From: Clostridia bacterium
GTDB lineage: Bacteria > Bacillota > Clostridia > Christensenellales > UBA3700
Reading direction: 5' to 3'
Length of the DNA stretch: 64,000 bases
Assembly (NCBI GenBank): GCA_029060025.1
Contig: JAIDUV010000027.1
Location: forward strand, 33,862-97,861
A program made the translations under genes and the position numbers. This document shows, one piece after another, positions 1 to 64,000 of this stretch. The notes beneath the pieces are model-generated. The model saw only the letters and a list, made by a program, of their open reading frames with translations. It searched no databases and was not told where the DNA came from. Within the stretch, counting starts at the first letter, position 1, and the number at the start of each line of letters is the position of its first letter.

Positions 1-1
1 A

Positions 2-1081
2 TACGTTTATCTCATTGAGTATTACAATACCTCGATACCCGACAGCGCATTTGCGCAGTTGAAAGAATATTTTCAGGTTTTAGAGCAAAAGGGGATAAAG
101 ATATTGTTGAGGTTTGCTTATGAGACAAACGAAGGACAGAAGACCGGTCCAAAGACTTCGGACATAGAAAGGCATTGCGCTCAACTCAAAGAGTTTTTTA
201 AAGATAATCTTAATCTTTTCAACAAGACTGTATACGCCCTTCAAATGGGCTTGATAGGACTCTGGGGAGAGGGACACGGAAGCGTTCATAGACACAACGT
301 CGGCAGGGTGATAAAGGCAGTTGCCGATATGACGCCCAAAGATACGCCAATTATGGTGCGTACTCCGCAAATGCTTTCGCAAGTGCCAAAGGATATCGAG
401 GATAGATTTGGTATGCACGAAGATTACGTGATTGGATACAACGATCCTTGGGTAGCAATAGCCACTGACGACAAAAACTATTATGCTGTGACAAATAAGT
501 GTAAGTACGCTGTGACTGACGGCGAAATGCCTTGGGGAAGGGCGGGAGTGCCAATTGATACGATAGGCTCGCTTAAAACCGCCGCAGACTTTGCAATGAC
601 GAGTTTCTCGTTGGCGCACAACTATACCGAAGAGGGCGAACACAATCTTAAGGCGTGGCAGAGCGAGTATTTGACAGAGCAGGATTTGAAAGATAATAAT
701 TTACCTTATAATCCCGCATTGTTGACCAACGGCAAAATCAGCGCTTTTGATTATCTCAAATATCATTTAGGGTATCAGTTGGTTGCGTCAAATCTTGAGA
801 TAAAAGACGGCAGGGCATCGTTTATGATAACAAATTATGGCTTTGCCTGTCCATACGGCTACGATATGAAGATTTTCGTTGACGGCAAGCAGGTGACAAC
901 TCAAGAGGAGTATTCGTGGAATAACTTGACGCAGTTTGGACAAAGCGTATTTAGTTTTGCTTACGACGGCGGAGATATCGAGGTGGAGTTTGTCAATCGC
1001 AGGGATAGCGCAGATACTATAGAATTTTTTAACGACGTACCTTATGAGAACGGCCGCAACGTCATATACAGAGCGAAGTAA
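2..1081 (+). CDS. DUF4874/DUF4832-like protein (putative glycoside hydrolase fold), 5'-truncated by the window edge
   Basis: Frame is open from position 2 (YVYLIEYYNTSIPDSAFAQLKEYF...). Motifs GIKILLRFAYE, GLIGLWGEGH, DGEMPW and HLGYQL are typical of this family. Confidence 0.65.
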   Translation, partial: YVYLIEYYNTSIPDSAFAQLKEYFQVLEQKGIKILLRFAYETNEGQKTGPKTSDIERHCAQLKEFFKDNLNLFNKTVYALQMGLIGLWGEGHGSVHRHNVGRVIKAVADMTPKDTPIMVRTPQMLSQVPKDIEDRFGMHEDYVIGYNDPWVAIATDDKNYYAVTNKCKYAVTDGEMPWGRAGVPIDTIGSLKTAADFAMTSFSLAHNYTEEGEHNLKAWQSEYLTEQDLKDNNLPYNPALLTNGKISAFDYLKYHLGYQLVASNLEIKDGRASFMITNYGFACPYGYDMKIFVDGKQVTTQEEYSWNNLTQFGQSVFSFAYDGGDIEVEFVNRRDSADTIEFFNDVPYENGRNVIYRAK

Positions 1082-1105
1082 AAATAAATTGTCAAGGAGA
1101 AAATT

Positions 1106-1567
1106 ATGGCAAGCAATGGCAAAATCACAAACTTAAAATTTTTTGTTTTGTTGGCAATAGTAATTGTCGTTGTCGGCGTAGGGATTCTTGTTTGCGATCA
1201 AATTGTATATAGAGGATACGTTAGGATAAAAGCGACTATAGTCGGTTACGAAGAAAATGCGGGATATGACAGAGATGAAGATAGAAGTTCATCCACTTAT
1301 GCCGAAATAGTATCGTACACGGTTGATGGGAAGACTTATAGCGCGAAAAATCCTAGTTATTCAAGTAAACTCAAATTAGAAACAGGCAAACAAATTGATA
1401 TTGCCTACGATCCAAATGATCCGTCGCACTGCGTTTTTGTCGCAAGCAGAATTAAACTGTCAATGGCTTTGATTGCGATTGGCGGAGCAACTATGCTTGT
1501 ATGCATAATAATCGCAGTATCAAAAAGACGTAATACGTTCCATATCAATAGTGAAACCCTGACTTGA
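1106..1567 (+). CDS. DUF3592-like membrane protein
   Basis: RBS AAGGAG. Two TM segments flank VSYTVDGKTY and G..IDIAYDPNDP. Confidence 0.7.
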   Translation: MASNGKITNLKFFVLLAIVIVVVGVGILVCDQIVYRGYVRIKATIVGYEENAGYDRDEDRSSSTYAEIVSYTVDGKTYSAKNPSYSSKLKLETGKQIDIAYDPNDPSHCVFVASRIKLSMALIAIGGATMLVCIIIAVSKRRNTFHINSETLT

Positions 1568-1660
1568 TAATTTGCTTTATTAAAGATTATCGCGTACATT
1601 ATTTGACAAATATATTTCGCCATTTTATAATCTTATTGAAAATATTTTTAGGAGTAATTT

Positions 1661-2413
1661 ATGAGTAAAAAAAATAAGAAGAAAAGCACGTTTTTTTCAG
1701 ACTTTAAAGCATTTATTACAAAAGGCAACGTGATGGATATGGCTGTCGGCGTTGTTATCGGCGGAGCCTTCAGCGCAATCGTCAACAGCCTTGTCAACGA
1801 TATTATTATGCCGCTTCTCAATCTTGCAACAGGCGACGGAGTAAAGGGGTTGTCTGTCGTACTCAACGGCGTAGATAAGTATCTTGCCGACGGCTCTATC
1901 AATCCAGAGGCAGTCTTGTGGAATTACGGCAACTTTTTGCAGACGATCATCAACTTTTTGATTATTGCGCTGTGTATATTCACGACGCTACGTATTATTA
2001 TGAATATCAGAAAGGCAAGCGAAAAGATTGCAGAGAAGGCAAAACAGGAAATTCAAGGCAATGAGCAACAAGTCGCAGATCAAGCGGCGCAGGAAGCAGT
2101 GGCTGACGTTGCGGAAGAGGCAAAGGTCGAGGACACAACTCCTATAGAGGCGGTCAAGACTCAAGAAAATGCCGTAGCAGAAGTTAAGGCTGAAGAGGGC
2201 GCAGAGCCGACTCAAGATAAAAAAGAAGTTGAGATAGAAGTCGTTGTCGAAACTGTTGAGGAAGCAGTTGAGGCAAAAGAAACTCAAGAAGACTTGCTCA
2301 AACAAATCAGAGACTTGCTTGCGACAATGCAACCTAAGAAGAGTGAAAAGCCGTCCGCTGCAAAGACTGCGACAAAGACGACTGCAAAAAAGACTACGAA
2401 GTCTGCAAAATAA
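1661..2413 (+). CDS. mscL: Large-conductance mechanosensitive channel with long low-complexity C-terminal tail
   Basis: FKAFITKGNVMDMAVGVVIGGAFSAIVNSLVNDIIMP, NYGNFLQTIINFLIIA and a late LLKQIRDLL helix. RBS AGGAG. Confidence 0.95.
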   Translation: MSKKNKKKSTFFSDFKAFITKGNVMDMAVGVVIGGAFSAIVNSLVNDIIMPLLNLATGDGVKGLSVVLNGVDKYLADGSINPEAVLWNYGNFLQTIINFLIIALCIFTTLRIIMNIRKASEKIAEKAKQEIQGNEQQVADQAAQEAVADVAEEAKVEDTTPIEAVKTQENAVAEVKAEEGAEPTQDKKEVEIEVVVETVEEAVEAKETQEDLLKQIRDLLATMQPKKSEKPSAAKTATKTTAKKTTKSAK

Positions 2414-2431
2414 TGACAATTAAAATAATAG

Positions 2432-2463
2432 ACCGCTTTTGTTGAATCAAAGGCGGTTTTTTT
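2432..2463 (+). terminator. Intrinsic terminator after mscL
   Basis: accgctttt...aaaggcggt stem followed by a T run. Confidence 0.7.
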
Positions 2464-2524
2464 ATATGCAAAATTTAAGTTCGTATTGAAAAACGCCGTT
2501 TTGTGTGGTATAATAATTTAAAAT

Positions 2525-3286
2525 ATGCAAAAGAAAAAATTAAAAGAATTTTTCCGTAAGATATTGTCGGAAATATTCGTAGATAAGTATAACTGTATCG
2601 TTTGCGACAGCGAGTTGCAAGAGAAGTCTAGGTATGGGCTTTGCGAAGACTGTAAGAGCAAATTGCGTTTTGTCGGTGACAAGATATGCAAAAAGTGCGG
2701 TAGACTTCAACTCAACGAGGCTGATTATTGTCTCACCTGCAAAGAGCATAAGCGCGAATTTGATTTTGCTCGCTCCTGCGTGGTATACGACGACGTCGCA
2801 AAAGAAATCGTAAGAGGTATAAAATTTGGCGGTAAGAAATACTTCGCCAAGTATATTGGGAATTTTCTTGCTCAGAAGTATCAAGAGACTTTTGACGGAG
2901 TGGATATTGACGTAATCGTACCAGTGCCGCTGACGAAGAAAAAGCAAATCATAAGGGGTTATAATCAATCTTGGGAAATAGCCAAGAGATTTGCAGAAAC
3001 AGTGGATTTGACGGCTGACGACAAAATTGTGGCAAAGGTCAAAGATAATCAAGAGCAGGCAAGATTGAGCGGCAAAGAACGCGAAGAAAATATTTTGGAC
3101 GCCTTTGAAGTCAAACTTTTGGAGAGAGTCGAGGGTAAAAGAGTGCTTATCATAGACGACGTTATGACTACGGGCAGTACGGCAAGCGAAATTGCAAGGG
3201 CGTTGAAGAAGGCAAAGGCTGAGGCAGTATATTTGTTGACTTTTGCAAGTACTAAATATAAAGTCGAAGAAAATCAAGAAGAGTGA
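2525..3286 (+). CDS. ComF-family protein (double zinc ribbon + PRTase domain)
   Basis: CxxC pairs, VPVPL, RGYNQS and VLIIDDVMTTGST. Promoter TTGAAA-17-TATAAT at 2486-2514. Confidence 0.9.
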   Translation: MQKKKLKEFFRKILSEIFVDKYNCIVCDSELQEKSRYGLCEDCKSKLRFVGDKICKKCGRLQLNEADYCLTCKEHKREFDFARSCVVYDDVAKEIVRGIKFGGKKYFAKYIGNFLAQKYQETFDGVDIDVIVPVPLTKKKQIIRGYNQSWEIAKRFAETVDLTADDKIVAKVKDNQEQARLSGKEREENILDAFEVKLLERVEGKRVLIIDDVMTTGSTASEIARALKKAKAEAVYLLTFASTKYKVEENQEE

Positions 3287-3455
3287 CCGACTGTGTATAG
3301 ACGCTCGACTTGCTCGCTATGCCGTCGCTACGCTCCTTACAGCCTTATTTTTGCCCTATCGTCGGAACTTGGAAGTCGACGTGTACGCAAAGTACATTTG
3401 ACGACTTAGTATCGCCCTAGCGCGGACAAAAATAAGACTAATCTTAACAGTCGTT
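3284..3455. repeat. Structured intergenic repeat (family II), copy carrying a ~39-bp insert
   Basis: Aligns with 48314-48445 (core gaagtcgacgtgtac..gtaca.ttgacgactt...cgccctagc.cggacaaaaata). The insert is shared with 62069-62123. Confidence 0.8.
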
Positions 3456-3502
3456 ATTGGCTGATTAGAAAAAATATAATGCTATACGGCATTGGGGGAA
3501 AT

Positions 3503-5167
3503 ATGAAGACAAGATGGTATAAAGACGCAGTAATTTATCAAATTTATCCGCGTAGTTTTTGTGATGGAAACGGTGACGGCATAGGCGATATAAGGGGTAT
3601 TATATCAAAACTCGATTATATCAAAAGCCTTGGCGTGGATGCGGTATGGCTTTCGCCTGTCTACAAGTCTCCCAACGACGACAACGGCTATGACATAAGC
3701 GATTATAGGGATATAATGGACGAGTTCGGCACTCTTGACGATTGGAAAGAGATGATTGACGGTATGCATAGCCGAGACATACGGCTTATTATGGACTTGG
3801 TCGTCAATCATACGTCAGACGAACACGCTTGGTTTGTCGAAAGCAGAAACAAAGACAGCGAGTATAGAGATTATTATATCTGGCGAAAAGGCAGAGGCAA
3901 GAACGGTAAGAAACCGCCCAACAATTGGACGTCCAACTTCGTCGGTCCTGCGTGGGAATACGACGAGCAAAGCGGAGAATGGTATCTGCATTTGTTCTCC
4001 AAAAAACAACCCGATCTCAATTGGGAAAATCCAAAGGTACGTCAAGAAGTGGCGGATATATGCAATTATTGGTTTGACTTGGGCGTGGATGGATTTAGGT
4101 GCGACGTAATTACTTATATATCCAAAAAAGACGGCTTGCCCGACGGTAAGTTGAAATTCCCTCTTGTCGGAGACGAAAATTATATCGTCGGTCCAAATTA
4201 TCACAAGTATATTCACGAACTCAACGAGAGGAGTTTTTCCAGATACGACAGTATGACGGTAGGAGAATCTATAGGCATCACTCCCGACAACGCTTTTGAC
4301 GCAATTGACGAGAGCGTGGGCGAACTTGATACGGTCTTCAGTTTTGATCATATGGGCGTGGACTTCAAATTTAAAGTATTGCCGTCGAAGTTTAATTTTG
4401 TCAAATACAAAAAGATTTTGAATAGGTGGCAACAACTTCCCAAGACTTGTCAGCCTACGATATTCCTTGAAAATCACGATTATCCACGCTGCTTGCCAAG
4501 ATTTACGGGGGATTACGGCGACAGACGTGAACTTGCAGGTATGGCTCTTGCCACTTCGATGCTCTTTATGAGAGCAACGCCGTATATCTATCAAGGTCAG
4601 GAGATAGGTATGACGAATTGCGCTTTCAAGCAAGAAGACTATAAGGACATTATGTCCGTCAATGCTTTGAGTATGATAAAAAAAGTATGTCCGCTTCTTT
4701 TGCCGTATGCGCGCAAAGTATTACTAAAAAGGGCAAGAGATCACGCGCGTACTCCAATGCAATGGACGGCAGGGGATAACGCGGGTTTTTCGACAGCAGA
4801 GCCCTGGATGGTCGTCAATCCCAATTACAAGGAGATAAACGTTGAGGACAGCGAGAAAAGAAGCGATAGTCTGCTCAATTTTTACCGCAAGGCGTTGGCA
4901 TTCCGCAAGGGCAAAGAAGTGATTATCAACGGTGACTTTAGACTTGTTTGTCCAAAGAGTAAGGATATCTTTGCATATATAAGAGAATGCGAAGGCAAAA
5001 GGCTATTCGTGATAGTCAATTTCAAAAATAAGCAGGTGAATTTCAAACTTCCAAAAGAATTGACTTTTGACAACTGCGCTTTGGCTCTTTTTAATTATGC
5101 GGACTCTCCCAAAGTCTTGAATAGTATGAAGTTGAGGGAATACGAAGCGATAGTATATGAACTTTAA
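3503..5167 (+). CDS. GH13 alpha-glucosidase / oligo-1,6-glucosidase
   Basis: YQIYPRSF, DNGYDISDY, DLVVNHTSDEH, DGFRCDVI, VGE, LENHD, RDHARTPMQW. ATG 3503 follows a GGGGG RBS. Confidence 0.93.
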   Translation: MKTRWYKDAVIYQIYPRSFCDGNGDGIGDIRGIISKLDYIKSLGVDAVWLSPVYKSPNDDNGYDISDYRDIMDEFGTLDDWKEMIDGMHSRDIRLIMDLVVNHTSDEHAWFVESRNKDSEYRDYYIWRKGRGKNGKKPPNNWTSNFVGPAWEYDEQSGEWYLHLFSKKQPDLNWENPKVRQEVADICNYWFDLGVDGFRCDVITYISKKDGLPDGKLKFPLVGDENYIVGPNYHKYIHELNERSFSRYDSMTVGESIGITPDNAFDAIDESVGELDTVFSFDHMGVDFKFKVLPSKFNFVKYKKILNRWQQLPKTCQPTIFLENHDYPRCLPRFTGDYGDRRELAGMALATSMLFMRATPYIYQGQEIGMTNCAFKQEDYKDIMSVNALSMIKKVCPLLLPYARKVLLKRARDHARTPMQWTAGDNAGFSTAEPWMVVNPNYKEINVEDSEKRSDSLLNFYRKALAFRKGKEVIINGDFRLVCPKSKDIFAYIRECEGKRLFVIVNFKNKQVNFKLPKELTFDNCALALFNYADSPKVLNSMKLREYEAIVYEL

Positions 5168-5247
5168 ATTTACCGCTAACGTCAAATAATGTAGCAATTG
5201 AGAACGTGTTAGATGAGTTTTGCGAAATCTAAAGGCTTGCTATAAAT

Positions 5248-5275
5248 GAGATTTATCGACTGCGCTCAAAATGAC
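5248..5275. repeat. REP-like repeat family I, degenerate right half
   Basis: gagatttatcgactgcgctcaaaatgac resembles 45298-45335 and 62164-62193. Confidence 0.6.
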
Positions 5276-5313
5276 TTAAAACACAGTCTATTAACATAAT
5301 AAACACGACGTAA

Positions 5314-5350
5314 AATGCGCCTCCTCGTTTAGTTCATCGAAGAGGCGCAT
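5314..5350. terminator. Hairpin / probable terminator between convergent GH13 and MFS genes
   Basis: atgcgcctc...gaggcgcat inverted repeat. Confidence 0.6.
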
Positions 5351-5373
5351 AGTTGTTATGGATAATATTATAT

Positions 5374-7023
5374 TTATTCTTTCTTGGACGGATTTTCTTG
5401 TTCTTCCGCGACTTCTTTAGTTATTGCTTGAGTAGTAACATCTCCGCCTTTTTCTAAAGAATTATCGCTGATTTCGGGAGTGGCTACTTGAATGTCAGGC
5501 GTTGCGTCGGGTGATTGCGGAGTATTCTCCGTATCAGATTCAGCCAAATGTTGAAGACGCTGAGCGCGCAATACCTCAAGTTGTTTGTTGATGGCGTCTC
5601 GCTTTTTGGTAGTAAGTCTATAGCCAATCATAGGCAGTAGAGACAGCACAAAGCACAGACCTACGAATATAGTGTAGAAGAATACAAGTCTTATCTTTGT
5701 CGATTGACTTTGAATATCCGTACCTTGTTGATAATTGCATACTTTGAGAAGAATCGTGGGAGTAAGAATACCAGTGATAACAGTCATAATAGTGGTGACT
5801 ATCGTCGACGAAAAACTCACTGTGCCTTCAAGGCGTTTGCCGCCGCTTTGCAATTCTATCTCATTGAGCACGTCTGCGTTGAATATGTTTGGCAAAAGAT
5901 TTGAAGAACCAAATTGAAGACCTATTAGGAAAAGACTTGCAATAAAGGCTATTTGCCAACCTATGCCGCCTTGCTTAAAATAAAGAAATGCAATAAAGAA
6001 TGCCAATGTGTTGGCGAGCAGAGAATATATGCCGAATATTGTGTATACTTTTATTGGATCGATTTTCTTTATCATCTTGCGGACGATAAGCATACTGACG
6101 ACCGTTCCGATACCGGTGGGTAGTCCTATAAGAATAAACTTTGACGTGTCGCCCAATAATGCGCCGGCAACGAAAATACCAAAGCCCATTCCGAGTAATC
6201 GCACCTCTCTTATTGCGTTGGTAAGCGTCAAAAACCAAAAATTCTTGTTCTTTACCACGTGTGACATACCTTCAAAAGGCGAATTCTTTTTTTCGTTGTA
6301 TGGTACGCGCTCTTTGACTTTGAGCATAGCGTTGACCATAAATGCTACGTACAGTATTGCGCACAAACCCAACGCGATAATATACATTGTGTTTTTTGAA
6401 TAATGTCCGCTTGTTATGTTGCCGTCTTCGTCGTATTTGTATTGGAAAAATCCAAATATCAATATAATCACGAGCGGAGCAGACTGCATAATGGAATTGA
6501 AAAATCCATTTGTGGAGAGAAGCGAATTGCGTTCTTTCTCGTTGGGGGTCATCACTATTGCTGTTGAGTTTGCCGTAGCCGTAAGAGTGACGAGTCCGTT
6601 GTATATCACGTTGACTGCCACCAGATAAAACATTGCCTGCCAAGTATTGGCGTTGGAAAACGGCGTATAGAACATCAAAAAACCAAACAAGCCCATAGGT
6701 ATTGCCGATATCAAAGCAATAGGACGGAATTTACCTCTCTTGCCGTGAAAATTATCAATAAATACCATTATGCCAAATCCTACGACAAAGCCAAGTAAAG
6801 CCACAATTACGTTGAGAATTTGTTGATTGGTCTCGTTGAGTTTGATAATGTTGTTGACGTAATCACTTTTGTAATTGGTAATCATACCGATGAACATACT
6901 GTAAAAGCCTGTTCCCAGCACATATGAAAATAATTCGTGTTTGGAGATATGGTTTTTTGTCGAATCGAGATTGTCGACGGTAATTACGTTGTCTTCAACC
7001 TGTCTTGACTTGCGTTTTGACAT
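5374..7023 (-). CDS. MFS transporter, GPH (MelB-like) sugar:cation symporter family
   Basis: About 12 TM helices; GKFRP, TPNEKER, KVKERV and ADVLNEIELQSGGKRLEG motifs. RBS GGAGG. Confidence 0.85.
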   Translation of the reverse strand: MSKRKSRQVEDNVITVDNLDSTKNHISKHELFSYVLGTGFYSMFIGMITNYKSDYVNNIIKLNETNQQILNVIVALLGFVVGFGIMVFIDNFHGKRGKFRPIALISAIPMGLFGFLMFYTPFSNANTWQAMFYLVAVNVIYNGLVTLTATANSTAIVMTPNEKERNSLLSTNGFFNSIMQSAPLVIILIFGFFQYKYDEDGNITSGHYSKNTMYIIALGLCAILYVAFMVNAMLKVKERVPYNEKKNSPFEGMSHVVKNKNFWFLTLTNAIREVRLLGMGFGIFVAGALLGDTSKFILIGLPTGIGTVVSMLIVRKMIKKIDPIKVYTIFGIYSLLANTLAFFIAFLYFKQGGIGWQIAFIASLFLIGLQFGSSNLLPNIFNADVLNEIELQSGGKRLEGTVSFSSTIVTTIMTVITGILTPTILLKVCNYQQGTDIQSQSTKIRLVFFYTIFVGLCFVLSLLPMIGYRLTTKKRDAINKQLEVLRAQRLQHLAESDTENTPQSPDATPDIQVATPEISDNSLEKGGDVTTQAITKEVAEEQENPSKKE

Positions 7024-7307
7024 TTAACCTCCAAAAAACTACATAAATTTTCATATTTAATACATAGATATTAAATACTTAATAATTATATCATACATAT
7101 AATCATATTGCAAGGGATATAATTAGAAAGTTTTGTTCGACAATATTAAACTCTAGGCGGTTATATATTTATTCATTGCGCTTGAGACGTATATGGTTAT
7201 ATAAAAGATAGGCAATTTACCAAATGAATTTGAGTAAATTGTAATGTATTAAAGATATTCAACGTAATAGTTTAGATATGAAATCAAATAATAGCGGAAT
7301 AGATTAT

Positions 7308-7342
7308 AAAAAAAGACAAATCTAAATTAGATTTGTCTTTTT
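7308..7342 (-). terminator. Terminator downstream of tRNA-Asn
   Basis: aaaaagacaaatcta-aat-tagatttgtcttttt perfect inverted repeat. Confidence 0.8.
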
Positions 7343-7418
7343 TGGCGCCCTCAATAGGACTCGAACCTATGACACTGCGGTTAACAGCCGCATGCTCTAC
7401 CGACTGAGCTATAAGGGC
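7343..7418 (-). tRNA. tRNA-Asn (GTT)
   Basis: Reverse complement GCCCTTATAGCTCAGTCGGTAGAGCATGCGGCTGTTAACCGCAGTGTCATAGGTTCGAGTCCTATTGAGGGCGCCA forms a cloverleaf with anticodon GTT and encoded CCA. Confidence 0.97.
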
Positions 7419-7650
7419 AATTTGCTGTTGAGCATATTTATATTAAAGTAAATTGACGTAATTGTCAAGAGTTTTTTCTCAATTTTTTAAAAAATTGTTT
7501 TTACGCTTTAGTTGCGTCAATTTAATATATGAAAAATCTGATAAATGAGTGCTAACATATAGTAAAAATATATTTGATATAGCAACAGAAATTAGTATTG
7601 ACAATTATTTTAAAAATTAGTTATACTATAAAAAGTCAAGGAGATATATT

Positions 7651-7971
7651 ATGGAACACAATGAGGTTTGGCAATCAATATACAATTCTTTTGCTAAAAG
7701 TCCAAGAGACGTGATTACAATTCCAAAGTCAAAAAAGGGTAAATGGTTTTTTGTTTATACGCAAAAAGACGGCGTATTTATAGAGAAGGGAAGAGAGCAT
7801 ACCGACGCCTGTAAAATCAAAGGAAGAAGACGATTGGAAGAAAAGAAGTGCAAAGAGATGCTTGACATATATTACAGAAGATGCGACGGACAGAGCGTGG
7901 CAAAAGAGGCTGCGTCGACTACGTATAATCAAGTATATTGGTATGGGATATTTGCCGCATTGGGTATATAG
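7651..7971 (+). CDS. Hypothetical protein (106 aa)
   Basis: RBS AAGGAG and upstream TTGACA..TATACT promoter. First gene of a 3-gene run. Confidence 0.75.
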   Translation: MEHNEVWQSIYNSFAKSPRDVITIPKSKKGKWFFVYTQKDGVFIEKGREHTDACKIKGRRRLEEKKCKEMLDIYYRRCDGQSVAKEAASTTYNQVYWYGIFAALGI

Positions 7972-7980
7972 GAGGGTATT

Positions 7981-8730
7981 ATGAGATACTATGCAGTGGC
8001 GGATATACACGGATATTATACGCAATTGATAGAGGCGTTGAAAGACAAGGGTTTTTTTGAGGACAAGGGACCTCGCAAATTGGTAGTTTGCGGAGATTTA
8101 TTTGACAGAGGCAGAGAAGCCAAAGAATTGCAGACCTTTATTCTTGACCTTATGGAAAAAGACGAAGTAATTTTGATAAGAGGCAATCACGAGGATTTGT
8201 TTATGCAATTGCTTGATCTTGACAAAGGTTATCCTGTGCATCCTCACGTACGCAACGGTACGTATAACACAGGTTTACAACTGATAGAAAGCGACGACAC
8301 AAAGTCAATTCTAAATCCCAATAGTTACGTCCAAGGCGCGCGCAAGACGCCTTACGTTGCAAAGATAATTCCGTCTATGCTCGATTATTTTGAGACGGAG
8401 CATTATATATTCGTTCACGGTTGGATACCTTGCGGAAACATAGGTCAAGTAAGATATTTTGAGGATTGGCGCAATGCAGACAAGGATATATGGGAAGGGG
8501 CAAGATGGCTCAACGGTATGCAAATGTGGCGCGAGTGTATTAGAGAAGAAGGCAAGACTATCGTATGCGGACACTTTCACACCTCGTTCGGTCACAGCAG
8601 AATACGAGGCAAGTGCGCAGAGTACGGAGAAGGCGCAGATTTCTCTCCCTTTATTGACGAGGGAATAATCGCGCTTGACGCCTGTACTGCGCATAGCGGT
8701 TTTGTCAATTGCGTAGTCATAGACGATTGA
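7981..8730 (+). CDS. Metallophosphoesterase (PPP/ApaH-like, calcineurin-like)
   Basis: DIHG, GDLFDRG, RGNHE, FVHG, GHFHT and ALD motifs. Confidence 0.92.
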   Translation: MRYYAVADIHGYYTQLIEALKDKGFFEDKGPRKLVVCGDLFDRGREAKELQTFILDLMEKDEVILIRGNHEDLFMQLLDLDKGYPVHPHVRNGTYNTGLQLIESDDTKSILNPNSYVQGARKTPYVAKIIPSMLDYFETEHYIFVHGWIPCGNIGQVRYFEDWRNADKDIWEGARWLNGMQMWRECIREEGKTIVCGHFHTSFGHSRIRGKCAEYGEGADFSPFIDEGIIALDACTAHSGFVNCVVIDD

Positions 8731-9623
8731 TGCAGTATATGAAAAAAGGTTTGATATTAGTAAACGCTTATACGAGGCAGGAGCGCAGTTTAAATCAGTC
8801 CAAGAGGCTTAAAGAAGAGTTGGAAAAAAACGGCGTAGATATTGATATTAAAAGAAATGATTTCTTTATTGCTCAAATTGACAATGACGGAGAGATAATA
8901 AGCAAAGCCAAAGATTACGACTTTTGCGTATACTTAGATAAGGACAAGTATATTTCGCTTATGCTAGAAAAGTCGGGTATGCGGCTTTTTAATTCGCACA
9001 ACGCTATTCAGGCTTGCGACGATAAGATGCAGACGGCAATTTTGTTGGCGCAACACGATATTCCTATGCCGCGCACTTTGCCAGGGCTGCTGTGCTATGA
9101 AAATCAAAAGTTGATAGTCGACGCAATTCAAAGGGTTGCCGAGGCTTTGGGATTTCCTGTGATAGTCAAGTCAAGTTACGGTTCTCTTGGCAAAGAGGTG
9201 TATAAGGCAAACGATATGGCTGAATTGTGTCAGATTGCGGAAAAACTAAAGTTTTCGCCTCACTTGTTTCAAGAATTTATACAAGAAAGTTATGGTAAAG
9301 ATATTCGAGTAATTGTCATTGGCGGAAAGGTGGCAGCGGCAATGTTGCGTCAGTCAAAAGGAGACTTTAGATCAAATATTGAATTGGGCGGCGAAGGTAA
9401 AAATATCATTCTCCCGAAAGAGGCACAAGCGTTATGCGAGAAGTCCGCACATTTACTTGGTCTTGATTACTGCGGCATAGACGTACTGTTGGGAGAGAAT
9501 AAATATTATATTTGTGAAGTAAATTCCAATGCGTTTTTTGGCGGTATAGAGGAGGTCACCGGTATAAATGTCGCAGAAAAATATGCCGGTTATATCTGCC
9601 AAAAGGTTTACGGCAAAGATTGA
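8730..9623 (+). CDS. RimK-family ATP-grasp alpha-L-glutamate ligase
   Basis: CDDK, FPVIVKSSYGSLG, FQEFI, DIRVIVIGG, DFRSNIELGG, GIDVL, CEVNS. TGATG overlap with the upstream stop (8739 is an alternative start). Confidence 0.9.
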   Translation: MQYMKKGLILVNAYTRQERSLNQSKRLKEELEKNGVDIDIKRNDFFIAQIDNDGEIISKAKDYDFCVYLDKDKYISLMLEKSGMRLFNSHNAIQACDDKMQTAILLAQHDIPMPRTLPGLLCYENQKLIVDAIQRVAEALGFPVIVKSSYGSLGKEVYKANDMAELCQIAEKLKFSPHLFQEFIQESYGKDIRVIVIGGKVAAAMLRQSKGDFRSNIELGGEGKNIILPKEAQALCEKSAHLLGLDYCGIDVLLGENKYYICEVNSNAFFGGIEEVTGINVAEKYAGYICQKVYGKD

Positions 9624-9643
9624 ATAATCAAACTTAAAGTATT

Positions 9644-9672
9644 TGACCCGCTTTTATCAGCGGGTCATTTTG
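9644..9672. terminator. Probable bidirectional terminator
   Basis: tgacccgct...agcgggtca inverted repeat between convergent genes. Confidence 0.7.
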
Positions 9673-9676
9673 CGTT

Positions 9677-12172
9677 TTATTTAGATTGTTTTGCTTGTTT
9701 TGCTTCTGCTTTGGCTTTTGCTTTTTCGGCTTTTTTCTTTGCCTTGTCTTCTTCGTCTCCGCCTATGTTTTTAAGTACCATACCCACGCCCTTGAAGAAT
9801 TTGCCGTTCATAATCGTCACGACGCCGTCGACCATCTTCATATTGAACATACCTTGGGAGGAGAATGCCAGCGCTCTCATTGGGGAAGTCTTCATTACTT
9901 CGTAAATCATAAGATAGTTGGGATCGTCCTTTTTGGCTTTCATACTCATTCTTATAGCAGGCTTTGCTATCTTGAGCGCAAACCTTGCAAGTCCGCTGGT
10001 ATTTGCCATATCTTCAAAAGAATCGTCTTCGGTGAACTCGCCTTTCTTTGCAATGCGGTAATCTTCTTTGATATTCAGTCTAGCCATTGCCAAGAACTCT
10101 TCCTTGGTAATCTCTTTGTTTGCGTCTGGAGCGCAATACCAAGAATCTGCCGGAGTGGGGATGATTTCGGCGGTATCAGTTGATTTGACGGTTACGCTGT
10201 CTTGAAGACGGATATCTCTGCTTGAAGCGCCTATCATAATCTTAAATTCTCCGCTTTCTACCTGCCAATCTCCTGCATTGACGTTGTAGAAGGCAAAACT
10301 GCGTTTGTCAAGGCTGAACGTAACTCTTTTCTTTTCGCCTGCCTTGAGGAATACCTTTTCAAAGCCTTTAAGTTGTTGGTATGGGGTATATACGCTTGAT
10401 TCTACGTCGTTTACGTAAAGTTGGATTATCTCTTTGCCGTCCATATCTCCCACGTTTTGCACGTCTACTGTAGCCGTCAAAATTTCTTTGTCGGTTATGT
10501 TCTTTGAAGATAGGGTGAGATTGGAATATTCAAACTTTGTGTATGAAAGTCCGTGACCGAATGGGAAGAGTACAGGAGCGTTTGCCGTGTTGAAATATCT
10601 ATATCCCACGTAAAGCCCCTCTCTGTATTCCACGCTGAATCTAGCGCCGGGGAAGTTCTGAGTTGAAGGTACGTCTTCAAGTTTGAGCGCAAATGTCTCT
10701 GCCAGTTTTCCGCAAGGATTTGCTTTGCCGAGCAGGAGATCTACGCAAGCGTCGCCAGACGACTGACCGCCGAGATACATACAAAGCACGCTGCGCACCT
10801 TGTCTATCCAAGGCATTTCCACGCTTGAGCCCATTGTGAGCACTACGTTGACGTTTTTGTTGACTTGAGTAAGTTCTTCGATCAACAAGTCGTGACTTTG
10901 AGGCATATTTATATGCTTTCTGTCAAAGCCTTCTGCTTCATATTTTTCCGGCAAGCCCGCGACTACGAGCACTGTGTCATAATTCTTTGCGAGTTCGACT
11001 GCGTTTTTGCGGAGTTTTGCATTCTTCTTGACTGATTCGTCGGAGAGGTCGTAACCGCTTGTGAATTCATATTCGATACCTGCGTCGCGCAGACTTTGTT
11101 CTACGGTTGAAATCTTGGTGCAGTTGACAAAAGAAGAGCCTGCGCCTTGGAATCTAGGCTCTATTGCAAGTTCGCCGACTAGCAAGATTTTTTGAGCCTG
11201 GAGTGGCAGCGAGCCGTCATTTTTGAGCAATACGGCGCTTTCTTTTGCGATATTCTTCGCAATCTGATAATGTTCTTCTTTGTCGTAAGTTGCGTCTTTT
11301 GGATTTTTTGTCGACTTCATAACGAGATCGAGTATTCTATCTACAGCCGTATCAAGTACGCTCTCGTCAAGCGAGCCGTCTTGCACTGCTTTGACGATAA
11401 GTTTGTCGTTCATTCCGCCGCTTGACGGCATTTCGAGGTCGTGGCCTGCTTTGAGACCTTTCACGCGCTTGTTGGTAGCGCCCCAGTCACTGACGACTAG
11501 TCCTTCAAATCCCCATTCGTCTCTCAAGACTTTGTTAAGCAAAAATTCGTTTTCAGTTGCGTACGTATCGTTGATGAGATTATATGACGCCATAATAGTG
11601 CGCGGTTGAGATTGCTTTACTGCAATTTCAAACGGCAAAAGATAAATTTCTCTAAGCGTTCTCTCGTCGACGACGGAGTTGATAGTCATACGGTAAGTTT
11701 CTTGATTGTTTGCGCAATAGTGCTTGATTGACGTGCCGATATTCTTGCTTTGCACGCCGTCGATAAAACTTGCTGAAAGCATACCCGCAAGATATGGGTC
11801 TTCGGAGAAGTATTCAAAGTTACGTCCGCAAAGAGGGCTTCTCTTGATATTTGTGCCGGGGCCTAGTACCAAAGCCACGTTTTCGGCTACGGCTTCTTCG
11901 CCAATTGCCTGTCCCAGTTGGTTGAGTAGCGCTTTGTCCCAAGACGACGCCGTTGCCGACGCGGTGGGGAAGCATATAGCGTCAACCGATACGTTTAGAC
12001 TTGTTGAGACGCCGCTATCGTCTTGCTTTCTCAATCCGTGAGGTCCGTCGCACATCATTACGGACGGTATACCCAATCTTTCGATTGCTTTTGTGTGCCA
12101 CATATCTTTGCCCGAACATAGACTAGCCTTTTCTTCCAAAGACATTTGGGCAATTAAATCTGCATATTTCAT
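9677..12172 (-). CDS. GH3 beta-glucosidase with Fn3-like domain
   Basis: DGPHGLR, GRNFEYFSEDP, KHYCANNQE, VVSDWG, EAEGFDR, FPFGHGLSYT. Start chosen after GGAG RBS. Confidence 0.93.
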   Translation of the reverse strand: MKYADLIAQMSLEEKASLCSGKDMWHTKAIERLGIPSVMMCDGPHGLRKQDDSGVSTSLNVSVDAICFPTASATASSWDKALLNQLGQAIGEEAVAENVALVLGPGTNIKRSPLCGRNFEYFSEDPYLAGMLSASFIDGVQSKNIGTSIKHYCANNQETYRMTINSVVDERTLREIYLLPFEIAVKQSQPRTIMASYNLINDTYATENEFLLNKVLRDEWGFEGLVVSDWGATNKRVKGLKAGHDLEMPSSGGMNDKLIVKAVQDGSLDESVLDTAVDRILDLVMKSTKNPKDATYDKEEHYQIAKNIAKESAVLLKNDGSLPLQAQKILLVGELAIEPRFQGAGSSFVNCTKISTVEQSLRDAGIEYEFTSGYDLSDESVKKNAKLRKNAVELAKNYDTVLVVAGLPEKYEAEGFDRKHINMPQSHDLLIEELTQVNKNVNVVLTMGSSVEMPWIDKVRSVLCMYLGGQSSGDACVDLLLGKANPCGKLAETFALKLEDVPSTQNFPGARFSVEYREGLYVGYRYFNTANAPVLFPFGHGLSYTKFEYSNLTLSSKNITDKEILTATVDVQNVGDMDGKEIIQLYVNDVESSVYTPYQQLKGFEKVFLKAGEKKRVTFSLDKRSFAFYNVNAGDWQVESGEFKIMIGASSRDIRLQDSVTVKSTDTAEIIPTPADSWYCAPDANKEITKEEFLAMARLNIKEDYRIAKKGEFTEDDSFEDMANTSGLARFALKIAKPAIRMSMKAKKDDPNYLMIYEVMKTSPMRALAFSSQGMFNMKMVDGVVTIMNGKFFKGVGMVLKNIGGDEEDKAKKKAEKAKAKAEAKQAKQSK

Positions 12173-12459
12173 AAAGTTCACTCCCATTGTTATCTAAAAT
12201 AACATTATAATAATATCATATAAAAATAGCAATTTCAATAATTTTTTATAGAAATTTGTTGATTTGACATATAAAAACTATGGTTTTTTAATTTATTTTG
12301 CATTTTTATATTTGAAGCGAAGATTGATTTATGGCAAAAAAATTTTGCAAAGGGAAGTGATTTAGAGTACGAAAAATACGGCATTTCTGCCGTATTCCGT
12401 CATTTTACATACTAGATATAAGTCGACAAGCGTCTTATATCTATACGCTTAAGAGTAAA

Positions 12460-12675
12460 TTACTCGCTCTTGCTTACAGGGGTATGTCCTACGAGTTCGT
12501 CGAGAGACACTTCAAGATAATCTGCAAGAATGCAAAGTCCTTCTATACTTGGTTGGCAAGTGCCGTTCTCATAATGAGAAATGGTACGTTGCGATACGCC
12601 GAGCAATTCTGCAAGGACGGTTTGAGATACTCTTTTGAGTTTTCTGAAGATTCTTAAATTTTTGCTAAAATTCAT
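12460..12675 (-). CDS. XRE-family helix-turn-helix regulator
   Basis: SQTVLAELLGVSQRTISHYENG..QPS...LADYLEVSLDELVG. RBS GAGG. Confidence 0.9.
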   Translation of the reverse strand: MNFSKNLRIFRKLKRVSQTVLAELLGVSQRTISHYENGTCQPSIEGLCILADYLEVSLDELVGHTPVSKSE

Positions 12676-13169
12676 TGTTGACACCTCTCTTTTGTCTTTT
12701 TATGTAGTTATTTTCAAGACGTTTTTGACGCCTTGCATAAACAATATAGCATATTTTTGTGCTGATTTCAAGAGTATTTTAAAATTATTTTGTCACAATT
12801 TGCAAAATTTATAAAAAATTTAGCGTTTTCAGAAAGAATTCGCGTTGGGTGTCTATTACTTGCTCAAAATAATGTTTTTACAATGAGAATTTATAAATTA
12901 TGTTGTTTATATGGCGTTATTTTGCTTTTGTTGCTAAATATCTTAAGCATACTTGGCAAATTTGAATAACTATTCAGTATAGGAGTTTTTGTTATTTAAA
13001 TGTCTTTAGAGACAACTTTGAGAGGAAAGTAGGTAGAAGAGCGGCAATTATAAATAATTGTATTTTGTTCAACGCATAATATTTATATATAAATAATTCT
13101 TAAACAGTTGATATTATAAAAGGTGTTTGTTATAATAAAACAGTACAACCAAGGTTAAAAGGAGTGAAT

Positions 13170-16100
13170 ATGAGAAATAAAATCAACGTGATAGTCTGCA
13201 TAATGATTGTTGCGTGCGTGGCAATATTCGCAGTTGCGTGCGCGCCGAAGGATGCGGACGGATTGATAAAACTCGCTACGCCAAGCAATTTGGCGCTCAA
13301 CGGAAGTGTGTTGAGTTGGGACGAAGTAGAAAATGCCAAAGAGTATTTTATTTCCGTTGACGGCGTGGAGAATGAGCAGAGCGTGAATACTACGACTTGC
13401 GATTTGAGCGCAATGGTCACAGGGTATGGCAATTTTACAATTGCAGTGAGAGCGTACGGTGACGGAAAAAAATACGGCACCAGTGACAAGAGCGCGGCGA
13501 TCGTGTACCACAAAGGCAATGCTTTGGACACGCCTGTCGTGACTATTACTGACAAGGTTGCGTCTTGGAATGCTGTCGATAAGGCTGTAGATTATTCCGT
13601 CAGAGTCACTGGCGAAAAGGGCGCGGTGCTTGACGAAGTCACAAGTGACGCGTTGTCTTATAATTTTGCAGACAAAAAGACTTCTGACAGTGAGGAAGAA
13701 AAAGAACTTTACGGTGACTACGGCGCTTATAGGATAAGCGTAATAGCAAATCCTGCGTCTGACAATATTGAGTATTCGTCTTCTTTGGCAGGTACGGCAA
13801 CTTATTATAATTCGACGGTGTTGTCAGTGCCTAAATTTACAGATATGACGGGCACGACTATAAGATGGGGAGCAGTCTCCAATGCCACCAACTATACCTT
13901 GAGAAAGACTTATGAGGACGGCACTTATGAAGACGCGGTCGTCACTGGTACGAGTTATGCTTATCGTACAAAATTCAATCTTGAGAAGGTTGGCGAATAT
14001 ACTTTCACGATTAGAGCAAACGGTGACAATCAAGTGTATTACACAAGTGATTTCAGCGAAAAGGATAGCGAATACGTCGTCAACAAACTTGCGTCCGTAG
14101 ACGCTAAGGATATGTCGTTGACTTACGATCAAAACGGCAAGGCAACACTTACTTGGAAGATATCTGCAGATTCGCTTGCTACTGAATTTACGCTCAACTT
14201 GAGCGCATTGTTGCCCGACGGAAGCGTCAAGTTGGAAAGCAGTATTTTGCAAAAGACCATTTCCAACAAGATTGTTTTCGTAGTGGCAGACGTATACGAT
14301 TTTTATAAGTATGATACGGACGGAGAAAGCCTTGTAAAGGAAGAGAAGACCATACTCGTATATAATATGAACGGATACGCTAAGGTGCGTTATGACGGCA
14401 AAGATTACTTCCTCAAGGATAAAGAGGACAAGGACGTAATGTGGAAGAATTATGCTCCCAGCGCAAGCGTAGATATAATTTGCGATATGAGCAATCCCGA
14501 CGAAATAAAGTTTGTCAATGAGCGCAAGGAGTACACTAATCCGGAAGACGGCGCAATTTTGAGCCAAAAGACTGGAGAAACCCAAGACGTATTAGGCACA
14601 GACGGAAAACAACTTTTCTATTATGAAAAAGTCGACGGCGAGACGGAGATTGAAGTAAAACAGGACGTTGAGTACGATGCCGACGGCGTAACCGTCAAGT
14701 ATCATACTTTTGAGATTATGCTCGACGATATATTCATCAAGAAGAACAGCGAAGAGGGCGAAGACCCATACGAATATTTGATAAGTGACAATGCTTATTA
14801 CGGCTTGCTTTACGACGTGTCGATATCTGCGGACAATACTTCCAAGAATTTTGTGGTAAGTCAAAGCGTGTCGACAGACGGACAGTATATGAGTTATAAG
14901 ATACCGAAAAAGGAAAACGGTAAATTCGTTGTGACCAACACCGGTGAGTACGCTTACATTATACTCAATTCATTTATCAATCCTAATAATACTGACGAGT
15001 TTTCTATTGAAGACAATATCAACTTCAACGGATATGAGATAGCGCAAATTGAGACATTCAGTGGCGTTATCAACGGCAATAAGCATACAGTTTCGGGTAT
15101 CGTCATTGGCAACAAAGTGATGACGCAAAACGGCGTAATGAAGAACGACAGTTCAGGTGATCTTGAGTATTCTATGTTTGTCAATATTGACGGCAACGGA
15201 AATTCAAACAAAGGTATTATCCAGAATATATTCTACGTTGGTATGAGTTTTGTAGGGTATGACAAAGAAGACCTTGGCGAGAGTGTGACGTCTATAAAAG
15301 TTGCGCCTATTGCTATCAACAATAAGGGCACTATCCGCGATGCGCTTGTGCAAAGTGACTCCATCAAGGCAGAGGGCGCTCAAGTTGCAGGTATGGTAAT
15401 CAACAACTACGGATATATCAACACGGCTTCTGTATACGCTCAACTTGAGGGTATGACCGTAGGCGGTGTAATGATCAACAACGCAGAAAATACTCTTGTG
15501 GCATTCGTAGGCTTCTATGGCAAGGTTACGGCTACGCTTTCGGATATTCTGACTGACGGTGTGACTAGCGTAGGCGGAGCAGGATTTGCAGTCAACAACG
15601 ACGGCTCTATTGCAGACAGTTTTTCGATTGGAGACGTAAGCGTCACGGCGGCAGGACTTGACAGCGTGTACGCAGGCGGATTTGTTGCTGTCAACAACGG
15701 TAATATCGGACAGTCGTACAGCGGAGAATTTACTCTCAACAATCCTGACGTCAACACCGTGGTAGCCAACGGTGACAATGCGTATGCAGGCGGTTTCGTA
15801 GGACTAAATACTGGTGAAATCAGATCAAGTTATTCAACCAACAAGGCTACGGCAAGTATGTACTCCGGCGGATTTGTAGGCTTCAACGACGCGACCGTAA
15901 TAAGTTGTTATTCCACGGGCGGTACGACGCGTACCGGTGAGAACAAAGGCTCGTTCGTAGGTAAAAACAATGGAAATATTGACAAGAGCGTATGTTATTC
16001 TACAGACAGTTGGGCAGAAGACAGCGTCGTAGAAGTGTTGAAATCAAGCGAAAAACTTGGTGATATTATCAATATACTTTACGGAGAGGACGAGGCTGTA

Positions 16101-16373
16101 ATGGTGCTTTTGCGAGAGCAAGGATACCGCAACCCGCTTATCAAAGGACTTATCTATTTGGTAAGGAATAGCAACGATACTAGCGAGGATAGAAATATTG
16201 TAACAATGCGTCCTTCGCAGACCGTTGACACGCAAGGCGTAGCGTTCAATCGCGAAGTCAAAGACGTGGAATCTACCTTGCACGGTGATAATACTAAGAA
16301 AGGTAACAGAATAGTTATCGAACTCAGTTGCGACAACCTTCCGTCAAGATACGTTTACGGATACGTCAATTAA
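13170..16373 (+). CDS. Large surface lipoprotein with Fn3-like repeats and a C-terminal GLUG-motif/beta-helix region
   Basis: Lipobox FAVAC; LxTPxxL...W..V..A..Y repeats; AGGFVxxNxGxIxxSYS repeats. Confidence 0.75.
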   Translation: MRNKINVIVCIMIVACVAIFAVACAPKDADGLIKLATPSNLALNGSVLSWDEVENAKEYFISVDGVENEQSVNTTTCDLSAMVTGYGNFTIAVRAYGDGKKYGTSDKSAAIVYHKGNALDTPVVTITDKVASWNAVDKAVDYSVRVTGEKGAVLDEVTSDALSYNFADKKTSDSEEEKELYGDYGAYRISVIANPASDNIEYSSSLAGTATYYNSTVLSVPKFTDMTGTTIRWGAVSNATNYTLRKTYEDGTYEDAVVTGTSYAYRTKFNLEKVGEYTFTIRANGDNQVYYTSDFSEKDSEYVVNKLASVDAKDMSLTYDQNGKATLTWKISADSLATEFTLNLSALLPDGSVKLESSILQKTISNKIVFVVADVYDFYKYDTDGESLVKEEKTILVYNMNGYAKVRYDGKDYFLKDKEDKDVMWKNYAPSASVDIICDMSNPDEIKFVNERKEYTNPEDGAILSQKTGETQDVLGTDGKQLFYYEKVDGETEIEVKQDVEYDADGVTVKYHTFEIMLDDIFIKKNSEEGEDPYEYLISDNAYYGLLYDVSISADNTSKNFVVSQSVSTDGQYMSYKIPKKENGKFVVTNTGEYAYIILNSFINPNNTDEFSIEDNINFNGYEIAQIETFSGVINGNKHTVSGIVIGNKVMTQNGVMKNDSSGDLEYSMFVNIDGNGNSNKGIIQNIFYVGMSFVGYDKEDLGESVTSIKVAPIAINNKGTIRDALVQSDSIKAEGAQVAGMVINNYGYINTASVYAQLEGMTVGGVMINNAENTLVAFVGFYGKVTATLSDILTDGVTSVGGAGFAVNNDGSIADSFSIGDVSVTAAGLDSVYAGGFVAVNNGNIGQSYSGEFTLNNPDVNTVVANGDNAYAGGFVGLNTGEIRSSYSTNKATASMYSGGFVGFNDATVISCYSTGGTTRTGENKGSFVGKNNGNIDKSVCYSTDSWAEDSVVEVLKSSEKLGDIINILYGEDEAVMVLLREQGYRNPLIKGLIYLVRNSNDTSEDRNIVTMRPSQTVDTQGVAFNREVKDVESTLHGDNTKKGNRIVIELSCDNLPSRYVYGYVN

Positions 16374-16450
16374 GTTTACGGCAACAAGTACGATGACGCT
16401 TGCCAAAAAACTATCTTGACATAAAATTCGTAATTTTAGTATATGTCTAT

Positions 16451-16483
16451 CTCCCTTCTCGTCCAACGAGAGGGGAGTTTTTT
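16451..16483 (+). terminator. Intrinsic terminator
   Basis: ctcccttctcg...cgagaggggag followed by a T run. Confidence 0.75.
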
Positions 16484-16555
16484 AATGCAGTTGCTCTATT
16501 GATTTATATTGTATAATATGTTATTATTTATATATTAAGGAATATGGGAGGCATT

Positions 16556-18118
16556 ATGAACGACCAAGAGAGAATCGAAAAATACGTGTCTATTGTGCCA
16601 AATATGAGGCAGAAGGCTATTCAAAGGAAACGATTCAACGTATTTTTCCACTATGGTACCAATACTTTTTCTGCAAAAGAATGGGGTGACGGCAAGGCTG
16701 ATCCTCAACTTTTCAATCCAACTGAGCAAGACACCGACCAATGGGTGCAAACTGTCAAGGAGGCGGGCGCATACGGAGTTATACTAACTTGTAAGCATCA
16801 CGACGGCTTTTGTCTTTGGCAGACCAAGACGACGGATTACAGCGTTGCGCAATCTCCTTACAAGGGAGGCAAAGGCGACATAGTCAAAGAGGTGTCTGAC
16901 AGTTGCAGAAAATACGGAATTAAGTTTGGAATATACCTCTCTCCGTGGGATAGAAATCACGAGGCGTACGGTACTGACAGATACAATGACGTATATTGTC
17001 AACAACTTGAAGAACTTTTGACAGGATACGGCGAGGTATTCTGCGTATGGTTGGACGGCGCTTGCGGATCTTATATGGACGGTAAGCCTAAGCAAGTGTA
17101 TGACTGGGATAGATACTTTTCGACGATTAGCAGACTTGCTCCAAATGCGTGTATTTCCAATTGCGGACCTGACGTGCGTTGGGTGGGCAATGAAGGCGGT
17201 TTTGCAAGAGAGAGCGAGTGGAATGTGGTTCCTAAGTTTGCTTTTGACATTCAATCTATAGAGGCAACGTCACAGCAGAGTGACGACAGCAATTTTGCCA
17301 AAAAGGAAGCGGATATCATATCTCCTGACTTGGGAAGCAGAGACTTTTTGAAGAACTTTGACAATTTTATATGGTATCCTGCCGAAGTCGACGTGTCTAT
17401 AAGACCTGGCTGGTTTTATCACAAATCGCAAGACAAAGCCGTGCGCAGTCTTAAAAATCTGTTGAAGATATACTATAATTCTGTGGGAGGCAACTCTATT
17501 TTGCTTCTCAATGTACCGCCGGATAGACGAGGGTTGCTTCACGAAACAGACGTCAAGAGACTTCAAGAACTTGGCAAGCATATCCAAGAGAGTGAGCGTC
17601 AACTGTTGAAAATAAAATCGGCGTCTGCTCCTGTTGCGGAAGAAGGATGCGACATACAGGGGGCGCTGGAGTATTCTTTTGACGAGACGACCTTAGACCC
17701 GATAAATTATTATACTCCTAAAAAAGAGCAGGATAATTACGAGATAGAACTCGTCTTAGAGCAACCTGCAAAAATCAACAGAGTTAAGTTGATAGAAAAC
17801 GTGGCTTTTTCTCAACGCATAGAGACTTTTGAAATATATGCTTTTGTCAATGGTAAATACAAGAAAGTATATGACGGAACTACGGTGGGATATTGCAGAA
17901 TTGCTACATTCAAGGCAGTGACGGCAGAAAAAATAAAAATCGTGTTGACAAGCGTACGTAAAAAACCGTACATAGAGTTTATAGGCATTTATTCCGACAA
18001 TGGCGTACTTATCAAGGAGACTTTGCGTCAAAGATTTGTCAAATGGTTGCACCATATAAATTATATAATTTATATAAATAGAGAAAACAAAAAGAAAAAG
18101 AAGAAAGATACTCAATAA
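16556..18118 (+). CDS. GH29 alpha-L-fucosidase with C-terminal F5/8-like domain
   Basis: FFHYG.NTF, LTCKHHDGFCLW, YLSPWDR, VWLDGA, RWVGNEGG, EVDVSIRPGWF, LLNVPPD. Confidence 0.93.
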   Translation: MNDQERIEKYVSIVPNMRQKAIQRKRFNVFFHYGTNTFSAKEWGDGKADPQLFNPTEQDTDQWVQTVKEAGAYGVILTCKHHDGFCLWQTKTTDYSVAQSPYKGGKGDIVKEVSDSCRKYGIKFGIYLSPWDRNHEAYGTDRYNDVYCQQLEELLTGYGEVFCVWLDGACGSYMDGKPKQVYDWDRYFSTISRLAPNACISNCGPDVRWVGNEGGFARESEWNVVPKFAFDIQSIEATSQQSDDSNFAKKEADIISPDLGSRDFLKNFDNFIWYPAEVDVSIRPGWFYHKSQDKAVRSLKNLLKIYYNSVGGNSILLLNVPPDRRGLLHETDVKRLQELGKHIQESERQLLKIKSASAPVAEEGCDIQGALEYSFDETTLDPINYYTPKKEQDNYEIELVLEQPAKINRVKLIENVAFSQRIETFEIYAFVNGKYKKVYDGTTVGYCRIATFKAVTAEKIKIVLTSVRKKPYIEFIGIYSDNGVLIKETLRQRFVKWLHHINYIIYINRENKKKKKKDTQ

Positions 18119-18167
18119 TTAAAATGATTTTAACAAAAAATATAGATAAATTTGACATAAATTGGTA

Positions 18168-18196
18168 TTGACAAGATTATATTTATCAATTATAAT
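18168..18196 (+). promoter_or_regulatory. Consensus sigma-A promoter (TTGACA-17-TATAAT) driving the candidate sRNA
   Basis: TTGACA at 18168-18173 and TATAAT at 18191-18196. Confidence 0.85.
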
Positions 18197-18202
18197 ATAA
18201 GT

Positions 18203-18280
18203 GTAGATGTTTAGTAGTGTAAAACGTTTACTTTCTCCTTGTGTAAGATACGGACTGTAAAAGCAGTTCGTATCTTTTTT
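18203..18280 (+). ncRNA. Candidate ~78-nt small RNA with anti-SD motif CUUUCUCCUU
   Basis: Perfect promoter, no RBS-backed ORF, and terminator aagatacggactg/cagttcgtatctt + T run. Confidence 0.6.
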
Positions 18281-18346
18281 ATTTATTTTATTTTTCGCAG
18301 CGGTTAATTTAGTTATAAATTTAAATCATAAGTGTCGTCAATTTGG

Positions 18347-18397
18347 TTGACTTTATATTTTTAATTGAATATAATATAGAAAGTCCGAAATCGGACT
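18347..18397 (+). promoter_or_regulatory. marR promoter and palindromic operator AGTCCGA-aa-TCGGACT
   Basis: TTGACT-17-TATAAT at 18347-18375. Inverted repeat at 18382-18397 lies over the predicted TSS. Confidence 0.7.
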
Positions 18398-18409
18398 AAC
18401 GGAGAACTT

Positions 18410-18859
18410 ATGCGATTTGAAGAATTTATAAAGTTGTACAACGAAATATATAAAGCCGGCAACAGAATATATCACGCCTTTGCGCGCAAATGCGGTTTGT
18501 CAGACAGCGCGCTTTTAATAATGTATGAGTTGAGAATGGAAGGGCAGCAAGGCATTACGCAAAGAGATTTGGGATTAGCGCTTTCGCTGAGTAAGCAGAC
18601 TGTCAATTCATCGACAAAGTCATTGTCGTATATGGGGCTAGTAGAACTAAAAGACGGCAAAGGAGACAAAAGAGAAAAAACAGTGATATTGACAGCCAAG
18701 GGCGAAAATTTTTGCATAGAGAAAATTGACAGAATTATCAAAGCGGAAGAAAGAGCCTTTTGCAGACTTACAATGGAAGAAGCGCAGGCTTTGATGTCCG
18801 CAGAAAAAAAGTATTATGAGTATTTTCTTGAAGAATCAAAGAAAGCAATGGATATTTGA
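18410..18859 (+). CDS. MarR-family transcriptional regulator
   Basis: ITQRDL...LSKQTVNS, DKREKTVILTAKG winged helix. Confidence 0.9.
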   Translation: MRFEEFIKLYNEIYKAGNRIYHAFARKCGLSDSALLIMYELRMEGQQGITQRDLGLALSLSKQTVNSSTKSLSYMGLVELKDGKGDKREKTVILTAKGENFCIEKIDRIIKAEERAFCRLTMEEAQALMSAEKKYYEYFLEESKKAMDI

Positions 18860-18862
18860 GTT

Positions 18863-20269
18863 ATGAAAGAAGCAATACAATTGTCAGATAAATTCAATTT
18901 AAAGAAGATAATAAGATTTACGTTGCCGTCAGTGATTATGATGGTGGTAATGTCAATATATAGCGTCGTCGACGGTCTGTTTGTGTCCAATCTCGTTGGA
19001 GACTTAGCGCTTTCTGCCGTCAACGTGGTTATGCCTTTGGTAATGATAATAGGCGCCGTCGGACTTATGTTGGGTTCTGGCGGAAGCGCACTTGTTGCAA
19101 AGACTTTGGGCGAGGGAGACAGAACTAAGGCAAATAAGTATTTTTCAATGATAGTGTTTTCCGTGATTGGTATCGGTATTATTCTTTCCACCGTATGTCT
19201 GATATTTTTAAGGAAAATTCTCACGCTTATGGGCGGAAGTCCCTTGATAATAGAGGACTGTATGTCATACGGCTACGTTATGGTAGGCGGAAGCGTATTG
19301 TTTATGCTGCAATGTATGTTTCAGAGTTTTTTTCCTGTCGCAGAAAAAGCCAAGTTGGGACTTATACTTTCAATCAGCGCCGGCGTTGCTAATATGGCGC
19401 TTGACTATATATTCATTAAATTTGCCAAGTTGGGAATATTAGGCGCAGGACTTGCCACCGTAATTGGATTTGCTATAGGCGGAGGCGTCGCGTTGGCATA
19501 TTTTATCTTTTCTAAAAAGAGTATAATAAGGATTAGGGGATGCGGATTTTATCCCAAGCAATTCGGATACGCTTGCTACAACGGCGCTTCGGAGTTTATG
19601 TCCAACGTGTCCGCGTCGTTTGTAGGTATACTTTACAATATCCAACTTCTCAAGTTGGTTGGTGAGCGAGGCATAGCGGCATATTCTGCAATGATGTATA
19701 CCGACTTCGTATTCTTGGCGGTATTCTTTGGCTTTACTATGGGTATAGCGCCGGTGATAAGTTATAATTTCGGAGCAAATAATTATGCCGAAATGAAAAA
19801 CGTATTCAAGAAGAGTACTGCGCTCATAGTAATTGGATCTGTTGTTGCTATGATTTTGGCGGAGGCGTTGAGTTATCCTTTGGCGTATGCTTTTGTGGGC
19901 TACGACAAAGAACTTTTGCAAATGACAGTAAGAGGCTTTAGAATATTTGCCGTATGTTACGTATTTTGCGGCATCAATATTTGGTGTTCTGGATTTTTCA
20001 CGGCGCTTTGCAATGGCGGAGTATCAGCGTTTATATCCTTTTTGCGTTCGCTTCTGCTGAGAGGAAGCGCGGTAATGCTGTTGCCGTTGATTTGGGGACT
20101 TGACGGAATATGGTCGGCAGTTATTGTTGCAGAAGGCTTGACCGCTGTCGTGTCGGTACTGCTATTCGTGATATTCCGCAAACGCTATAGATACGGCAAA
20201 GAAACAAACCTATCTGACGTCAACGCGCAGAAGAGCGTAGATACGCAGTTGACAAACAAGCAAGAATAA
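18863..20269 (+). CDS. MATE-family efflux transporter
   Basis: SIYSVVDGLFVSNLVG, N.ALDYIFI, GAGLAT, PVISYNFGA; about 12 TMs. Confidence 0.93.
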   Translation: MKEAIQLSDKFNLKKIIRFTLPSVIMMVVMSIYSVVDGLFVSNLVGDLALSAVNVVMPLVMIIGAVGLMLGSGGSALVAKTLGEGDRTKANKYFSMIVFSVIGIGIILSTVCLIFLRKILTLMGGSPLIIEDCMSYGYVMVGGSVLFMLQCMFQSFFPVAEKAKLGLILSISAGVANMALDYIFIKFAKLGILGAGLATVIGFAIGGGVALAYFIFSKKSIIRIRGCGFYPKQFGYACYNGASEFMSNVSASFVGILYNIQLLKLVGERGIAAYSAMMYTDFVFLAVFFGFTMGIAPVISYNFGANNYAEMKNVFKKSTALIVIGSVVAMILAEALSYPLAYAFVGYDKELLQMTVRGFRIFAVCYVFCGINIWCSGFFTALCNGGVSAFISFLRSLLLRGSAVMLLPLIWGLDGIWSAVIVAEGLTAVVSVLLFVIFRKRYRYGKETNLSDVNAQKSVDTQLTNKQE

Positions 20270-20303
20270 TTTGTTATTTTTAAATTAGCGTCATTGAATT
20301 TGA

Positions 20304-20332
20304 TTGACAAACTATGCGAAATTAACTATAAT
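20304..20332 (+). promoter_or_regulatory. Sigma-A promoter of tRNA-Arg
   Basis: TTGACA-17-TATAAT. Confidence 0.85.
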
Positions 20333-20352
20333 GTCAAATGTAGCGTCGATAT

Positions 20353-20429
20353 GCACTCATAGCTCAATTGGATAGAGCGTTCGGCTACGGACCGAAAGGT
20401 TGGGAGTTCGAGTCTCTTTGGGTGCACCA
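20353..20429 (+). tRNA. tRNA-Arg (ACG)
   Basis: GCACTCATAGCTCAATTGGATAGAGCGTTCGGCTACGGACCGAAAGGTTGGGAGTTCGAGTCTCTTTGGGTGCACCA; anticodon ACG, encoded CCA. Confidence 0.97.
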
Positions 20430-20475
20430 AACACAACCTAATTCGAACTATTGAATTAGGTTGTGTTTATTTTTT
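20430..20475 (+). terminator. Terminator after tRNA-Arg
   Basis: acacaacctaattc...gaattaggttgtgt followed by T-rich tail. Confidence 0.8.
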
Positions 20476-20547
20476 AAAGTTACATTTATTATAAAATTTG
20501 CTTGTGTTATGTTTTTATATATGATATATTTTAATTAGAAATAGTTT

Positions 20548-20725
20548 TGAGGTGAAAGGAATGATGATAGTTTCTTGCTAAATTTTTATAATAAGTCGAC
20601 AGGGTTATTGCGCTCTAGGGACTTATTTGATTGCAAGAAAGTTTATCTACCAATTTCTCAAATACAAAAATATTTTGAGCACTAGTTGAGTTATGAGAAT
20701 ACTTTCTCATAACTTTTTTGTTTTT
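20548..20725 (+). promoter_or_regulatory. Ribosome-dependent attenuator upstream of the ABC-F gene (uORF MMIVSC at 20561-20581, terminator 20689-20719)
   Basis: RBS GAGGTGAAAGGA + ATGATGATAGTTTCTTGCTAA. tttcttgc in the uORF is complementary to gcaagaaa at 20633-20640. Hairpin agttatgagaa/ttctcataact + T run. Confidence 0.7.
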
Positions 20726-20740
20726 AAGGAGGTATATAGT

Positions 20741-22201
20741 ATGTCAATTATTAAGGTAGAAAATCTTACGTTTGCTTATCCGTCGAGTTATGACAATATT
20801 TTTGAAAACGTCAATTTTCAGATAGATACGGATTGGAAACTCGGCTTTGTTGGCAGAAACGGCAGGGGTAAAACAACTTTTTTAAATCTATTGCAGGGGA
20901 AATTCGAATATAGCGGAAAAATAATTAAGTCCGTTGAGTTTGATTATTTTCCTTATCCTGTGCGCGACAAGAGCAGTCTTACGGAAGATATTCTGCGCAA
21001 AGTTTGCCCGACGGCAGAAGAATGGCAAATTATGCGCGAGTTGTCATACTTGGACGTCGATTACGACTGTTTGTACAGACCGTTTGATACTTTGTCCAAT
21101 GGGGAGCAGACCAAAGTCCTGCTTGCCGCGCTGTTTCTAAACGAAGGGCGCTTTTTGCTGATAGACGAACCTACCAATCATTTAGACACGCAGGCGAGAG
21201 AATTGCTGTCGGCATATTTGCGTAAGAAAAAAAGTTTTATATTGGTATCTCACGACAGGCATTTTTTAGATGGATGCGTAGATCATATTCTTTCGCTTAA
21301 TCGCGCAAATATTGAGGTGCAGAGCGGTAACTTTTCTTCGTTTATGACAAATTTTGAGAGACAACAGGAATTTGAGCGTAGACAAAACAGCCGATTGCAA
21401 AATGATATTCAGCGCTTGCAAGAGACGGCAAAGCGTACTGCAAATTGGGCGGACGCCGTCGAGGCGTCAAAAATCGGAGCGGCGGACAAAGGTTACGTGG
21501 GGCATAAGTCTGCAAAAATGATGAAACGCGCAAAAGTCGTAGAGGCGCGGCAACAAAAAGAGATAGAACAAAAATCTAATTTGCTTAAAAATGTAGAGGT
21601 AGAAAGCGCCCTTAAAATCTCTCCGCTTTGGTATCGTTCCGACCGACTTGCGTCCTTTTCTTCGGTTGCGCCTGTTTATGACGGCAAAGTCGTTTGCGCG
21701 CCAATGACTTTTGAAATCAAGCGGGGTGATAGGATTGCTCTTGAGGGTAAAAACGGAAGCGGAAAAAGCAGTCTGCTAAAATTGCTGTGCGGTCAACTTA
21801 TAGGTCATTTAGGGAAAGTGGAGGTAGGCTCTAATTTAATCATATCCTACGTGCCGCAAGATACGTCACATTTGCAAGGAAGGCTTGCAGATTTTGCCGC
21901 GTCAAATAAGATAGACGAAAGGTTGTTTAAAGCCATACTTCAAAAAATGGGCTTTGACCACACTCAATTTGAGAAGGATATATCAGACTTTTCGGACGGA
22001 CAAAAGAAAAAGACCTTGATTGCAAGAAGTCTTTGCGAGCAGGCGCATTTATACGTCTGGGACGAGCCGTTGAATTATATTGATATTTATTCGCGTATTC
22101 AAATTGAAAAATTGCTTGAAGAGTTTAGACCCACAATGATATTTGTCGAGCACGACAAGGCTTTTCAGGATAAGATTGCGACAAGCGTAATTCATATTTA
22201 A
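20741..22201 (+). CDS. Lsa/Cpl-type ABC-F ribosomal protection protein (lincosamide/streptogramin A/pleuromutilin resistance family)
   Basis: Two ABC domains and no TM. N-terminus LTFAYPSSYDNIFENVNFQIDTDWKLGFVGRNGRGKTT and linker DKGYVGHKSAKMMKRAK are characteristic of the Lsa family. Confidence 0.88.
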   Translation: MSIIKVENLTFAYPSSYDNIFENVNFQIDTDWKLGFVGRNGRGKTTFLNLLQGKFEYSGKIIKSVEFDYFPYPVRDKSSLTEDILRKVCPTAEEWQIMRELSYLDVDYDCLYRPFDTLSNGEQTKVLLAALFLNEGRFLLIDEPTNHLDTQARELLSAYLRKKKSFILVSHDRHFLDGCVDHILSLNRANIEVQSGNFSSFMTNFERQQEFERRQNSRLQNDIQRLQETAKRTANWADAVEASKIGAADKGYVGHKSAKMMKRAKVVEARQQKEIEQKSNLLKNVEVESALKISPLWYRSDRLASFSSVAPVYDGKVVCAPMTFEIKRGDRIALEGKNGSGKSSLLKLLCGQLIGHLGKVEVGSNLIISYVPQDTSHLQGRLADFAASNKIDERLFKAILQKMGFDHTQFEKDISDFSDGQKKKTLIARSLCEQAHLYVWDEPLNYIDIYSRIQIEKLLEEFRPTMIFVEHDKAFQDKIATSVIHI

Positions 22202-22677
22202 TTTTTAGTCTTGGAATAAGATAAGTAGTGCGAATGAGTAATAGTTTCTACGTAATATTGCTCAACGCCTACGTCTCTTATTTTTTTATTACCGGTAAGC
22301 CAGTCTTTAAACACAATATCGTTAAATATGTCTTTTGTTTTATTGCAAGGAAATTCGTTACATTCTCCGCAGAAGTCAACTCCGTGAGATTTTGCGCATT
22401 CTAAAATAAAGCAATTTTTGATGCAATATTTGCCGTGTTCGCCATTTCTGCAACCACAACAAGAAGCATTTGATTTGCTGTTCAATTTTTCTAAAAACTT
22501 TTTCTCTTCGCGTATTGATTTTTTAGGTAAAATAGCATTTTCAAAATCACAATACCCAATATGATAATTTAATAAATTATTAGCCGTTTTTGCAATGATT
22601 CCATCTTTTTTTACAGCGCAAGTATAACAACATAGAGCGCAAGGTGCAATGGCTTCAAGTATATCCTTTTTCTCCAT
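22198..22677 (-). CDS. DUF3795-like Cys-rich protein
   Basis: IAPCALCCYTC, CCGCR, C.I.ECA..HGVDFCGECNEFPC. Confidence 0.75.
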   Translation of the reverse strand: MEKKDILEAIAPCALCCYTCAVKKDGIIAKTANNLLNYHIGYCDFENAILPKKSIREEKKFLEKLNSKSNASCCGCRNGEHGKYCIKNCFILECAKSHGVDFCGECNEFPCNKTKDIFNDIVFKDWLTGNKKIRDVGVEQYYVETITHSHYLSYSKTKN

Positions 22678-22683
22678 TATATT

Positions 22684-23073
22684 TTAAGAGTTTTTATCTT
22701 TATTTTCTTCTTGTTGTTTTTCTGGCTCAGCCTTTTCGTCGGATTTGGCAGGGGAGGAGGCAGGTTGCGCCGAGATACCCACGACGTCGTCCACAGGGAG
22801 AGAAAAGGCAATACCTTTGCCCTCGCTTTTAAGTCCGGCGTTGCGGTAGATTGCGTGGAGTACGTTGTCTTTGATTTCTGCGGGTACCAATATCATTACG
22901 ATATCTTTATCAGGCTGAATTGCTATATGGAAGAATTGTTCCGCCTCTTTGTTGGCAGTTCCGCGGGCGTGAATGACCGTGCCGCCGCGCGCGCCTTCTT
23001 CTTTTGCCGCGTCCATAACGAGTTCTGAAAATCCCGCGTCTACTATACACAATATCATTTCGTAATTATTCAT
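22684..23073 (-). CDS. P-II-like (GlnB superfamily) protein
   Basis: CIVDAG...AAKEEGARGGTVIHARGT, EGKGIAFSLPVDDVVG. Confidence 0.85.
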   Translation of the reverse strand: MNNYEMILCIVDAGFSELVMDAAKEEGARGGTVIHARGTANKEAEQFFHIAIQPDKDIVMILVPAEIKDNVLHAIYRNAGLKSEGKGIAFSLPVDDVVGISAQPASSPAKSDEKAEPEKQQEENKDKNS

Positions 23074-23528
23074 TATTTGCTCTCCTTTACTGCCATTCTG
23101 TTGTTGCTTAAAAAACCGTAGATTAGCGTACCTATTACGCTTGTCAGAGGTATTGTGCAGGCTACGCCTTTGCCGTCTCTTATTGTTTGGAATTTATGCT
23201 CTAGCGTACTCATTGCGTCAGGTATTTTATTCTCTTGAATTACGCTCAATATGACGACTTTTTCACTGTCCAACAAGCCGAGCAGTCCCAGCATCTTTGC
23301 GTTTGCCGTGCCTTCCGCAAGCACGACCATCTGCATATTTACGTCAAAAGATTGAATTAGGTCGGTATAATATTCGGCTTTTTTTCTTGCTACGATCGTA
23401 ATAAGAAGTTTAAGTTTGTTGGACTTGACCCTATTTGACGGAGCAGACTTTGCCTTTTGGGAAGAATGTTGTTTCGTCTCTTTTTTGGCAGCCGAATCGT
23501 TTTCTTTTATATGTTTTTTGTCAGACAT
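23073..23528 (-). CDS. Second, divergent P-II-like protein
   Basis: LLITIV, AEGTA, SEKVVILSV, DGKGVACTIPLTSVIG. Translationally coupled to the downstream P-II gene. Confidence 0.75.
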   Translation of the reverse strand: MSDKKHIKENDSAAKKETKQHSSQKAKSAPSNRVKSNKLKLLITIVARKKAEYYTDLIQSFDVNMQMVVLAEGTANAKMLGLLGLLDSEKVVILSVIQENKIPDAMSTLEHKFQTIRDGKGVACTIPLTSVIGTLIYGFLSNNRMAVKESK

Positions 23529-23537
23529 ATATACCTC

Positions 23538-25079
23538 CTAGTCAAAGTAAATGATTTGCTCGTCGTCTGCGGACAGTATGCGCTTCATTGCTATCTTGTC
23601 TCGTACCTTTGCAGACATAATTGCTTTAAAACCAAGCGCCTGTATCGTAATGAGAGGTGTCATAGCAACCATTGCAACCACGCCGAAAGCGTCAGTTAAG
23701 ATAGATTCCGCACCGCCGTTGATAGAAACGCACGCGCCTACGATTAAGGGCAGAATAAAACTCGAAGTCAACGGACCGCTGGCAACGCCGCCCGAGTCAA
23801 ATGCAATCGCGGTATATACCTTGGGAACGAAAAATGACAGTCCCAAAGAAATGAGATAACCAGGTATAAGATAATACAGAAGAGAGAAGTGGCAAATCAT
23901 TCTGATTATCGACAGACATAGCGAAACGCCGACAGCCAATGAAAGCGCAATCAACATTTCAATTTTTTTGACGCCGCCGCCGGTGACCTGCTCGACTTGC
24001 TTGTTGAGGACGTGCACCGCGGGCTCTGCCAAAACTACGACAAAACCTATCACCAAACCGAATACGGCAAGCACAGGTTGAGAGAAGCGGGCAATTTCCG
24101 TGCCGAGTTTGAAACCGATTGGCATAAAGCCGACTTCTACAGCAACAAGGAATATGACAAGTCCAAAGAACGTATATGCAATACCGATACCGATTTGCGC
24201 AAGTTTTTGGCGAGGAAGTTTTAAAACTGTGAATTGCAGTATCAAGAAAAATACAACGATAAGCGCCAATGCAAGCAGTACGTCTTTAGCGGTGCTCAAT
24301 ATGGAGTGACCTATAAGAGCAAGCGAGCCTTCGACAGTCTCATAAGAAGCAAGCGCGTTTAGCGTATCTTGAGAGATTTCGCCTTTTGAGCAAAGCGAAA
24401 GTATCATAACTGCGATTATAGGACCTATGGAGCATAGAGCAATAAGTCCAAAACTGTTTTCGTTGGCGTCTCTGCCGCCGATCGTAGTCGCAATACCAAA
24501 GCCGAGAGCCATTATAAAGGGTACTGTTATCGGACCTGTGGTTACGCCGCCCGAATCGAAAGAAAGCGCGAGAAAATCGTTTTTTCCACATTCTATAAGC
24601 ATCGCGCAAATTGCAAAGAGCATCATATAGAAAAACATCAAAAGCATTGACAGGCTTTTGTGGAATACTATTTTAAGCACTGCGATTATCAGAAAAATTC
24701 CCACGCCTGCGCCTACCGTCACTATGAGCACAGTGTTGTTCATAACGTCGCTGACTTGCGAGGCAAGCACGGAAAGGTCGGGCTCAGCAACTGTGATAAG
24801 CACGCCCATAATAAAGCACACTGATACAAGTACAAGCACTTTTTTTGACTTGGTAAGTCCTGTGCCTACGTGTCCGCCCATTGGCGTCATTGCAAGGTCT
24901 GCGCCCAAATTAAACAGTCCGATACCCAAGATAAGCATCACTGCGCACACCGCAAAGGTGATTTGCTCGGTTGTAGTCAAAGGCGCAAGGGGGGTGAAAG
25001 AAATTATAAGTACGATTATCGCAATCGGCAAAACCGATATGAGCGATTCTTTAAGTTTGACTAAAAGCGCCTTTACCAT
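23538..25079 (-). CDS. DUF1538 membrane protein (two fused repeats)
   Basis: AEPDLSVLA / AEPAVHVL and FDSGGVTTGPITVPF / FDSGGVASGPLTSSF duplicated motifs. Confidence 0.88.
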   Translation of the reverse strand: MVKALLVKLKESLISVLPIAIIVLIISFTPLAPLTTTEQITFAVCAVMLILGIGLFNLGADLAMTPMGGHVGTGLTKSKKVLVLVSVCFIMGVLITVAEPDLSVLASQVSDVMNNTVLIVTVGAGVGIFLIIAVLKIVFHKSLSMLLMFFYMMLFAICAMLIECGKNDFLALSFDSGGVTTGPITVPFIMALGFGIATTIGGRDANENSFGLIALCSIGPIIAVMILSLCSKGEISQDTLNALASYETVEGSLALIGHSILSTAKDVLLALALIVVFFLILQFTVLKLPRQKLAQIGIGIAYTFFGLVIFLVAVEVGFMPIGFKLGTEIARFSQPVLAVFGLVIGFVVVLAEPAVHVLNKQVEQVTGGGVKKIEMLIALSLAVGVSLCLSIIRMICHFSLLYYLIPGYLISLGLSFFVPKVYTAIAFDSGGVASGPLTSSFILPLIVGACVSINGGAESILTDAFGVVAMVAMTPLITIQALGFKAIMSAKVRDKIAMKRILSADDEQIIYFD

Positions 25080-25224
25080 TTTCACTCCAATTTTTCACTT
25101 TCTGTAAGATAATTTTTTGTCGATAAAATATGCTTTATATATTATATCATAATTTTATGACATAAGCAACCGTAAGATTTTGATTTTCTAGTAAATTTAA
25201 TGAATTATTGCCTTGATATTATTT

Positions 25225-25815
25225 CTAATTTTGCTTGATATATCTCCATAAGCCAAAAATGCGACTGTCGTCTGTAGGTTCGCCATCGTTAAAGATTGTG
25301 TCATCAGCGTCTACTTTGCTTTTGAAATATTGCGCGTATTCGTAAGTTGCAAAGAGTCCGTATTCATTTAGTTTGTCCAATATATCTTTATCTTTGTTGA
25401 AAGGATATCCTATATCGTATAGGGCAGAGCCGCCTTCATAATCGTGATGTATGTCATATCCGCAAAACTCAAAGCCGGCATAATCGGGAATTTCATTGCT
25501 GTCGCAAAATTGAGCGCAGATGAGTTGTTCGTCACTTCCCAAAGTTGACTTTGCATTTTCACATAGCGCAATAGCCGTGTCTTTTGAGATATATTCGTAT
25601 TTTAACGACGATACATCCAAAAGGCTTTCGTCGTCGAGTTGGTAAAATATCTCGCGGAAGTCGCTTTTAAACTTACAACAGTGTCCCAAAGTTACTATTT
25701 CTTTTTTACCGACAATTCCTGTATATTCCTCAAATTTTTTATTGGGAAAAAAGCGTATGCCGACAAACAAATCTTTAATAATCTCAAATACTCTGTCTTC
25801 GCCCCATATAATCAT
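25225..25815 (-). CDS. Hypothetical protein (196 aa), probably leaderless
   Basis: ORF with FEFCGYDI and LNEYGLF. TG-A-TATAAT ends 6 nt before the ATG and there is no SD. Confidence 0.65.
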   Translation of the reverse strand: MIIWGEDRVFEIIKDLFVGIRFFPNKKFEEYTGIVGKKEIVTLGHCCKFKSDFREIFYQLDDESLLDVSSLKYEYISKDTAIALCENAKSTLGSDEQLICAQFCDSNEIPDYAGFEFCGYDIHHDYEGGSALYDIGYPFNKDKDILDKLNEYGLFATYEYAQYFKSKVDADDTIFNDGEPTDDSRIFGLWRYIKQN

Positions 25816-25918
25816 AGCGTGATTATATCATAACTGCTTAATAAAGTAAAGCAAAATATGTTGAAAGGATCAGCATCTTATGTTAAAATAGTTTTGAAGT
25901 TTTATACGGAGGCGAGTT

Positions 25919-26386
25919 ATGTCTTTGACAAGGGCAAAAGAACATTTGAAGAATTACGGATTGGCGGGAGATATTATGGAGTTTGGCGTATCTTCCGCGA
26001 CCGTGCAAGAAGCGGCTATTGCCGTGGGGTGCAAAGAGCAAGAGATTGCAAAGACTTTGTCATTTTACGTCGGCGAAAGTCCGATACTAATTGTGGTTGC
26101 GGGAGATTGTAAGATTGACAACGGCAAATACAAAGCGGAGTTTTCTACCAAAGCAAAGATGATACCTTTTGAAGAAGTCGAAAGCGCCGTCGGGCACGCA
26201 GTCGGAGGAGTTTGTCCCTTTGGAATAAACGACGGCGTGACGGTTTATCTTGATTGCTCTTTAAAGAGATTTGATTACGTTTATCCCGCTTGCGGAAGTT
26301 CCAACAGCGCAATCAAGTTGAGCATTGCCGAATTAGAAAAGACGTCAGGATATAAAAAATGGATAGACGTCTGCAAAAATGTTTAA
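25919..26386 (+). CDS. YbaK/EbsC-family aminoacyl-tRNA editing protein
   Basis: TVQEAA..VGC...IAKTL, GHAVGGVCPFG, YPACGS. RBS GGAGG. Confidence 0.9.
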   Translation: MSLTRAKEHLKNYGLAGDIMEFGVSSATVQEAAIAVGCKEQEIAKTLSFYVGESPILIVVAGDCKIDNGKYKAEFSTKAKMIPFEEVESAVGHAVGGVCPFGINDGVTVYLDCSLKRFDYVYPACGSSNSAIKLSIAELEKTSGYKKWIDVCKNV

Positions 26387-26440
26387 TATTACAGAAAACA
26401 AAGTTGCAAAGCAATTCGCGATTTGCGTAATAATAAGATA

Positions 26441-26857
26441 CTAATCGAATTTGATTTTTTCAACTTTGAAATCGCAGTAATATTCGGCTTGTTCACAAGT
26501 GAATTTCAATACGCAATAATCGGGATCAGTCACACCCTTTTTATAAAAGAGGGTATCTCCAAAACGCCATATCATATCTTTTGTAGGTTGGTCTTCGCAC
26601 ACTTGCATAGTGCCGGTGATAGACGCGCCTTGATATTTAAATCTACCGCGTTTGTAAAAATATATGCAAGCCTTTGGATTGTCAAGATACTGTTTTACTT
26701 TGTTTGACGAGGTATTTGTGGAGAAGTATACGTCCTTGCCGTCTATTTTTCTCGGCGAAAGCATAGCCCTTGCCACAGGGTAGCCATCTTCGTTTACAGA
26801 TACAATAATAGCCGTCTTTTGCTTTGATATAAATTGGATTACTTCGCTTGAGTTCAT
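26441..26857 (-). CDS. Pyridoxamine 5'-phosphate oxidase-like FMN-binding protein (general stress protein type)
   Basis: DGYPVARAM, YFSTNTSSNKV, NPKACIYF, GVTDPDYCVLKF. Confidence 0.85.
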   Translation of the reverse strand: MNSSEVIQFISKQKTAIIVSVNEDGYPVARAMLSPRKIDGKDVYFSTNTSSNKVKQYLDNPKACIYFYKRGRFKYQGASITGTMQVCEDQPTKDMIWRFGDTLFYKKGVTDPDYCVLKFTCEQAEYYCDFKVEKIKFD

Positions 26858-26982
26858 AATATTCTCCACGCCATTTGTCAGTTAAATTATAATGCTTTAA
26901 TGTCAAAATTGCAACGTTTTGTAGAGGGGTTGAAAAAATATCAGCGCTCTGATATAATCTAACTAAAAAGCAAGGGGTCTGT

Positions 26983-27921
26983 ATGCCACAACATATCACC
27001 GTCCAAAAATTTAATACTGCGTGGGAAAGGCAATTCGTCGAGGAAAAAGAACTTATAAAATCTATCTTGAAAGATAACCTCGTCGAAATCTATCATATCG
27101 GTTCGACGGCAGTAAAAGGATTGAGCGCAAAGCCAATAATAGATATGATGCCTGCAGTTTTCGACTTATCGAAAGTTGATTTAATTGCCAATAAATTTGA
27201 GCAAGCGGGATATGAGTATATGGGCGAGTTTGGCATAAAAGGCAGGAGATATTTGCGTAAGGGCGGAGACGAAAGAACGCATCAAATACATATCTTTCAA
27301 AAAGACGATGCTTCTAATATAAAAAGACATTTAGCCGTGCGAGATTATTTGCGAGAGCACTTTGACGAAGCGCAACGTTACGGCAAATTAAAAGAAAGTC
27401 TTGCTTTGCAATTTCAATATGATATTGAAGGTTACTGCGACGGAAAAGAAGAATTTATGCAAAGTCTTGAGCAGTTGGCAATGGAATGGTACGACAATTC
27501 AATAAGACTTGGCAATATTTGTGAAATTGACGAAATTATGCAGATTTGGAAAAGCGAAAACATCAGAGCGCACAACTTCATTTCGGCAGATTATTGGGAA
27601 AGCAATTATTGCGCGGTCAAAAGTGCTTTGCCGCAAGCCGGGATATACGTATACGTTTGCAAAGGAGAAATAATGGGATTTATCGGACTGAACGGCAATT
27701 ATATCGAAGGTATATTTGTAAAAGCCGATTGCCAATGCAAAGGCATCGGTAAGGCTTTGCTAAATAAAGTAAAAGAGACAAGGTCTGATTTGAATTTAAG
27801 CGTATATAAGAAAAACTTAAACGCAGTAACGTTTTATTTAAAAAACGCTTTTGCCGTCGTAAGCGAAGGCATAGACGATAACACCAACGAAATCGAATAT
27901 ACTATGCGTTGGACGAAATAA
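26983..27921 (+). CDS. GrpB (UPF0157) domain fused to a GNAT acetyltransferase
   Basis: HIGSTAVKGLSAKPIIDM, RTHQIH, RDYLR, YCDGK, then AHNFI, QCKGIGKALL, N.NAVTFY. Confidence 0.88.
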   Translation: MPQHITVQKFNTAWERQFVEEKELIKSILKDNLVEIYHIGSTAVKGLSAKPIIDMMPAVFDLSKVDLIANKFEQAGYEYMGEFGIKGRRYLRKGGDERTHQIHIFQKDDASNIKRHLAVRDYLREHFDEAQRYGKLKESLALQFQYDIEGYCDGKEEFMQSLEQLAMEWYDNSIRLGNICEIDEIMQIWKSENIRAHNFISADYWESNYCAVKSALPQAGIYVYVCKGEIMGFIGLNGNYIEGIFVKADCQCKGIGKALLNKVKETRSDLNLSVYKKNLNAVTFYLKNAFAVVSEGIDDNTNEIEYTMRWTK

Positions 27922-28051
27922 CGACAATAATTTTGCAGGTTATGAGAATGATAACGACAAGGTTGTCGATAAATATTTAAGACTAAAAGTAATAATGTTG
28001 TTGACATTATATGGATTTTTGTATTGAAATTATAGATTAAATATGATATAA

Positions 28052-31135
<3,084 letters not shown>

Positions 31136-31140
31136 CGATA

Positions 31141-31168
31141 AAAACGCCGATTTAACGTCGGCGTTTTT
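31141..31168 (+). terminator. Intrinsic terminator
   Basis: aaaacgccga...tcggcgttttt. Confidence 0.8.
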
Positions 31169-31182
31169 AAATGGGAAAAATT

Positions 31183-31617
31183 ATGAAGATAATTGAATAT
31201 GAAAATAAGTATCGCGACGATTTGATATTTATGGTATTGCAAGCAAAAGACGCGCTTGGCAAGATTCCTACGTTAAATGAGGACTTGATGGATATCAATG
31301 CCAACTATTTTCAAAAAGGCGACAAGTTTTGGCTTGCAGTGGATGAGAGTGACAGAGTGGTCGGCTCAATAGGATTTTCTACGTTGCAAGATAATAAAGA
31401 GGTAAGGCTGCACCGCCTTTACGTCAAAGCAAATCTTAAAAGGCAGGGGATCGGTTCTCAATTGTTGACGTATGCGGAAGAATATTTGCGGAGCAAAAGC
31501 AAGAAGTCAGTCAGCGTTCATTTGGGCGAGTTTAAATATTATTTTGAATCATATTTGTTTTATCAAAAACACGGATATAAAGAATATCAACCAAGGTATA
31601 TGATAAAATTTTTATAA
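31183..31617 (+). CDS. GNAT N-acetyltransferase
   Basis: VVGSIG, LHRLYV, KRQGIGSQLL, FYQKHGY. Confidence 0.88.
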   Translation: MKIIEYENKYRDDLIFMVLQAKDALGKIPTLNEDLMDINANYFQKGDKFWLAVDESDRVVGSIGFSTLQDNKEVRLHRLYVKANLKRQGIGSQLLTYAEEYLRSKSKKSVSVHLGEFKYYFESYLFYQKHGYKEYQPRYMIKFL

Positions 31618-31828
31618 AAACAATCGTAATATTTTGCTTTTGTATTTAGGTAATGTTAATTTTATACGCGTTTGATTTAGCAAAATGATAATATGAGAAG
31701 ATTATTGTACTTTTTTGTCGTTAATAACGCGTTTTTCTATTACAAGATTTGTAAAAGTTTTATTATGTCTTGACTTTAAACTTGCTTAGATTATATAATA
31801 TATATGTAAACAATATTTGGATTGACGA

Positions 31829-33262
31829 ATGGAAACATTTAAGTTTGTGTTGGATATAATCAATTATATTTTTATGGCGATATTGGGGCTTGGATTCTTG
31901 CCTCAAATAATCTATGTATTGTTGTTTTTCTTAAAGCCTAAAAGGTATCCCAAAGCAAAAGAATTTCATAAAGTTGCAATCTTTATTCCGGCGAGAAATG
32001 AGTCTGCAACTATAGAGAATACCGTAAAAAGTATGTTTAAGCAGAATTATCCTGCCGATAAATATACTGTGTACGTCGTTGCGGATAACTGCGACGACAA
32101 TACGGCAGAACTTGCAAGAGAAGCGGGCGCGCGAGTATTTGAGAGGTTTGACGACGAACATCGCAGTCGAGGTTGGGCTCTTGATTACGGTACCCGACTT
32201 GCGTTGGAAGAAGATCCCGACATAGAGTTTTTTGTAATGTTTGACGCAGACAACGTGGCTCATTGCGATTATCTGTCAAAAATGAACGACGCTTTTGAGA
32301 GCGGAGTGCAATTTGCGAGAGGTTACGCCAATAGCAAAAATATAGATTACAATACGACGAGCGCAATATCCGGTATTTATTATTTGCGTGACTCAAGACT
32401 GTGCTGTCAGTCGCGTTCTGCATTGGGACTGGATCAACAGTTGATGGGACCGGGTATGATGATATCGGCGGAGTTTATAAAAGAGCGAGGCTTTGACGCT
32501 CACAGTATAAGCGAAGATGCGGAGTTTACTTACAACCGTATGTTGGAAGGCAAGCGTACTCAATACGTTGACGAGGCTATATATTACGAAGAGCAACCTA
32601 CAAAAATGAAAGACGTATTCAATCGCAATATACGTTTTGGCTACGGACTTAACAGGCTTTTCTTTAATCACGGCTTCAGAATGTTGGGCAAGTTTTTCAC
32701 GACTGGTAGAATTTCGTACGTAGATATGTTTTTGCAACTGTTGTTTATCCCAATATCATTGATATGCTGTATATGGATACCTATTTATTACGGATTTACT
32801 CTTGTTGAAGCAATAGTGATGTTTTCGACAAATCCGCGTATGCTTTACGATTGGCTTAAAGTTGCGGCTATTGCATTATCGTGTATATTCTATCTGCCGT
32901 TTGTACTGCAAGCGCTTTTCGTGGTGCTACTTGAAAGAAAAAAACTTAAGTGTAAGCCTTCTAAACTCATATTCGCCTGTCTCGTATTTCCGCTATATAT
33001 GATAGCATATTTGCTTTCGATAGCAATAGGCACTTTGACGCGTAAGCCTAAATGGAAACAAATAAATCACCACGTGACGGTAGATTTAGATACTTTCTTC
33101 AGAGAAGAAGGCTCGGCGGAAACTCCGGAATTGCAGGTAGCGTCAGATTTGCTTCTTGAGGAGGGGGAAGAGAAGAGCGAAGAAATTATAGATAATGCTC
33201 AAAGTCAGTCCTTTGAAGAAGACGAAGAAGTCGTGGACGGCGATGTAAGAGAAGATAATTAG
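31829..33262 (+). CDS. Membrane GT2 glycosyltransferase (CESA-like)
   Basis: IPARNE, VVADNCDDNT, FDADN, ISED and a QxxRW-like NRNIRF; N- and C-terminal TMs. Confidence 0.88.
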   Translation: METFKFVLDIINYIFMAILGLGFLPQIIYVLLFFLKPKRYPKAKEFHKVAIFIPARNESATIENTVKSMFKQNYPADKYTVYVVADNCDDNTAELAREAGARVFERFDDEHRSRGWALDYGTRLALEEDPDIEFFVMFDADNVAHCDYLSKMNDAFESGVQFARGYANSKNIDYNTTSAISGIYYLRDSRLCCQSRSALGLDQQLMGPGMMISAEFIKERGFDAHSISEDAEFTYNRMLEGKRTQYVDEAIYYEEQPTKMKDVFNRNIRFGYGLNRLFFNHGFRMLGKFFTTGRISYVDMFLQLLFIPISLICCIWIPIYYGFTLVEAIVMFSTNPRMLYDWLKVAAIALSCIFYLPFVLQALFVVLLERKKLKCKPSKLIFACLVFPLYMIAYLLSIAIGTLTRKPKWKQINHHVTVDLDTFFREEGSAETPELQVASDLLLEEGEEKSEEIIDNAQSQSFEEDEEVVDGDVREDN

Positions 33263-33269
33263 ACATAAC

Positions 33270-33302
33270 AAAACGCAACTTTGATTTCAAAGTTGCGTTT
33301 TA
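33270..33302. terminator. Bidirectional terminator
   Basis: aaaacgcaactttga-tt-tcaaagttgcgtttt perfect inverted repeat. Confidence 0.8.
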
Positions 33303-33323
33303 TATTTAGATGATTTTTTACAC

Positions 33324-33821
33324 TTATTTAAGAAGTCCTTTTGAGGAAAGGAAATCCTTGACTTTTTGAGCGGCGTTCTCATATATAAAACTTGCGTCTG
33401 TCGCGTCGTCTGGGTATTTGTCAAGTTCGACAGTAGCGGTGGGGTCATCTGCCGCGCCGACCCATATATCAACAGAATCAGTTTCGTTTGCCTCGCCGTC
33501 TACGCCAAGAACAACCATTATGCCGTCGTCGTCAAATTCATTTATGAACACACTCATAGTTACTAATTTCATTACGTTGTCCCAATCATTTGTAACTCCG
33601 TTGCCGCAAATCTCGATTTCGTTTGTTCTCAACGCGATTTTCAAAGCCGATACAAACTTGTCTCCGGCAGAGTCTGCAAGTACGTCTTTTGCAAAATAGT
33701 CTTTTGCATTGAGTTTTTCGCCGTTAAGCGATTTTGATTGCAAAAATTCCGTCATAAGTTGGTCGGAAGTCATTTTTATTGGTTTGTCTTTTTTCTTAAA
33801 TAAATTTGAAAATAATCCCAT
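33324..33821 (-). CDS. Hypothetical protein, paralog of 33913-34404
   Basis: RBS GAGG; starts MGLFSNLFKKK; shares motifs with its neighbour. Confidence 0.75.
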   Translation of the reverse strand: MGLFSNLFKKKDKPIKMTSDQLMTEFLQSKSLNGEKLNAKDYFAKDVLADSAGDKFVSALKIALRTNEIEICGNGVTNDWDNVMKLVTMSVFINEFDDDGIMVVLGVDGEANETDSVDIWVGAADDPTATVELDKYPDDATDASFIYENAAQKVKDFLSSKGLLK

Positions 33822-33912
33822 ATTATACCTCTTAGAATTCATTGTAACATTATTATATTACGTTAATATTTTAACATAAGTTATTAAATCTGTCAATAAT
33901 AATTATTGATTA

Positions 33913-34404
33913 TCAAAAGGTAATGTTGATTGCACTTTTTTGTATCAACAACTCTTCTAGTTTTTCAGCAGCGTTTTCATAGATAAAATTTGCATTGTCA
34001 ACATATAGGGGATATCTGTCAAGTTGGATATCTATTGAGTCGTCATTATCTATTCGGACTTTCAACTTGTCGGGAATGTTTTCTTCGTCGCAAGTTACTC
34101 CTAAATATACAGATATCGATTTGCCACAAGTCTCAAAGGTAAAATGAAGCGCAACATATCTAAAGTCGTCTCTCCATTCAAAGTTGATTGAATTGTCGGT
34201 GCAAATATTGCCTATGTCTATTCTCTTATTAATGGCAGAAACAAACAGCGAGCACGCTTGGTTCTTGACCGCGTCTTCGGCAAACCAATCTTTTACCGTA
34301 ATAGTCTTTTTGTATATCTTCTTGTCCATAATGTAGCGCAATACTTGTAGTTGGTCAAAAGTAAAGGCTTTTTTATTAGTTGATTTCTTTTTAAATAATC
34401 CCAT
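33913..34404 (-). CDS. Hypothetical protein, paralog of 33324-33821
   Basis: RBS GAGG; starts MGLFKKK; C-terminal LDRYP...ANFIYENAAEK. Confidence 0.75.
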   Translation of the reverse strand: MGLFKKKSTNKKAFTFDQLQVLRYIMDKKIYKKTITVKDWFAEDAVKNQACSLFVSAINKRIDIGNICTDNSINFEWRDDFRYVALHFTFETCGKSISVYLGVTCDEENIPDKLKVRIDNDDSIDIQLDRYPLYVDNANFIYENAAEKLEELLIQKSAINITF

Positions 34405-34507
34405 TTTGTGCCTCTTTAAAATTATATCAAAAGCGCTTGTGATTGTCAATTTGGAAATTTGTAAATAACGCTTTATGATTTTTTGTCATTTATGTTATAA
34501 TACAAAT

Positions 34508-35344
34508 ATGGATTGGCAAAGACTAAACGGCGAAATATTATCCAAAGTAAGTAGGTATTTGACCTTTGCAGAGCGCGCTATTGATACTGCGCAGGTGGAC
34601 GAAGTTGCCTCCTGCGGAGTAAGTAGACACAGGGCGGTAGAATTGTTGTTTGCAAATTATCTTGATTTGGACGGGTTGGCTCAAAAATATTATTTGCCGT
34701 ATATGCTCAAGGGGCTTGACAAGAGGGAGTATCATAGCAACGAGTATTATTCAAATATATCATTTGATTACGCGTCAAATGGGGAGTGGGAACTCAAGAA
34801 AGATTTTTATGCGCCGTATGAAATATTTGTGCAAGATGATTTTGTGTATGATTTTCAAAAGGTATTACCTCAACTTGGTTATTTTGAAGAAGTATTTCAA
34901 TATCCTGCAGTATATCAGGACGGAAGACTTTGGATGAGCGTAACTCCCAATGAAATCAACACTATGAAAGAACCTATATCTAAAGCGCGCGGTAAGACGC
35001 TTACGTTTGGATTGGGACTAGGATATTTTGCATATATGTGCGCAATAAAAGAGAACGTGACGAGCGTCACTATCGTGGAAAAGGATAAGAGCGTCATTCA
35101 ACTTTTTGAGCAAAATATCTTACCTCAGTTTGTTTGCAAAGATAAGATAAGAATTATCTGTGACGACGCATTTGACTTTATTGAGAAAATGCGAGATGGC
35201 GAGTACGATTACGCTTTTGTCGATATTTATCACGACGCAGGAGATGGCGCGGAAACTTATAAAAGATTTAAGCAGAAGCGAAGCAAATTCAGCGCTACCA
35301 AGTTTGACTTTTGGATAGAAAAAACAATCAAGTATTATATCTAA
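34508..35344 (+). CDS. SAM-dependent methyltransferase / spermidine-synthase-like protein, probably leaderless
   Basis: WMSVTPNE, LTFGLGLGY, VTIVEKD, DAFDF, YDYAFVDIY. TG-T-TATAAT ends 6 nt before the ATG. Confidence 0.75.
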   Translation: MDWQRLNGEILSKVSRYLTFAERAIDTAQVDEVASCGVSRHRAVELLFANYLDLDGLAQKYYLPYMLKGLDKREYHSNEYYSNISFDYASNGEWELKKDFYAPYEIFVQDDFVYDFQKVLPQLGYFEEVFQYPAVYQDGRLWMSVTPNEINTMKEPISKARGKTLTFGLGLGYFAYMCAIKENVTSVTIVEKDKSVIQLFEQNILPQFVCKDKIRIICDDAFDFIEKMRDGEYDYAFVDIYHDAGDGAETYKRFKQKRSKFSATKFDFWIEKTIKYYI

Positions 35345-35353
35345 ATCTTATAT

Positions 35354-36589
35354 CTATTTGTTGGGCAAAAAATTCAATGCGCTCAACGGCAATTCGACTA
35401 TAAAGCGGGTGTATTCTCCCAATTGACTTTCGCATTTAATTTTGCCTTTGAGCGAATCCACGATGGATTTTGCAATACTCAAACCAAGACCGAAAGAATT
35501 GCCGGTGTCTTTATGAGAAGAATCAACCTTGTAAAATCTGTCGAATATATGATCGATTTTTTCTTGCGGTATTCCTTCGCCTGTATTTGTCAAAGTGATT
35601 ACAGCGTAGCGTCTCGTCTTTTGCAAATGCAATGTCATTTTACCTTTTTCGGGAGTATATTTGATTGCGTTGTCAAGCAATATTCCTACGAGTTTTTCTA
35701 TCTCGGCAGTGCTTGCCGAAACTTTGATATTCTCGTCGGCTGTGTAGTCAAGAGTAATTGATTTTTCATAACATATTGCTTCAAATGACAGTGTCATACC
35801 TTCGACTATGTCGTTGATTATCAAATCTTCTCGCTGGGTATTTATTTTGTTGGATTCATATTTTGTCAACTCCAGCATATCTAAAATCAAAGATTGCATT
35901 CTTCCAAGTTGATAGCCGGCAGATTCAAGCCATTTTCTGTTGTCGTCAACGGTGGAAGAAGGATCGCTTTGAATAAGTTCTAGATTGGTTCTGACGACTG
36001 TCAAAGGAGTTTTAAGTTCGTGCGATGCGTTGGCAATCAATTCTTGTTGACGTAAGAAAGACTGCTTTACAGGCTCAATAGCGTGCTTTGCAAAGTAGTA
36101 GTAAAATAAGAATATAATAAGCATACCGACGATACAAATACAAGTCAGCGTGATGCTCATAATATTAAGATAGTTGTATGATTTTGTATAATCTATTATC
36201 GTGTATTTTGTTGCATTCTTACCGCTTTCTTTGACGGTAGTAGCGATGAATTTATATCTTCTTCCGCTTTCGGTATTAAATGAGCCGCTCTCGACCTTTT
36301 TTCCTGTCACGTTTTTGACGACTGCCTGTATTTCTTCGCGCGTAAAGTAGTCGGGGGAGTAATACGTGGTCGGCTCGTGATTTTCCACTTCGACGACGTA
36401 GACGTAGTTGTCGCTTTGGAAGTAAGGTCCCGCGGCGGCTTTTAAAAGATCGTTTTCGATATCTGTCAAAGTCTGAACTCTCGATATGAGAAATACGAGA
36501 GAGCAGGCAAGTATTATAAACGCCCAGCCTATTGCCAATGGGACGTAAAAGAATTTTCGTTGAAGTTTTCTAAATACTTTGTCGTTCAT
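35354..36589 (-). CDS. Membrane sensor histidine kinase
   Basis: Two TMs; ASHELKTPL, LLDNAIKY, NTGEGI, FDRFYK, GLGLSIA. Confidence 0.95.
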   Translation of the reverse strand: MNDKVFRKLQRKFFYVPLAIGWAFIILACSLVFLISRVQTLTDIENDLLKAAAGPYFQSDNYVYVVEVENHEPTTYYSPDYFTREEIQAVVKNVTGKKVESGSFNTESGRRYKFIATTVKESGKNATKYTIIDYTKSYNYLNIMSITLTCICIVGMLIIFLFYYYFAKHAIEPVKQSFLRQQELIANASHELKTPLTVVRTNLELIQSDPSSTVDDNRKWLESAGYQLGRMQSLILDMLELTKYESNKINTQREDLIINDIVEGMTLSFEAICYEKSITLDYTADENIKVSASTAEIEKLVGILLDNAIKYTPEKGKMTLHLQKTRRYAVITLTNTGEGIPQEKIDHIFDRFYKVDSSHKDTGNSFGLGLSIAKSIVDSLKGKIKCESQLGEYTRFIVELPLSALNFLPNK

Positions 36590-37464
36590 CAATTTTTTGC
36601 GGCAAGTTGATAGCCTACGCCCCTTATTGAATTGATTGTAAAGGCAGCGTTGACGTAATTGAGTTTCTTCCGCAAGAAAGATATAAATACCTCAAGCGAG
36701 TTGGATTCAAAGTCGTTGTCAAATCCCCAAACTTTGTTGATAAGGGGCTCTTTTTCGGCAACGTGACGAGGTCTTTCAAAAAAATATCTCATTATATCAA
36801 ACTCTTTTTGAGAGAGTTTGACGCTCTTATTTTCGTTTTTGTTTATAAGTTGAAGCGTAGATAGGCTCAAAGATATAAATACCTCAAGCGAGTTGGATTC
36901 AAAGTCGTTGTCAAATCCCCAAACTTTGTTGATAAGGGGCTCTTTTTCGGCAACGTGACGAGGTCTTTCAAAAAAATATCTCATTATATCAAACTCTTTT
37001 TGAGAGAGTTTGACGCTCTTATTTTCGTTTTTGTTTATAAGTTGAAGCGTAGATAGGCTCAAAGACACGTTTTCATAGGTAATGAGGTTGTCGGGCGTAG
37101 CGTCAGTCTTTCTTCTCAAAAGCGCTCTAATACGCGCCAACAGTTCTGCAGTGGAGAAGGGCTTTGGCAAATAGTCGTCGGCGCCTAGGTCGAGACCTTT
37201 GACTTTGTTGTATTCTTGCGAGAGCGCCGTCAGCATAATTACAGGCGTGGTAATTCTTTTTTCGCGTACTTGACTCAACACTTCAAAGCCGCTCTTCTTG
37301 GGCATCATCACGTCAAGTATTATCAAATCAAAAATATTCGACAGCGCGAGTTGAAGTCCCGCTTCGCCGTCGTTTGCCACTTGCACCTCATATTTTTCCT
37401 TTTGCAAAACAGTACTCAATGCTTCGCAAAGGCTCATTGAATCTTCTACCAACAATATTCGCAT
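36589..37464 (-). CDS. OmpR-family response regulator with an internal 64-aa duplication
   Basis: LLVED, LDVMMP, LTA, KPF receiver; the wHTH segment is repeated twice; ends IRGVGY. Confidence 0.9.
   Translation of the reverse strand: MRILLVEDSMSLCEALSTVLQKEKYEVQVANDGEAGLQLALSNIFDLIILDVMMPKKSGFEVLSQVREKRITTPVIMLTALSQEYNKVKGLDLGADDYLPKPFSTAELLARIRALLRRKTDATPDNLITYENVSLSLSTLQLINKNENKSVKLSQKEFDIMRYFFERPRHVAEKEPLINKVWGFDNDFESNSLEVFISLSLSTLQLINKNENKSVKLSQKEFDIMRYFFERPRHVAEKEPLINKVWGFDNDFESNSLEVFISFLRKKLNYVNAAFTINSIRGVGYQLAAKN
36677..37065. repeat. Exact tandem duplication, 2 x 192 bp, in frame
   Basis: 36677-36868 is identical to 36869-37060, with AAAGA microhomology at 36677, 36869 and 37061. 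Confidence 0.95.
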
Positions 37465-37609
37465 AATTTCCTCCTATCCTATACAACCCAAAAACCGAGT
37501 ATCTTTATTATATAATATTATATTAAGATTTTCAATACTTTTAATGAAAACTATACAAAAAAACGGAAGTTGTTGACACTTCCGTTTTAAATATATTTTT
37601 AGTTGACGC

Positions 37610-40600
37610 TTAAGCGGCATTTTGCATTGAAGCAGAACCAATGCCTGACGTAAAACCGCTGTTGTTGACGTTGCCGCTGTTGATAGTGCCGTCATTTCCC
37701 AAGTCTGACGGAGATTTTGTCAGAGTGGCTTGACATTGCGAAGAGTCGGAATCTTTGTAATAGCCGTGTCCGATTGCTGTAATTATAATACGGTATCCGC
37801 CATTTTCTGCGATGCTGCTGTCATACTCAATGCCATAGAGTTCCTTCAAGTCGTCAAAGTTGATGCTGTATCCTACGCTTCCTTCCGTCAGAATAGACGT
37901 TCTGCCTATTTCGATGATCTTGCTGTCGTTGATTTGAAGTTCTACAAGATATTCGTATCCATTTTGCACGCCTTGCCAACTTGCGTGAATTGCCGCTGAT
38001 TTAGTCTCTTCGTTGCCGTCGTCTTCGCTTATCGTTGCGGTAATAGTATCTTCTTCGACAGCCGTGAGTTTTTGGGTCGTGGAGTGCGCAATCATTGAGA
38101 TAGGCGAGTCTTTTATATTTGGATTTTCAGTATTGATTGCCTTTACTCTCACAGAGTGATCGCCCACTTTGTTGACGTATTGCGTAATGTCCGCGTTGAA
38201 CTTGTTGCCGTCTTCATTAAGAGTGAGATTGGTAATCTCTTTGTTGTCAATGAATATCTTGTATGCGTTTGCGTTCGGTACTTTGGTAAACTCAAAGAAA
38301 GTCTTGGTAGTCTCGTCTTCGGTCTTTGTATATACGCGAAGTCCGGTAGGCATATTAAGCGTGATTATATAGTCGTATTTTACTGATATAGAATCGCCGT
38401 TGACATACATTGTCGTAGATCCGATTTCCTCAAAGTTCAAATCGTCGGAGTAGTTGCCTTCAGGAGTAACAGTGATTGTATAACTCTTGCCCGGTGTCGA
38501 AACGTATTGCGTTATATCAAATTCCGGATCGTCAGAGGTGTTCTTTTCCCAGCGCAGAACTACGTCGTTTTCAGCCACGCCGTCGCTTATCAAGAATTGG
38601 TACGACTTTGCATACTTCACTTTAGCGGCTTTGCAATATATTCTGTTTTCTCTCTCTTCGATAATTATATCTATTGGTTGAGCCAACTTTTCAACGTAGA
38701 TTACGTTTTCGCAACCTGTCATATTATGGGTAGCGTTGAGGTCTCTGAAGATTATCAAATTCTTGACGTTTTGATACGTCGGGCAGGTGTGACCTTCTTG
38801 CATTATGACTTGCTTACCGCCTATGACGGTATTTGAGATATTGCCTGCGACAGTGGCGGTAGAGTCGCTGTCAAGTTGCAAAGTAGCAACGGTGCTATCG
38901 CTCTTAACCGTCAAGTTGCTGCCAATCAAAGAAATAGTATTTGAAATTTTTACTCCGCTTTCTACGATAGTATTGGGGCAGTTCAAGACGTTGATTTGGC
39001 TTGTAGACTTAGCGTCTATTATATTGCCTGCAAATACTACTTTACTTGCGCTTATCTCTGCGTCGATTATGTTGGTTTCGCCGCCTTCAAAGTTGTAGAT
39101 CGTAAATGATTTTGCCGTTACTCTCAAGGTTTCGCAAGATACGTTTGCCAAAAGTACGATGTCCAAGTTGGGAGCGTTTATTTCAATCGCGCCTGCTTTG
39201 AGGTTGGACTTTTTATGAGTGACAAATTCTTTACCTTTTCTAGTACCAATATACAGCGTGCCTGATTTTTCTGACGTGATAGTAAGAGTTCCGGATACGC
39301 CCAACGTGTGTTTGTTGAGGTCAATGCTATATATATTGTTGTCGTCAAAAGTCAAGTTGTCGCAAGAGATGTTGTTGTCAAGCACGTAGAAATATTTGTC
39401 AAGACCGCCTTGTTTGCTTGCGACGAAATCGTCTGCGTTCTTGACGAAAATTCTCGGAGCGTGGAAGAATACTATAGGCAGTATTATTGCCAAGAGCACT
39501 CCCACGAGGCATACGCTTGCAACTATGGCAATTATGCCTTTTTTGCCCAACTTTTTCTTTTGTCCGACAGGTTGGTCTTTCTTTTCTTTTTTATCGGATT
39601 TATCTTTTTTCTTTTTATCTTTGCTATCTTCGCTGTCTTCTTTTTTGTCGGAAGAACCGTCTTGAGTTACTTCTTCTGCTTTGTCTGCTTGGTCAGCGTC
39701 ACTTGATTGCAAAATAATCTCTCCGTGCAAAAACTCTTCCATAAGTTCTTCACCTGTGGAGAAGAAGAGTCCTGCTTCTTTTGCGTTTTCTTCGCTATAT
39801 GGCGCGCCTACTGCGGGGCTTTGCTCTTCGCCTGCTTTGCGAGCGTAGATTACAAACGGCACAGGATCGCTTGTGTGAGTCTTAAGCGAGAGCGGAGTAG
39901 GATGGTCTGGGGCAATGAGTATCTTGTAGTCCTCATTCATAAGGTCAAGTTGTTCTTTTACGTACTTGACTACTATGCTGTCTATAAGTTCAATAGATTT
40001 GACCTTGTTGTCAGCGTCTCCTTGGTGTCCGCACTCGTCGGGAGCCTCCATATGGATATATACGTAGTCGTATCCCTCTTTAAGAGCCTCTATGGCAGCC
40101 TCGGCTTTTCCCTTGAAGTTGGTCTTGTACGTACCGGTTGCGCCGTCTACGTTGATGACTTTCATTTGCGCGCCTGTTCCGATACCCTTTATCAAGTCTA
40201 CTGCAGATATGACTGCGCCCTTGATGCCGTACTTTTCTTCAAATGGAGTGAGTTGAGGGCGTGTGCCTTCGCCCCAAAGCCAAATGCTATTGGCAGGCTT
40301 TAGACCTTGAGCAATACGCTTTTGGTTTACAGGATGATCTTTTAGCAAATTGTAAGAATCCGTCATTATATCCAAAAAGATATCACCGTACTCGCCCTTG
40401 GGAAGATACTGAGTGATTTTCTTGTCGGAAATATCGTGCGGAGGAGTGAAGTCTGTGCCAGTCTCGGCATTGTGCGCAACGAGACAGTGGCGGTAACTTA
40501 CGCCAGTGTAGAAATCAATATATTCGTCTCCGAGATTTTGTTGGAGATATTCTATGAGTTGTCTTGCTTCCTCGGTAGAAATTTCGCCTGCGGAATAATC

Positions 40601-40939
40601 AACCATAGTCTTGTCGGCGTAGTTCTCTTCGTCGGATAGCGTGACGAGATTGCATCTAATAGCCACGTCGGTGTCCTTGAGGTCAATGCCGATCGAGAGC
40701 GCTTCGAGTGGGGAGCGCCCCGTATAGTACTTGTCGGGAGCGTAACCCATCATAGAGAGGTTTGCCACGTCGCTACCCGGCTTCATACCGTCGGGTACTG
40801 TCTTGACAAGACCCAATTTGCCTCTTTTACACAAGTCGTCTATATTTGGCTTGTCTGCTACTTCAAGAGGTGTGCGACCTCCGAGAGCGTTTGAAGGGTA
40901 ATCGGCCCAGCCGTCGCCCAAAATTACCACATACTTCAT
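37610..40939 (-). CDS. apgM: Cofactor-independent phosphoglycerate mutase (ApgM family) fused to a TM helix and a large extracellular domain
   Basis: GDGWAD, PGSDVANL, HMEAPDECGHQGD and PDHPTP...TH in residues ~1-408, then a D/K/E linker, TM IIAIVASVCLVGVLLAIILPIVFF and ~620 aa beta-rich region. Confidence 0.85.
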   Translation of the reverse strand: MKYVVILGDGWADYPSNALGGRTPLEVADKPNIDDLCKRGKLGLVKTVPDGMKPGSDVANLSMMGYAPDKYYTGRSPLEALSIGIDLKDTDVAIRCNLVTLSDEENYADKTMVDYSAGEISTEEARQLIEYLQQNLGDEYIDFYTGVSYRHCLVAHNAETGTDFTPPHDISDKKITQYLPKGEYGDIFLDIMTDSYNLLKDHPVNQKRIAQGLKPANSIWLWGEGTRPQLTPFEEKYGIKGAVISAVDLIKGIGTGAQMKVINVDGATGTYKTNFKGKAEAAIEALKEGYDYVYIHMEAPDECGHQGDADNKVKSIELIDSIVVKYVKEQLDLMNEDYKILIAPDHPTPLSLKTHTSDPVPFVIYARKAGEEQSPAVGAPYSEENAKEAGLFFSTGEELMEEFLHGEIILQSSDADQADKAEEVTQDGSSDKKEDSEDSKDKKKKDKSDKKEKKDQPVGQKKKLGKKGIIAIVASVCLVGVLLAIILPIVFFHAPRIFVKNADDFVASKQGGLDKYFYVLDNNISCDNLTFDDNNIYSIDLNKHTLGVSGTLTITSEKSGTLYIGTRKGKEFVTHKKSNLKAGAIEINAPNLDIVLLANVSCETLRVTAKSFTIYNFEGGETNIIDAEISASKVVFAGNIIDAKSTSQINVLNCPNTIVESGVKISNTISLIGSNLTVKSDSTVATLQLDSDSTATVAGNISNTVIGGKQVIMQEGHTCPTYQNVKNLIIFRDLNATHNMTGCENVIYVEKLAQPIDIIIEERENRIYCKAAKVKYAKSYQFLISDGVAENDVVLRWEKNTSDDPEFDITQYVSTPGKSYTITVTPEGNYSDDLNFEEIGSTTMYVNGDSISVKYDYIITLNMPTGLRVYTKTEDETTKTFFEFTKVPNANAYKIFIDNKEITNLTLNEDGNKFNADITQYVNKVGDHSVRVKAINTENPNIKDSPISMIAHSTTQKLTAVEEDTITATISEDDGNEETKSAAIHASWQGVQNGYEYLVELQINDSKIIEIGRTSILTEGSVGYSINFDDLKELYGIEYDSSIAENGGYRIIITAIGHGYYKDSDSSQCQATLTKSPSDLGNDGTINSGNVNNSGFTSGIGSASMQNAA

Positions 40940-41074
40940 ATTTTCACCTATATAAGAATGCGTAACGCTACGCATAATTTATTCACAGTTTATTATATTA
41001 TATATAATATCCAATGTCAATTGTTTTATGACTAAGATTATTTAAAGTAACGGGGCGCGCTTTTTATAAAGATT

Positions 41075-41099
41075 AGACCTCTCGACTGCGCTCGAGGTG
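41075..41099. repeat. REP-like repeat family I, half copy
   Basis: agacctctcgactgcgctcgaggtg, similar to the other right halves. Confidence 0.6.
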
Positions 41100-41204
41100 T
41101 GATTGAAATTTATCACTTGATGTGACTTTTATATATTCATAATTAGTGTTACGTTTAAAATCTGTTTCACTTCCTAGTAATAAATTTGACGCAAAATAAA
41201 ATTA

Positions 41205-41232
41205 AAGACGGCTCATTTAAGAGCCGTCTTAG
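41205..41232 (-). terminator. Terminator after purF
   Basis: aagacggctc...gagccgtctt inverted repeat. Confidence 0.7.
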
Positions 41233-41236
41233 TATA

Positions 41237-42643
41237 TTATCCAAGGATGTTTTTGTCGTCTTTTTCACAAGGCACTTTGCAAGGATATTTGCCGGTAAAG
41301 CAACCTTTGCAGAATGTGACTTTTGAATCGGGAGCAATCTTGTCGACAGTCTTTACGTCGAGGAATGCAAGCGAGTCTGCGCCAATCTTTTGTCTCAACT
41401 CTTCCATAGTATAGTTGTTGCAAGCAAGATCCTTTCTCGACGGAATATCAGTACCGAAGAAGCAGGGGTAAATAAATGGTGGAGAAGATATTCTTACGTG
41501 CACTTCTTTCGCGCCCGACCTCTTGAGAAGTTTGATAATATTTGCCAAAGTAGTGCCTCTGACGATGGAGTCGTCGACCATAACAAGTCTTTTGCCTTCG
41601 ACGTTGCTCTTCAAAGTATTGAGTTTGAGCGCAACGCTGCGTTCTCTCATTGCTTGCGTAGGTTGAATAAAAGTTCTGCCTATATATCTGTTTTTGATAA
41701 GACCCACGCCGTAAGGAATACCGCTTTCGTGCGAATAGCCTATTGCTGCAGGAAGACCGCTGTCGGGTACGCCTATTACGAGATCTGCGTCGGCAGGAGC
41801 GATTTTTGCAAGCATTTTGCCAGCGTTCATTCTTGCTTCGTTGACGCCTTGACCGTCGATTACGCTGTCGGGTCTGGCGGTGTAGATATGCTCAAATATG
41901 CAAAGTCCGCCGCTGTGACCGCAATATTTCTCATTGGACTCTATGCCGTCTTCGGTGACGATTACTATTTCGCCCGGACGAACGTCTCTTTCAAAGGTTG
42001 CGCCTATCGTCTCAAACGCGCAACTTTCGCTTGCGAATATTACGTTGTCCTGCAGTTTTCCCATACACAGAGGACGTATTCCGTATTTATCTCTTACGGC
42101 AATGAGTTTTCTTGGGCTCATTATGAGAAGAGAGAATGCTCCTTGCAGCATAGGGAATACCTTTTCCACAGCCTCTTCGATGCTCTTTGATTTGAGTCTT
42201 TGAATGGCAATCAAATAGGATATAACTTCGCTATCGCTCGTAGTGTGGAAGATTGCGCCTTTAGCCTCAAGTTTGTCTCTCAATTCTTTTGCGTTGGTTA
42301 TATTTCCGTTATGCGAAACGGTGAGGTTGCCTTTTGCGTACTTTACGCTTATAGGTTGAGCGTTTTCCGGAGTATTGTTGCCCGTAGTTGAGTATCTCAC
42401 GTGTCCTATAGCAATTTCGCCTTGCAATTTTGCAAGAATAGAATCGTTGAAAACTTCGCTTACGAGACCCATATTTTTGACAAGGGTGATTTCTCTGTCG
42501 TTATTGACGGCAATACCTGCCGCCTCTTGACCTCTGTGTTGCAGCGCGAACAGTCCAAAGTAGACTTGTTGCGCAATGTTGCCAAGACGAGATTTATCGT
42601 ATATACCGAATACGCCGCACTCATCCTTGATATTTTCTGACAT
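41237..42643 (-). CDS. purF: Amidophosphoribosyltransferase
   Basis: Propeptide then ECGVFG, LQHRGQE, GHVRYST, CIFEHIY.ARPDS, VDDSIVRGTT, CKGCFTGKYP. Confidence 0.97.
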   Translation of the reverse strand: MSENIKDECGVFGIYDKSRLGNIAQQVYFGLFALQHRGQEAAGIAVNNDREITLVKNMGLVSEVFNDSILAKLQGEIAIGHVRYSTTGNNTPENAQPISVKYAKGNLTVSHNGNITNAKELRDKLEAKGAIFHTTSDSEVISYLIAIQRLKSKSIEEAVEKVFPMLQGAFSLLIMSPRKLIAVRDKYGIRPLCMGKLQDNVIFASESCAFETIGATFERDVRPGEIVIVTEDGIESNEKYCGHSGGLCIFEHIYTARPDSVIDGQGVNEARMNAGKMLAKIAPADADLVIGVPDSGLPAAIGYSHESGIPYGVGLIKNRYIGRTFIQPTQAMRERSVALKLNTLKSNVEGKRLVMVDDSIVRGTTLANIIKLLKRSGAKEVHVRISSPPFIYPCFFGTDIPSRKDLACNNYTMEELRQKIGADSLAFLDVKTVDKIAPDSKVTFCKGCFTGKYPCKVPCEKDDKNILG

Positions 42644-42890
42644 ATTGTACCTACCTTTTTTGATTTATTTCAAAATCAATTTTATTATAGCAAATTTCGC
42701 TTGCATAATCAAATACTTGATATAAAAAATTCTTGATTTTTTCAACAAATTTTGGGAATATTTTCGCGCGCACGCGTATACGCGAAAATATTATAGATAT
42801 TTATTATCAATATTCTTATCTTTGAGAGTGGAGAGGTTGCGGCGCTGTAAAAGACGCGTGTCTATTGCGCTTTTACGTGTTTGATTATGC

Positions 42891-42925
42891 AACAAGGACG
42901 AAGCCTTGCGGTCTTCGTCCCTGTT
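42891..42925 (-). terminator. Hairpin / probable terminator after GSIII
   Basis: Minus strand aacagggacgaag-accgcaagg-cttcgtccttgtt. Confidence 0.6.
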
Positions 42926-42953
42926 CTAATGTACAACCTTTATATCGTATTTA

Positions 42954-45038
42954 TCAGTCCTTGACTGAGAAGAGAATTGCTCCGTAAGTTGGGAACGGCC
43001 AATACTTGTCGGCGGTATTGACTTCCATCTCGTCTGCCGCGGCGCGCAACTTGTCCATTGCTGTAATTACGTCCGTGCGGTAGAACATTGCCTTTTTTTC
43101 GATGTCTGCGATAGCCTCCGCCTTGTGAACTTTTGTTGACAGTTCTTCGAGATACTTATACGCGTCTGCCGAGAGTTTTGTCAACTTCTTTGCGGTAGCC
43201 GTCTGCGCAGTTGCTTCAAATCCCAATTCTTTTGTTGCTAAGGCGGTCTTTGCAAGTTCTTTTATGTATGTAGTTACAGCGGGCAAAATCTGCTTGTTTG
43301 CCATATCTATCATTGTCAAAGCCTCGATGTTGACGACTTTTGCATAGTTCTCAAGCAAGATGTCCGTTCTGGATTCTACTTCCAAAGCAGAGAATATGCC
43401 GTGCTTTTCAAAGAGGGCTATATTCTTTGCGCTCTTGAAGTAGGGGATTGCTTCCGGCGTAGATTGCAAGTTGAGAAGTCCTCTCTTTTTTGCCTCTACC
43501 ACCCATTCGTCGGAATAGCCGTTGCCATTGAATATTATTTTCTTGTGAGCAATGAAAGTCTTCTTGACAAGGTCTTTGACTGCCGCCATAAAGTCGCTTG
43601 CGCCTTCAAGTTCGTCAGCGAATTGGTCGAGGGATTCTGCGACTATAGTATTGAGTATAATATTAGGTCCGGCAATAGAGAAGGTCGAGCCCAACATTCT
43701 GAATTCAAATTTGTTGCCTGTGAACGCAAATGGGGAAGTACGGTTTCTGTCGGTGGTGTCCTTTGTGAACTTGGGCAGAGAACTTACGCCGATTTCGTAT
43801 TCGCATTTTGCTCTTTTGCTGTACGTTCTGTCTTCGGCAATTGCCGTGAGTATGCCGTCGAGTTCTTCGCCGAGGAACATTGATACTATAGCAGGAGGCG
43901 CTTCGTTGGCTCCAAGTCTGTGATCGTTGCCTGCGCTTGCTACGCTTACTCTCAATAGGTCTTGATAATCGTCTACCGCCTTTATGACCGCAGCCAAGAA
44001 GAGTAAGAATTGCGCGTTGTCTTCCGGAGTGTCACCCGGCTCAAGCAGGTTTTCGCCCTTGTCCGTCGACATAGACCAGTTGTTGTGTTTGCCGCTTCCG
44101 TTGACGCCTTCAAAAGGCTTTTCGTGGAGCAGACATACCATTCCGTGACGGCTAGCAATCTTTTTCATCATCTCCATTGTCAACTGATTTGCGTCGGAAG
44201 ACACGTTGGATTGCGAGAAGATAGGCGCAAGTTCGTGCTGAGCGGGCGCAACTTCGTTGTGCTTTGTCTTGGCTAGCACGCCGAGTTTCCAAAGTTCGGT
44301 GTCGAGGTCTGCCATATACTTGACGACTCTTTGCTTGATAGTGCCGAAATAGTGGTCTTCAAGTTCTTGCCCCTTTGGAGCGGGTGCGCCGTAAAGCGTA
44401 CGGCCGGTGTATATCAAGTCCTTTCTCTTTTCATATACGCTTTTGTCAATGAGGAAGTATTCTTGCTCTGGACCTACGGTCGTAATGACTCTGTTGACGT
44501 CTTTGCCGAAAAGTTTGAGTATTCTGCACGCCGTTTTGCTAAGCGCTTTCATTGACTTAAGAAGAGGAGTTTTTTTGTCGAGAACTTCTCCGGTATACGA
44601 TACGAACGCCGTCGGTATGCAAAGCGTTCCGTCTTTGATAAACGCGTACGAAGTCGGGTCCCAAGCCGTATAGCCTCTTGCTTCAAAAGTGGCTCTGATA
44701 CCGCCGTTGGGGAAAGAAGACGCGTCTGGCTCGCCCTTAATGAGTTCTTTTCCGCTGAATTCCATTATTACTTTGCCGTCGGCAGTGGGTTGAATAAAGG
44801 CGTCGTGCTTTTCCGCCGTGATACCCGTCATCGGTTGAAACCAGTGGGTATAGTGTGTACAACCTTTTTCTATTGCCCAATCCTTCATTGCGTTGGCAAT
44901 AACCGTCGCGCAAGTCAAAGAAATAGGAGTGTCGTTTGCGATACAGGATTTGAGTTCCTTGTATGTGTACTTGGGAAGTCTTTCTTGCATTACCGTGTCG
45001 TTGAATACTAGACTGCCGAAGAGGTCTGACATTACCAT
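42954..45038 (-). CDS. glnN: Glutamine synthetase type III
   Basis: [82 protein letters not shown] all intact. Confidence 0.95.
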
Positions 45039-45073
45039 ATTTGTTATATCTCCTTAAAATTTGTTTCTGTTGT

Positions 45074-45156
45074 AAAAGAAAAAGCGCCAAACAGGGAATT
45101 CCTGATTAGCGCCTTTGCTACAGTGACAGTATATATTTTCTGGAGAAAGATGTCAA
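45074..45156 (-). promoter_or_regulatory. GSIII promoter and leader: ANTAR-type hairpin overlapping an intrinsic terminator
   Basis: TTGACA (45156-45151)-17-TATACT (45133-45128). Hairpin TAGC-AAAGGC-GCTA (45120-45107). Terminator GGCGCTAATCAGG/CCTGTTTGGCGCT + TTTTCTTTT. Confidence 0.8.
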
Positions 45157-45297
45157 ACGATTTTAATAGTAATTTTTGGATTTTTTTGATTTTTTGTCAA
45201 AATGTTTTTGCAAGTCGTCGTAATATCAAGGCGGTAGAGAGGGGGTAGTATACAGTAGAGAATTCTTTGCTTGGGGCGAAATGGCATCATAAAGATT

Positions 45298-45335
45298 GAG
45301 ATTCTCCACTTCGCTTTGCTGCGCTCGAAATGACA
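45298..45335. repeat. REP-like repeat family I, right half
   Basis: gagattctccacttcgctttgctgcgctcgaaatgaca. Confidence 0.7.
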
Positions 45336-45710
45336 TACTATATTATTGACATATTTTTGTCGTTAAGGTTGTCATTGTGTTATACGCAATGACTGAAAAG
45401 GGAAATCGTAGCAATATTTTGCGCGCGAAATAATATAAATATTTATATGGACAATATAGGAAAATATAATCAAAATCAGCGAGTCTTTTCAGTGTGGCAA
45501 AATTATCGTAATAATTGTCATATAATGGATAAATGTCAATTAAATATGTAAATTTGAGCAATATAAATTCTTAAATTAGTCAGAATTTAGAAAATATAAA
45601 AGAAATCAAAAATATTTTTTTCAATTTATTGACAAGGACAATTTGGGAGTATTATAATTGCACCAAAGGAAGGGGCGAGAGACTTTTTCGTCCTTTAAAA
45701 GGTTTGTACT

Positions 45711-46805
45711 ATGTTGAAAGAAGGTGAGGTGAGAATACCGTCGGGATGCGCGATTTCGGGCATATTTTCCAGAAGCGGAAAACTCACCAACGGAGAGAAG
45801 ATCATTACGTCGATAGCCACTATGCACGACAGATCCAACGGTTTAGGCGGCGGTTTTGCAGGGTATGGAATTTATCCGCAATACGCAGATTTTTATGCTT
45901 TTCATATTTTCTACGACGACAATGAGATAAGAAAAGAGGCGGAGAATTTTCTCTACCAAAACTTTTTCATTGTCAATATGTCTATGATACCCATACGAAA
46001 GACCAAGAAGATATCTGACGAGCCGCTCATTTTGAGATACTTCGTCAAGCCTCTTGACGCAAGATTGCACGAGACAAATCTCGACGAAAAAGAATTTGTT
46101 GCCAGAATGGTAATAAAAGTTAATACGACTATCAAAGGCGCGTATATCTTTTCAAGCGGAAAGAATATGGGAATTTTCAAGGCGGTAGGTTATCCCGAGG
46201 ACGTAGGAGAGTATTATAGGCTGGAGGAATACGACGCTTACTGTTGGACGGCGCACGGCAGATATCCGACTAATACGCCCGGTTGGTGGGGCGGAGCGCA
46301 CCCATTCGGTATGCTTGATTATTCCGTCGTGCACAACGGAGAAATTTCTTCTTACGACGCCAACAGACGGTATATAGAGATGTTTGGATATAAGTGTACG
46401 CTTATGACGGACACCGAAGTAATTGCTTACGTCGTAGACTTTTTATGCCGCCGTCAGGGCTTGAGTATGCAGGAGATGGCAGGGGTCATAGCCGCGCCGT
46501 TCTGGAGTACGATAGAGAAAAAATCTCCCGAGGAGAGAGCGCTTGCCGAATACTTGCGCAATACTTTCTCAAGTTTGCTTATCACCGGACCTTTTAGCAT
46601 AATGGTGGGATTTGAAAACGGACTTATGGCGCTCAACGACAGGCTTAAGTTGCGCAGTATGGTCGTGGGTGAAAAGGACGATATGACGTATATCGCAAGC
46701 GAAGAATGCGCTATAAGAGTAATTGAGCCAAACCTTGACAGAATTTGGTCACCGAGGGGCGGAGAACCTGTAATAGTCACTCTTGACAAAAAGGAGGGAA
46801 AATAA
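45711..46805 (+). CDS. Class-II glutamine amidotransferase, split glutamate synthase subunit (GltB1 type)
   Basis: SGCAI N-terminal nucleophile, DRSNGLGGG, HGRYPTNT.GWWGGAHPF, HNGEI, DTEV, DRLKLR. Confidence 0.9.
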   Translation: MLKEGEVRIPSGCAISGIFSRSGKLTNGEKIITSIATMHDRSNGLGGGFAGYGIYPQYADFYAFHIFYDDNEIRKEAENFLYQNFFIVNMSMIPIRKTKKISDEPLILRYFVKPLDARLHETNLDEKEFVARMVIKVNTTIKGAYIFSSGKNMGIFKAVGYPEDVGEYYRLEEYDAYCWTAHGRYPTNTPGWWGGAHPFGMLDYSVVHNGEISSYDANRRYIEMFGYKCTLMTDTEVIAYVVDFLCRRQGLSMQEMAGVIAAPFWSTIEKKSPEERALAEYLRNTFSSLLITGPFSIMVGFENGLMALNDRLKLRSMVVGEKDDMTYIASEECAIRVIEPNLDRIWSPRGGEPVIVTLDKKEGK

Positions 46806-46806
46806 T

Positions 46807-48312
46807 ATGTCGATAAATTATATATATCCTCCGTATGAAGTCGTAAGAAATTTTAGTAAGTGCATAAATTGCAAGATATGCGTCAAGCAGTGCGCCAACG
46901 AGGTGCATACTTTTGACGAGAAGAAAGGCATAATGCTTGCCGATGATACCAAGTGCGTCAACTGTCACAGGTGCGTTACCACTTGCCCTACGAGAGCGCT
47001 AAAGATTGTCAAATCTGACAATACATATAAAGAAAACGCCAACTGGTCGGCGGAGTCTATGAAGGAGATTTACCGTCAGGCGGAGAGCGGCGGAGTTTTG
47101 TTGTCGTCTATGGGTAATCCTCAGCCTTTGCCGGTGTATTGGGACAAGATACTTATCAATGCTTCGCAGGTAACAAATCCCTCTATCGACCCATTGAGAG
47201 AACCTATGGAAACTACGGTATTCTTGGGTAGTAAACCCGATAAAATCGTCAGAGACGAAAATGGCAAAATCGTTGACAATCTGTCACCGCAACTCAAATT
47301 GAGTACGCCTATTATGTTTTCGGCAATGAGTTATGGCTCTATAAGTTACAACGCTCACGCGGCGCTTGCCAAGGCGGCGGAAAAGTTGGGAATATTCTAT
47401 AACACAGGCGAGGGCGGTCTACACGAGGACTTTTATCAGTACGGCAAAAATACTATCGTGCAAGTTGCGTCGGGGAGATTTGGCGTATATAAAGATTATC
47501 TTGAGGCGGGCGAGTGTATAGAAATCAAGATAGGTCAAGGCGCTAAGCCTGGTATAGGCGGACACTTGCCGGGCGCAAAGATCGTGGGAGACATCTCAAA
47601 GACGAGAATGATACCTGTAGGCAGTGACGCCATATCTCCCGCGCCTCACCACGATATTTATTCTATTGAAGACTTGCGTCAACTTGTATTTTCTCTCAAA
47701 GAAGCAACAGGATATAAGAAGCCAATCGCAGTCAAAGTCGCGGCAGTGCACAACGTGGCTGCCGTCGCAAGCGGTATTGCTAGAAGTGGCGCAGATATAA
47801 TCGTCATTGACGGCTTTAGAGGTGGCACCGGAGCGGCGCCAACGAGAATAAGAGACAACGTGGGTATTCCTATCGAACTTGCCCTTGCTAGCGTAGACAA
47901 GAGACTGCGTGACGAGGGTATCAGAGGCAACGTGTCTTTGGTAGTAGGCGGCTCTATTCGCAACAGCGCGGACGTCATAAAAGCAATTGCATTGGGCGCT
48001 GACGCTTGTTATATTGCCACTGCGGCGCTTATGGCAATGGGCTGTCACCTTTGCAGGTCTTGTCACCTCGGTAAATGCAATTGGGGTATCGCAACTCAAG
48101 TGCCGGAACTCGTAAAGAGACTTGACCCCGAGGTCGGCTGTAACCGACTTGTCAACCTCGTCACCGCTTGGACGCACGAAATCAAAGAGATGATGGGCGG
48201 TATGGGTATCAACTCTATAGAGGCGCTCAAAGGCAACAGGCTTATGCTTAGAGGCGTGGGACTTAATGAGAGGGAGTTGGAGATTTTAGGCATCAAACAC
48301 GCCGGCGAATAA
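46807..48312 (+). CDS. Glutamate synthase FMN-binding subunit with 2x[4Fe-4S] (GltB2 type)
   Basis: CxxCxxCxxxC twice, MSYGS, NTGEGG, QVASGRFGV, KIGQGAKPG.GGHLPG.K, SPAPHHDIYSIEDL, C..C..C..G.C..G.ATQ. Confidence 0.93.
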   Translation: MSINYIYPPYEVVRNFSKCINCKICVKQCANEVHTFDEKKGIMLADDTKCVNCHRCVTTCPTRALKIVKSDNTYKENANWSAESMKEIYRQAESGGVLLSSMGNPQPLPVYWDKILINASQVTNPSIDPLREPMETTVFLGSKPDKIVRDENGKIVDNLSPQLKLSTPIMFSAMSYGSISYNAHAALAKAAEKLGIFYNTGEGGLHEDFYQYGKNTIVQVASGRFGVYKDYLEAGECIEIKIGQGAKPGIGGHLPGAKIVGDISKTRMIPVGSDAISPAPHHDIYSIEDLRQLVFSLKEATGYKKPIAVKVAAVHNVAAVASGIARSGADIIVIDGFRGGTGAAPTRIRDNVGIPIELALASVDKRLRDEGIRGNVSLVVGGSIRNSADVIKAIALGADACYIATAALMAMGCHLCRSCHLGKCNWGIATQVPELVKRLDPEVGCNRLVNLVTAWTHEIKEMMGGMGINSIEALKGNRLMLRGVGLNERELEILGIKHAGE

Positions 48313-48313
48313 T

Positions 48314-48445
48314 GCGACCGCATATATCAGCCGTCTTTTTGCCGTAGGCGTCGGGTCTCAAGAAGTCGACGTGTACGGCAAGTACACTTGACGACTTCAT
48401 TTCGCCCTAGCACGGACAAAAATACAACTAATCTCTGCGGTTGTT
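48314..48445. repeat. Structured intergenic repeat (family II), copy without insert
   Basis: Aligns with 3284-3455; nested stems. Confidence 0.8.
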
Positions 48446-48567
48446 CACGGCAAGATATAATGGCAAGTAAATTGAAATTTTGTCTATCTCTTTTTTGCCG
48501 AACATAAGCGCGTATAGCGGCTCACTTGAGACAAAGAGTAAACTACTATAGCAGTGCGCTATCATAT

Positions 48568-48605
48568 TGTCATTTCGACTGCAGCGTAGCGTAATGGAGA
48601 AATCT
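48568..48605. repeat. REP-like repeat family I, left half
   Basis: tgtcatttcgactgcagcgtagcgtaatggagaaatct matches 62061-62153 once the insert there is removed. Confidence 0.75.
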
Positions 48606-48652
48606 AATCTAATAAATATCAAATATTACTCCAAGAGGAGAAACAAAGAACA

Positions 48653-49375
48653 ATGTTAAAAATTGATTGTACCAATAAACACTTTTCTGAGATAGGAAAG
48701 TTGATACGCGAAACCAAAGAAACTCAAATAGTAATCGACAATGCGCAAGGACACAGATATATTGCGTCGGGCGTGGGCGGCAAGGAGATAACTATCAATG
48801 GCACTCCCGGCAACGCAATGGGCGCATATCTTGACGGCTGTAAGATTGTAGTTAACGGCAGCGCGCAAGACGCTATCGGAGATACTATGAACGACGGACT
48901 TATTGTCATTCACGGCAACAGCGGAGACGCCACCGGATATTCTATGCGCGGCGGAAAGATTTTTATCAAAGGTGATGCGGGTTATCGCGCAGGTATACAT
49001 ATCAAGGCGTATAAGGATAAATTTCCGGTGATTGTCATTGGCGGAAAGGCAGGAAGTTTTCTTGGAGAATACCAAGCCGGCGGTATTATACTTGTGCTTG
49101 GCATTGACACCGACAGCAAGACAAACGTAGGTTATTTTACCGGCAACGGTATGCACGGCGGCAAGATAATCTTACGTAGCGAACAATTGCCCGACCTGCC
49201 CGAGCAAATAGTTGCAAGAAAGGCAAATGCCCAAGATCTAAAAGAGATAGAGCAGTACGTCAACGAGTATTGCGGATATTTTGGCAACGACCCCAAGGAG
49301 ATAATGAGCAAGGATTTCTTTGTGTTGACGGCTAATAGCGCGAATCCGTATAAGCAATTATATACGTCGGTGTAA
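48653..49375 (+). CDS. Glutamate synthase C-terminal GXGXG subunit (GltB3 type)
   Basis: Repeated G..G...G..M.GG beta-helix motifs (GDTMNDG, GYSMRGG, GEYQAGG, GNGMHGG). Confidence 0.9.
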   Translation: MLKIDCTNKHFSEIGKLIRETKETQIVIDNAQGHRYIASGVGGKEITINGTPGNAMGAYLDGCKIVVNGSAQDAIGDTMNDGLIVIHGNSGDATGYSMRGGKIFIKGDAGYRAGIHIKAYKDKFPVIVIGGKAGSFLGEYQAGGIILVLGIDTDSKTNVGYFTGNGMHGGKIILRSEQLPDLPEQIVARKANAQDLKEIEQYVNEYCGYFGNDPKEIMSKDFFVLTANSANPYKQLYTSV

Positions 49376-49543
49376 AATTGAAAGACGGCTGGCAAGAGGT
49401 ATTTGCATTAGTACCGACATATTTTTTAGTGAGAGTAATCTAAAAATCGCAAATTGTTTAAACCAAAAACTATGATGTACTTAATGCAAACACCATCTTT
49501 TCGCCTTGCGTAAGTCTAACTTATATCAACTGTAAATTATAGA

Positions 49544-49822
49544 TTAGTTATCAAAAATTTCCTGTCCCATAGCAAGCCCAAAGGCAAAAGCCTCTCTGTA
49601 TACATCATAACCGTAGAGAACGGTTTCGCGTAAGTGCAGGTCTTGCAATTCGTTAAATTGTTGCAAAAGTTTGGGGTTGTCGGCAATTTGTTTTTGAAAA
49701 TCTTCAATTTTATCAACTAAGTCGTCTAAAGTTTTGTTATACTCGTCACTTGAAGTGGGGTTATCCAAGTTACCTCGTGTTCCCATCAACATTTGCATAA
49801 TAGCAGAATTTTTTTGTTTCAT
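49544..49822 (-). CDS. Small helical hypothetical protein (DUF6809-like)
   Basis: RBS AAGGAG; C-terminal YREAFAFGLAMGQEIF. Confidence 0.65.
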   Translation of the reverse strand: MKQKNSAIMQMLMGTRGNLDNPTSSDEYNKTLDDLVDKIEDFQKQIADNPKLLQQFNELQDLHLRETVLYGYDVYREAFAFGLAMGQEIFDN

Positions 49823-50030
49823 AGTTTGCTCCTTGTTCAATAAAAGTGTATATATTATTACATAAATTTTTGCAAAATACTTTACTTGCACATTTTTGTG
49901 CAAACATTTTTGTCCAACTAATAAATCTAATAATTTTTATATATTTACTATTTACAAAACTTGATATTTAAGATTTAGTATGATATAATTATAAAAATAT
50001 TTAGGAAGTACGCCCCTAAAAGAGGTTTTT

Positions 50031-51332
50031 ATGAGTCAAACGGTAAAAGAAGTTTTGGATTTTGTAAAAGACAACGACGTCAAATTTGTCAAATTGACTT
50101 TTTGCGACTCCTTCGGAAATATCAAAAATATATCAATCATAGCCGACGAGTTGCCAAGCGCCTTCGAAAAGGGAGTATCATTTGAAGCCTATTCGGTGGG
50201 CGGCTTCGTCGACCCGGAAGAAAGCGACTTGTTGCTTTACCCAGACGCCTCAACTATTCAACTGTTGCCTTGGAGACCCCAGCACGGAAGCGTAGTGAGG
50301 TTTTTTTGTAAGATAAGACATACCGACGGCAGAGACTTTGACGGTGACGGCAGAGGACTTCTTGCCAATGCGCAAAACAAACTTTCGCAGATGGGCTTGT
50401 CCTGTCTTATCGGCAGTGACTGCGAGTTCTATCTCTTCAAGTTGAACGAAGACGGAACGCCTACGCTCGAGCCGCACGATATGGCGGGGTATCTCGACGT
50501 TGCGCCGTTTGACAAAGGCGAAAACGTAAGAAGAGATATTTGCCTTACGCTGGAGAGAATGGGTATCAAGCCTATCTCTTCTCACCACGAAAGAGGACCT
50601 GGACAAAATGAAATATGCTTCAAAGTCAACGACGCCCTTATGGCTGCGGACGACCTCTTGACATTCAAGACGGTGGTCAAAGCCGTGGCTAATATGAACG
50701 GACTTCACGCGTCTTTTATGCCAAAGCCGCTTAAGGACGAGATAGGAAGCGGTCTGCATATCAATTTGTCTCTTCTCAAAGACGGCGACAATTTGTTTGA
50801 ACCGTCGCGCCTGTCGGGATCTAAAGAGGCTGAGAGTTTTGTTGCGGGCATACTTGCAAGGGCAAAGGAAATGGCGGTATTTCTCAATCCTACCGTCAAC
50901 TCGTATGAGAGACTTGAAAACAACGAAGATATAGAGGCTTACAATCAAATTGCTTGGTCGTATCTCAACGGTCGTCAATTGATAAGGATAAAAAAAGACG
51001 GACTTGCCAAGATGCAATTGCGTTCTGCAGACCCATCTTGCAATCCGTATATCGCGTACGCGCTCTTGCTATTTGCAGGCGCAGAGGGAATAGAGCAGGG
51101 GCTTAGATTGCCAAAGGAGTTGGACGTCAACAACGCGGGCGAAGCAGAATGTCTGCCCGAAGACCTTATGAGCGCAATCCAACTTGCTAAAAACAGTGAC
51201 TTTATCGCAAGGTACATACCTAGCAAGACGTTGAAAAAATTCTTTGAGTATAAGGAAAATATGTACAAGAATTATTCGCTGTCAAAGGATAAGGACGCTT
51301 TTATGACAAAGGCATACTTCAATAAGATTTAA
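50031..51332 (+). CDS. Glutamine synthetase type I-like protein with degenerate active site
   Basis: GS-I fold motifs ESDLLLYPD, SHHE.GPGQNEI, FMPKP, NPTVNSY and DP.CNPY are present, but several catalytic motifs are altered (see findings). Confidence 0.85.
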   Translation: MSQTVKEVLDFVKDNDVKFVKLTFCDSFGNIKNISIIADELPSAFEKGVSFEAYSVGGFVDPEESDLLLYPDASTIQLLPWRPQHGSVVRFFCKIRHTDGRDFDGDGRGLLANAQNKLSQMGLSCLIGSDCEFYLFKLNEDGTPTLEPHDMAGYLDVAPFDKGENVRRDICLTLERMGIKPISSHHERGPGQNEICFKVNDALMAADDLLTFKTVVKAVANMNGLHASFMPKPLKDEIGSGLHINLSLLKDGDNLFEPSRLSGSKEAESFVAGILARAKEMAVFLNPTVNSYERLENNEDIEAYNQIAWSYLNGRQLIRIKKDGLAKMQLRSADPSCNPYIAYALLLFAGAEGIEQGLRLPKELDVNNAGEAECLPEDLMSAIQLAKNSDFIARYIPSKTLKKFFEYKENMYKNYSLSKDKDAFMTKAYFNKI

Positions 51333-51396
51333 GCGAAGATAGATAATAAAATGCAACAGTGGGTGCGCAGATAGGCGCACCGGTGTAGGAGAGAAC

Positions 51397-51966
51397 GTGG
51401 CAAGTGCCCTAATAGTGTCGACAGCGGAATATGTGAGTAAGTTTTCGGCAATGTTGACCGAAGTGGGCTTTGCTGACGTCTATCAGGCTCATTCGGGAGT
51501 TGAGGCAAGACATCTGATAGTCGAAAGGCAATACGCGCTTATGATAATCAATGCTCCTCTCGTCGACGAGTTTGGATACGACCTTGCGATATACGCGGTG
51601 GAAAATACGACTATGAGCGTACTTATGCTGGCGCGGGGAGACGTGTGCGAGGCGGTGGAAAACAAAGTCGAAGATTACGGAGTTGTGGTTATGTCAAAGC
51701 CGGTGACGGCAGAAGGCTTGTTTAAGACCTTGAAAGCGCTGTACGCCAATCACAACCGAATAAATTCGATAGTGCTAAGCAATCGCAGATTGCAAGACAA
51801 GATAGAGGAACTCAAACTGGTGGACAGGGCAAAGTGCTTGCTTATCTCACGCGAAGGAATGAGCGAAGAGCAGGCGCATAAGTATATCGAAACCGCCGCT
51901 ATGGATATGAGAGTGTCCAAAAAACAAATTGCTGAAAAAATTATATCAATAAAACAATACGATTAA
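51397..51966 (+). CDS. ANTAR-domain antiterminator with pseudo-receiver domain (AmiR/NasT/NitR-like)
   Basis: GTG start with AGGAG RBS. ANTAR motif VDRAKCLLI..EGMSEEQAH.YI...AMDMRVSK. Receiver lacks the acidic pocket and phospho-Asp. Confidence 0.9.
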   Translation: MASALIVSTAEYVSKFSAMLTEVGFADVYQAHSGVEARHLIVERQYALMIINAPLVDEFGYDLAIYAVENTTMSVLMLARGDVCEAVENKVEDYGVVVMSKPVTAEGLFKTLKALYANHNRINSIVLSNRRLQDKIEELKLVDRAKCLLISREGMSEEQAHKYIETAAMDMRVSKKQIAEKIISIKQYD

Positions 51967-51982
51967 GAAAAAAGAGGTAGAA

Positions 51983-53061
51983 ATGAAAAAAGTTTATCTT
52001 ATTCTCGAAAACGGTAAGGTCTTTGAAGGCGAGTCGATCGGCGTCGAAGGCGAAGTAATCGGCGAAGTAGTCTTTACCACTGCAATGACAGGATATCTTG
52101 AGACTTTGACAGACCCAAGTTATTACGGTCAGATAGTTTGTCAGACCTTTCCGCTGATAGGTAACTACGGCGTTATCGAAGAGGACTTTGAGTCTCCGAG
52201 CAGCGCGGTCAAGGGATATATCGTCAGAGATATATGCGACGAGCCGTCCAATTTCCGCTCCCAAGGCAAACTCGACGATATGCTCAAGAAGTTGGGCGTA
52301 ATAGGTATCTGCGGAATAGACACCAGAGAACTTACTAAGATCGTCAGAGAAAGCGGCGTTATGAACGGAATAATCACCGACAAGCCTACGCTCGACAAGG
52401 AGCAAAAGACTGCCCTAAAAGAATACGTCATTACCGATGCGGTCAAGAGCGTATCTTGCAAAGAAAAGAGAGTAGTCTGCAACGTCAAAAAGCCAAAGAA
52501 GAGAGTGGCGCTCCTTGATTACGGTATCAAGAGAAATATAATCGAGAAGTTGGCAAGAAGAGGATGCGAGGTTACTATTTTCCCGCACGACACTTCGGCT
52601 GAAGAGATAATTGAATTTGCTCCCGACGGAATTATGCTTTCCAACGGACCGGGCAACCCCGAAGAAAACGTATACGAGATTAAGCAAATCAAAAAACTCG
52701 TCAAGAGCGGTATACCAATGTTCGGTATCTGTATAGGACATCAGTTGCTTGCCCTTTCTCAAGGCGCAAAGACTTATAAACTCAAGTACGGTCACAGAGG
52801 CGGAAACCAACCTGTCAAAGATCTTGCAACAGGCAGAGTATACGTATCTACGCAAAATCACGGATACGCAGTCGACCTCGACACTCTTCCGAAGAGCGCC
52901 CAGGTGACTTTCGTCAACGTCAACGACGGCACTTGCGAGGGACTCAACTATAAAAACGCAAACGTATTTTCGGTTCAGTTCCATCCCGAGGCTTGCGCAG
53001 GACCGCTTGACACAGGATATTTGTTTGACAGATTTATGGAGAATATGGAGGAGAGAAAGTA

Positions 53062-53062
<1 letters not shown>
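51983..53062 (+). CDS. carA: Carbamoyl-phosphate synthase small subunit
   Basis: GEVVFTT.MTGY, LSNGPGNP, FGICIGHQ, GHRGGNQP, QNHGY, QFHPEA. Confidence 0.97.
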
Positions 53063-58712
<5,650 letters not shown>

Positions 58713-58730
58713 GTTCAAACAATTTGTTGA

Positions 58731-58770
58731 AAAAGAAAGAGAGTACATTTATATGCGCTCTCTTTTGTTA
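58731..58770 (+). terminator. Terminator after pyrG
   Basis: aagagagtacat...atgcgctctctt followed by T-rich tail. Confidence 0.65.
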
Positions 58771-59012
58771 TATCCCAACAACGGCGTATGTATGGTTTGT
58801 TTTAGGTATGTATTTTGATATTACGCTAACAAATGCAGAAATCATTGCGATTTTAAAGCGCATTTATTGTGTATCGGGATATAGTTGTATTTTAGCATAT
58901 TTGATTTATAAAAGTCAAGTTAATTTATATAACTAGTCAAATTTAGTATTCTATGTTTCCACTTTGGAAATACTATAATATAAATACAGTGTAATAGTTG
59001 GGGAGATATCGT

Positions 59013-59348
59013 ATGCTTGATTTGTCAGACGGAAGAGCAATCTATGAAAAAGTAAATAGATTGAGAGAAGAAAAAGGATGGACCATATATAAATTAGCGG
59101 AGGCAGCAGGCGTTTCGAAGGCGGCTTTATACAATTGGAGAGAAAAGGGGTCTATTCCGTCTTTAATTGTGCTTGATTCACTGTGCGGAGCATTTGAAAT
59201 CACAATCATTGATTTTCTTTTGGACGGAGACGAACTTATGTCTTTGACGCAAGAGCAAAAGACGCTTTTGGATGAATTGGGTACGTTGACTTCGTCACAG
59301 CGTAAGGCGCTGATAAATTTAGTCAGAGAATTTAAACGCAAAGACTGA
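59013..59348 (+). CDS. XRE-family HTH regulator
   Basis: LREEKGWTIYKLAEAAGVSKAALYNW...PSL..L..LC..FEIT; RBS GGGAG. Confidence 0.9.
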   Translation: MLDLSDGRAIYEKVNRLREEKGWTIYKLAEAAGVSKAALYNWREKGSIPSLIVLDSLCGAFEITIIDFLLDGDELMSLTQEQKTLLDELGTLTSSQRKALINLVREFKRKD

Positions 59349-59382
59349 TAAGTGACGCAAATCAAATTTTGAGCGTATAATA

Positions 59383-59418
59383 ATGGCAGTATAAATGATA
59401 TTTATACTGCCGTTTTTC
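59383..59418 (+). terminator. Terminator after the XRE gene
   Basis: ggcagtataaat-gat-atttatactgcc followed by a T run. Confidence 0.8.
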
Positions 59419-59507
59419 TTGACAATCGGTTATATCGGGGATAAAATATACTAAATACTTAGAATAATATAATATATTTATAATGATATATAAATGTGGA
59501 GGTAAAA

Positions 59508-61286
59508 ATGAAGACAGCAAAGAAATTTGCAATAGTTTGCATTATTGCAGTGATCTCGTTGATAGCGTTTGTCGCTTGCTTACCTGTGATGGGAGGCGGC
59601 AAGAGAGAGTATGACGAGCCGTATGACCTTGAGATAGAAGTGACTGCTACGACTATTAAATTTATTGACAATTATACGGAAACTTGTGTAAATGGAGAGG
59701 TTTTGGAATACCGTATTGAAGGCGGGGAGTGGCAAGACAGTCCTTTATTTGAAGACCTTAATCCAAATACTACTTATAACGTGTACGTTAGAGTTAAAGA
59801 AAATGACAATTATAAAGCAAGTAAGGAGCATAAGCAGGTTGCGACTACGTCAAAACTTACGCAAGGCGCTCCCAACGCGACTTATGAGTTGATAGAGAAG
59901 ACTGTCACTGTTCAAGCAGATTCAAATCTTGAATATTCTTTTGACGAAGGCGAGACTTACAGCGCAGAAAATAAACATACATATACCGAAAATGGCGAAA
60001 AAATAATTAAAGTAAGATATAAAGAGAGCGAAGATAAGTTTGTCGGAGAGGCGCAGGTAATCAAGATCAAAATTACCGATTATTACAGCGGCTCGGGAAC
60101 TGAAGAAGATCCTTATTTGATTAAGACAGAAGCGCATTTCAATGCTTTAAAAGACGAAAAATCCTACGATTCTTATTTTAAATTGATGAGTGACTTAGAC
60201 TTTGCATCAAAGACTTTCTATCCCGCAGATATAGGCGGATGTGTGTTTGACGCGGATAATCACACAATTAAAAATATAAATATTGAAAATGACGAGGATT
60301 TAAATTGCGTCGGGGTATTCGTTACTGTGGGTACCGTAAAAAATCTCGTACTAGAAAACGTTAATATAAATTATACCTGCCTTGGCGTATCTGCTGCGCC
60401 TAGCATAGGACTTATTGCAGGAATAGCACAAAATATAATAAATTGCAAAGCAAGCGGAGAGATAGCCGTAAAGAGCGAAAATTCTTACGCAAGAGTATCG
60501 GCCGGCGGTCTTGTCGGTACGGTTAGCGTTTGGAAAAGCGGTAGAAATAGATTGAATATAACAGACTCTTTCGCAGACTTTAAGTTTAGTTATAATTCTT
60601 CAGAAGATAAAGGCGCGAGCATAAAAGTAGGCGGTTTATTAGGAGAGTATGTCAATGCTATATATGACGCGCGCGATACCTTCTTGACCATTTCTAAATG
60701 CGTAGCAATCGTGGATATAGATTTATTGGGCGTAGGCAGCAGTAGCCAAGCAGCCGGTCTAGTCGGCTCGAATATGAAGGGTAAGATAGAGAATTGTTAT
60801 GCAAAAGGTTCTATAAATACAAGTGGTTTTATAAGTACTATGATGATAGGCGGTTTGATTGCGCAGACGCCAATCAGAACTGATTCAGACAACCATAGAT
60901 ACGGCAATGCAAGTATAGAATCGTGTTATGCTGATATGGATCTGTATGCTGACAGAACAAGGCAAGACGTACGTATCGGAGGTATTTCGTCCTTAATGCA
61001 AGCATTTGAAGAGCAGACCGTCAAGAATTGTTTCTTTACAGGCACGATTGCTGTATCAGAGGGAAGCAAGGCAGGTCTTATGGGCGCATTCACAACGTCT
61101 GTACTTTCTAATTATACGCAAGAGAATTGTTATCATTCCGACAACTTGGCAGAGCCTGTCGAGACTGAAGACACTACAGCGGTATCTGTAGCAACTATGA
61201 AGAGTGTTAATTGGCAGCGAGATACGCTGAAGTTCAGCGCGGATATTTGGAATTTTGTCGAGGGAGAATATCCTACGTTGAAATAA
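59508..61286 (+). CDS. Surface lipoprotein with Fn3-like and GLUG-motif domains
   Basis: Lipobox AFVAC; LNPNTTYNVYVR; GSGTEEDPYLI; GGLVG / IENCYAKG repeats; ends W...EGEYPTLK. Confidence 0.8.
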   Translation: MKTAKKFAIVCIIAVISLIAFVACLPVMGGGKREYDEPYDLEIEVTATTIKFIDNYTETCVNGEVLEYRIEGGEWQDSPLFEDLNPNTTYNVYVRVKENDNYKASKEHKQVATTSKLTQGAPNATYELIEKTVTVQADSNLEYSFDEGETYSAENKHTYTENGEKIIKVRYKESEDKFVGEAQVIKIKITDYYSGSGTEEDPYLIKTEAHFNALKDEKSYDSYFKLMSDLDFASKTFYPADIGGCVFDADNHTIKNINIENDEDLNCVGVFVTVGTVKNLVLENVNINYTCLGVSAAPSIGLIAGIAQNIINCKASGEIAVKSENSYARVSAGGLVGTVSVWKSGRNRLNITDSFADFKFSYNSSEDKGASIKVGGLLGEYVNAIYDARDTFLTISKCVAIVDIDLLGVGSSSQAAGLVGSNMKGKIENCYAKGSINTSGFISTMMIGGLIAQTPIRTDSDNHRYGNASIESCYADMDLYADRTRQDVRIGGISSLMQAFEEQTVKNCFFTGTIAVSEGSKAGLMGAFTTSVLSNYTQENCYHSDNLAEPVETEDTTAVSVATMKSVNWQRDTLKFSADIWNFVEGEYPTLK

Positions 61287-61308
61287 TAGTGTATGAATAG
61301 TCTATGAT

Positions 61309-61340
61309 CAAAGGAGTATGGCTTGCCATACTCCTTTTTG
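61309..61340 (+). terminator. Intrinsic terminator
   Basis: aaaggagtatggc-tt-gccatactccttt followed by T residues. Confidence 0.8.
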
Positions 61341-61481
61341 CACAACGAGACACTATAATCTGTAAAGTTGGTCTTGACAAAATCAAATTTAGTGATAAAA
61401 TAAATATATAAATCTTACTTATCACACTTTGAGTATATGGATAATATTATATATAGTCATTAAAGAAATACGGAGGAATAT

Positions 61482-62048
61482 ATGAGGAAAATCGTGGCTA
61501 TCGTAGGTGATAGCAAAATAGATAAAGACGGAGATAAATATAAGTTTGCGTTTTCGGTAGGTAAAGCGCTTATTGACAATGGATATCGCATACAGTCCGG
61601 CGGACTTGGCGGAGTTATGGAAGCGGCGTTTGCAGGAGCAAGGTCGTCGGAAAAATATCAAGACGGTGACACTATTGCCATCATTCCATCCTTTGACAGA
61701 AGTATGCACAATGAATATGCTGACATAGTCATATCCACAGGTCTTGATATGTTGAGAAATTCTATCGTTGCCAACGCGGACGCAGTTATTGCTATTGGCG
61801 GCGGAGCAGGTACTCTTTCGGAGATTGCTTTTGCTTGGCCTATGATGCGACTAATTATGGCTTGCAACTGCGTAGACGGTTGGAGCAGTAAAGTCGCGGA
61901 TATAAGAATGGACCAGAGAATACGTTATCCCGAGATTCCCGAAGATAAGGTGTACGGCGTGAGCAATGCCAATGAGGTGATAGAAATACTTGATAAGTAC
62001 GCGGATAAGTACACAAAATTTCATAAGGGTATCAAGTTTGGAATGTGA
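61482..62048 (+). CDS. LOG/SLOG-family protein (TIGR00725-like)
   Basis: SGGLGGVMEAA, RNSIV..ADAVIAIGGGAGTLSEI. Confidence 0.85.
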   Translation: MRKIVAIVGDSKIDKDGDKYKFAFSVGKALIDNGYRIQSGGLGGVMEAAFAGARSSEKYQDGDTIAIIPSFDRSMHNEYADIVISTGLDMLRNSIVANADAVIAIGGGAGTLSEIAFAWPMMRLIMACNCVDGWSSKVADIRMDQRIRYPEIPEDKVYGVSNANEVIEILDKYADKYTKFHKGIKFGM

Positions 62049-62059
62049 CACAAAATAAA

Positions 62060-62240
62060 TTGTCATTGACGCTCACTACGTCATCGCATATGCTTGCTCG
62101 CTATGCCGTCGCTTCGCTCCTTACGACTGGAGCGAAGCGCAATGGAGAAATCTTATACGGATAGAGATCTCTCCACTACGGTCGCAATGACAAATACTTT
62201 ATGTTACCTTGAGCGAAACAAAGTTAAGTAGAAAGGTCTC
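62060..62240. repeat. REP-like family I full palindrome with nested insert, plus an extra left half at 62202-62240
   Basis: ttgtcattg[insert]cgactggagcgaagcgcaatggagaaatct...agatctctccactacggtcgcaatgacaa. Confidence 0.8.
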
Positions 62241-62339
62241 AACAGGATAAAATATTATTTAACAACAATATAAAATATTGATAAATCTTTTTTGATGTGC
62301 TAAAATAAATAGGCAATAAAATTATTTTGGAGCGTAATT

Positions 62340-63545
62340 ATGCATAGCGTAAAGAAAATCAACGAAGATTTGTATTGGGTGGGCGTAAACGACCGCAAGA
62401 TTTCACTTTTTGAAAACGTATATCCAGTAGAGCGCGGTATGAGTTACAACTCATATCTCTTACTTGACGAAAAAACTGCGCTTTTTGATACGGTAGACAG
62501 CGTTGCCAGTCTGCAATTTTTGGAAAATGTCGACCACGTACTTGGCGGCAGAGACCTTGATTATCTCATAGTCAATCATATGGAGCCCGATCATTGCGCG
62601 AATATCGGCGCAATCGTTGAAAAATACCCACAAGTAAAAATCGTAGGAAATTTTAAGACCTTTACAATGATGTCACAATTTTTTGACTTTGACGTCGATT
62701 CTCGCAAGGTTGTTGTAAAAGAAGGTGATACTTTGAGCCTTGGCAAGCATAATTTGACTTTCGTTATGGCGCCTATGGTACACTGGCCAGAGGCTATGGT
62801 GACTTACGACACTGTCGACAAGGTGCTTTTCTCCGCTGACGCATTTGGCTCTTTTGGAGCAATGAGCGGAAATATTTTCGCAGACGAGTGCGATTTTGAA
62901 AATAAATGGATAGACGACGCAAGACGTTATTATACAAATATCGTAGGTAAATACGGAGTGCAAGTGACAAATCTTTTGAAGAAGGCTAGTACACTTGAAA
63001 TCTCCAAAATCTGTCCTTTGCACGGTCCTGTTTGGAGAAAAGATATAGGATATATACTTGACAAGTATACAAAGTGGGCAAGTTATACGCCCGAGGAGAA
63101 AGGCGCGCTTATCGTATATGGATCTGTACACGGTCATACCGAGAACGCCGCTGAGATACTTGCAGGTCTGCTGGGTGACAGAGGCGTTGCAGGAATTGAA
63201 GTGCTCAATGCGTCAAATACTCATTATTCAAAGATAATATCAGAGTGCTTTAAGCGTTCGCATATCGTCTTTGCGTGCGCAACTTACAATATGTCATTGT
63301 TCCCTCCAATGCAGACGGCTTTGCACGAACTTGCTGAACATAATTTGCAAAATAGGTCTTTTGCTTTTATAGAAAACGGCACTTGGACTCCCGCAAGCGC
63401 AAAACTTATGAGCGAAATTCTTGAAAAACTCAAAAATAATAAGATTATTGAGCCCAAAGTCACTGTAAAGTCGGCTTTGAATGAAGAAAGTTATGCTGCG
63501 CTCGTAACGCTTGCTGACGCTATTGCAGCCGATTTAAAAGCGTAA
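62340..63545 (+). CDS. fprA: Flavodiiron protein (A-type flavoprotein)
   Basis: SYNSYL, NHMEPDH, HWPE, SADAFG, PLHGP; C-terminal flavodoxin domain. Confidence 0.92.
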   Translation: MHSVKKINEDLYWVGVNDRKISLFENVYPVERGMSYNSYLLLDEKTALFDTVDSVASLQFLENVDHVLGGRDLDYLIVNHMEPDHCANIGAIVEKYPQVKIVGNFKTFTMMSQFFDFDVDSRKVVVKEGDTLSLGKHNLTFVMAPMVHWPEAMVTYDTVDKVLFSADAFGSFGAMSGNIFADECDFENKWIDDARRYYTNIVGKYGVQVTNLLKKASTLEISKICPLHGPVWRKDIGYILDKYTKWASYTPEEKGALIVYGSVHGHTENAAEILAGLLGDRGVAGIEVLNASNTHYSKIISECFKRSHIVFACATYNMSLFPPMQTALHELAEHNLQNRSFAFIENGTWTPASAKLMSEILEKLKNNKIIEPKVTVKSALNEESYAALVTLADAIAADLKA

Positions 63546-63561
63546 ACATCAGAAATCCAAT

Positions 63562-63597
63562 AAAAAAACGTCTGCTACTTAATGCAGGCGTTTTTAT
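63562..63597 (+). terminator. Terminator after fprA
   Basis: aaacgtctgc...gcaggcgttttt. Confidence 0.75.
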
Positions 63598-63743
63598 TTA
63601 TCCAAATTTTTGTACAATTGCAAAAATTTACAAAAAAACAGTGTCATATAGACGAACTTTGGCAAAATTATTTTAATTTGCTATTGAAATGCGCTTCGAT
63701 AGTTGTTATAATAAAAACATAAGTAAGGGTAAGGAGGGCAGTT

Positions 63744-64000
63744 ATGGAAAATCAAAAAGAAAGTTTTGTAACTATTACAAAGCACGCAATAAGCAGAATA
63801 AAGCAAAGAATTGGCATAAAAAACAGCCGAGGACAAATTGATATTGCCGAAAATGCTTTTCGTTTTGGCGTTCGCTGTGACGACGCAGTCGGAGCAGAGC
63901 GTAAGTATATCGAGAGCCGCATTAAGGACGAGCCTGAATATGCAAACAGAGATATAAGACTGTATAGAGACATATTGTTTGTCTTTGTTCATAACAGGTT
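63744..64000 (+). CDS. Hypothetical protein, 3'-truncated by the window edge (not in the ORF track)
   Basis: Strong RBS AAGGAGG; MENQKESFVTITKHAISRIKQRIGIK... remains open to the end of the window. Confidence 0.7.
   Translation, partial: MENQKESFVTITKHAISRIKQRIGIKNSRGQIDIAENAFRFGVRCDDAVGAERKYIESRIKDEPEYANRDIRLYRDILFVFVHNR

Follow-up and report, generated by a model that had tools for sequence, protein, structure and literature searches.

The leader of the GSIII gene in the window (the whole 64,000-nucleotide stretch of Clostridia bacterium DNA analyzed here) is a real, widely conserved transcription attenuator, and most likely the single-hairpin output switch of an ANTAR regulator of the NitR type. 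Attenuation at this site probably depends on a protein, the NitR-type ANTAR regulator itself, with one recognition hairpin in the leader RNA. The single-hairpin variant that the initial annotation offered as a possibility is supported: the tandem hairpins typical of ANTAR targets were searched for, and a single hairpin was found.

The elements of the leader and of its neighborhood are listed in Table 1. The initial annotation placed a TTGACA-17-TATACT promoter on the minus strand, followed about 7 nt later by TAGC-AAAGGC-GCTA; both the coordinates and the description are exact, base for base. The heptanucleotide GTCACTG separates the -10 hexamer from a hairpin with a 4-bp stem and a hexaloop (45116-45111) in which A at position 1 (A1) and G at position 4 (G4) are present, as claimed, and the hairpin appears to start approximately 0-6 nt from the 5' end of the transcript. 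The likeness to EutV-type sites also stands, the site matching 11 of the 12 positions of what we take to be the EutV element, AGCAANGRRGCY. ANTAR sites are defined by precisely these two residues, A1 and G4 (PMC3369936; PMC3369931). The 5' arm of the terminator, AAAGGCGCUAA (45116-45106), comprises the whole loop of the hairpin together with its 3' half, and the apical stem of the terminator is CAGG/CCUG. Rfam gives no match at gathering thresholds within the window, and only chance-level matches at E-values up to 10 in the region 44950-45750.

Table 1. Features of the GSIII leader and of the neighboring genes in the window
Feature	Position	Strand	Evidence
-35 hexamer TTGACA	45151..45156	minus	sequence and promoter scan
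-10 hexamer TATACT, spacer of 17 nt	45128..45133	minus	promoter scan, 11/12 matches
ANTAR-type hairpin UAGC-AAAGGC-GCUA (DNA TAGC/AAAGGC/GCTA)	45107..45120	minus	sequence, folding, conservation
Intrinsic terminator stem-loop	45080..45116	minus	folding and covariation
Terminator U-run TTTTTCTTTT	45074..45083	minus	sequence and folding
RBS AAGGAG	45050..45055	minus	sequence
GSIII, 694 aa, predicted controlled gene	42954..45038 (ATG 45038)	minus	Pfam GSIII_N (2.5e-80), Gln-synt_C-ter, Gln-synt_C
Split glutamate synthase	45711-49375	divergent from GSIII	
GS-I-like protein, 433 aa, presumed sensor partner	50031..51332	plus	
Pseudo-receiver and ANTAR protein, 189 aa, presumed reader	51397..51966	plus	ANTAR domain (3.4e-16)

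Folding of the leader yields the terminator (-25.2 kcal/mol, z = -3.79), and none of 200 shuffled sequences is as stable. A simple terminator pattern scan lists no terminator at the GSIII leader, probably because the long stem contains an internal mismatch. Given that the terminator 5' arm takes in the 3' half of the hairpin and every loop position (1-6), the hairpin and the terminator are mutually exclusive. When the growing transcript is folded step by step, the hairpin is stable up to a length of 35 nt and the terminator takes over from 40 nt; when the hairpin is forced in the fold, the terminator is reduced to a 4-bp apical stem located away from the U-run. The proposal that the 3' half of the hairpin doubles as the 5' arm of a terminator upstream of the RBS, so that only one of the two can form, is thus borne out by both the sequence and the folds. 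In an alignment of 25 leaders from close relatives (chosen by sequence pattern, which makes the conservation figures partly circular), 90.6% of the terminator cells are paired and 9 of the 16 pairs change on both sides; none of 500 shuffles reaches any of the main measures. Position 5 of the hairpin loop covaries with the terminator 3' arm, the pair being mostly G-C, G-U in two leaders (L005 and L007) and A-U in one (L006). Two further features of the terminator were considered and set aside. Its apical hairpin does not qualify as a second ANTAR hairpin, its loop of 4-7 nt being variable and devoid of conserved A1 and G4, and a potential pause signal, the U-run after the apical hairpin, is present in the window yet not kept in relatives.

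The first 200 residues of GSIII served as the query against 41 related genomes; 35 gave a match, and the best 30 loci were taken for comparison. The hairpin and the terminator are found upstream of GSIII in 25 of these 30 loci, including all 22 from the genus of the window; the distance between the element and the gene is larger by about 200 nt in one locus (L009), and in another (L006) the loop reads AAAGAC. Among the five loci that lack the element, GSIII follows another, asnA-like gene in three (L025, L028 and L030), the leader is a different one in L023, and L029 contains no motif; in the L025 genome, the element is located before the upstream asnA-like gene. A covariance model of the element built from the close-relative leaders (hereinafter R1) detects one strong site per genome, the GSIII leader, in the 22 other GSIII-bearing genomes of the genus, whereas in the 23rd (G011), in which the GSIII search gave no match, the R1 match is at chance level (E 0.45). 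Additional R1 matches in the genus genomes are the same terminator read on the opposite strand.

The genome-wide scan for the same combination of hairpin and terminator, which the initial annotation had suggested as a check, was run on the 2.04-Mb assembly (98 contigs, 92.9% complete) and returns one convincing site. Two independent pattern scans list 23 and 8 candidates, respectively, and only the GSIII-leader site has a promoter and a good terminator. As the only convincing one in the assembly, and as relatives have kept it while their terminators changed in a compensatory way, this site is more than a chance occurrence. The raw pattern GCAANGGCGC is common in coding DNA and proved uninformative in genome searches. 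The glutamate synthase leader of the window (45659-45710), examined as a possible second site, forms a stable hairpin but has no hexaloop and no U-run, and does not count as one.

The module extends well beyond the genus. A wider set of 80 loci (1.24 Mb) surrounding relatives of the ANTAR protein in named genomes contains R1 matches in 41 loci, from Clostridium cuniculi, C. disporicum, Romboutsia, Harryflintia, Ruthenibacterium and C. methylpentosum as well as from Sedimentibacter, Defluviitalea, Fusibacter and MAGs of Lachnospiraceae and Oscillospiraceae. Cultured species among those with the leader beside the GS-like/ANTAR gene pair include Harryflintia acetispora DSM 100433, Ruthenibacterium lactatiformans, Sedimentibacter saalensis DSM 13558, C. 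cuniculi and C. disporicum. A model-free scan of the same loci for a hairpin with an A..G.. hexaloop, the 3' side of which pairs with a downstream arm next to a U-run, identifies 60 candidates; 43 of these, in 35 loci, have a promoter matching at least 9 of 12 positions just upstream. The promoter-proximal modules precede GSIII (20), the first glutamate synthase gene (11), the operon of the GS-like and ANTAR genes (7) and other genes (5). Further modules are found before asnA-GSIII, an amtB-like gene and a gene of unknown function. Altogether, single-hairpin leaders are present in Christensenellales-like MAGs, Oscillospiraceae, Ruminococcus, Clostridium, Romboutsia, Sedimentibacter and Lachnospiraceae.

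Conservation of the hairpin was measured in 66 leaders, 25 from close relatives and 41 R1 matches; one of these (L086, loop GAAGGC) did not score as a hairpin, leaving 65. A1 is present in 65 of the 66 leaders (the exception, L086, has G1) and G4 in 64 of the 65 scored ones. The loop sequences in the 65 leaders are AAAGGC (43), AAAGAC (5), AACGGC (5), AAAGGT (5), AATGGC (3), AAGGGC (3) and AATAGC (1). Among the 57 informative leaders, the two closing pairs, G-C and C-G, are invariant (57/57), the third pair is A-U in 53, and the fourth one covaries (C-G in 34, U-A in 14, U-G in 3, other in 4). Together, the near-invariant A1 and G4 and the invariant closing pairs uphold the assignment of the hairpin to the ANTAR type. 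The covariation score of the hairpin is 0.187 compared to 0.132 in shuffles, and 18 cells are changed on both sides compared to 8.6 in shuffles, neither value being attained in any of 500 shuffles; this signal comes mostly from a single pair that is itself also constrained by the terminator. The stems are (A)CAGC/GCUG(U) in the GSIII leaders and (AU)GAAC/GUUC(AU) in the leaders of GOGAT and GS-like genes, and a second GSIII paralogue has AAAGGC-AAAGGU-GUCUUU; the loop is unchanged throughout the target classes. Because the stem classes follow the target gene and the loop is common to all of them, a comparison of paralogue classes does not discriminate with respect to the specificity of protein-RNA recognition.

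The same pattern bears on the possibility that the element functions in DNA, as an operator for a dimeric repressor, followed by a leaky and constitutive terminator. The element is indeed an inverted repeat, at approximately +1 to +16, where repressors often sit, and a box resembling what we take to be the GlnR/TnrA consensus occupies the same place before a third GSIII paralogue in one related genome (G012). Nevertheless, the asymmetric AAAGGC center is the most conserved part whereas the arms vary with compensation, which is the reverse of what an operator should show and points to an RNA element, and loop positions 4-6 covary with the terminator 3' arm about 30 nt away. A DNA operator accordingly appears very unlikely.

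The number of hairpins sets these leaders apart from the textbook ANTAR target. A sigma-70-type promoter matching at least 9 of 12 positions is found in 63 of the 65 leaders, with at least 11 of 12 in 55, and most of the leaders have TTGACA or a one-off variant in the place of the -35 hexamer. The distance from the end of the -10 hexamer to the first paired base is 6-13 nt in 63 of the 65; the exceptions are L088, from Romboutsia, which has a better promoter about 20 nt upstream, and L151, which is probably a false match. A second hairpin with an A..G.. hexaloop within 45 nt upstream is detected in 6 of the 65 leaders, compared to 6.2 expected from shuffles; most of the six overlap the promoter, and three overlap the TTGAC of the -35 hexamer. 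Among the 60 attenuator candidates located near related ANTAR genes, none has an upstream hexaloop hairpin at 1-15 nt, the canonical linker range. An unrefined search for pairs of hairpins with A..G.. hexaloops, no more than 40 nt apart, gives 329 pairs among 5662 hairpins, which is pure noise. The promoter spacing, the chance rate of upstream hairpins and the empty linker range all agree with the initial statement that the promoter leaves no room for an upstream hairpin. The GSIII leader of the window thus displays the other hallmarks of ANTAR targets, that is, an A1/G4 hexaloop on a stem of at least 3 bp, overlap with a terminator and an ANTAR gene in the genome, whereas the tandem P1 and P2 hexaloops joined by a short linker (Ramesh 2012) are not found.

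A canonical two-hairpin leader could still be present if transcription started further upstream and P1 were hidden within the apparent promoter; the promoter scan does detect a weaker promoter-like site at 45200-45172 (10/12 matches). The 17-nt spacer, however, varies freely between species while both hexamers stay fixed, which is the signature of a promoter rather than of an RNA helix. With upstream hexaloops at the chance rate, and with none of the 60 candidates showing one at the ANTAR linker distance, a hidden P1 is extremely improbable.

The presumed reader of the hairpin is the 189-aa protein encoded in the window downstream of the GS-like gene and followed by carA and carB. Its gene (PF03861) is located 6.3 kb from the hairpin, and no other ANTAR gene was found in the assembly; the protein has its nearest named relatives in MAGs labelled Clostridia bacterium and uncultured Christensenella sp. 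The protein aligns along its length with Rv1626 (8.9e-14) and EutV (3.4e-10, 6WSH/6WW6). The receiver match is weak, and an asparagine occupies the position of the phospho-acceptor aspartate in the 'DVKMP' motif of Rv1626 and the 'DIQMP' motif of EutV; this residue, Asn52, is at least 90% conserved in 18 homologues. The replacement of the acceptor aspartate identifies the domain as a pseudo-receiver, as in AmiR. The two features that characterize the NitR type, an ANTAR gene directly downstream of a GS-I-type gene and a receiver without the phospho-acceptor aspartate, are both observed in the window. Of the EutV residues that hold G4, namely K149, E160, Y164 (which stacks on G4) and R142 (PMC8934654), K149 and E160 are kept in this protein, whereas Y164 is replaced by an invariant histidine and R142 by leucine.

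The GS-like protein encoded just upstream is close to the B. subtilis GS (1.4e-96). In the window, the glutamate of the B. subtilis motif 'VEVRS' is replaced by glutamine ('KMQLRSADP') and the first glutamate of 'EPEFF' by aspartate, both positions being, as we take it, metal ligands. The glutamate-to-glutamine replacement is confined to the lineage of the window (L080-L085), and the residue is mostly kept elsewhere; in other lineages, the first glutamate of the 'E.EF' motif is often lysine, arginine or alanine, and the second one is mostly kept. Therefore, the designation 'pseudo-GS' in the initial annotation holds in part: judged by these residues, it is plausible in the lineage of the window, where a presumed metal ligand is lost, and it does not describe a trait of the family, most other lineages having retained the glutamate. 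Full-span matches to the GS-like protein are present in 73 of the 80 related loci, and nearly all of them end just before the ANTAR gene.

The link between the hairpin and the ANTAR gene is apparent at several levels. PF03861 is found in 30 of the 41 related genomes, and several families share with the window a distance of 6-7 kb between this gene and GSIII. A further 150 genomes, sampled across the class, were scored at E-values up to 0.001 for R1 and up to 1e-20 for the ANTAR type. Of these, 19 have an R1 match, and 18 of the 19 encode the ANTAR type, compared to 43 of the 131 genomes without a match; these counts describe an association and not a probability, given that the relatives are not independent, the model is narrow and 39 candidates were scored per genome. 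The motif match and the ANTAR gene are on one contig within 10 kb of each other in 11 of the 19 genomes. One natural deletion is also informative. In G012 (96% complete), the block of GOGAT, GS-like and ANTAR genes between GSIII and carA is lost and no ANTAR gene was found; the leader of this genome is the only one with a G4-to-A change in the loop, a change that also unpairs the base of the terminator next to the U-run. G012 is a single case. Synteny, co-occurrence and this deletion support the view, put forward in the initial annotation, that the leader is the output switch of the GS-like/ANTAR system.

The same data can be read in favor of a different reader of the same terminator/anti-terminator switch, such as another RNA-binding protein (the GS-like protein itself or one of the PII type) or a small ligand. 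One genome (G133) has a motif match and lacks the ANTAR type, G012 retains the leader after the loss of the ANTAR gene, and the GS-like gene is tied to the leader as closely as the ANTAR gene is. Against this stand the presence in the loop of both residues that define ANTAR sites, the match to the element bound by GnfR (see below) and the co-occurrence and 6-7-kb synteny with the ANTAR gene across families; for a ligand, a 14-nt hairpin is likely too small to form a pocket. On balance, another reader is unlikely. Co-occurrence also weighs on a further reading, in which there is no switch, the 5' stem-loop stabilizes the mRNA and a partial terminator damps expression. The hairpin is always at the 5' end, and 5'-terminal hairpins can protect mRNAs in Firmicutes. 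This reading is hardly credible, as it leaves unexplained why the loop is invariant and always overlaps the terminator, why the element is limited to genes of nitrogen assimilation and why it co-occurs with ANTAR genes.

Recognition of the hairpin by the ANTAR protein, the preferred reading, can be compared with the known systems, of which EutV (Enterococcus faecalis eutP/G/S/A) is the best studied. The eut leaders share with the GSIII leader an A1/G4 hexaloop with conserved closing pairs and a 3' half within the terminator 5' arm, and EutV is likewise a protein of about 190 aa with a receiver-type domain, a coiled coil and an ANTAR domain. The closing pairs matter in EutV (PMC3369936; PMC3369931). 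The differences are substantial: the eut leaders require both P1 and P2, separated by a 5-12-nt linker, whereas the GSIII leader has a promoter in the place of P1; EutV is phosphorylated by EutW, whereas the receiver in the window has asparagine at the acceptor position; in the GSIII-type leaders, unlike the eut leaders, A2, G5 and C6 of the loop are conserved besides A1 and G4; and the two EutV residues Y164 and R142 are changed, as described above. Deletion of P1 abolished induction by EutV, and a single stem-loop was bound more weakly (Ramesh 2012, PMC3369931). In the crystal structure, an EutV dimer holds a single hexaloop (Walshe 2022, PMC8934654). The authors of the structure saw in P1 a hairpin for recruitment and brought the minimal motif down to one hexaloop; they called for bioinformatic work on single hexaloops, which they expected only where the transcribing polymerase sets no time limit (PMC8934654).

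Another parallel is GnfR from Geobacter sulfurreducens. Phosphorylated GnfR binds RNA carrying CAGGCAAGGGCGCC, and the consensus CAGGCAANGGCGCC lies upstream of, and overlaps, the terminators in the leaders of nif, glnK and amtB (Ueki and Lovley 2010, PMC2995071). Read as hairpins, CAGGCAAGGGCGCC is GGC-AAGGGC-GCC and CAGGCAANGGCGCC is GGC-AANGGC-GCC, with the loop and the closing pairs as in the GSIII leader. Both systems involve an ANTAR regulator of nitrogen genes and one element per terminator, and RNA binding has been shown for GnfR; the differences are that a kinase (GnfK) activates GnfR, which is a genuine response regulator, and that its targets, nif, glnK and amtB, have RpoN promoters. 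The accessible part of the paper describes no hexaloop hairpin and says nothing of a second hairpin (PMC2995071).

NitR, from C. saccharobutylicum and C. acetobutylicum (glnA-nitR), is cited in two papers as an ANTAR antiterminator of the GS/GOGAT genes under nitrogen limitation (PMC6316151; PMC4676874). As in the window, the nitR gene directly follows a GS-I gene; the GS adjacent to NitR is the working enzyme, whereas in the window GSIII is the main target and the GS-like protein next to the ANTAR gene has the glutamate-to-glutamine replacement. Control of a (pseudo-)receiver ANTAR protein by a partner rather than by phosphorylation is known for AmiC/AmiR (Pseudomonas) and NasS/NasT (Paracoccus); AmiC and NasS are unrelated sensors resembling periplasmic binding proteins, whereas the partner in the window would be the GS-like protein. 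The targets of AmiR and NasT are described as dual hairpins, as is every ANTAR target listed in the accessible part of a 2025 review (PMC12591593). ANTAR sites that precede glutamine and glutamate synthase genes are themselves known from Firmicutes, as dual hairpins (Table S2 of Ramesh); the first third of this table lists no GSIII leader of the genus Clostridium. A literature search for a single-hexaloop ANTAR antiterminator turned up Walshe 2022 alone, although a description in Stutz et al. 2007 (NitR) is possible.

The following mechanism can be envisaged. RNA polymerase would start at the TTGACA-17-TATACT promoter, and the UAGC-AAAGGC-GCUA hairpin would be among the first RNA made. If nothing holds the hairpin, the terminator 3' arm, made about 20 nt later, would invade it, because the loop bases and the 3' half of the hairpin are the pairing partners of that arm; a terminator of 15-16 bp would then form against the U-run, and transcription would stop before GSIII. 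When nitrogen is limiting, the 189-aa protein with its pseudo-receiver and ANTAR domain would be released in an active form. The signal would presumably arrive through the GS-like protein, whose gene lies just upstream of the ANTAR gene, much as in AmiC/AmiR and NasS/NasT. The active protein would bind A1, A2 and G4 of the loop and the closing C-G and G-C pairs and block the invasion, leaving only the 4-bp apical stem, off the U-run, and polymerase would read into GSIII. The recruitment hairpin P1 of canonical ANTAR leaders would have no counterpart in this scheme, the promoter standing in its place.

Antitermination with one hairpin contradicts the EutV case and requires some form of compensation. 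The stretch of about 20 nt between the hairpin and the invading arm gives a regulator little room to arrive without P1. The narrow range of spacing between the promoter and the hairpin suggests that the 5'-terminal position matters, although a minimal leader would look the same. A tentative and rather doubtful extension is that NitR-type ANTAR proteins work in a promoter-coupled mode, in which a single hexaloop would suffice provided that it comes first among the structures of the transcript, no more than about 6 nt from its 5' end, and in which the GS-like protein would be the subunit that senses glutamine or ATP. Three reasons for such a mode are conceivable: the nascent RNA might receive the regulator at the promoter or close to it; early elongation might provide the time that P1 buys in the eut leaders; or the hairpin, locked by the protein at the 5' end, might also protect the read-through mRNA against 5'-end-dependent decay.

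The textbook account of ANTAR antitermination has two hairpins, and the leaders described here form a large, coherent natural set without the first hairpin, standing before central genes of ammonium assimilation. With this set, the question raised by the EutV-RNA structure, namely what P1 does and when one hexaloop suffices, becomes testable. The nitrogen regulons of many gut and rumen Clostridia will have escaped the published searches that rely on dual-hairpin models, and a 14-nt hairpin with a terminator makes a very compact regulatory part. Should the promoter-coupled mode be true, much of the gut and rumen Clostridia would have their nitrogen assimilation under the control of a two-protein riboregulator.

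In the window, the glutamate synthase (GOGAT) operon runs divergently, from a promoter that matches the consensus perfectly (TTGACA-18-TATAAT). The predicted fold of its leader (45659-45710, plus strand) has an energy of -15.2 kcal/mol, and a search of this leader for an ANTAR-type hexaloop and a U-run found neither. Given that a GAAC-AAAGGC-GUUC hairpin with a terminator opens the glutamate synthase operon in other Clostridia, the site seems to have been lost in this genus. A second GOGAT/GS-like/ANTAR/GSIII cluster occurs in some genomes of the same genus (G009, G014 and G021). It encodes a distant ANTAR paralog (in the sister genome G011, identity is about 37%) and comes with separate hairpin leaders: GSIII (type III glutamine synthetase) is preceded by AAAGGC-AAAGGU-GUCUUU and GOGAT by AAUGAGC-AAAGGC-GUUCAUU.

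Two hairpin-plus-terminator modules can also occur in series within one leader, each with a single hexaloop, e.g., TAGC-AAGGGC-GCU... followed by ACAC-AATGGC-GTGT. Such leaders precede an amtB-like gene (L064, G026:C1:496650-497150) and a second GSIII copy (L075, G035:C6). A third GSIII paralog (N-terminus MKLPENFG; L076, G012:C27:56800-57300, and L077, G004:C12) is encoded without a hairpin; in G012 (L076), its promoter is directly followed by TGTAAACAAAATTTACA, which agrees with the GlnR/TnrA box, TGTNAN7TNACA. In the same genome, which belongs to the genus of the window, the entire GOGAT/GS-like/ANTAR block is absent between GSIII and carA (G012:C26:158400-166000; L022, L078). The leader of this GSIII gene is the sole case of an A at loop position 4, and this substitution also unpairs the terminator base adjoining the U-run.

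At its 3' end, the GSIII gene of the window is followed by a GC-rich hairpin and TTGTT, so that this gene is probably monocistronic and the downstream purF-like gene probably has its own promoter region. For the 1121-aa protein encoded in the window, the first ~385 residues match the cofactor-independent phosphoglycerate mutase/metalloenzyme families, and a Pfam search with the remaining ~700 residues detected no match. The assembly contains four copies of the GTCATTTCGA repeat, two flanking the glutamate synthase genes and the others on contigs C14 and C64.

Features located in the window
Feature	Position	Strand	Remark
1121-aa protein	37610-40975	-	Pfam match in N-terminal part only
GC-rich hairpin GGACGAAG...CTTCGTCC, then TTGTT	42860-42953	-	directly after GSIII stop codon
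Short intergenic repeat GTCATTTCGA..GCAGC..AGCG.A.TGGAGAA.CTC	45293-45333	-	window copy
Glutamate synthase promoter TTGACA-18-TATAAT	45629-45658	+	perfect match
Short intergenic repeat, same type (GTCATTTCGA...)	48570-48610	+	window copy

Among the 80 loci around relatives of the ANTAR protein (L080-L159), the first Glu of the motif E.EFYLF is replaced by K, R or A in the ANTAR-linked GS, encoded upstream of the ANTAR gene, of many lineages, whereas in the lineage of the window the Glu of.E.RS is replaced by Gln. Different presumed catalytic residues were lost repeatedly, which hints at a sensor role for the GS-like proteins.

Follow-up and report, generated by a model that had tools for sequence, protein, structure and literature searches.

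A glutamine synthetase (GS)-like gene and the ANTAR gene directly behind it, located in the 64,000-nucleotide stretch of DNA of a gut Clostridia bacterium that was analysed here (the window), would constitute a switch that responds to nitrogen status without a kinase and belongs to the glnA-nitR type of clostridia, with the GS-like protein as the sensor and the leader RNA of a nearby GSIII gene as the target, a reading to which we assign a probability of roughly 0.55.

The gene pair and its surroundings

The first gene of the pair (50031–51332, plus strand) encodes a GS-I-alpha-like protein of 433 amino acids, classified as a probable pseudoenzyme and sensor from Pfam, the equivalog score and the alignment to Bacillus subtilis GS. 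The protein has the two-domain fold of the family, with the beta-grasp Gln-synt_N at 70.6 bits and Gln-synt_C at 280 bits, each exceeding its Pfam cut-off, and its best matches are GSI-alpha enzymes, with 327 bits to B. subtilis GS (4lnf); the score against the NCBIfam GlnA equivalog (TIGR00653) was 328.6 bits, below the cut-off of 429.15.

The second gene (51397–51966, plus strand) encodes an ANTAR antiterminator of 189 amino acids, NitR-like by gene arrangement and description, in which the ANTAR domain scored 59.2 bits (PF03861, cut-off 27.3) and Response_reg (PF00072) 21.2 bits, below its cut-off of 30.2. The ANTAR region matched Rv1626, EutV-like chains, the response regulator 6wsh, NasR and AmiR. 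In the alignment to Rv1626 (1s8n), the segment "miiNapl" falls on "vimDvkm", which places Asn52 at the position of the phospho-Asp, and the acidic pair is replaced by Ser-Thr within the N-terminal LIVSTAE. Among 60 ANTAR sequences (that of the window and those of 59 related loci), the phospho-Asp position was occupied by Asn in 56, by Asp in three and by an unread letter in the remaining one, and the acidic pair was present in none; the conserved Lys (K101) and, after beta3, P54 and G60 were invariant or nearly so in 47 sequences. To judge from these positions, the domain is a conserved pseudo-receiver in which phosphorylation is excluded, as the preliminary description had claimed from the window alone.

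It is very improbable that the ANTAR protein acts as an ordinary response regulator served by a kinase from another part of the genome. The receiver does keep its fold and K101, and histidine kinases are encoded in the genome, but the Asn in 56 of the 60 sequences, the Ser-Thr in place of the acidic pair and the Response_reg score below the cut-off argue against it, as does the fact that the nearest kinase (35354–36592, minus strand) overlaps its own OmpR-type partner (36589–37464). No orphan kinase was found near the cluster, in keeping with the earlier claim that no cognate kinase lies in it, and no other input to the ANTAR protein was evident from its domains or from the 60-sequence alignment.

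A promoter-like site (49961–49989, plus strand; TTGATA, 17 nt, TG-TATAAT), nearly invariant in 18 aligned Christensenellaceae sequences including that of the window, precedes an operon made of the GS-like and ANTAR genes, carA, a carB-dapF fusion and pyrG. Its leader is short, and neither a terminator nor a hexaloop hairpin was found there in the same 18 sequences. The genes from carA to pyrG (51983–58712, plus strand), coding for glutamine-consuming enzymes, start after a 16-nt gap behind the ANTAR gene; in the 59 related loci with the pair, the gene behind ANTAR was carA in 21, pyrG in six and purF in six. On the other side, a three-gene glutamate synthase (GOGAT; 45711–49375, plus strand), identified by Pfam (GATase_2; Fer4 plus Glu_synthase; GXGXG), is divergent from the GSIII gene. 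The GOGAT leader shows a hairpin and an AAAGGA motif, without a U-tract and not conserved across the family. The gene purF (amidophosphoribosyltransferase; 41237–42643, minus strand) is found downstream of GSIII.

The GSIII gene itself (42954–45038, minus strand), 4993 nt upstream of the GS-like gene, encodes an apparently intact protein of 694 amino acids (GSIII_N, Gln-synt_C and Gln-synt_C-ter in Pfam) that scored 670.9 bits against the GSIII of B. fragilis (3o6x), with identical metal and Arg motifs. This bears out the intact GSIII reported previously at 5 kb, which is likely to be the working glutamine synthetase and the regulated target. The genome of the window (93% complete) contains the GS-like and GSIII genes as its only GS genes, and a single ANTAR gene. 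GSIII was also present in 5/5 further genomes tested and was located within 6 kb in 32 of the 59 linked loci, so that the co-occurrence with GSIII anticipated for linked homologues was observed.

Separately, 5–6% of the words were found in sequencing runs, all as contigs of relatives 90–95% alike. Those from RNA libraries, which are not proof of transcription, cover the GSIII, GOGAT, GS-like and ANTAR genes; RNA contigs stop at 45039 and 45058, but contigs of this sort do not reveal where transcripts begin or end, or how strongly genes are expressed.

In 59 of the 80 related loci, belonging to Clostridia and some spirochaetes, the GS-like gene is immediately followed by the ANTAR gene. Nineteen of the 21 loci without it correspond to distant homologues (≤40% identity) with canonical motifs, the other two being L031 and L063. 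Both genes of the pair are under strong purifying selection, with dN/dS values of 0.03–0.10 for the GS-like gene in the eight of nine pairs that were computable and of 0.06–0.15 for the ANTAR gene in six of nine pairs, dS being saturated in both cases. In addition, a protein of 577 amino acids (P0121) carries a GS-like part and the same kind of pseudo-receiver-ANTAR in one frame. This fusion is a singleton, as its own ANTAR part used as a second query matched only P0121 and its cluster has one member, and it comes from one 6970-nt contig, so it may be an assembly or deletion artefact. A complex prediction run without controls, with an alignment of 47 rows for the GS-like protein and one for the ANTAR protein, gave scores of 0.26 and 0.24, under the mark of 0.32, which speaks neither for binding nor against it.

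The gene linkage and the fusion bear on another explanation, in which the GS-like protein regulates a different target (GSIII, the amidotransferases or a DNA-binding factor) and the ANTAR protein senses nitrogen independently. The presence of carA, carB and pyrG in the same operon would fit it, and B. subtilis GS is described as controlling TnrA and GlnR by contact; however, the order GS-like then ANTAR is the tightest and widest linkage, shared by several orders in which the remaining neighbours differ, no further input to the ANTAR protein is apparent, and one in-frame GS-like::ANTAR fusion exists. We therefore consider it improbable, and a partnership between the two neighbouring proteins is the reading followed below.

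Catalytic positions and ligand sites of the GS-like protein

The catalytic motifs were compared through a residue-by-residue alignment with B. subtilis GS (4lnf) as reference. In the GS-like protein, FDGSS is changed to FEAYS, GPEPEF to GSDCEF, GQHEI to GQNEI and RVEVRS to KMQLRS, whereas the change of NGSGMH to IGSGLH replaces the N-loop Asn by Ile, that of NRS to NGR replaces the catalytic Arg316 by Gly, and that of FVRIEE to FVDPEE replaces the feedback Arg62 by Asp. The flap VPGYEAP reads ENNEDIEAY, with a two-residue insertion. Some of the changes are conservative, such as those of the first metal ligand (Glu to Asp), the Asp50 position (Asp to Glu) and the Arg of KMQLRS (to Lys). Taking the metal ligands of the B. 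subtilis enzyme to be E134, E189 and E196 for n1 and E132, H245 and E333 for n2, a numbering that is partly our assumption, all three n1 ligands are present in the GS-like protein, and the n2 ligands correspond to Asp, His and Gln. H245 is retained, as are R321 and R335. Arg316, Glu304 and Arg62 are residues of B. subtilis GS named in PMC10799026.

The same positions were then counted over the GS-like proteins of the 59 linked loci plus that of the window (n=60). The N-loop Asn and the feedback Arg62 were retained in none of the 60, and the catalytic Arg316 in 24. Among the n2 ligands, E132 was kept in 19/60, E333 in 36/60 and H245 in 47/60; the n1 ligands E134, E189 and E196 were kept in 60, 58 and 59 proteins, respectively, and the glutamate-binding Arg in 58. 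The identity of the lost catalytic residues varies by lineage. All 20 Christensenellaceae sequences have Gly at Arg316 and Gln at E333, and the residue following that Gly can be R, S or P, so it does not represent a shifted catalytic Arg. Proteins from Oscillospiraceae are devoid of the metal His and two Args. In two Clostridium loci, L029 and L035, the GS-like protein is ANTAR-linked and essentially all the catalytic residues are kept, which means that linkage to ANTAR alone does not imply a dead enzyme.

Each motif departure from GS-I listed in the preliminary description was seen in the alignment, and the counts over the linked proteins agree with it in that the protein departs from active GS at catalytic positions. 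The expectation that linked homologues consistently lose catalytic residues was upheld, although the pattern is variable and L029 and L035 keep nearly all of them. GS activity has thus probably been lost in the GS-like protein, although its sequence is compatible with what may be a residual or altered catalysis.

The main competing explanation builds on that compatibility: the GS-like protein would still be a working, if unusual, GS, and the ANTAR gene would be merely co-transcribed, its product being controlled by its own abundance, by a ligand of the pseudo-receiver or by, for example, a PII-like protein (ORF 22771–23058). The retained n1 ligands, H245, glutamate-binding Arg and R321/R335, the conservative Glu to Asp change, and the nearly complete catalytic sets of the linked Clostridium relatives are in its favour; a working glnA is also reported for the glnA-nitR cluster of C. 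saccharobutylicum, and the genome contains one weak PII-like gene (30.9 bits), the ORF just mentioned. Nevertheless, we consider it unlikely in view of the Gly and Gln shared by all the Christensenellaceae sequences, the absence of the N-loop Asn from the whole linked set, the score below the GlnA equivalog cut-off and the intact GSIII in this and the five further genomes. Moreover, the losses are lineage-specific, as expected in the absence of selection on catalysis, despite the strong purifying selection on the gene.

A related proposal, that the GS-like protein is another ATP-dependent ligase (a gamma-glutamyl-amine ligase, a GlnA-like protein of actinomycetes or a glutamate-methylamine ligase) whose substrate or product, and not the protein, is what matters, appears quite improbable. 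The GS fold has certainly been re-used for ligases, among them the gamma-glutamylputrescine synthetase family, the glutamate-methylamine ligase 9qur and the type III ligase 7cql, and the residues of the glutamate side are retained in the GS-like protein. However, the n2 ligands of the ATP side and the catalytic Arg, which such ligases would need too, have been lost lineage by lineage, the family scores are far below the cut-offs (205 versus 650 and 245 versus 469.6), and the best matches are, as stated, GSI-alpha enzymes.

If the GS-like protein is a sensor, the residues that it has kept may point to its ligand. A gap-free alignment to GlnA1 of Methanosarcina mazei identified the positions of the 2-oxoglutarate (2-OG) pocket as F19, K21, R82, R167, R168 and S184, with a small residue (S35) at the position of B. 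subtilis E36 and an LPWRP loop identical to that of M. mazei. Among the 60 linked proteins, the equivalents of M. mazei F24, R87, R172 and S189 were present in all and that of R173 in 59, whereas the position of R26 contained Arg in 36, Lys in 21 and Ile in three. The 21 unlinked homologues had F, R172, R173 and S in 21/21 and R87 in 9/21, so the pocket residues are largely shared by them and represent an ancestral GSI-alpha feature rather than a mark specific to sensors. M. mazei GlnA1 and the GS of Methanothermococcus thermolithotrophicus are described as archaeal GSI-alpha enzymes switched on by 2-OG, and the GS-like protein has the 2-OG-coordinating residues at the aligned positions, as they do; unlike in these enzymes, its predicted pocket would serve signalling only.

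The most strictly conserved predicted ligand site is this archaeal-type allosteric 2-OG pocket together with the n1 metal/glutamate site. Such conservation suggests that the signal may be 2-OG, alone or with glutamine or glutamate, rather than glutamine, glutamate or ammonium only. The earlier proposal of a sensor for the latter three is in this way modified, with 2-OG added as a possible signal.

The leader RNA of GSIII

Upstream of GSIII, a promoter-like site (45128–45156, minus strand; TTGACA, 17 nt, TATACT), whose TTGACA and TATAcT blocks are kept in the aligned orthologous regions, is followed by a hairpin, P1 (45107–45120, minus strand), with the sequence UAGC[AAAGGC]GCUA, which we propose as a candidate ANTAR binding site and antiterminator. 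The RNA consensus of ANTAR proteins calls for a hexaloop whose first base is A and whose fourth is G (PMC3369931), and both are present in the loop of P1. An intrinsic terminator (45073–45116, minus strand), consisting of a hairpin (45116–45080) and then a U-tract, overlaps it. As the 5' arm of the terminator contains the loop and the 3' arm of P1, the two structures are mutually exclusive. The terminator folds with −26.3 kcal/mol (z −3.24, 0/200 shuffles as stable), and across lineages its base is conserved and its apical part variable; a simple terminator scan missed it because of an internal bulge, and it was found by folding. The stem of P1 showed covariation in a set of 54 leaders, 24 of them distinct, with 87.5% paired, 31 cells changed on both sides and 0/500 shuffles as high. 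The same overlap of promoter, hexaloop and terminator also precedes GSIII, GS-like or GOGAT genes in other lineages.

Within the 2.04-Mb genome, the exact 12-mer of P1 occurs once. With one mismatch allowed, 27 matches were detected, one of which (contig C44, 41933–41944, minus strand) follows a promoter-like TATAAT. The published model of ANTAR targets has two hexaloop hairpins overlapping a terminator (PMC3369931). Only one A1/G4 hairpin was found in the GSIII leader of the window, and in a relative, L053, a second hexaloop (AAAGGA) was seen. When the genome was scanned strictly for dual hexaloops, 122 matches were obtained versus 94 in shuffled sequence, none of them in the leaders of the cluster, and looser genome scans for a hexaloop plus terminator (stricter for part of contig C44) gave noise beyond the GSIII leader. 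The GSIII leader is thus the only motif-bearing leader in this genome, the GS-like/ANTAR operon being without one. At gathering thresholds, an Rfam scan of the whole window detected two tRNAs only, with no curated family over the GSIII leader; similar leaders may already be among the predicted ANTAR RNA targets tabulated in the supplement of PMC3369931. From its sequence and fold, the hexaloop hairpin overlapping the terminator in the GSIII leader is the likely RNA target of the ANTAR protein.

A proposed switch and its relation to known systems

In the mechanism that we propose, the NitR-like ANTAR protein would recognise P1, which lies at the beginning of the leader RNA of GSIII, and by making it more stable would block the overlapping terminator, so that GSIII would be made. 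As its receiver is not phosphorylatable, its activity would be set by the protein encoded just upstream, presumably a GS-I-alpha derivative that has given up catalysis through changes in the n2 metal site, the catalytic Arg and the N-loop Asn, and that would keep the amino-acid/n1-metal site and the inter-subunit 2-OG pocket. With plentiful nitrogen, the GS-like oligomer would hold the antiterminator inactive, and it would release it when 2-OG rises or glutamine falls. We infer the contact between the two proteins, the identity of the ligand and the direction of control; by analogy with AmiC/AmiR and NasS/NasT, holding and release by the oligomer is the most likely mode.

The glnA-nitR cluster of C. 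saccharobutylicum is reported to include an antisense RNA against glnA. The clusters glnA-nitR(-gltAB) of Clostridium saccharobutylicum NCP262 and Clo1313_2030-2036 of C. thermocellum show the same GSI-alpha-type gene and ANTAR gene beside GOGAT as the window; in C. thermocellum, the GSI-alpha glnA (Clo1313_2031) adjoins the ANTAR gene Clo1313_2030 and the GOGAT cluster, and deletion of the equivalent glnA altered both the ethanol yield and the secretion of amino acids. The same pair and the same leaders are found in the Clostridium loci L029 and L035. In contrast to glnA-nitR, the GS-like protein of the window is without the catalytic Arg, an n2 ligand and the N-loop Asn, GSIII is the likely working enzyme, and the operon is without a leader of this kind and runs on into carA, carB-dapF and pyrG. 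A 2018 review describes NitR as an antiterminator of the ANTAR class by which GS/GOGAT genes are induced when nitrogen is limiting, and calls the nitrogen-sensing mechanism of NitR-type regulators "not fully understood". In the literature found, which leaves outside the primary papers (Stutz 2007, Fierro-Monti 1992), neither such a mechanism for NitR nor GS as its sensor was described.

Sequestration of a pseudo-receiver ANTAR protein by a separately encoded ligand-binding partner is described for AmiC/AmiR of Pseudomonas aeruginosa and NasS/NasT of Paracoccus denitrificans (PMC3795266), and the window likewise has a pseudo-receiver ANTAR gene beside a candidate sensor gene. However, AmiC and NasS have a periplasmic-binding-protein fold and sense amides or nitrate, whereas the candidate partner here has a GS fold and would sense central nitrogen status. 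B. subtilis GSI-alpha is described as a nitrogen sensor that acts on TnrA/GlnR by direct contact. That enzyme is fully active, responds to glutamine via Arg62 and acts on DNA-binding MerR-type factors; in the linked proteins, Arg62 is absent, catalysis is probably lost and the regulator would bind RNA. As for the targets of EutV/EutW, P1 resembles them in that it is a short-stem hexaloop carrying A1 and G4 and excludes the formation of an intrinsic terminator, but one hairpin, not two, is evident in the GSIII leader, and EutV is a phosphorylated response regulator.

A broader proposition, which we put forward tentatively and with less than even confidence, is that a dead GSI-alpha oligomer acts as a dedicated nitrogen receptor, reading 2-OG in its inter-subunit pocket and glutamine or glutamate in what is left of the active site, and sequestering or releasing a phosphorylation-blind ANTAR protein, and that in many Clostridia of the gut and rumen and in some spirochaetes this pair, together with its AAAGGC hexaloop leaders, is the principal regulator of nitrogen, in place of PII/NtrBC or TnrA/GlnR. 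If true, this would be the first known case of a pseudoenzyme-GS that controls an RNA-binding regulator.

Nitrogen sensing by NitR-type regulators has been an unanswered question ever since the report of the clostridial glnA-nitR cluster, and the subject bears on the engineering of C. thermocellum. If sensing is the task of the GS-like protein, it would join AmiC and NasS as a third type of partner, unrelated to them in structure, and would be a clear case of an enzyme turned into a pure signal receptor, with intermediates among living lineages, from the full catalytic set in Clostridium to the loss of the metal His and two Args in Oscillospiraceae. It would also account for the way in which nitrogen is controlled in a large group of anaerobes from gut and rumen that depend on GSIII.

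Genomic setting of the GS-like/ANTAR pair

The GS-I-like gene (50031–51332) and the ANTAR gene (51397–51966) lie within a block (41237–58712) in which glutamine is made or consumed by the products of all the genes except this pair and a small ORF. These are purF (41237–42643, minus strand), the GSIII gene (42954–45038, minus strand), three glutamate synthase (GOGAT) genes (45711–49375), carA (51983–53062), a carB-dapF fusion (53062–57108, plus strand), and pyrG (57105–58712). The whole genome (2.04 Mb, 93% completeness) contained only two genes of the GS family, those of the GS-like protein and GSIII, and a single ANTAR gene. The preliminary description had noted an intact GSIII nearby and no cognate kinase in the cluster, and both statements hold: GSIII scored 670.9 bits against the B. 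fragilis enzyme, with identical metal and Arg motifs in the alignment, and the closest histidine kinase was found 13 kb away, overlapping its own OmpR-type regulator.

The gene arrangement of the pair is of the clostridial glnA-nitR type, and its control logic resembles both that of partner-gated pseudo-receiver ANTAR systems and that of GS proteins moonlighting as sensors. Full-text searches of open-access papers found no statement that ANTAR-linked GS proteins are pseudoenzymes across many lineages, that the phospho-acceptor Asp is missing from NitR-type receivers, that GS is the sensor of NitR, or that the 2-oxoglutarate (2-OG) pocket is the conserved part.

Several other features of the region were recorded. 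The reading frame of carB continues into a whole diaminopimelate epimerase (DapF) domain, giving a product of 1348 aa, the C-terminal part of which is covered by a DAP_epimerase match of 217 bits; the carB-pyrG spacing suggests the same fusion in related Christensenellaceae loci. The small ORF (49544–49903, minus strand), located between the GOGAT genes and the GS-like gene, encodes 119 aa, or more likely around 92 aa from an internal Met; it is conserved in some related loci and gave no family match above the cut-off. The first ~385 residues of a 1121-aa ORF (37610–40975, minus strand) resemble cofactor-independent phosphoglycerate mutase, whereas Pfam gave nothing for the remaining ~740. Finally, two inverted copies of a short repeat (43 nt, 77% complementary; 45293–45335 and 48568–48610) lie on either side of the first two GOGAT genes. 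Many contigs with differing flanks in sequencing runs stop at these copies, so the repeat is a multi-copy element of many organisms.

Loss of catalytic residues and retained ligand sites in the GS-like protein

Alignment to the B. subtilis GS confirmed every substitution listed earlier for the GS-like protein and revealed two further changes, the replacement of the feedback Arg62 by Asp and of GQHEI by GQNEI. On the GlnA equivalog model, the protein scored 328.6 bits, against a cut-off of 429.15. A homologue scan with one genome per species yielded 80 loci, 59 of them with an ANTAR gene behind the GS-like gene, at distances of 12 to 288 nt as measured by alignment ends. All loci of at least 43% identity belong to these linked 59, except L031, which is ended by a contig edge, and L063, where the GS-like gene is degenerate and no ANTAR gene was detected. 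Linked loci span Christensenellaceae, Sedimentibacter, Oscillospiraceae, Ruminococcus, Acetobacterium, and Peptococcaceae, and are also present in Clostridium, Erysipelotrichales, and some spirochaetes. Of the 21 unlinked loci, 19 encode distantly related proteins in which the motifs are canonical; they belong to Rubrobacter, Omnitrophota, Planctomycetia, and one Clostridiales bin.

Residues were counted in 60 linked proteins, the window protein and those of the 59 loci (B. subtilis numbering). ANTAR-linked homologues lost catalytic residues consistently, though to differing extents: the N-loop Asn and Arg62 were kept in none of the 60, and two Clostridium loci otherwise retain a nearly complete catalytic set. 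At the remaining positions, E132 was kept in 19 proteins (Asp in 37), Arg316 in 24, the first Arg of RVEVRS in 25, E333 in 36 (Gln in 20), and H245 in 47 (Arg in 10). The losses are lineage-specific, with GSDCEF, NG[RSP], and KMQLRS in Christensenellaceae, AGSGLR and LIELSS in one Oscillospiraceae group, and GTSCEF in Ruminococcus. Judged from the sequences, such a lineage mosaic is the pattern that would be expected of relaxed selection on catalysis. Values of dN/dS were 0.03–0.10 for the GS-like gene in eight of nine pairs and 0.06–0.15 for the ANTAR gene in six of nine, rough figures given that dS exceeded 1 throughout and the remaining pairs were too saturated; both genes are under strong purifying selection.

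Ligand sites were largely preserved among the linked proteins, including the n1 metal ligands E134 (60/60), E189 (58/60), and E196 (59/60) and the glutamate-binding Arg (58/60). As regards 2-OG, PMC10799026 and PMC11957540 describe its coordination by F18, R20, R88, R174, R175, and S191 in the M. thermolithotrophicus GS and by F24, R26, R87, R172, R173, and S189 in M. mazei GlnA1, and state that Y20 and E36 of the B. subtilis GS would clash with 2-OG and that this enzyme lacks an R88 equivalent. In a gap-free alignment with M. mazei GlnA1, whose chain numbering was one off from that of the paper, F19, K21, R82, R167, R168, and S184 of the window protein fell on the 2-OG residues. In addition, Ser35 occupies the position of B. 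subtilis E36, and the LPWRP loop is identical to that of the archaeal GS. The pocket positions F, R82, R167, and S184 were invariant in the 60 linked proteins, R168 was present in 59, and position 21 was Arg in 36, Lys in 21, and Ile in 3. Unlinked homologues also hold most of the motif (an R82 equivalent in 9 of 21), which argues that the pocket was inherited and not invented. In the linked proteins, this predicted 2-OG pocket outlasts the catalytic site.

The pseudo-receiver and the GSIII leader RNA

The ANTAR protein showed a good ANTAR domain and a receiver below the Pfam cut-off. That this receiver is non-phosphorylatable, as first proposed, agrees with the alignment to Rv1626, in which Asn52 takes the place of the phospho-acceptor Asp and Ser-Thr that of the N-terminal acidic pair. 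Asn was found at the phospho-site in 56 of 60 ANTAR sequences, inside a conserved IN-x-PL-x-DE-x-G block, with Asp in three (loci L029, L036, and L043) and an unread letter in one; the acidic pair was present in none of the 60, and the fold-defining Pro, Gly, and Lys were retained.

The GSIII leader, on the minus strand, comprises a promoter-like site (45156–45128), the P1 hairpin UAGC[AAAGGC]GCUA (45120–45107), and a strong terminator hairpin (45116–45080) followed by a U-tract to 45073, upstream from the start codon at 45038. Its fold reached −26.3 kcal/mol (z −3.24). Since the loop and 3′ arm of P1 constitute the 5′ arm of the terminator, both structures would be mutually exclusive. Aligned GSIII upstream regions of other loci shared the AGCAAAGGCGCU block and the GGCGCC-U-tract foot with the window and varied in the apical stem, and in other lineages a related NAAC[AAAGGC]GUUN leader and terminator lie ahead of the GS-like or GOGAT genes. 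For 54 leader sites, chosen by loop sequence, closing C-G pair, downstream T-run, and position, with outer-stem pairing not used as a criterion, 87.5% of the cells of the five-pair stem were paired, and double changes numbered 31. Covariation scored 0.572 versus 0.212 in shuffles, with 0 of 500 shuffles reaching it, and shifting the stem partners lowered pairing to 15–52%. In the AAAGGC loop, positions 1 and 4 are A and G, in line with the two positions at which the loops of ANTAR targets are conserved (PMC3369931). Whereas published targets consist of a pair of hexaloop hairpins, only one is evident in the GSIII leader.

The exact 12-mer of P1 occurs once in the genome, and genome scans found no second clean hexaloop-terminator site; the regulon in this host may be GSIII alone. 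In the GOGAT leader (45660–45710, plus strand), an AAAGGA motif comes before an 11-bp hairpin, and a ribosome-binding site takes the place of the U-tract behind it; kept only in the closest relatives, this arrangement may represent an ANTAR site that is degenerate or acts on translation. In three Christensenellaceae loci (L013, L014, and L062), a perfect bidirectional terminator with a CAC[AAAGGC]GUG hexaloop lies on the minus strand just downstream of GSIII, before the next gene; the corresponding place in the window is taken by a different hairpin. As for the operon of the pair itself, its promoter region hardly varies within the family, and its leader, of ~35 nt, contains no terminator. The promoter and the block behind it, TATAATTATAAAAATATT (together 49961–50002, plus strand), are near-invariant in 18 aligned family sequences with diverging flanks, and this stretch may be an operator for a DNA-binding regulator.

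A candidate nitrogen-sensing circuit

The chain from the promoter through the choice between P1 and terminator to GSIII is well supported by sequence-level and comparative evidence. The loop consensus and the co-distribution of protein and leaders point strongly to the single ANTAR protein as the regulator of the GSIII leader. We infer that the GS-like protein is its input, because the gene order is invariant, the ANTAR protein is without any other evident input, and the pseudoenzyme pattern is combined with preserved ligand sites. Precedents point the same way (AmiC/AmiR, NasS/NasT, and the B. subtilis GS with TnrA/GlnR), as does one database protein, P0121 (577 aa, on a 6970-nt contig), in which a GS-like protein truncated by ~45 residues at its C-terminus is in frame with a full pseudo-receiver-ANTAR protein; this singleton could have arisen naturally or be artefactual.

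A single PII-like gene turned up in the genome (22771–23058, minus strand), and it scored weakly (30.9 bits; cut-off 25); signalling through a classical PII/GlnK layer may be reduced in this host. Central to the proposal is a protein–protein step, which we infer between the GS-like and ANTAR proteins. The direction of control, sequestration or release, is the weakest step, and the one proposed draws on a C. thermocellum study in which deletion of the GSI-alpha gene reportedly raised the expression of nitrogen-assimilation genes. The GS-like protein would sequester the ANTAR protein when nitrogen is plentiful, and 2-OG would trigger its release.
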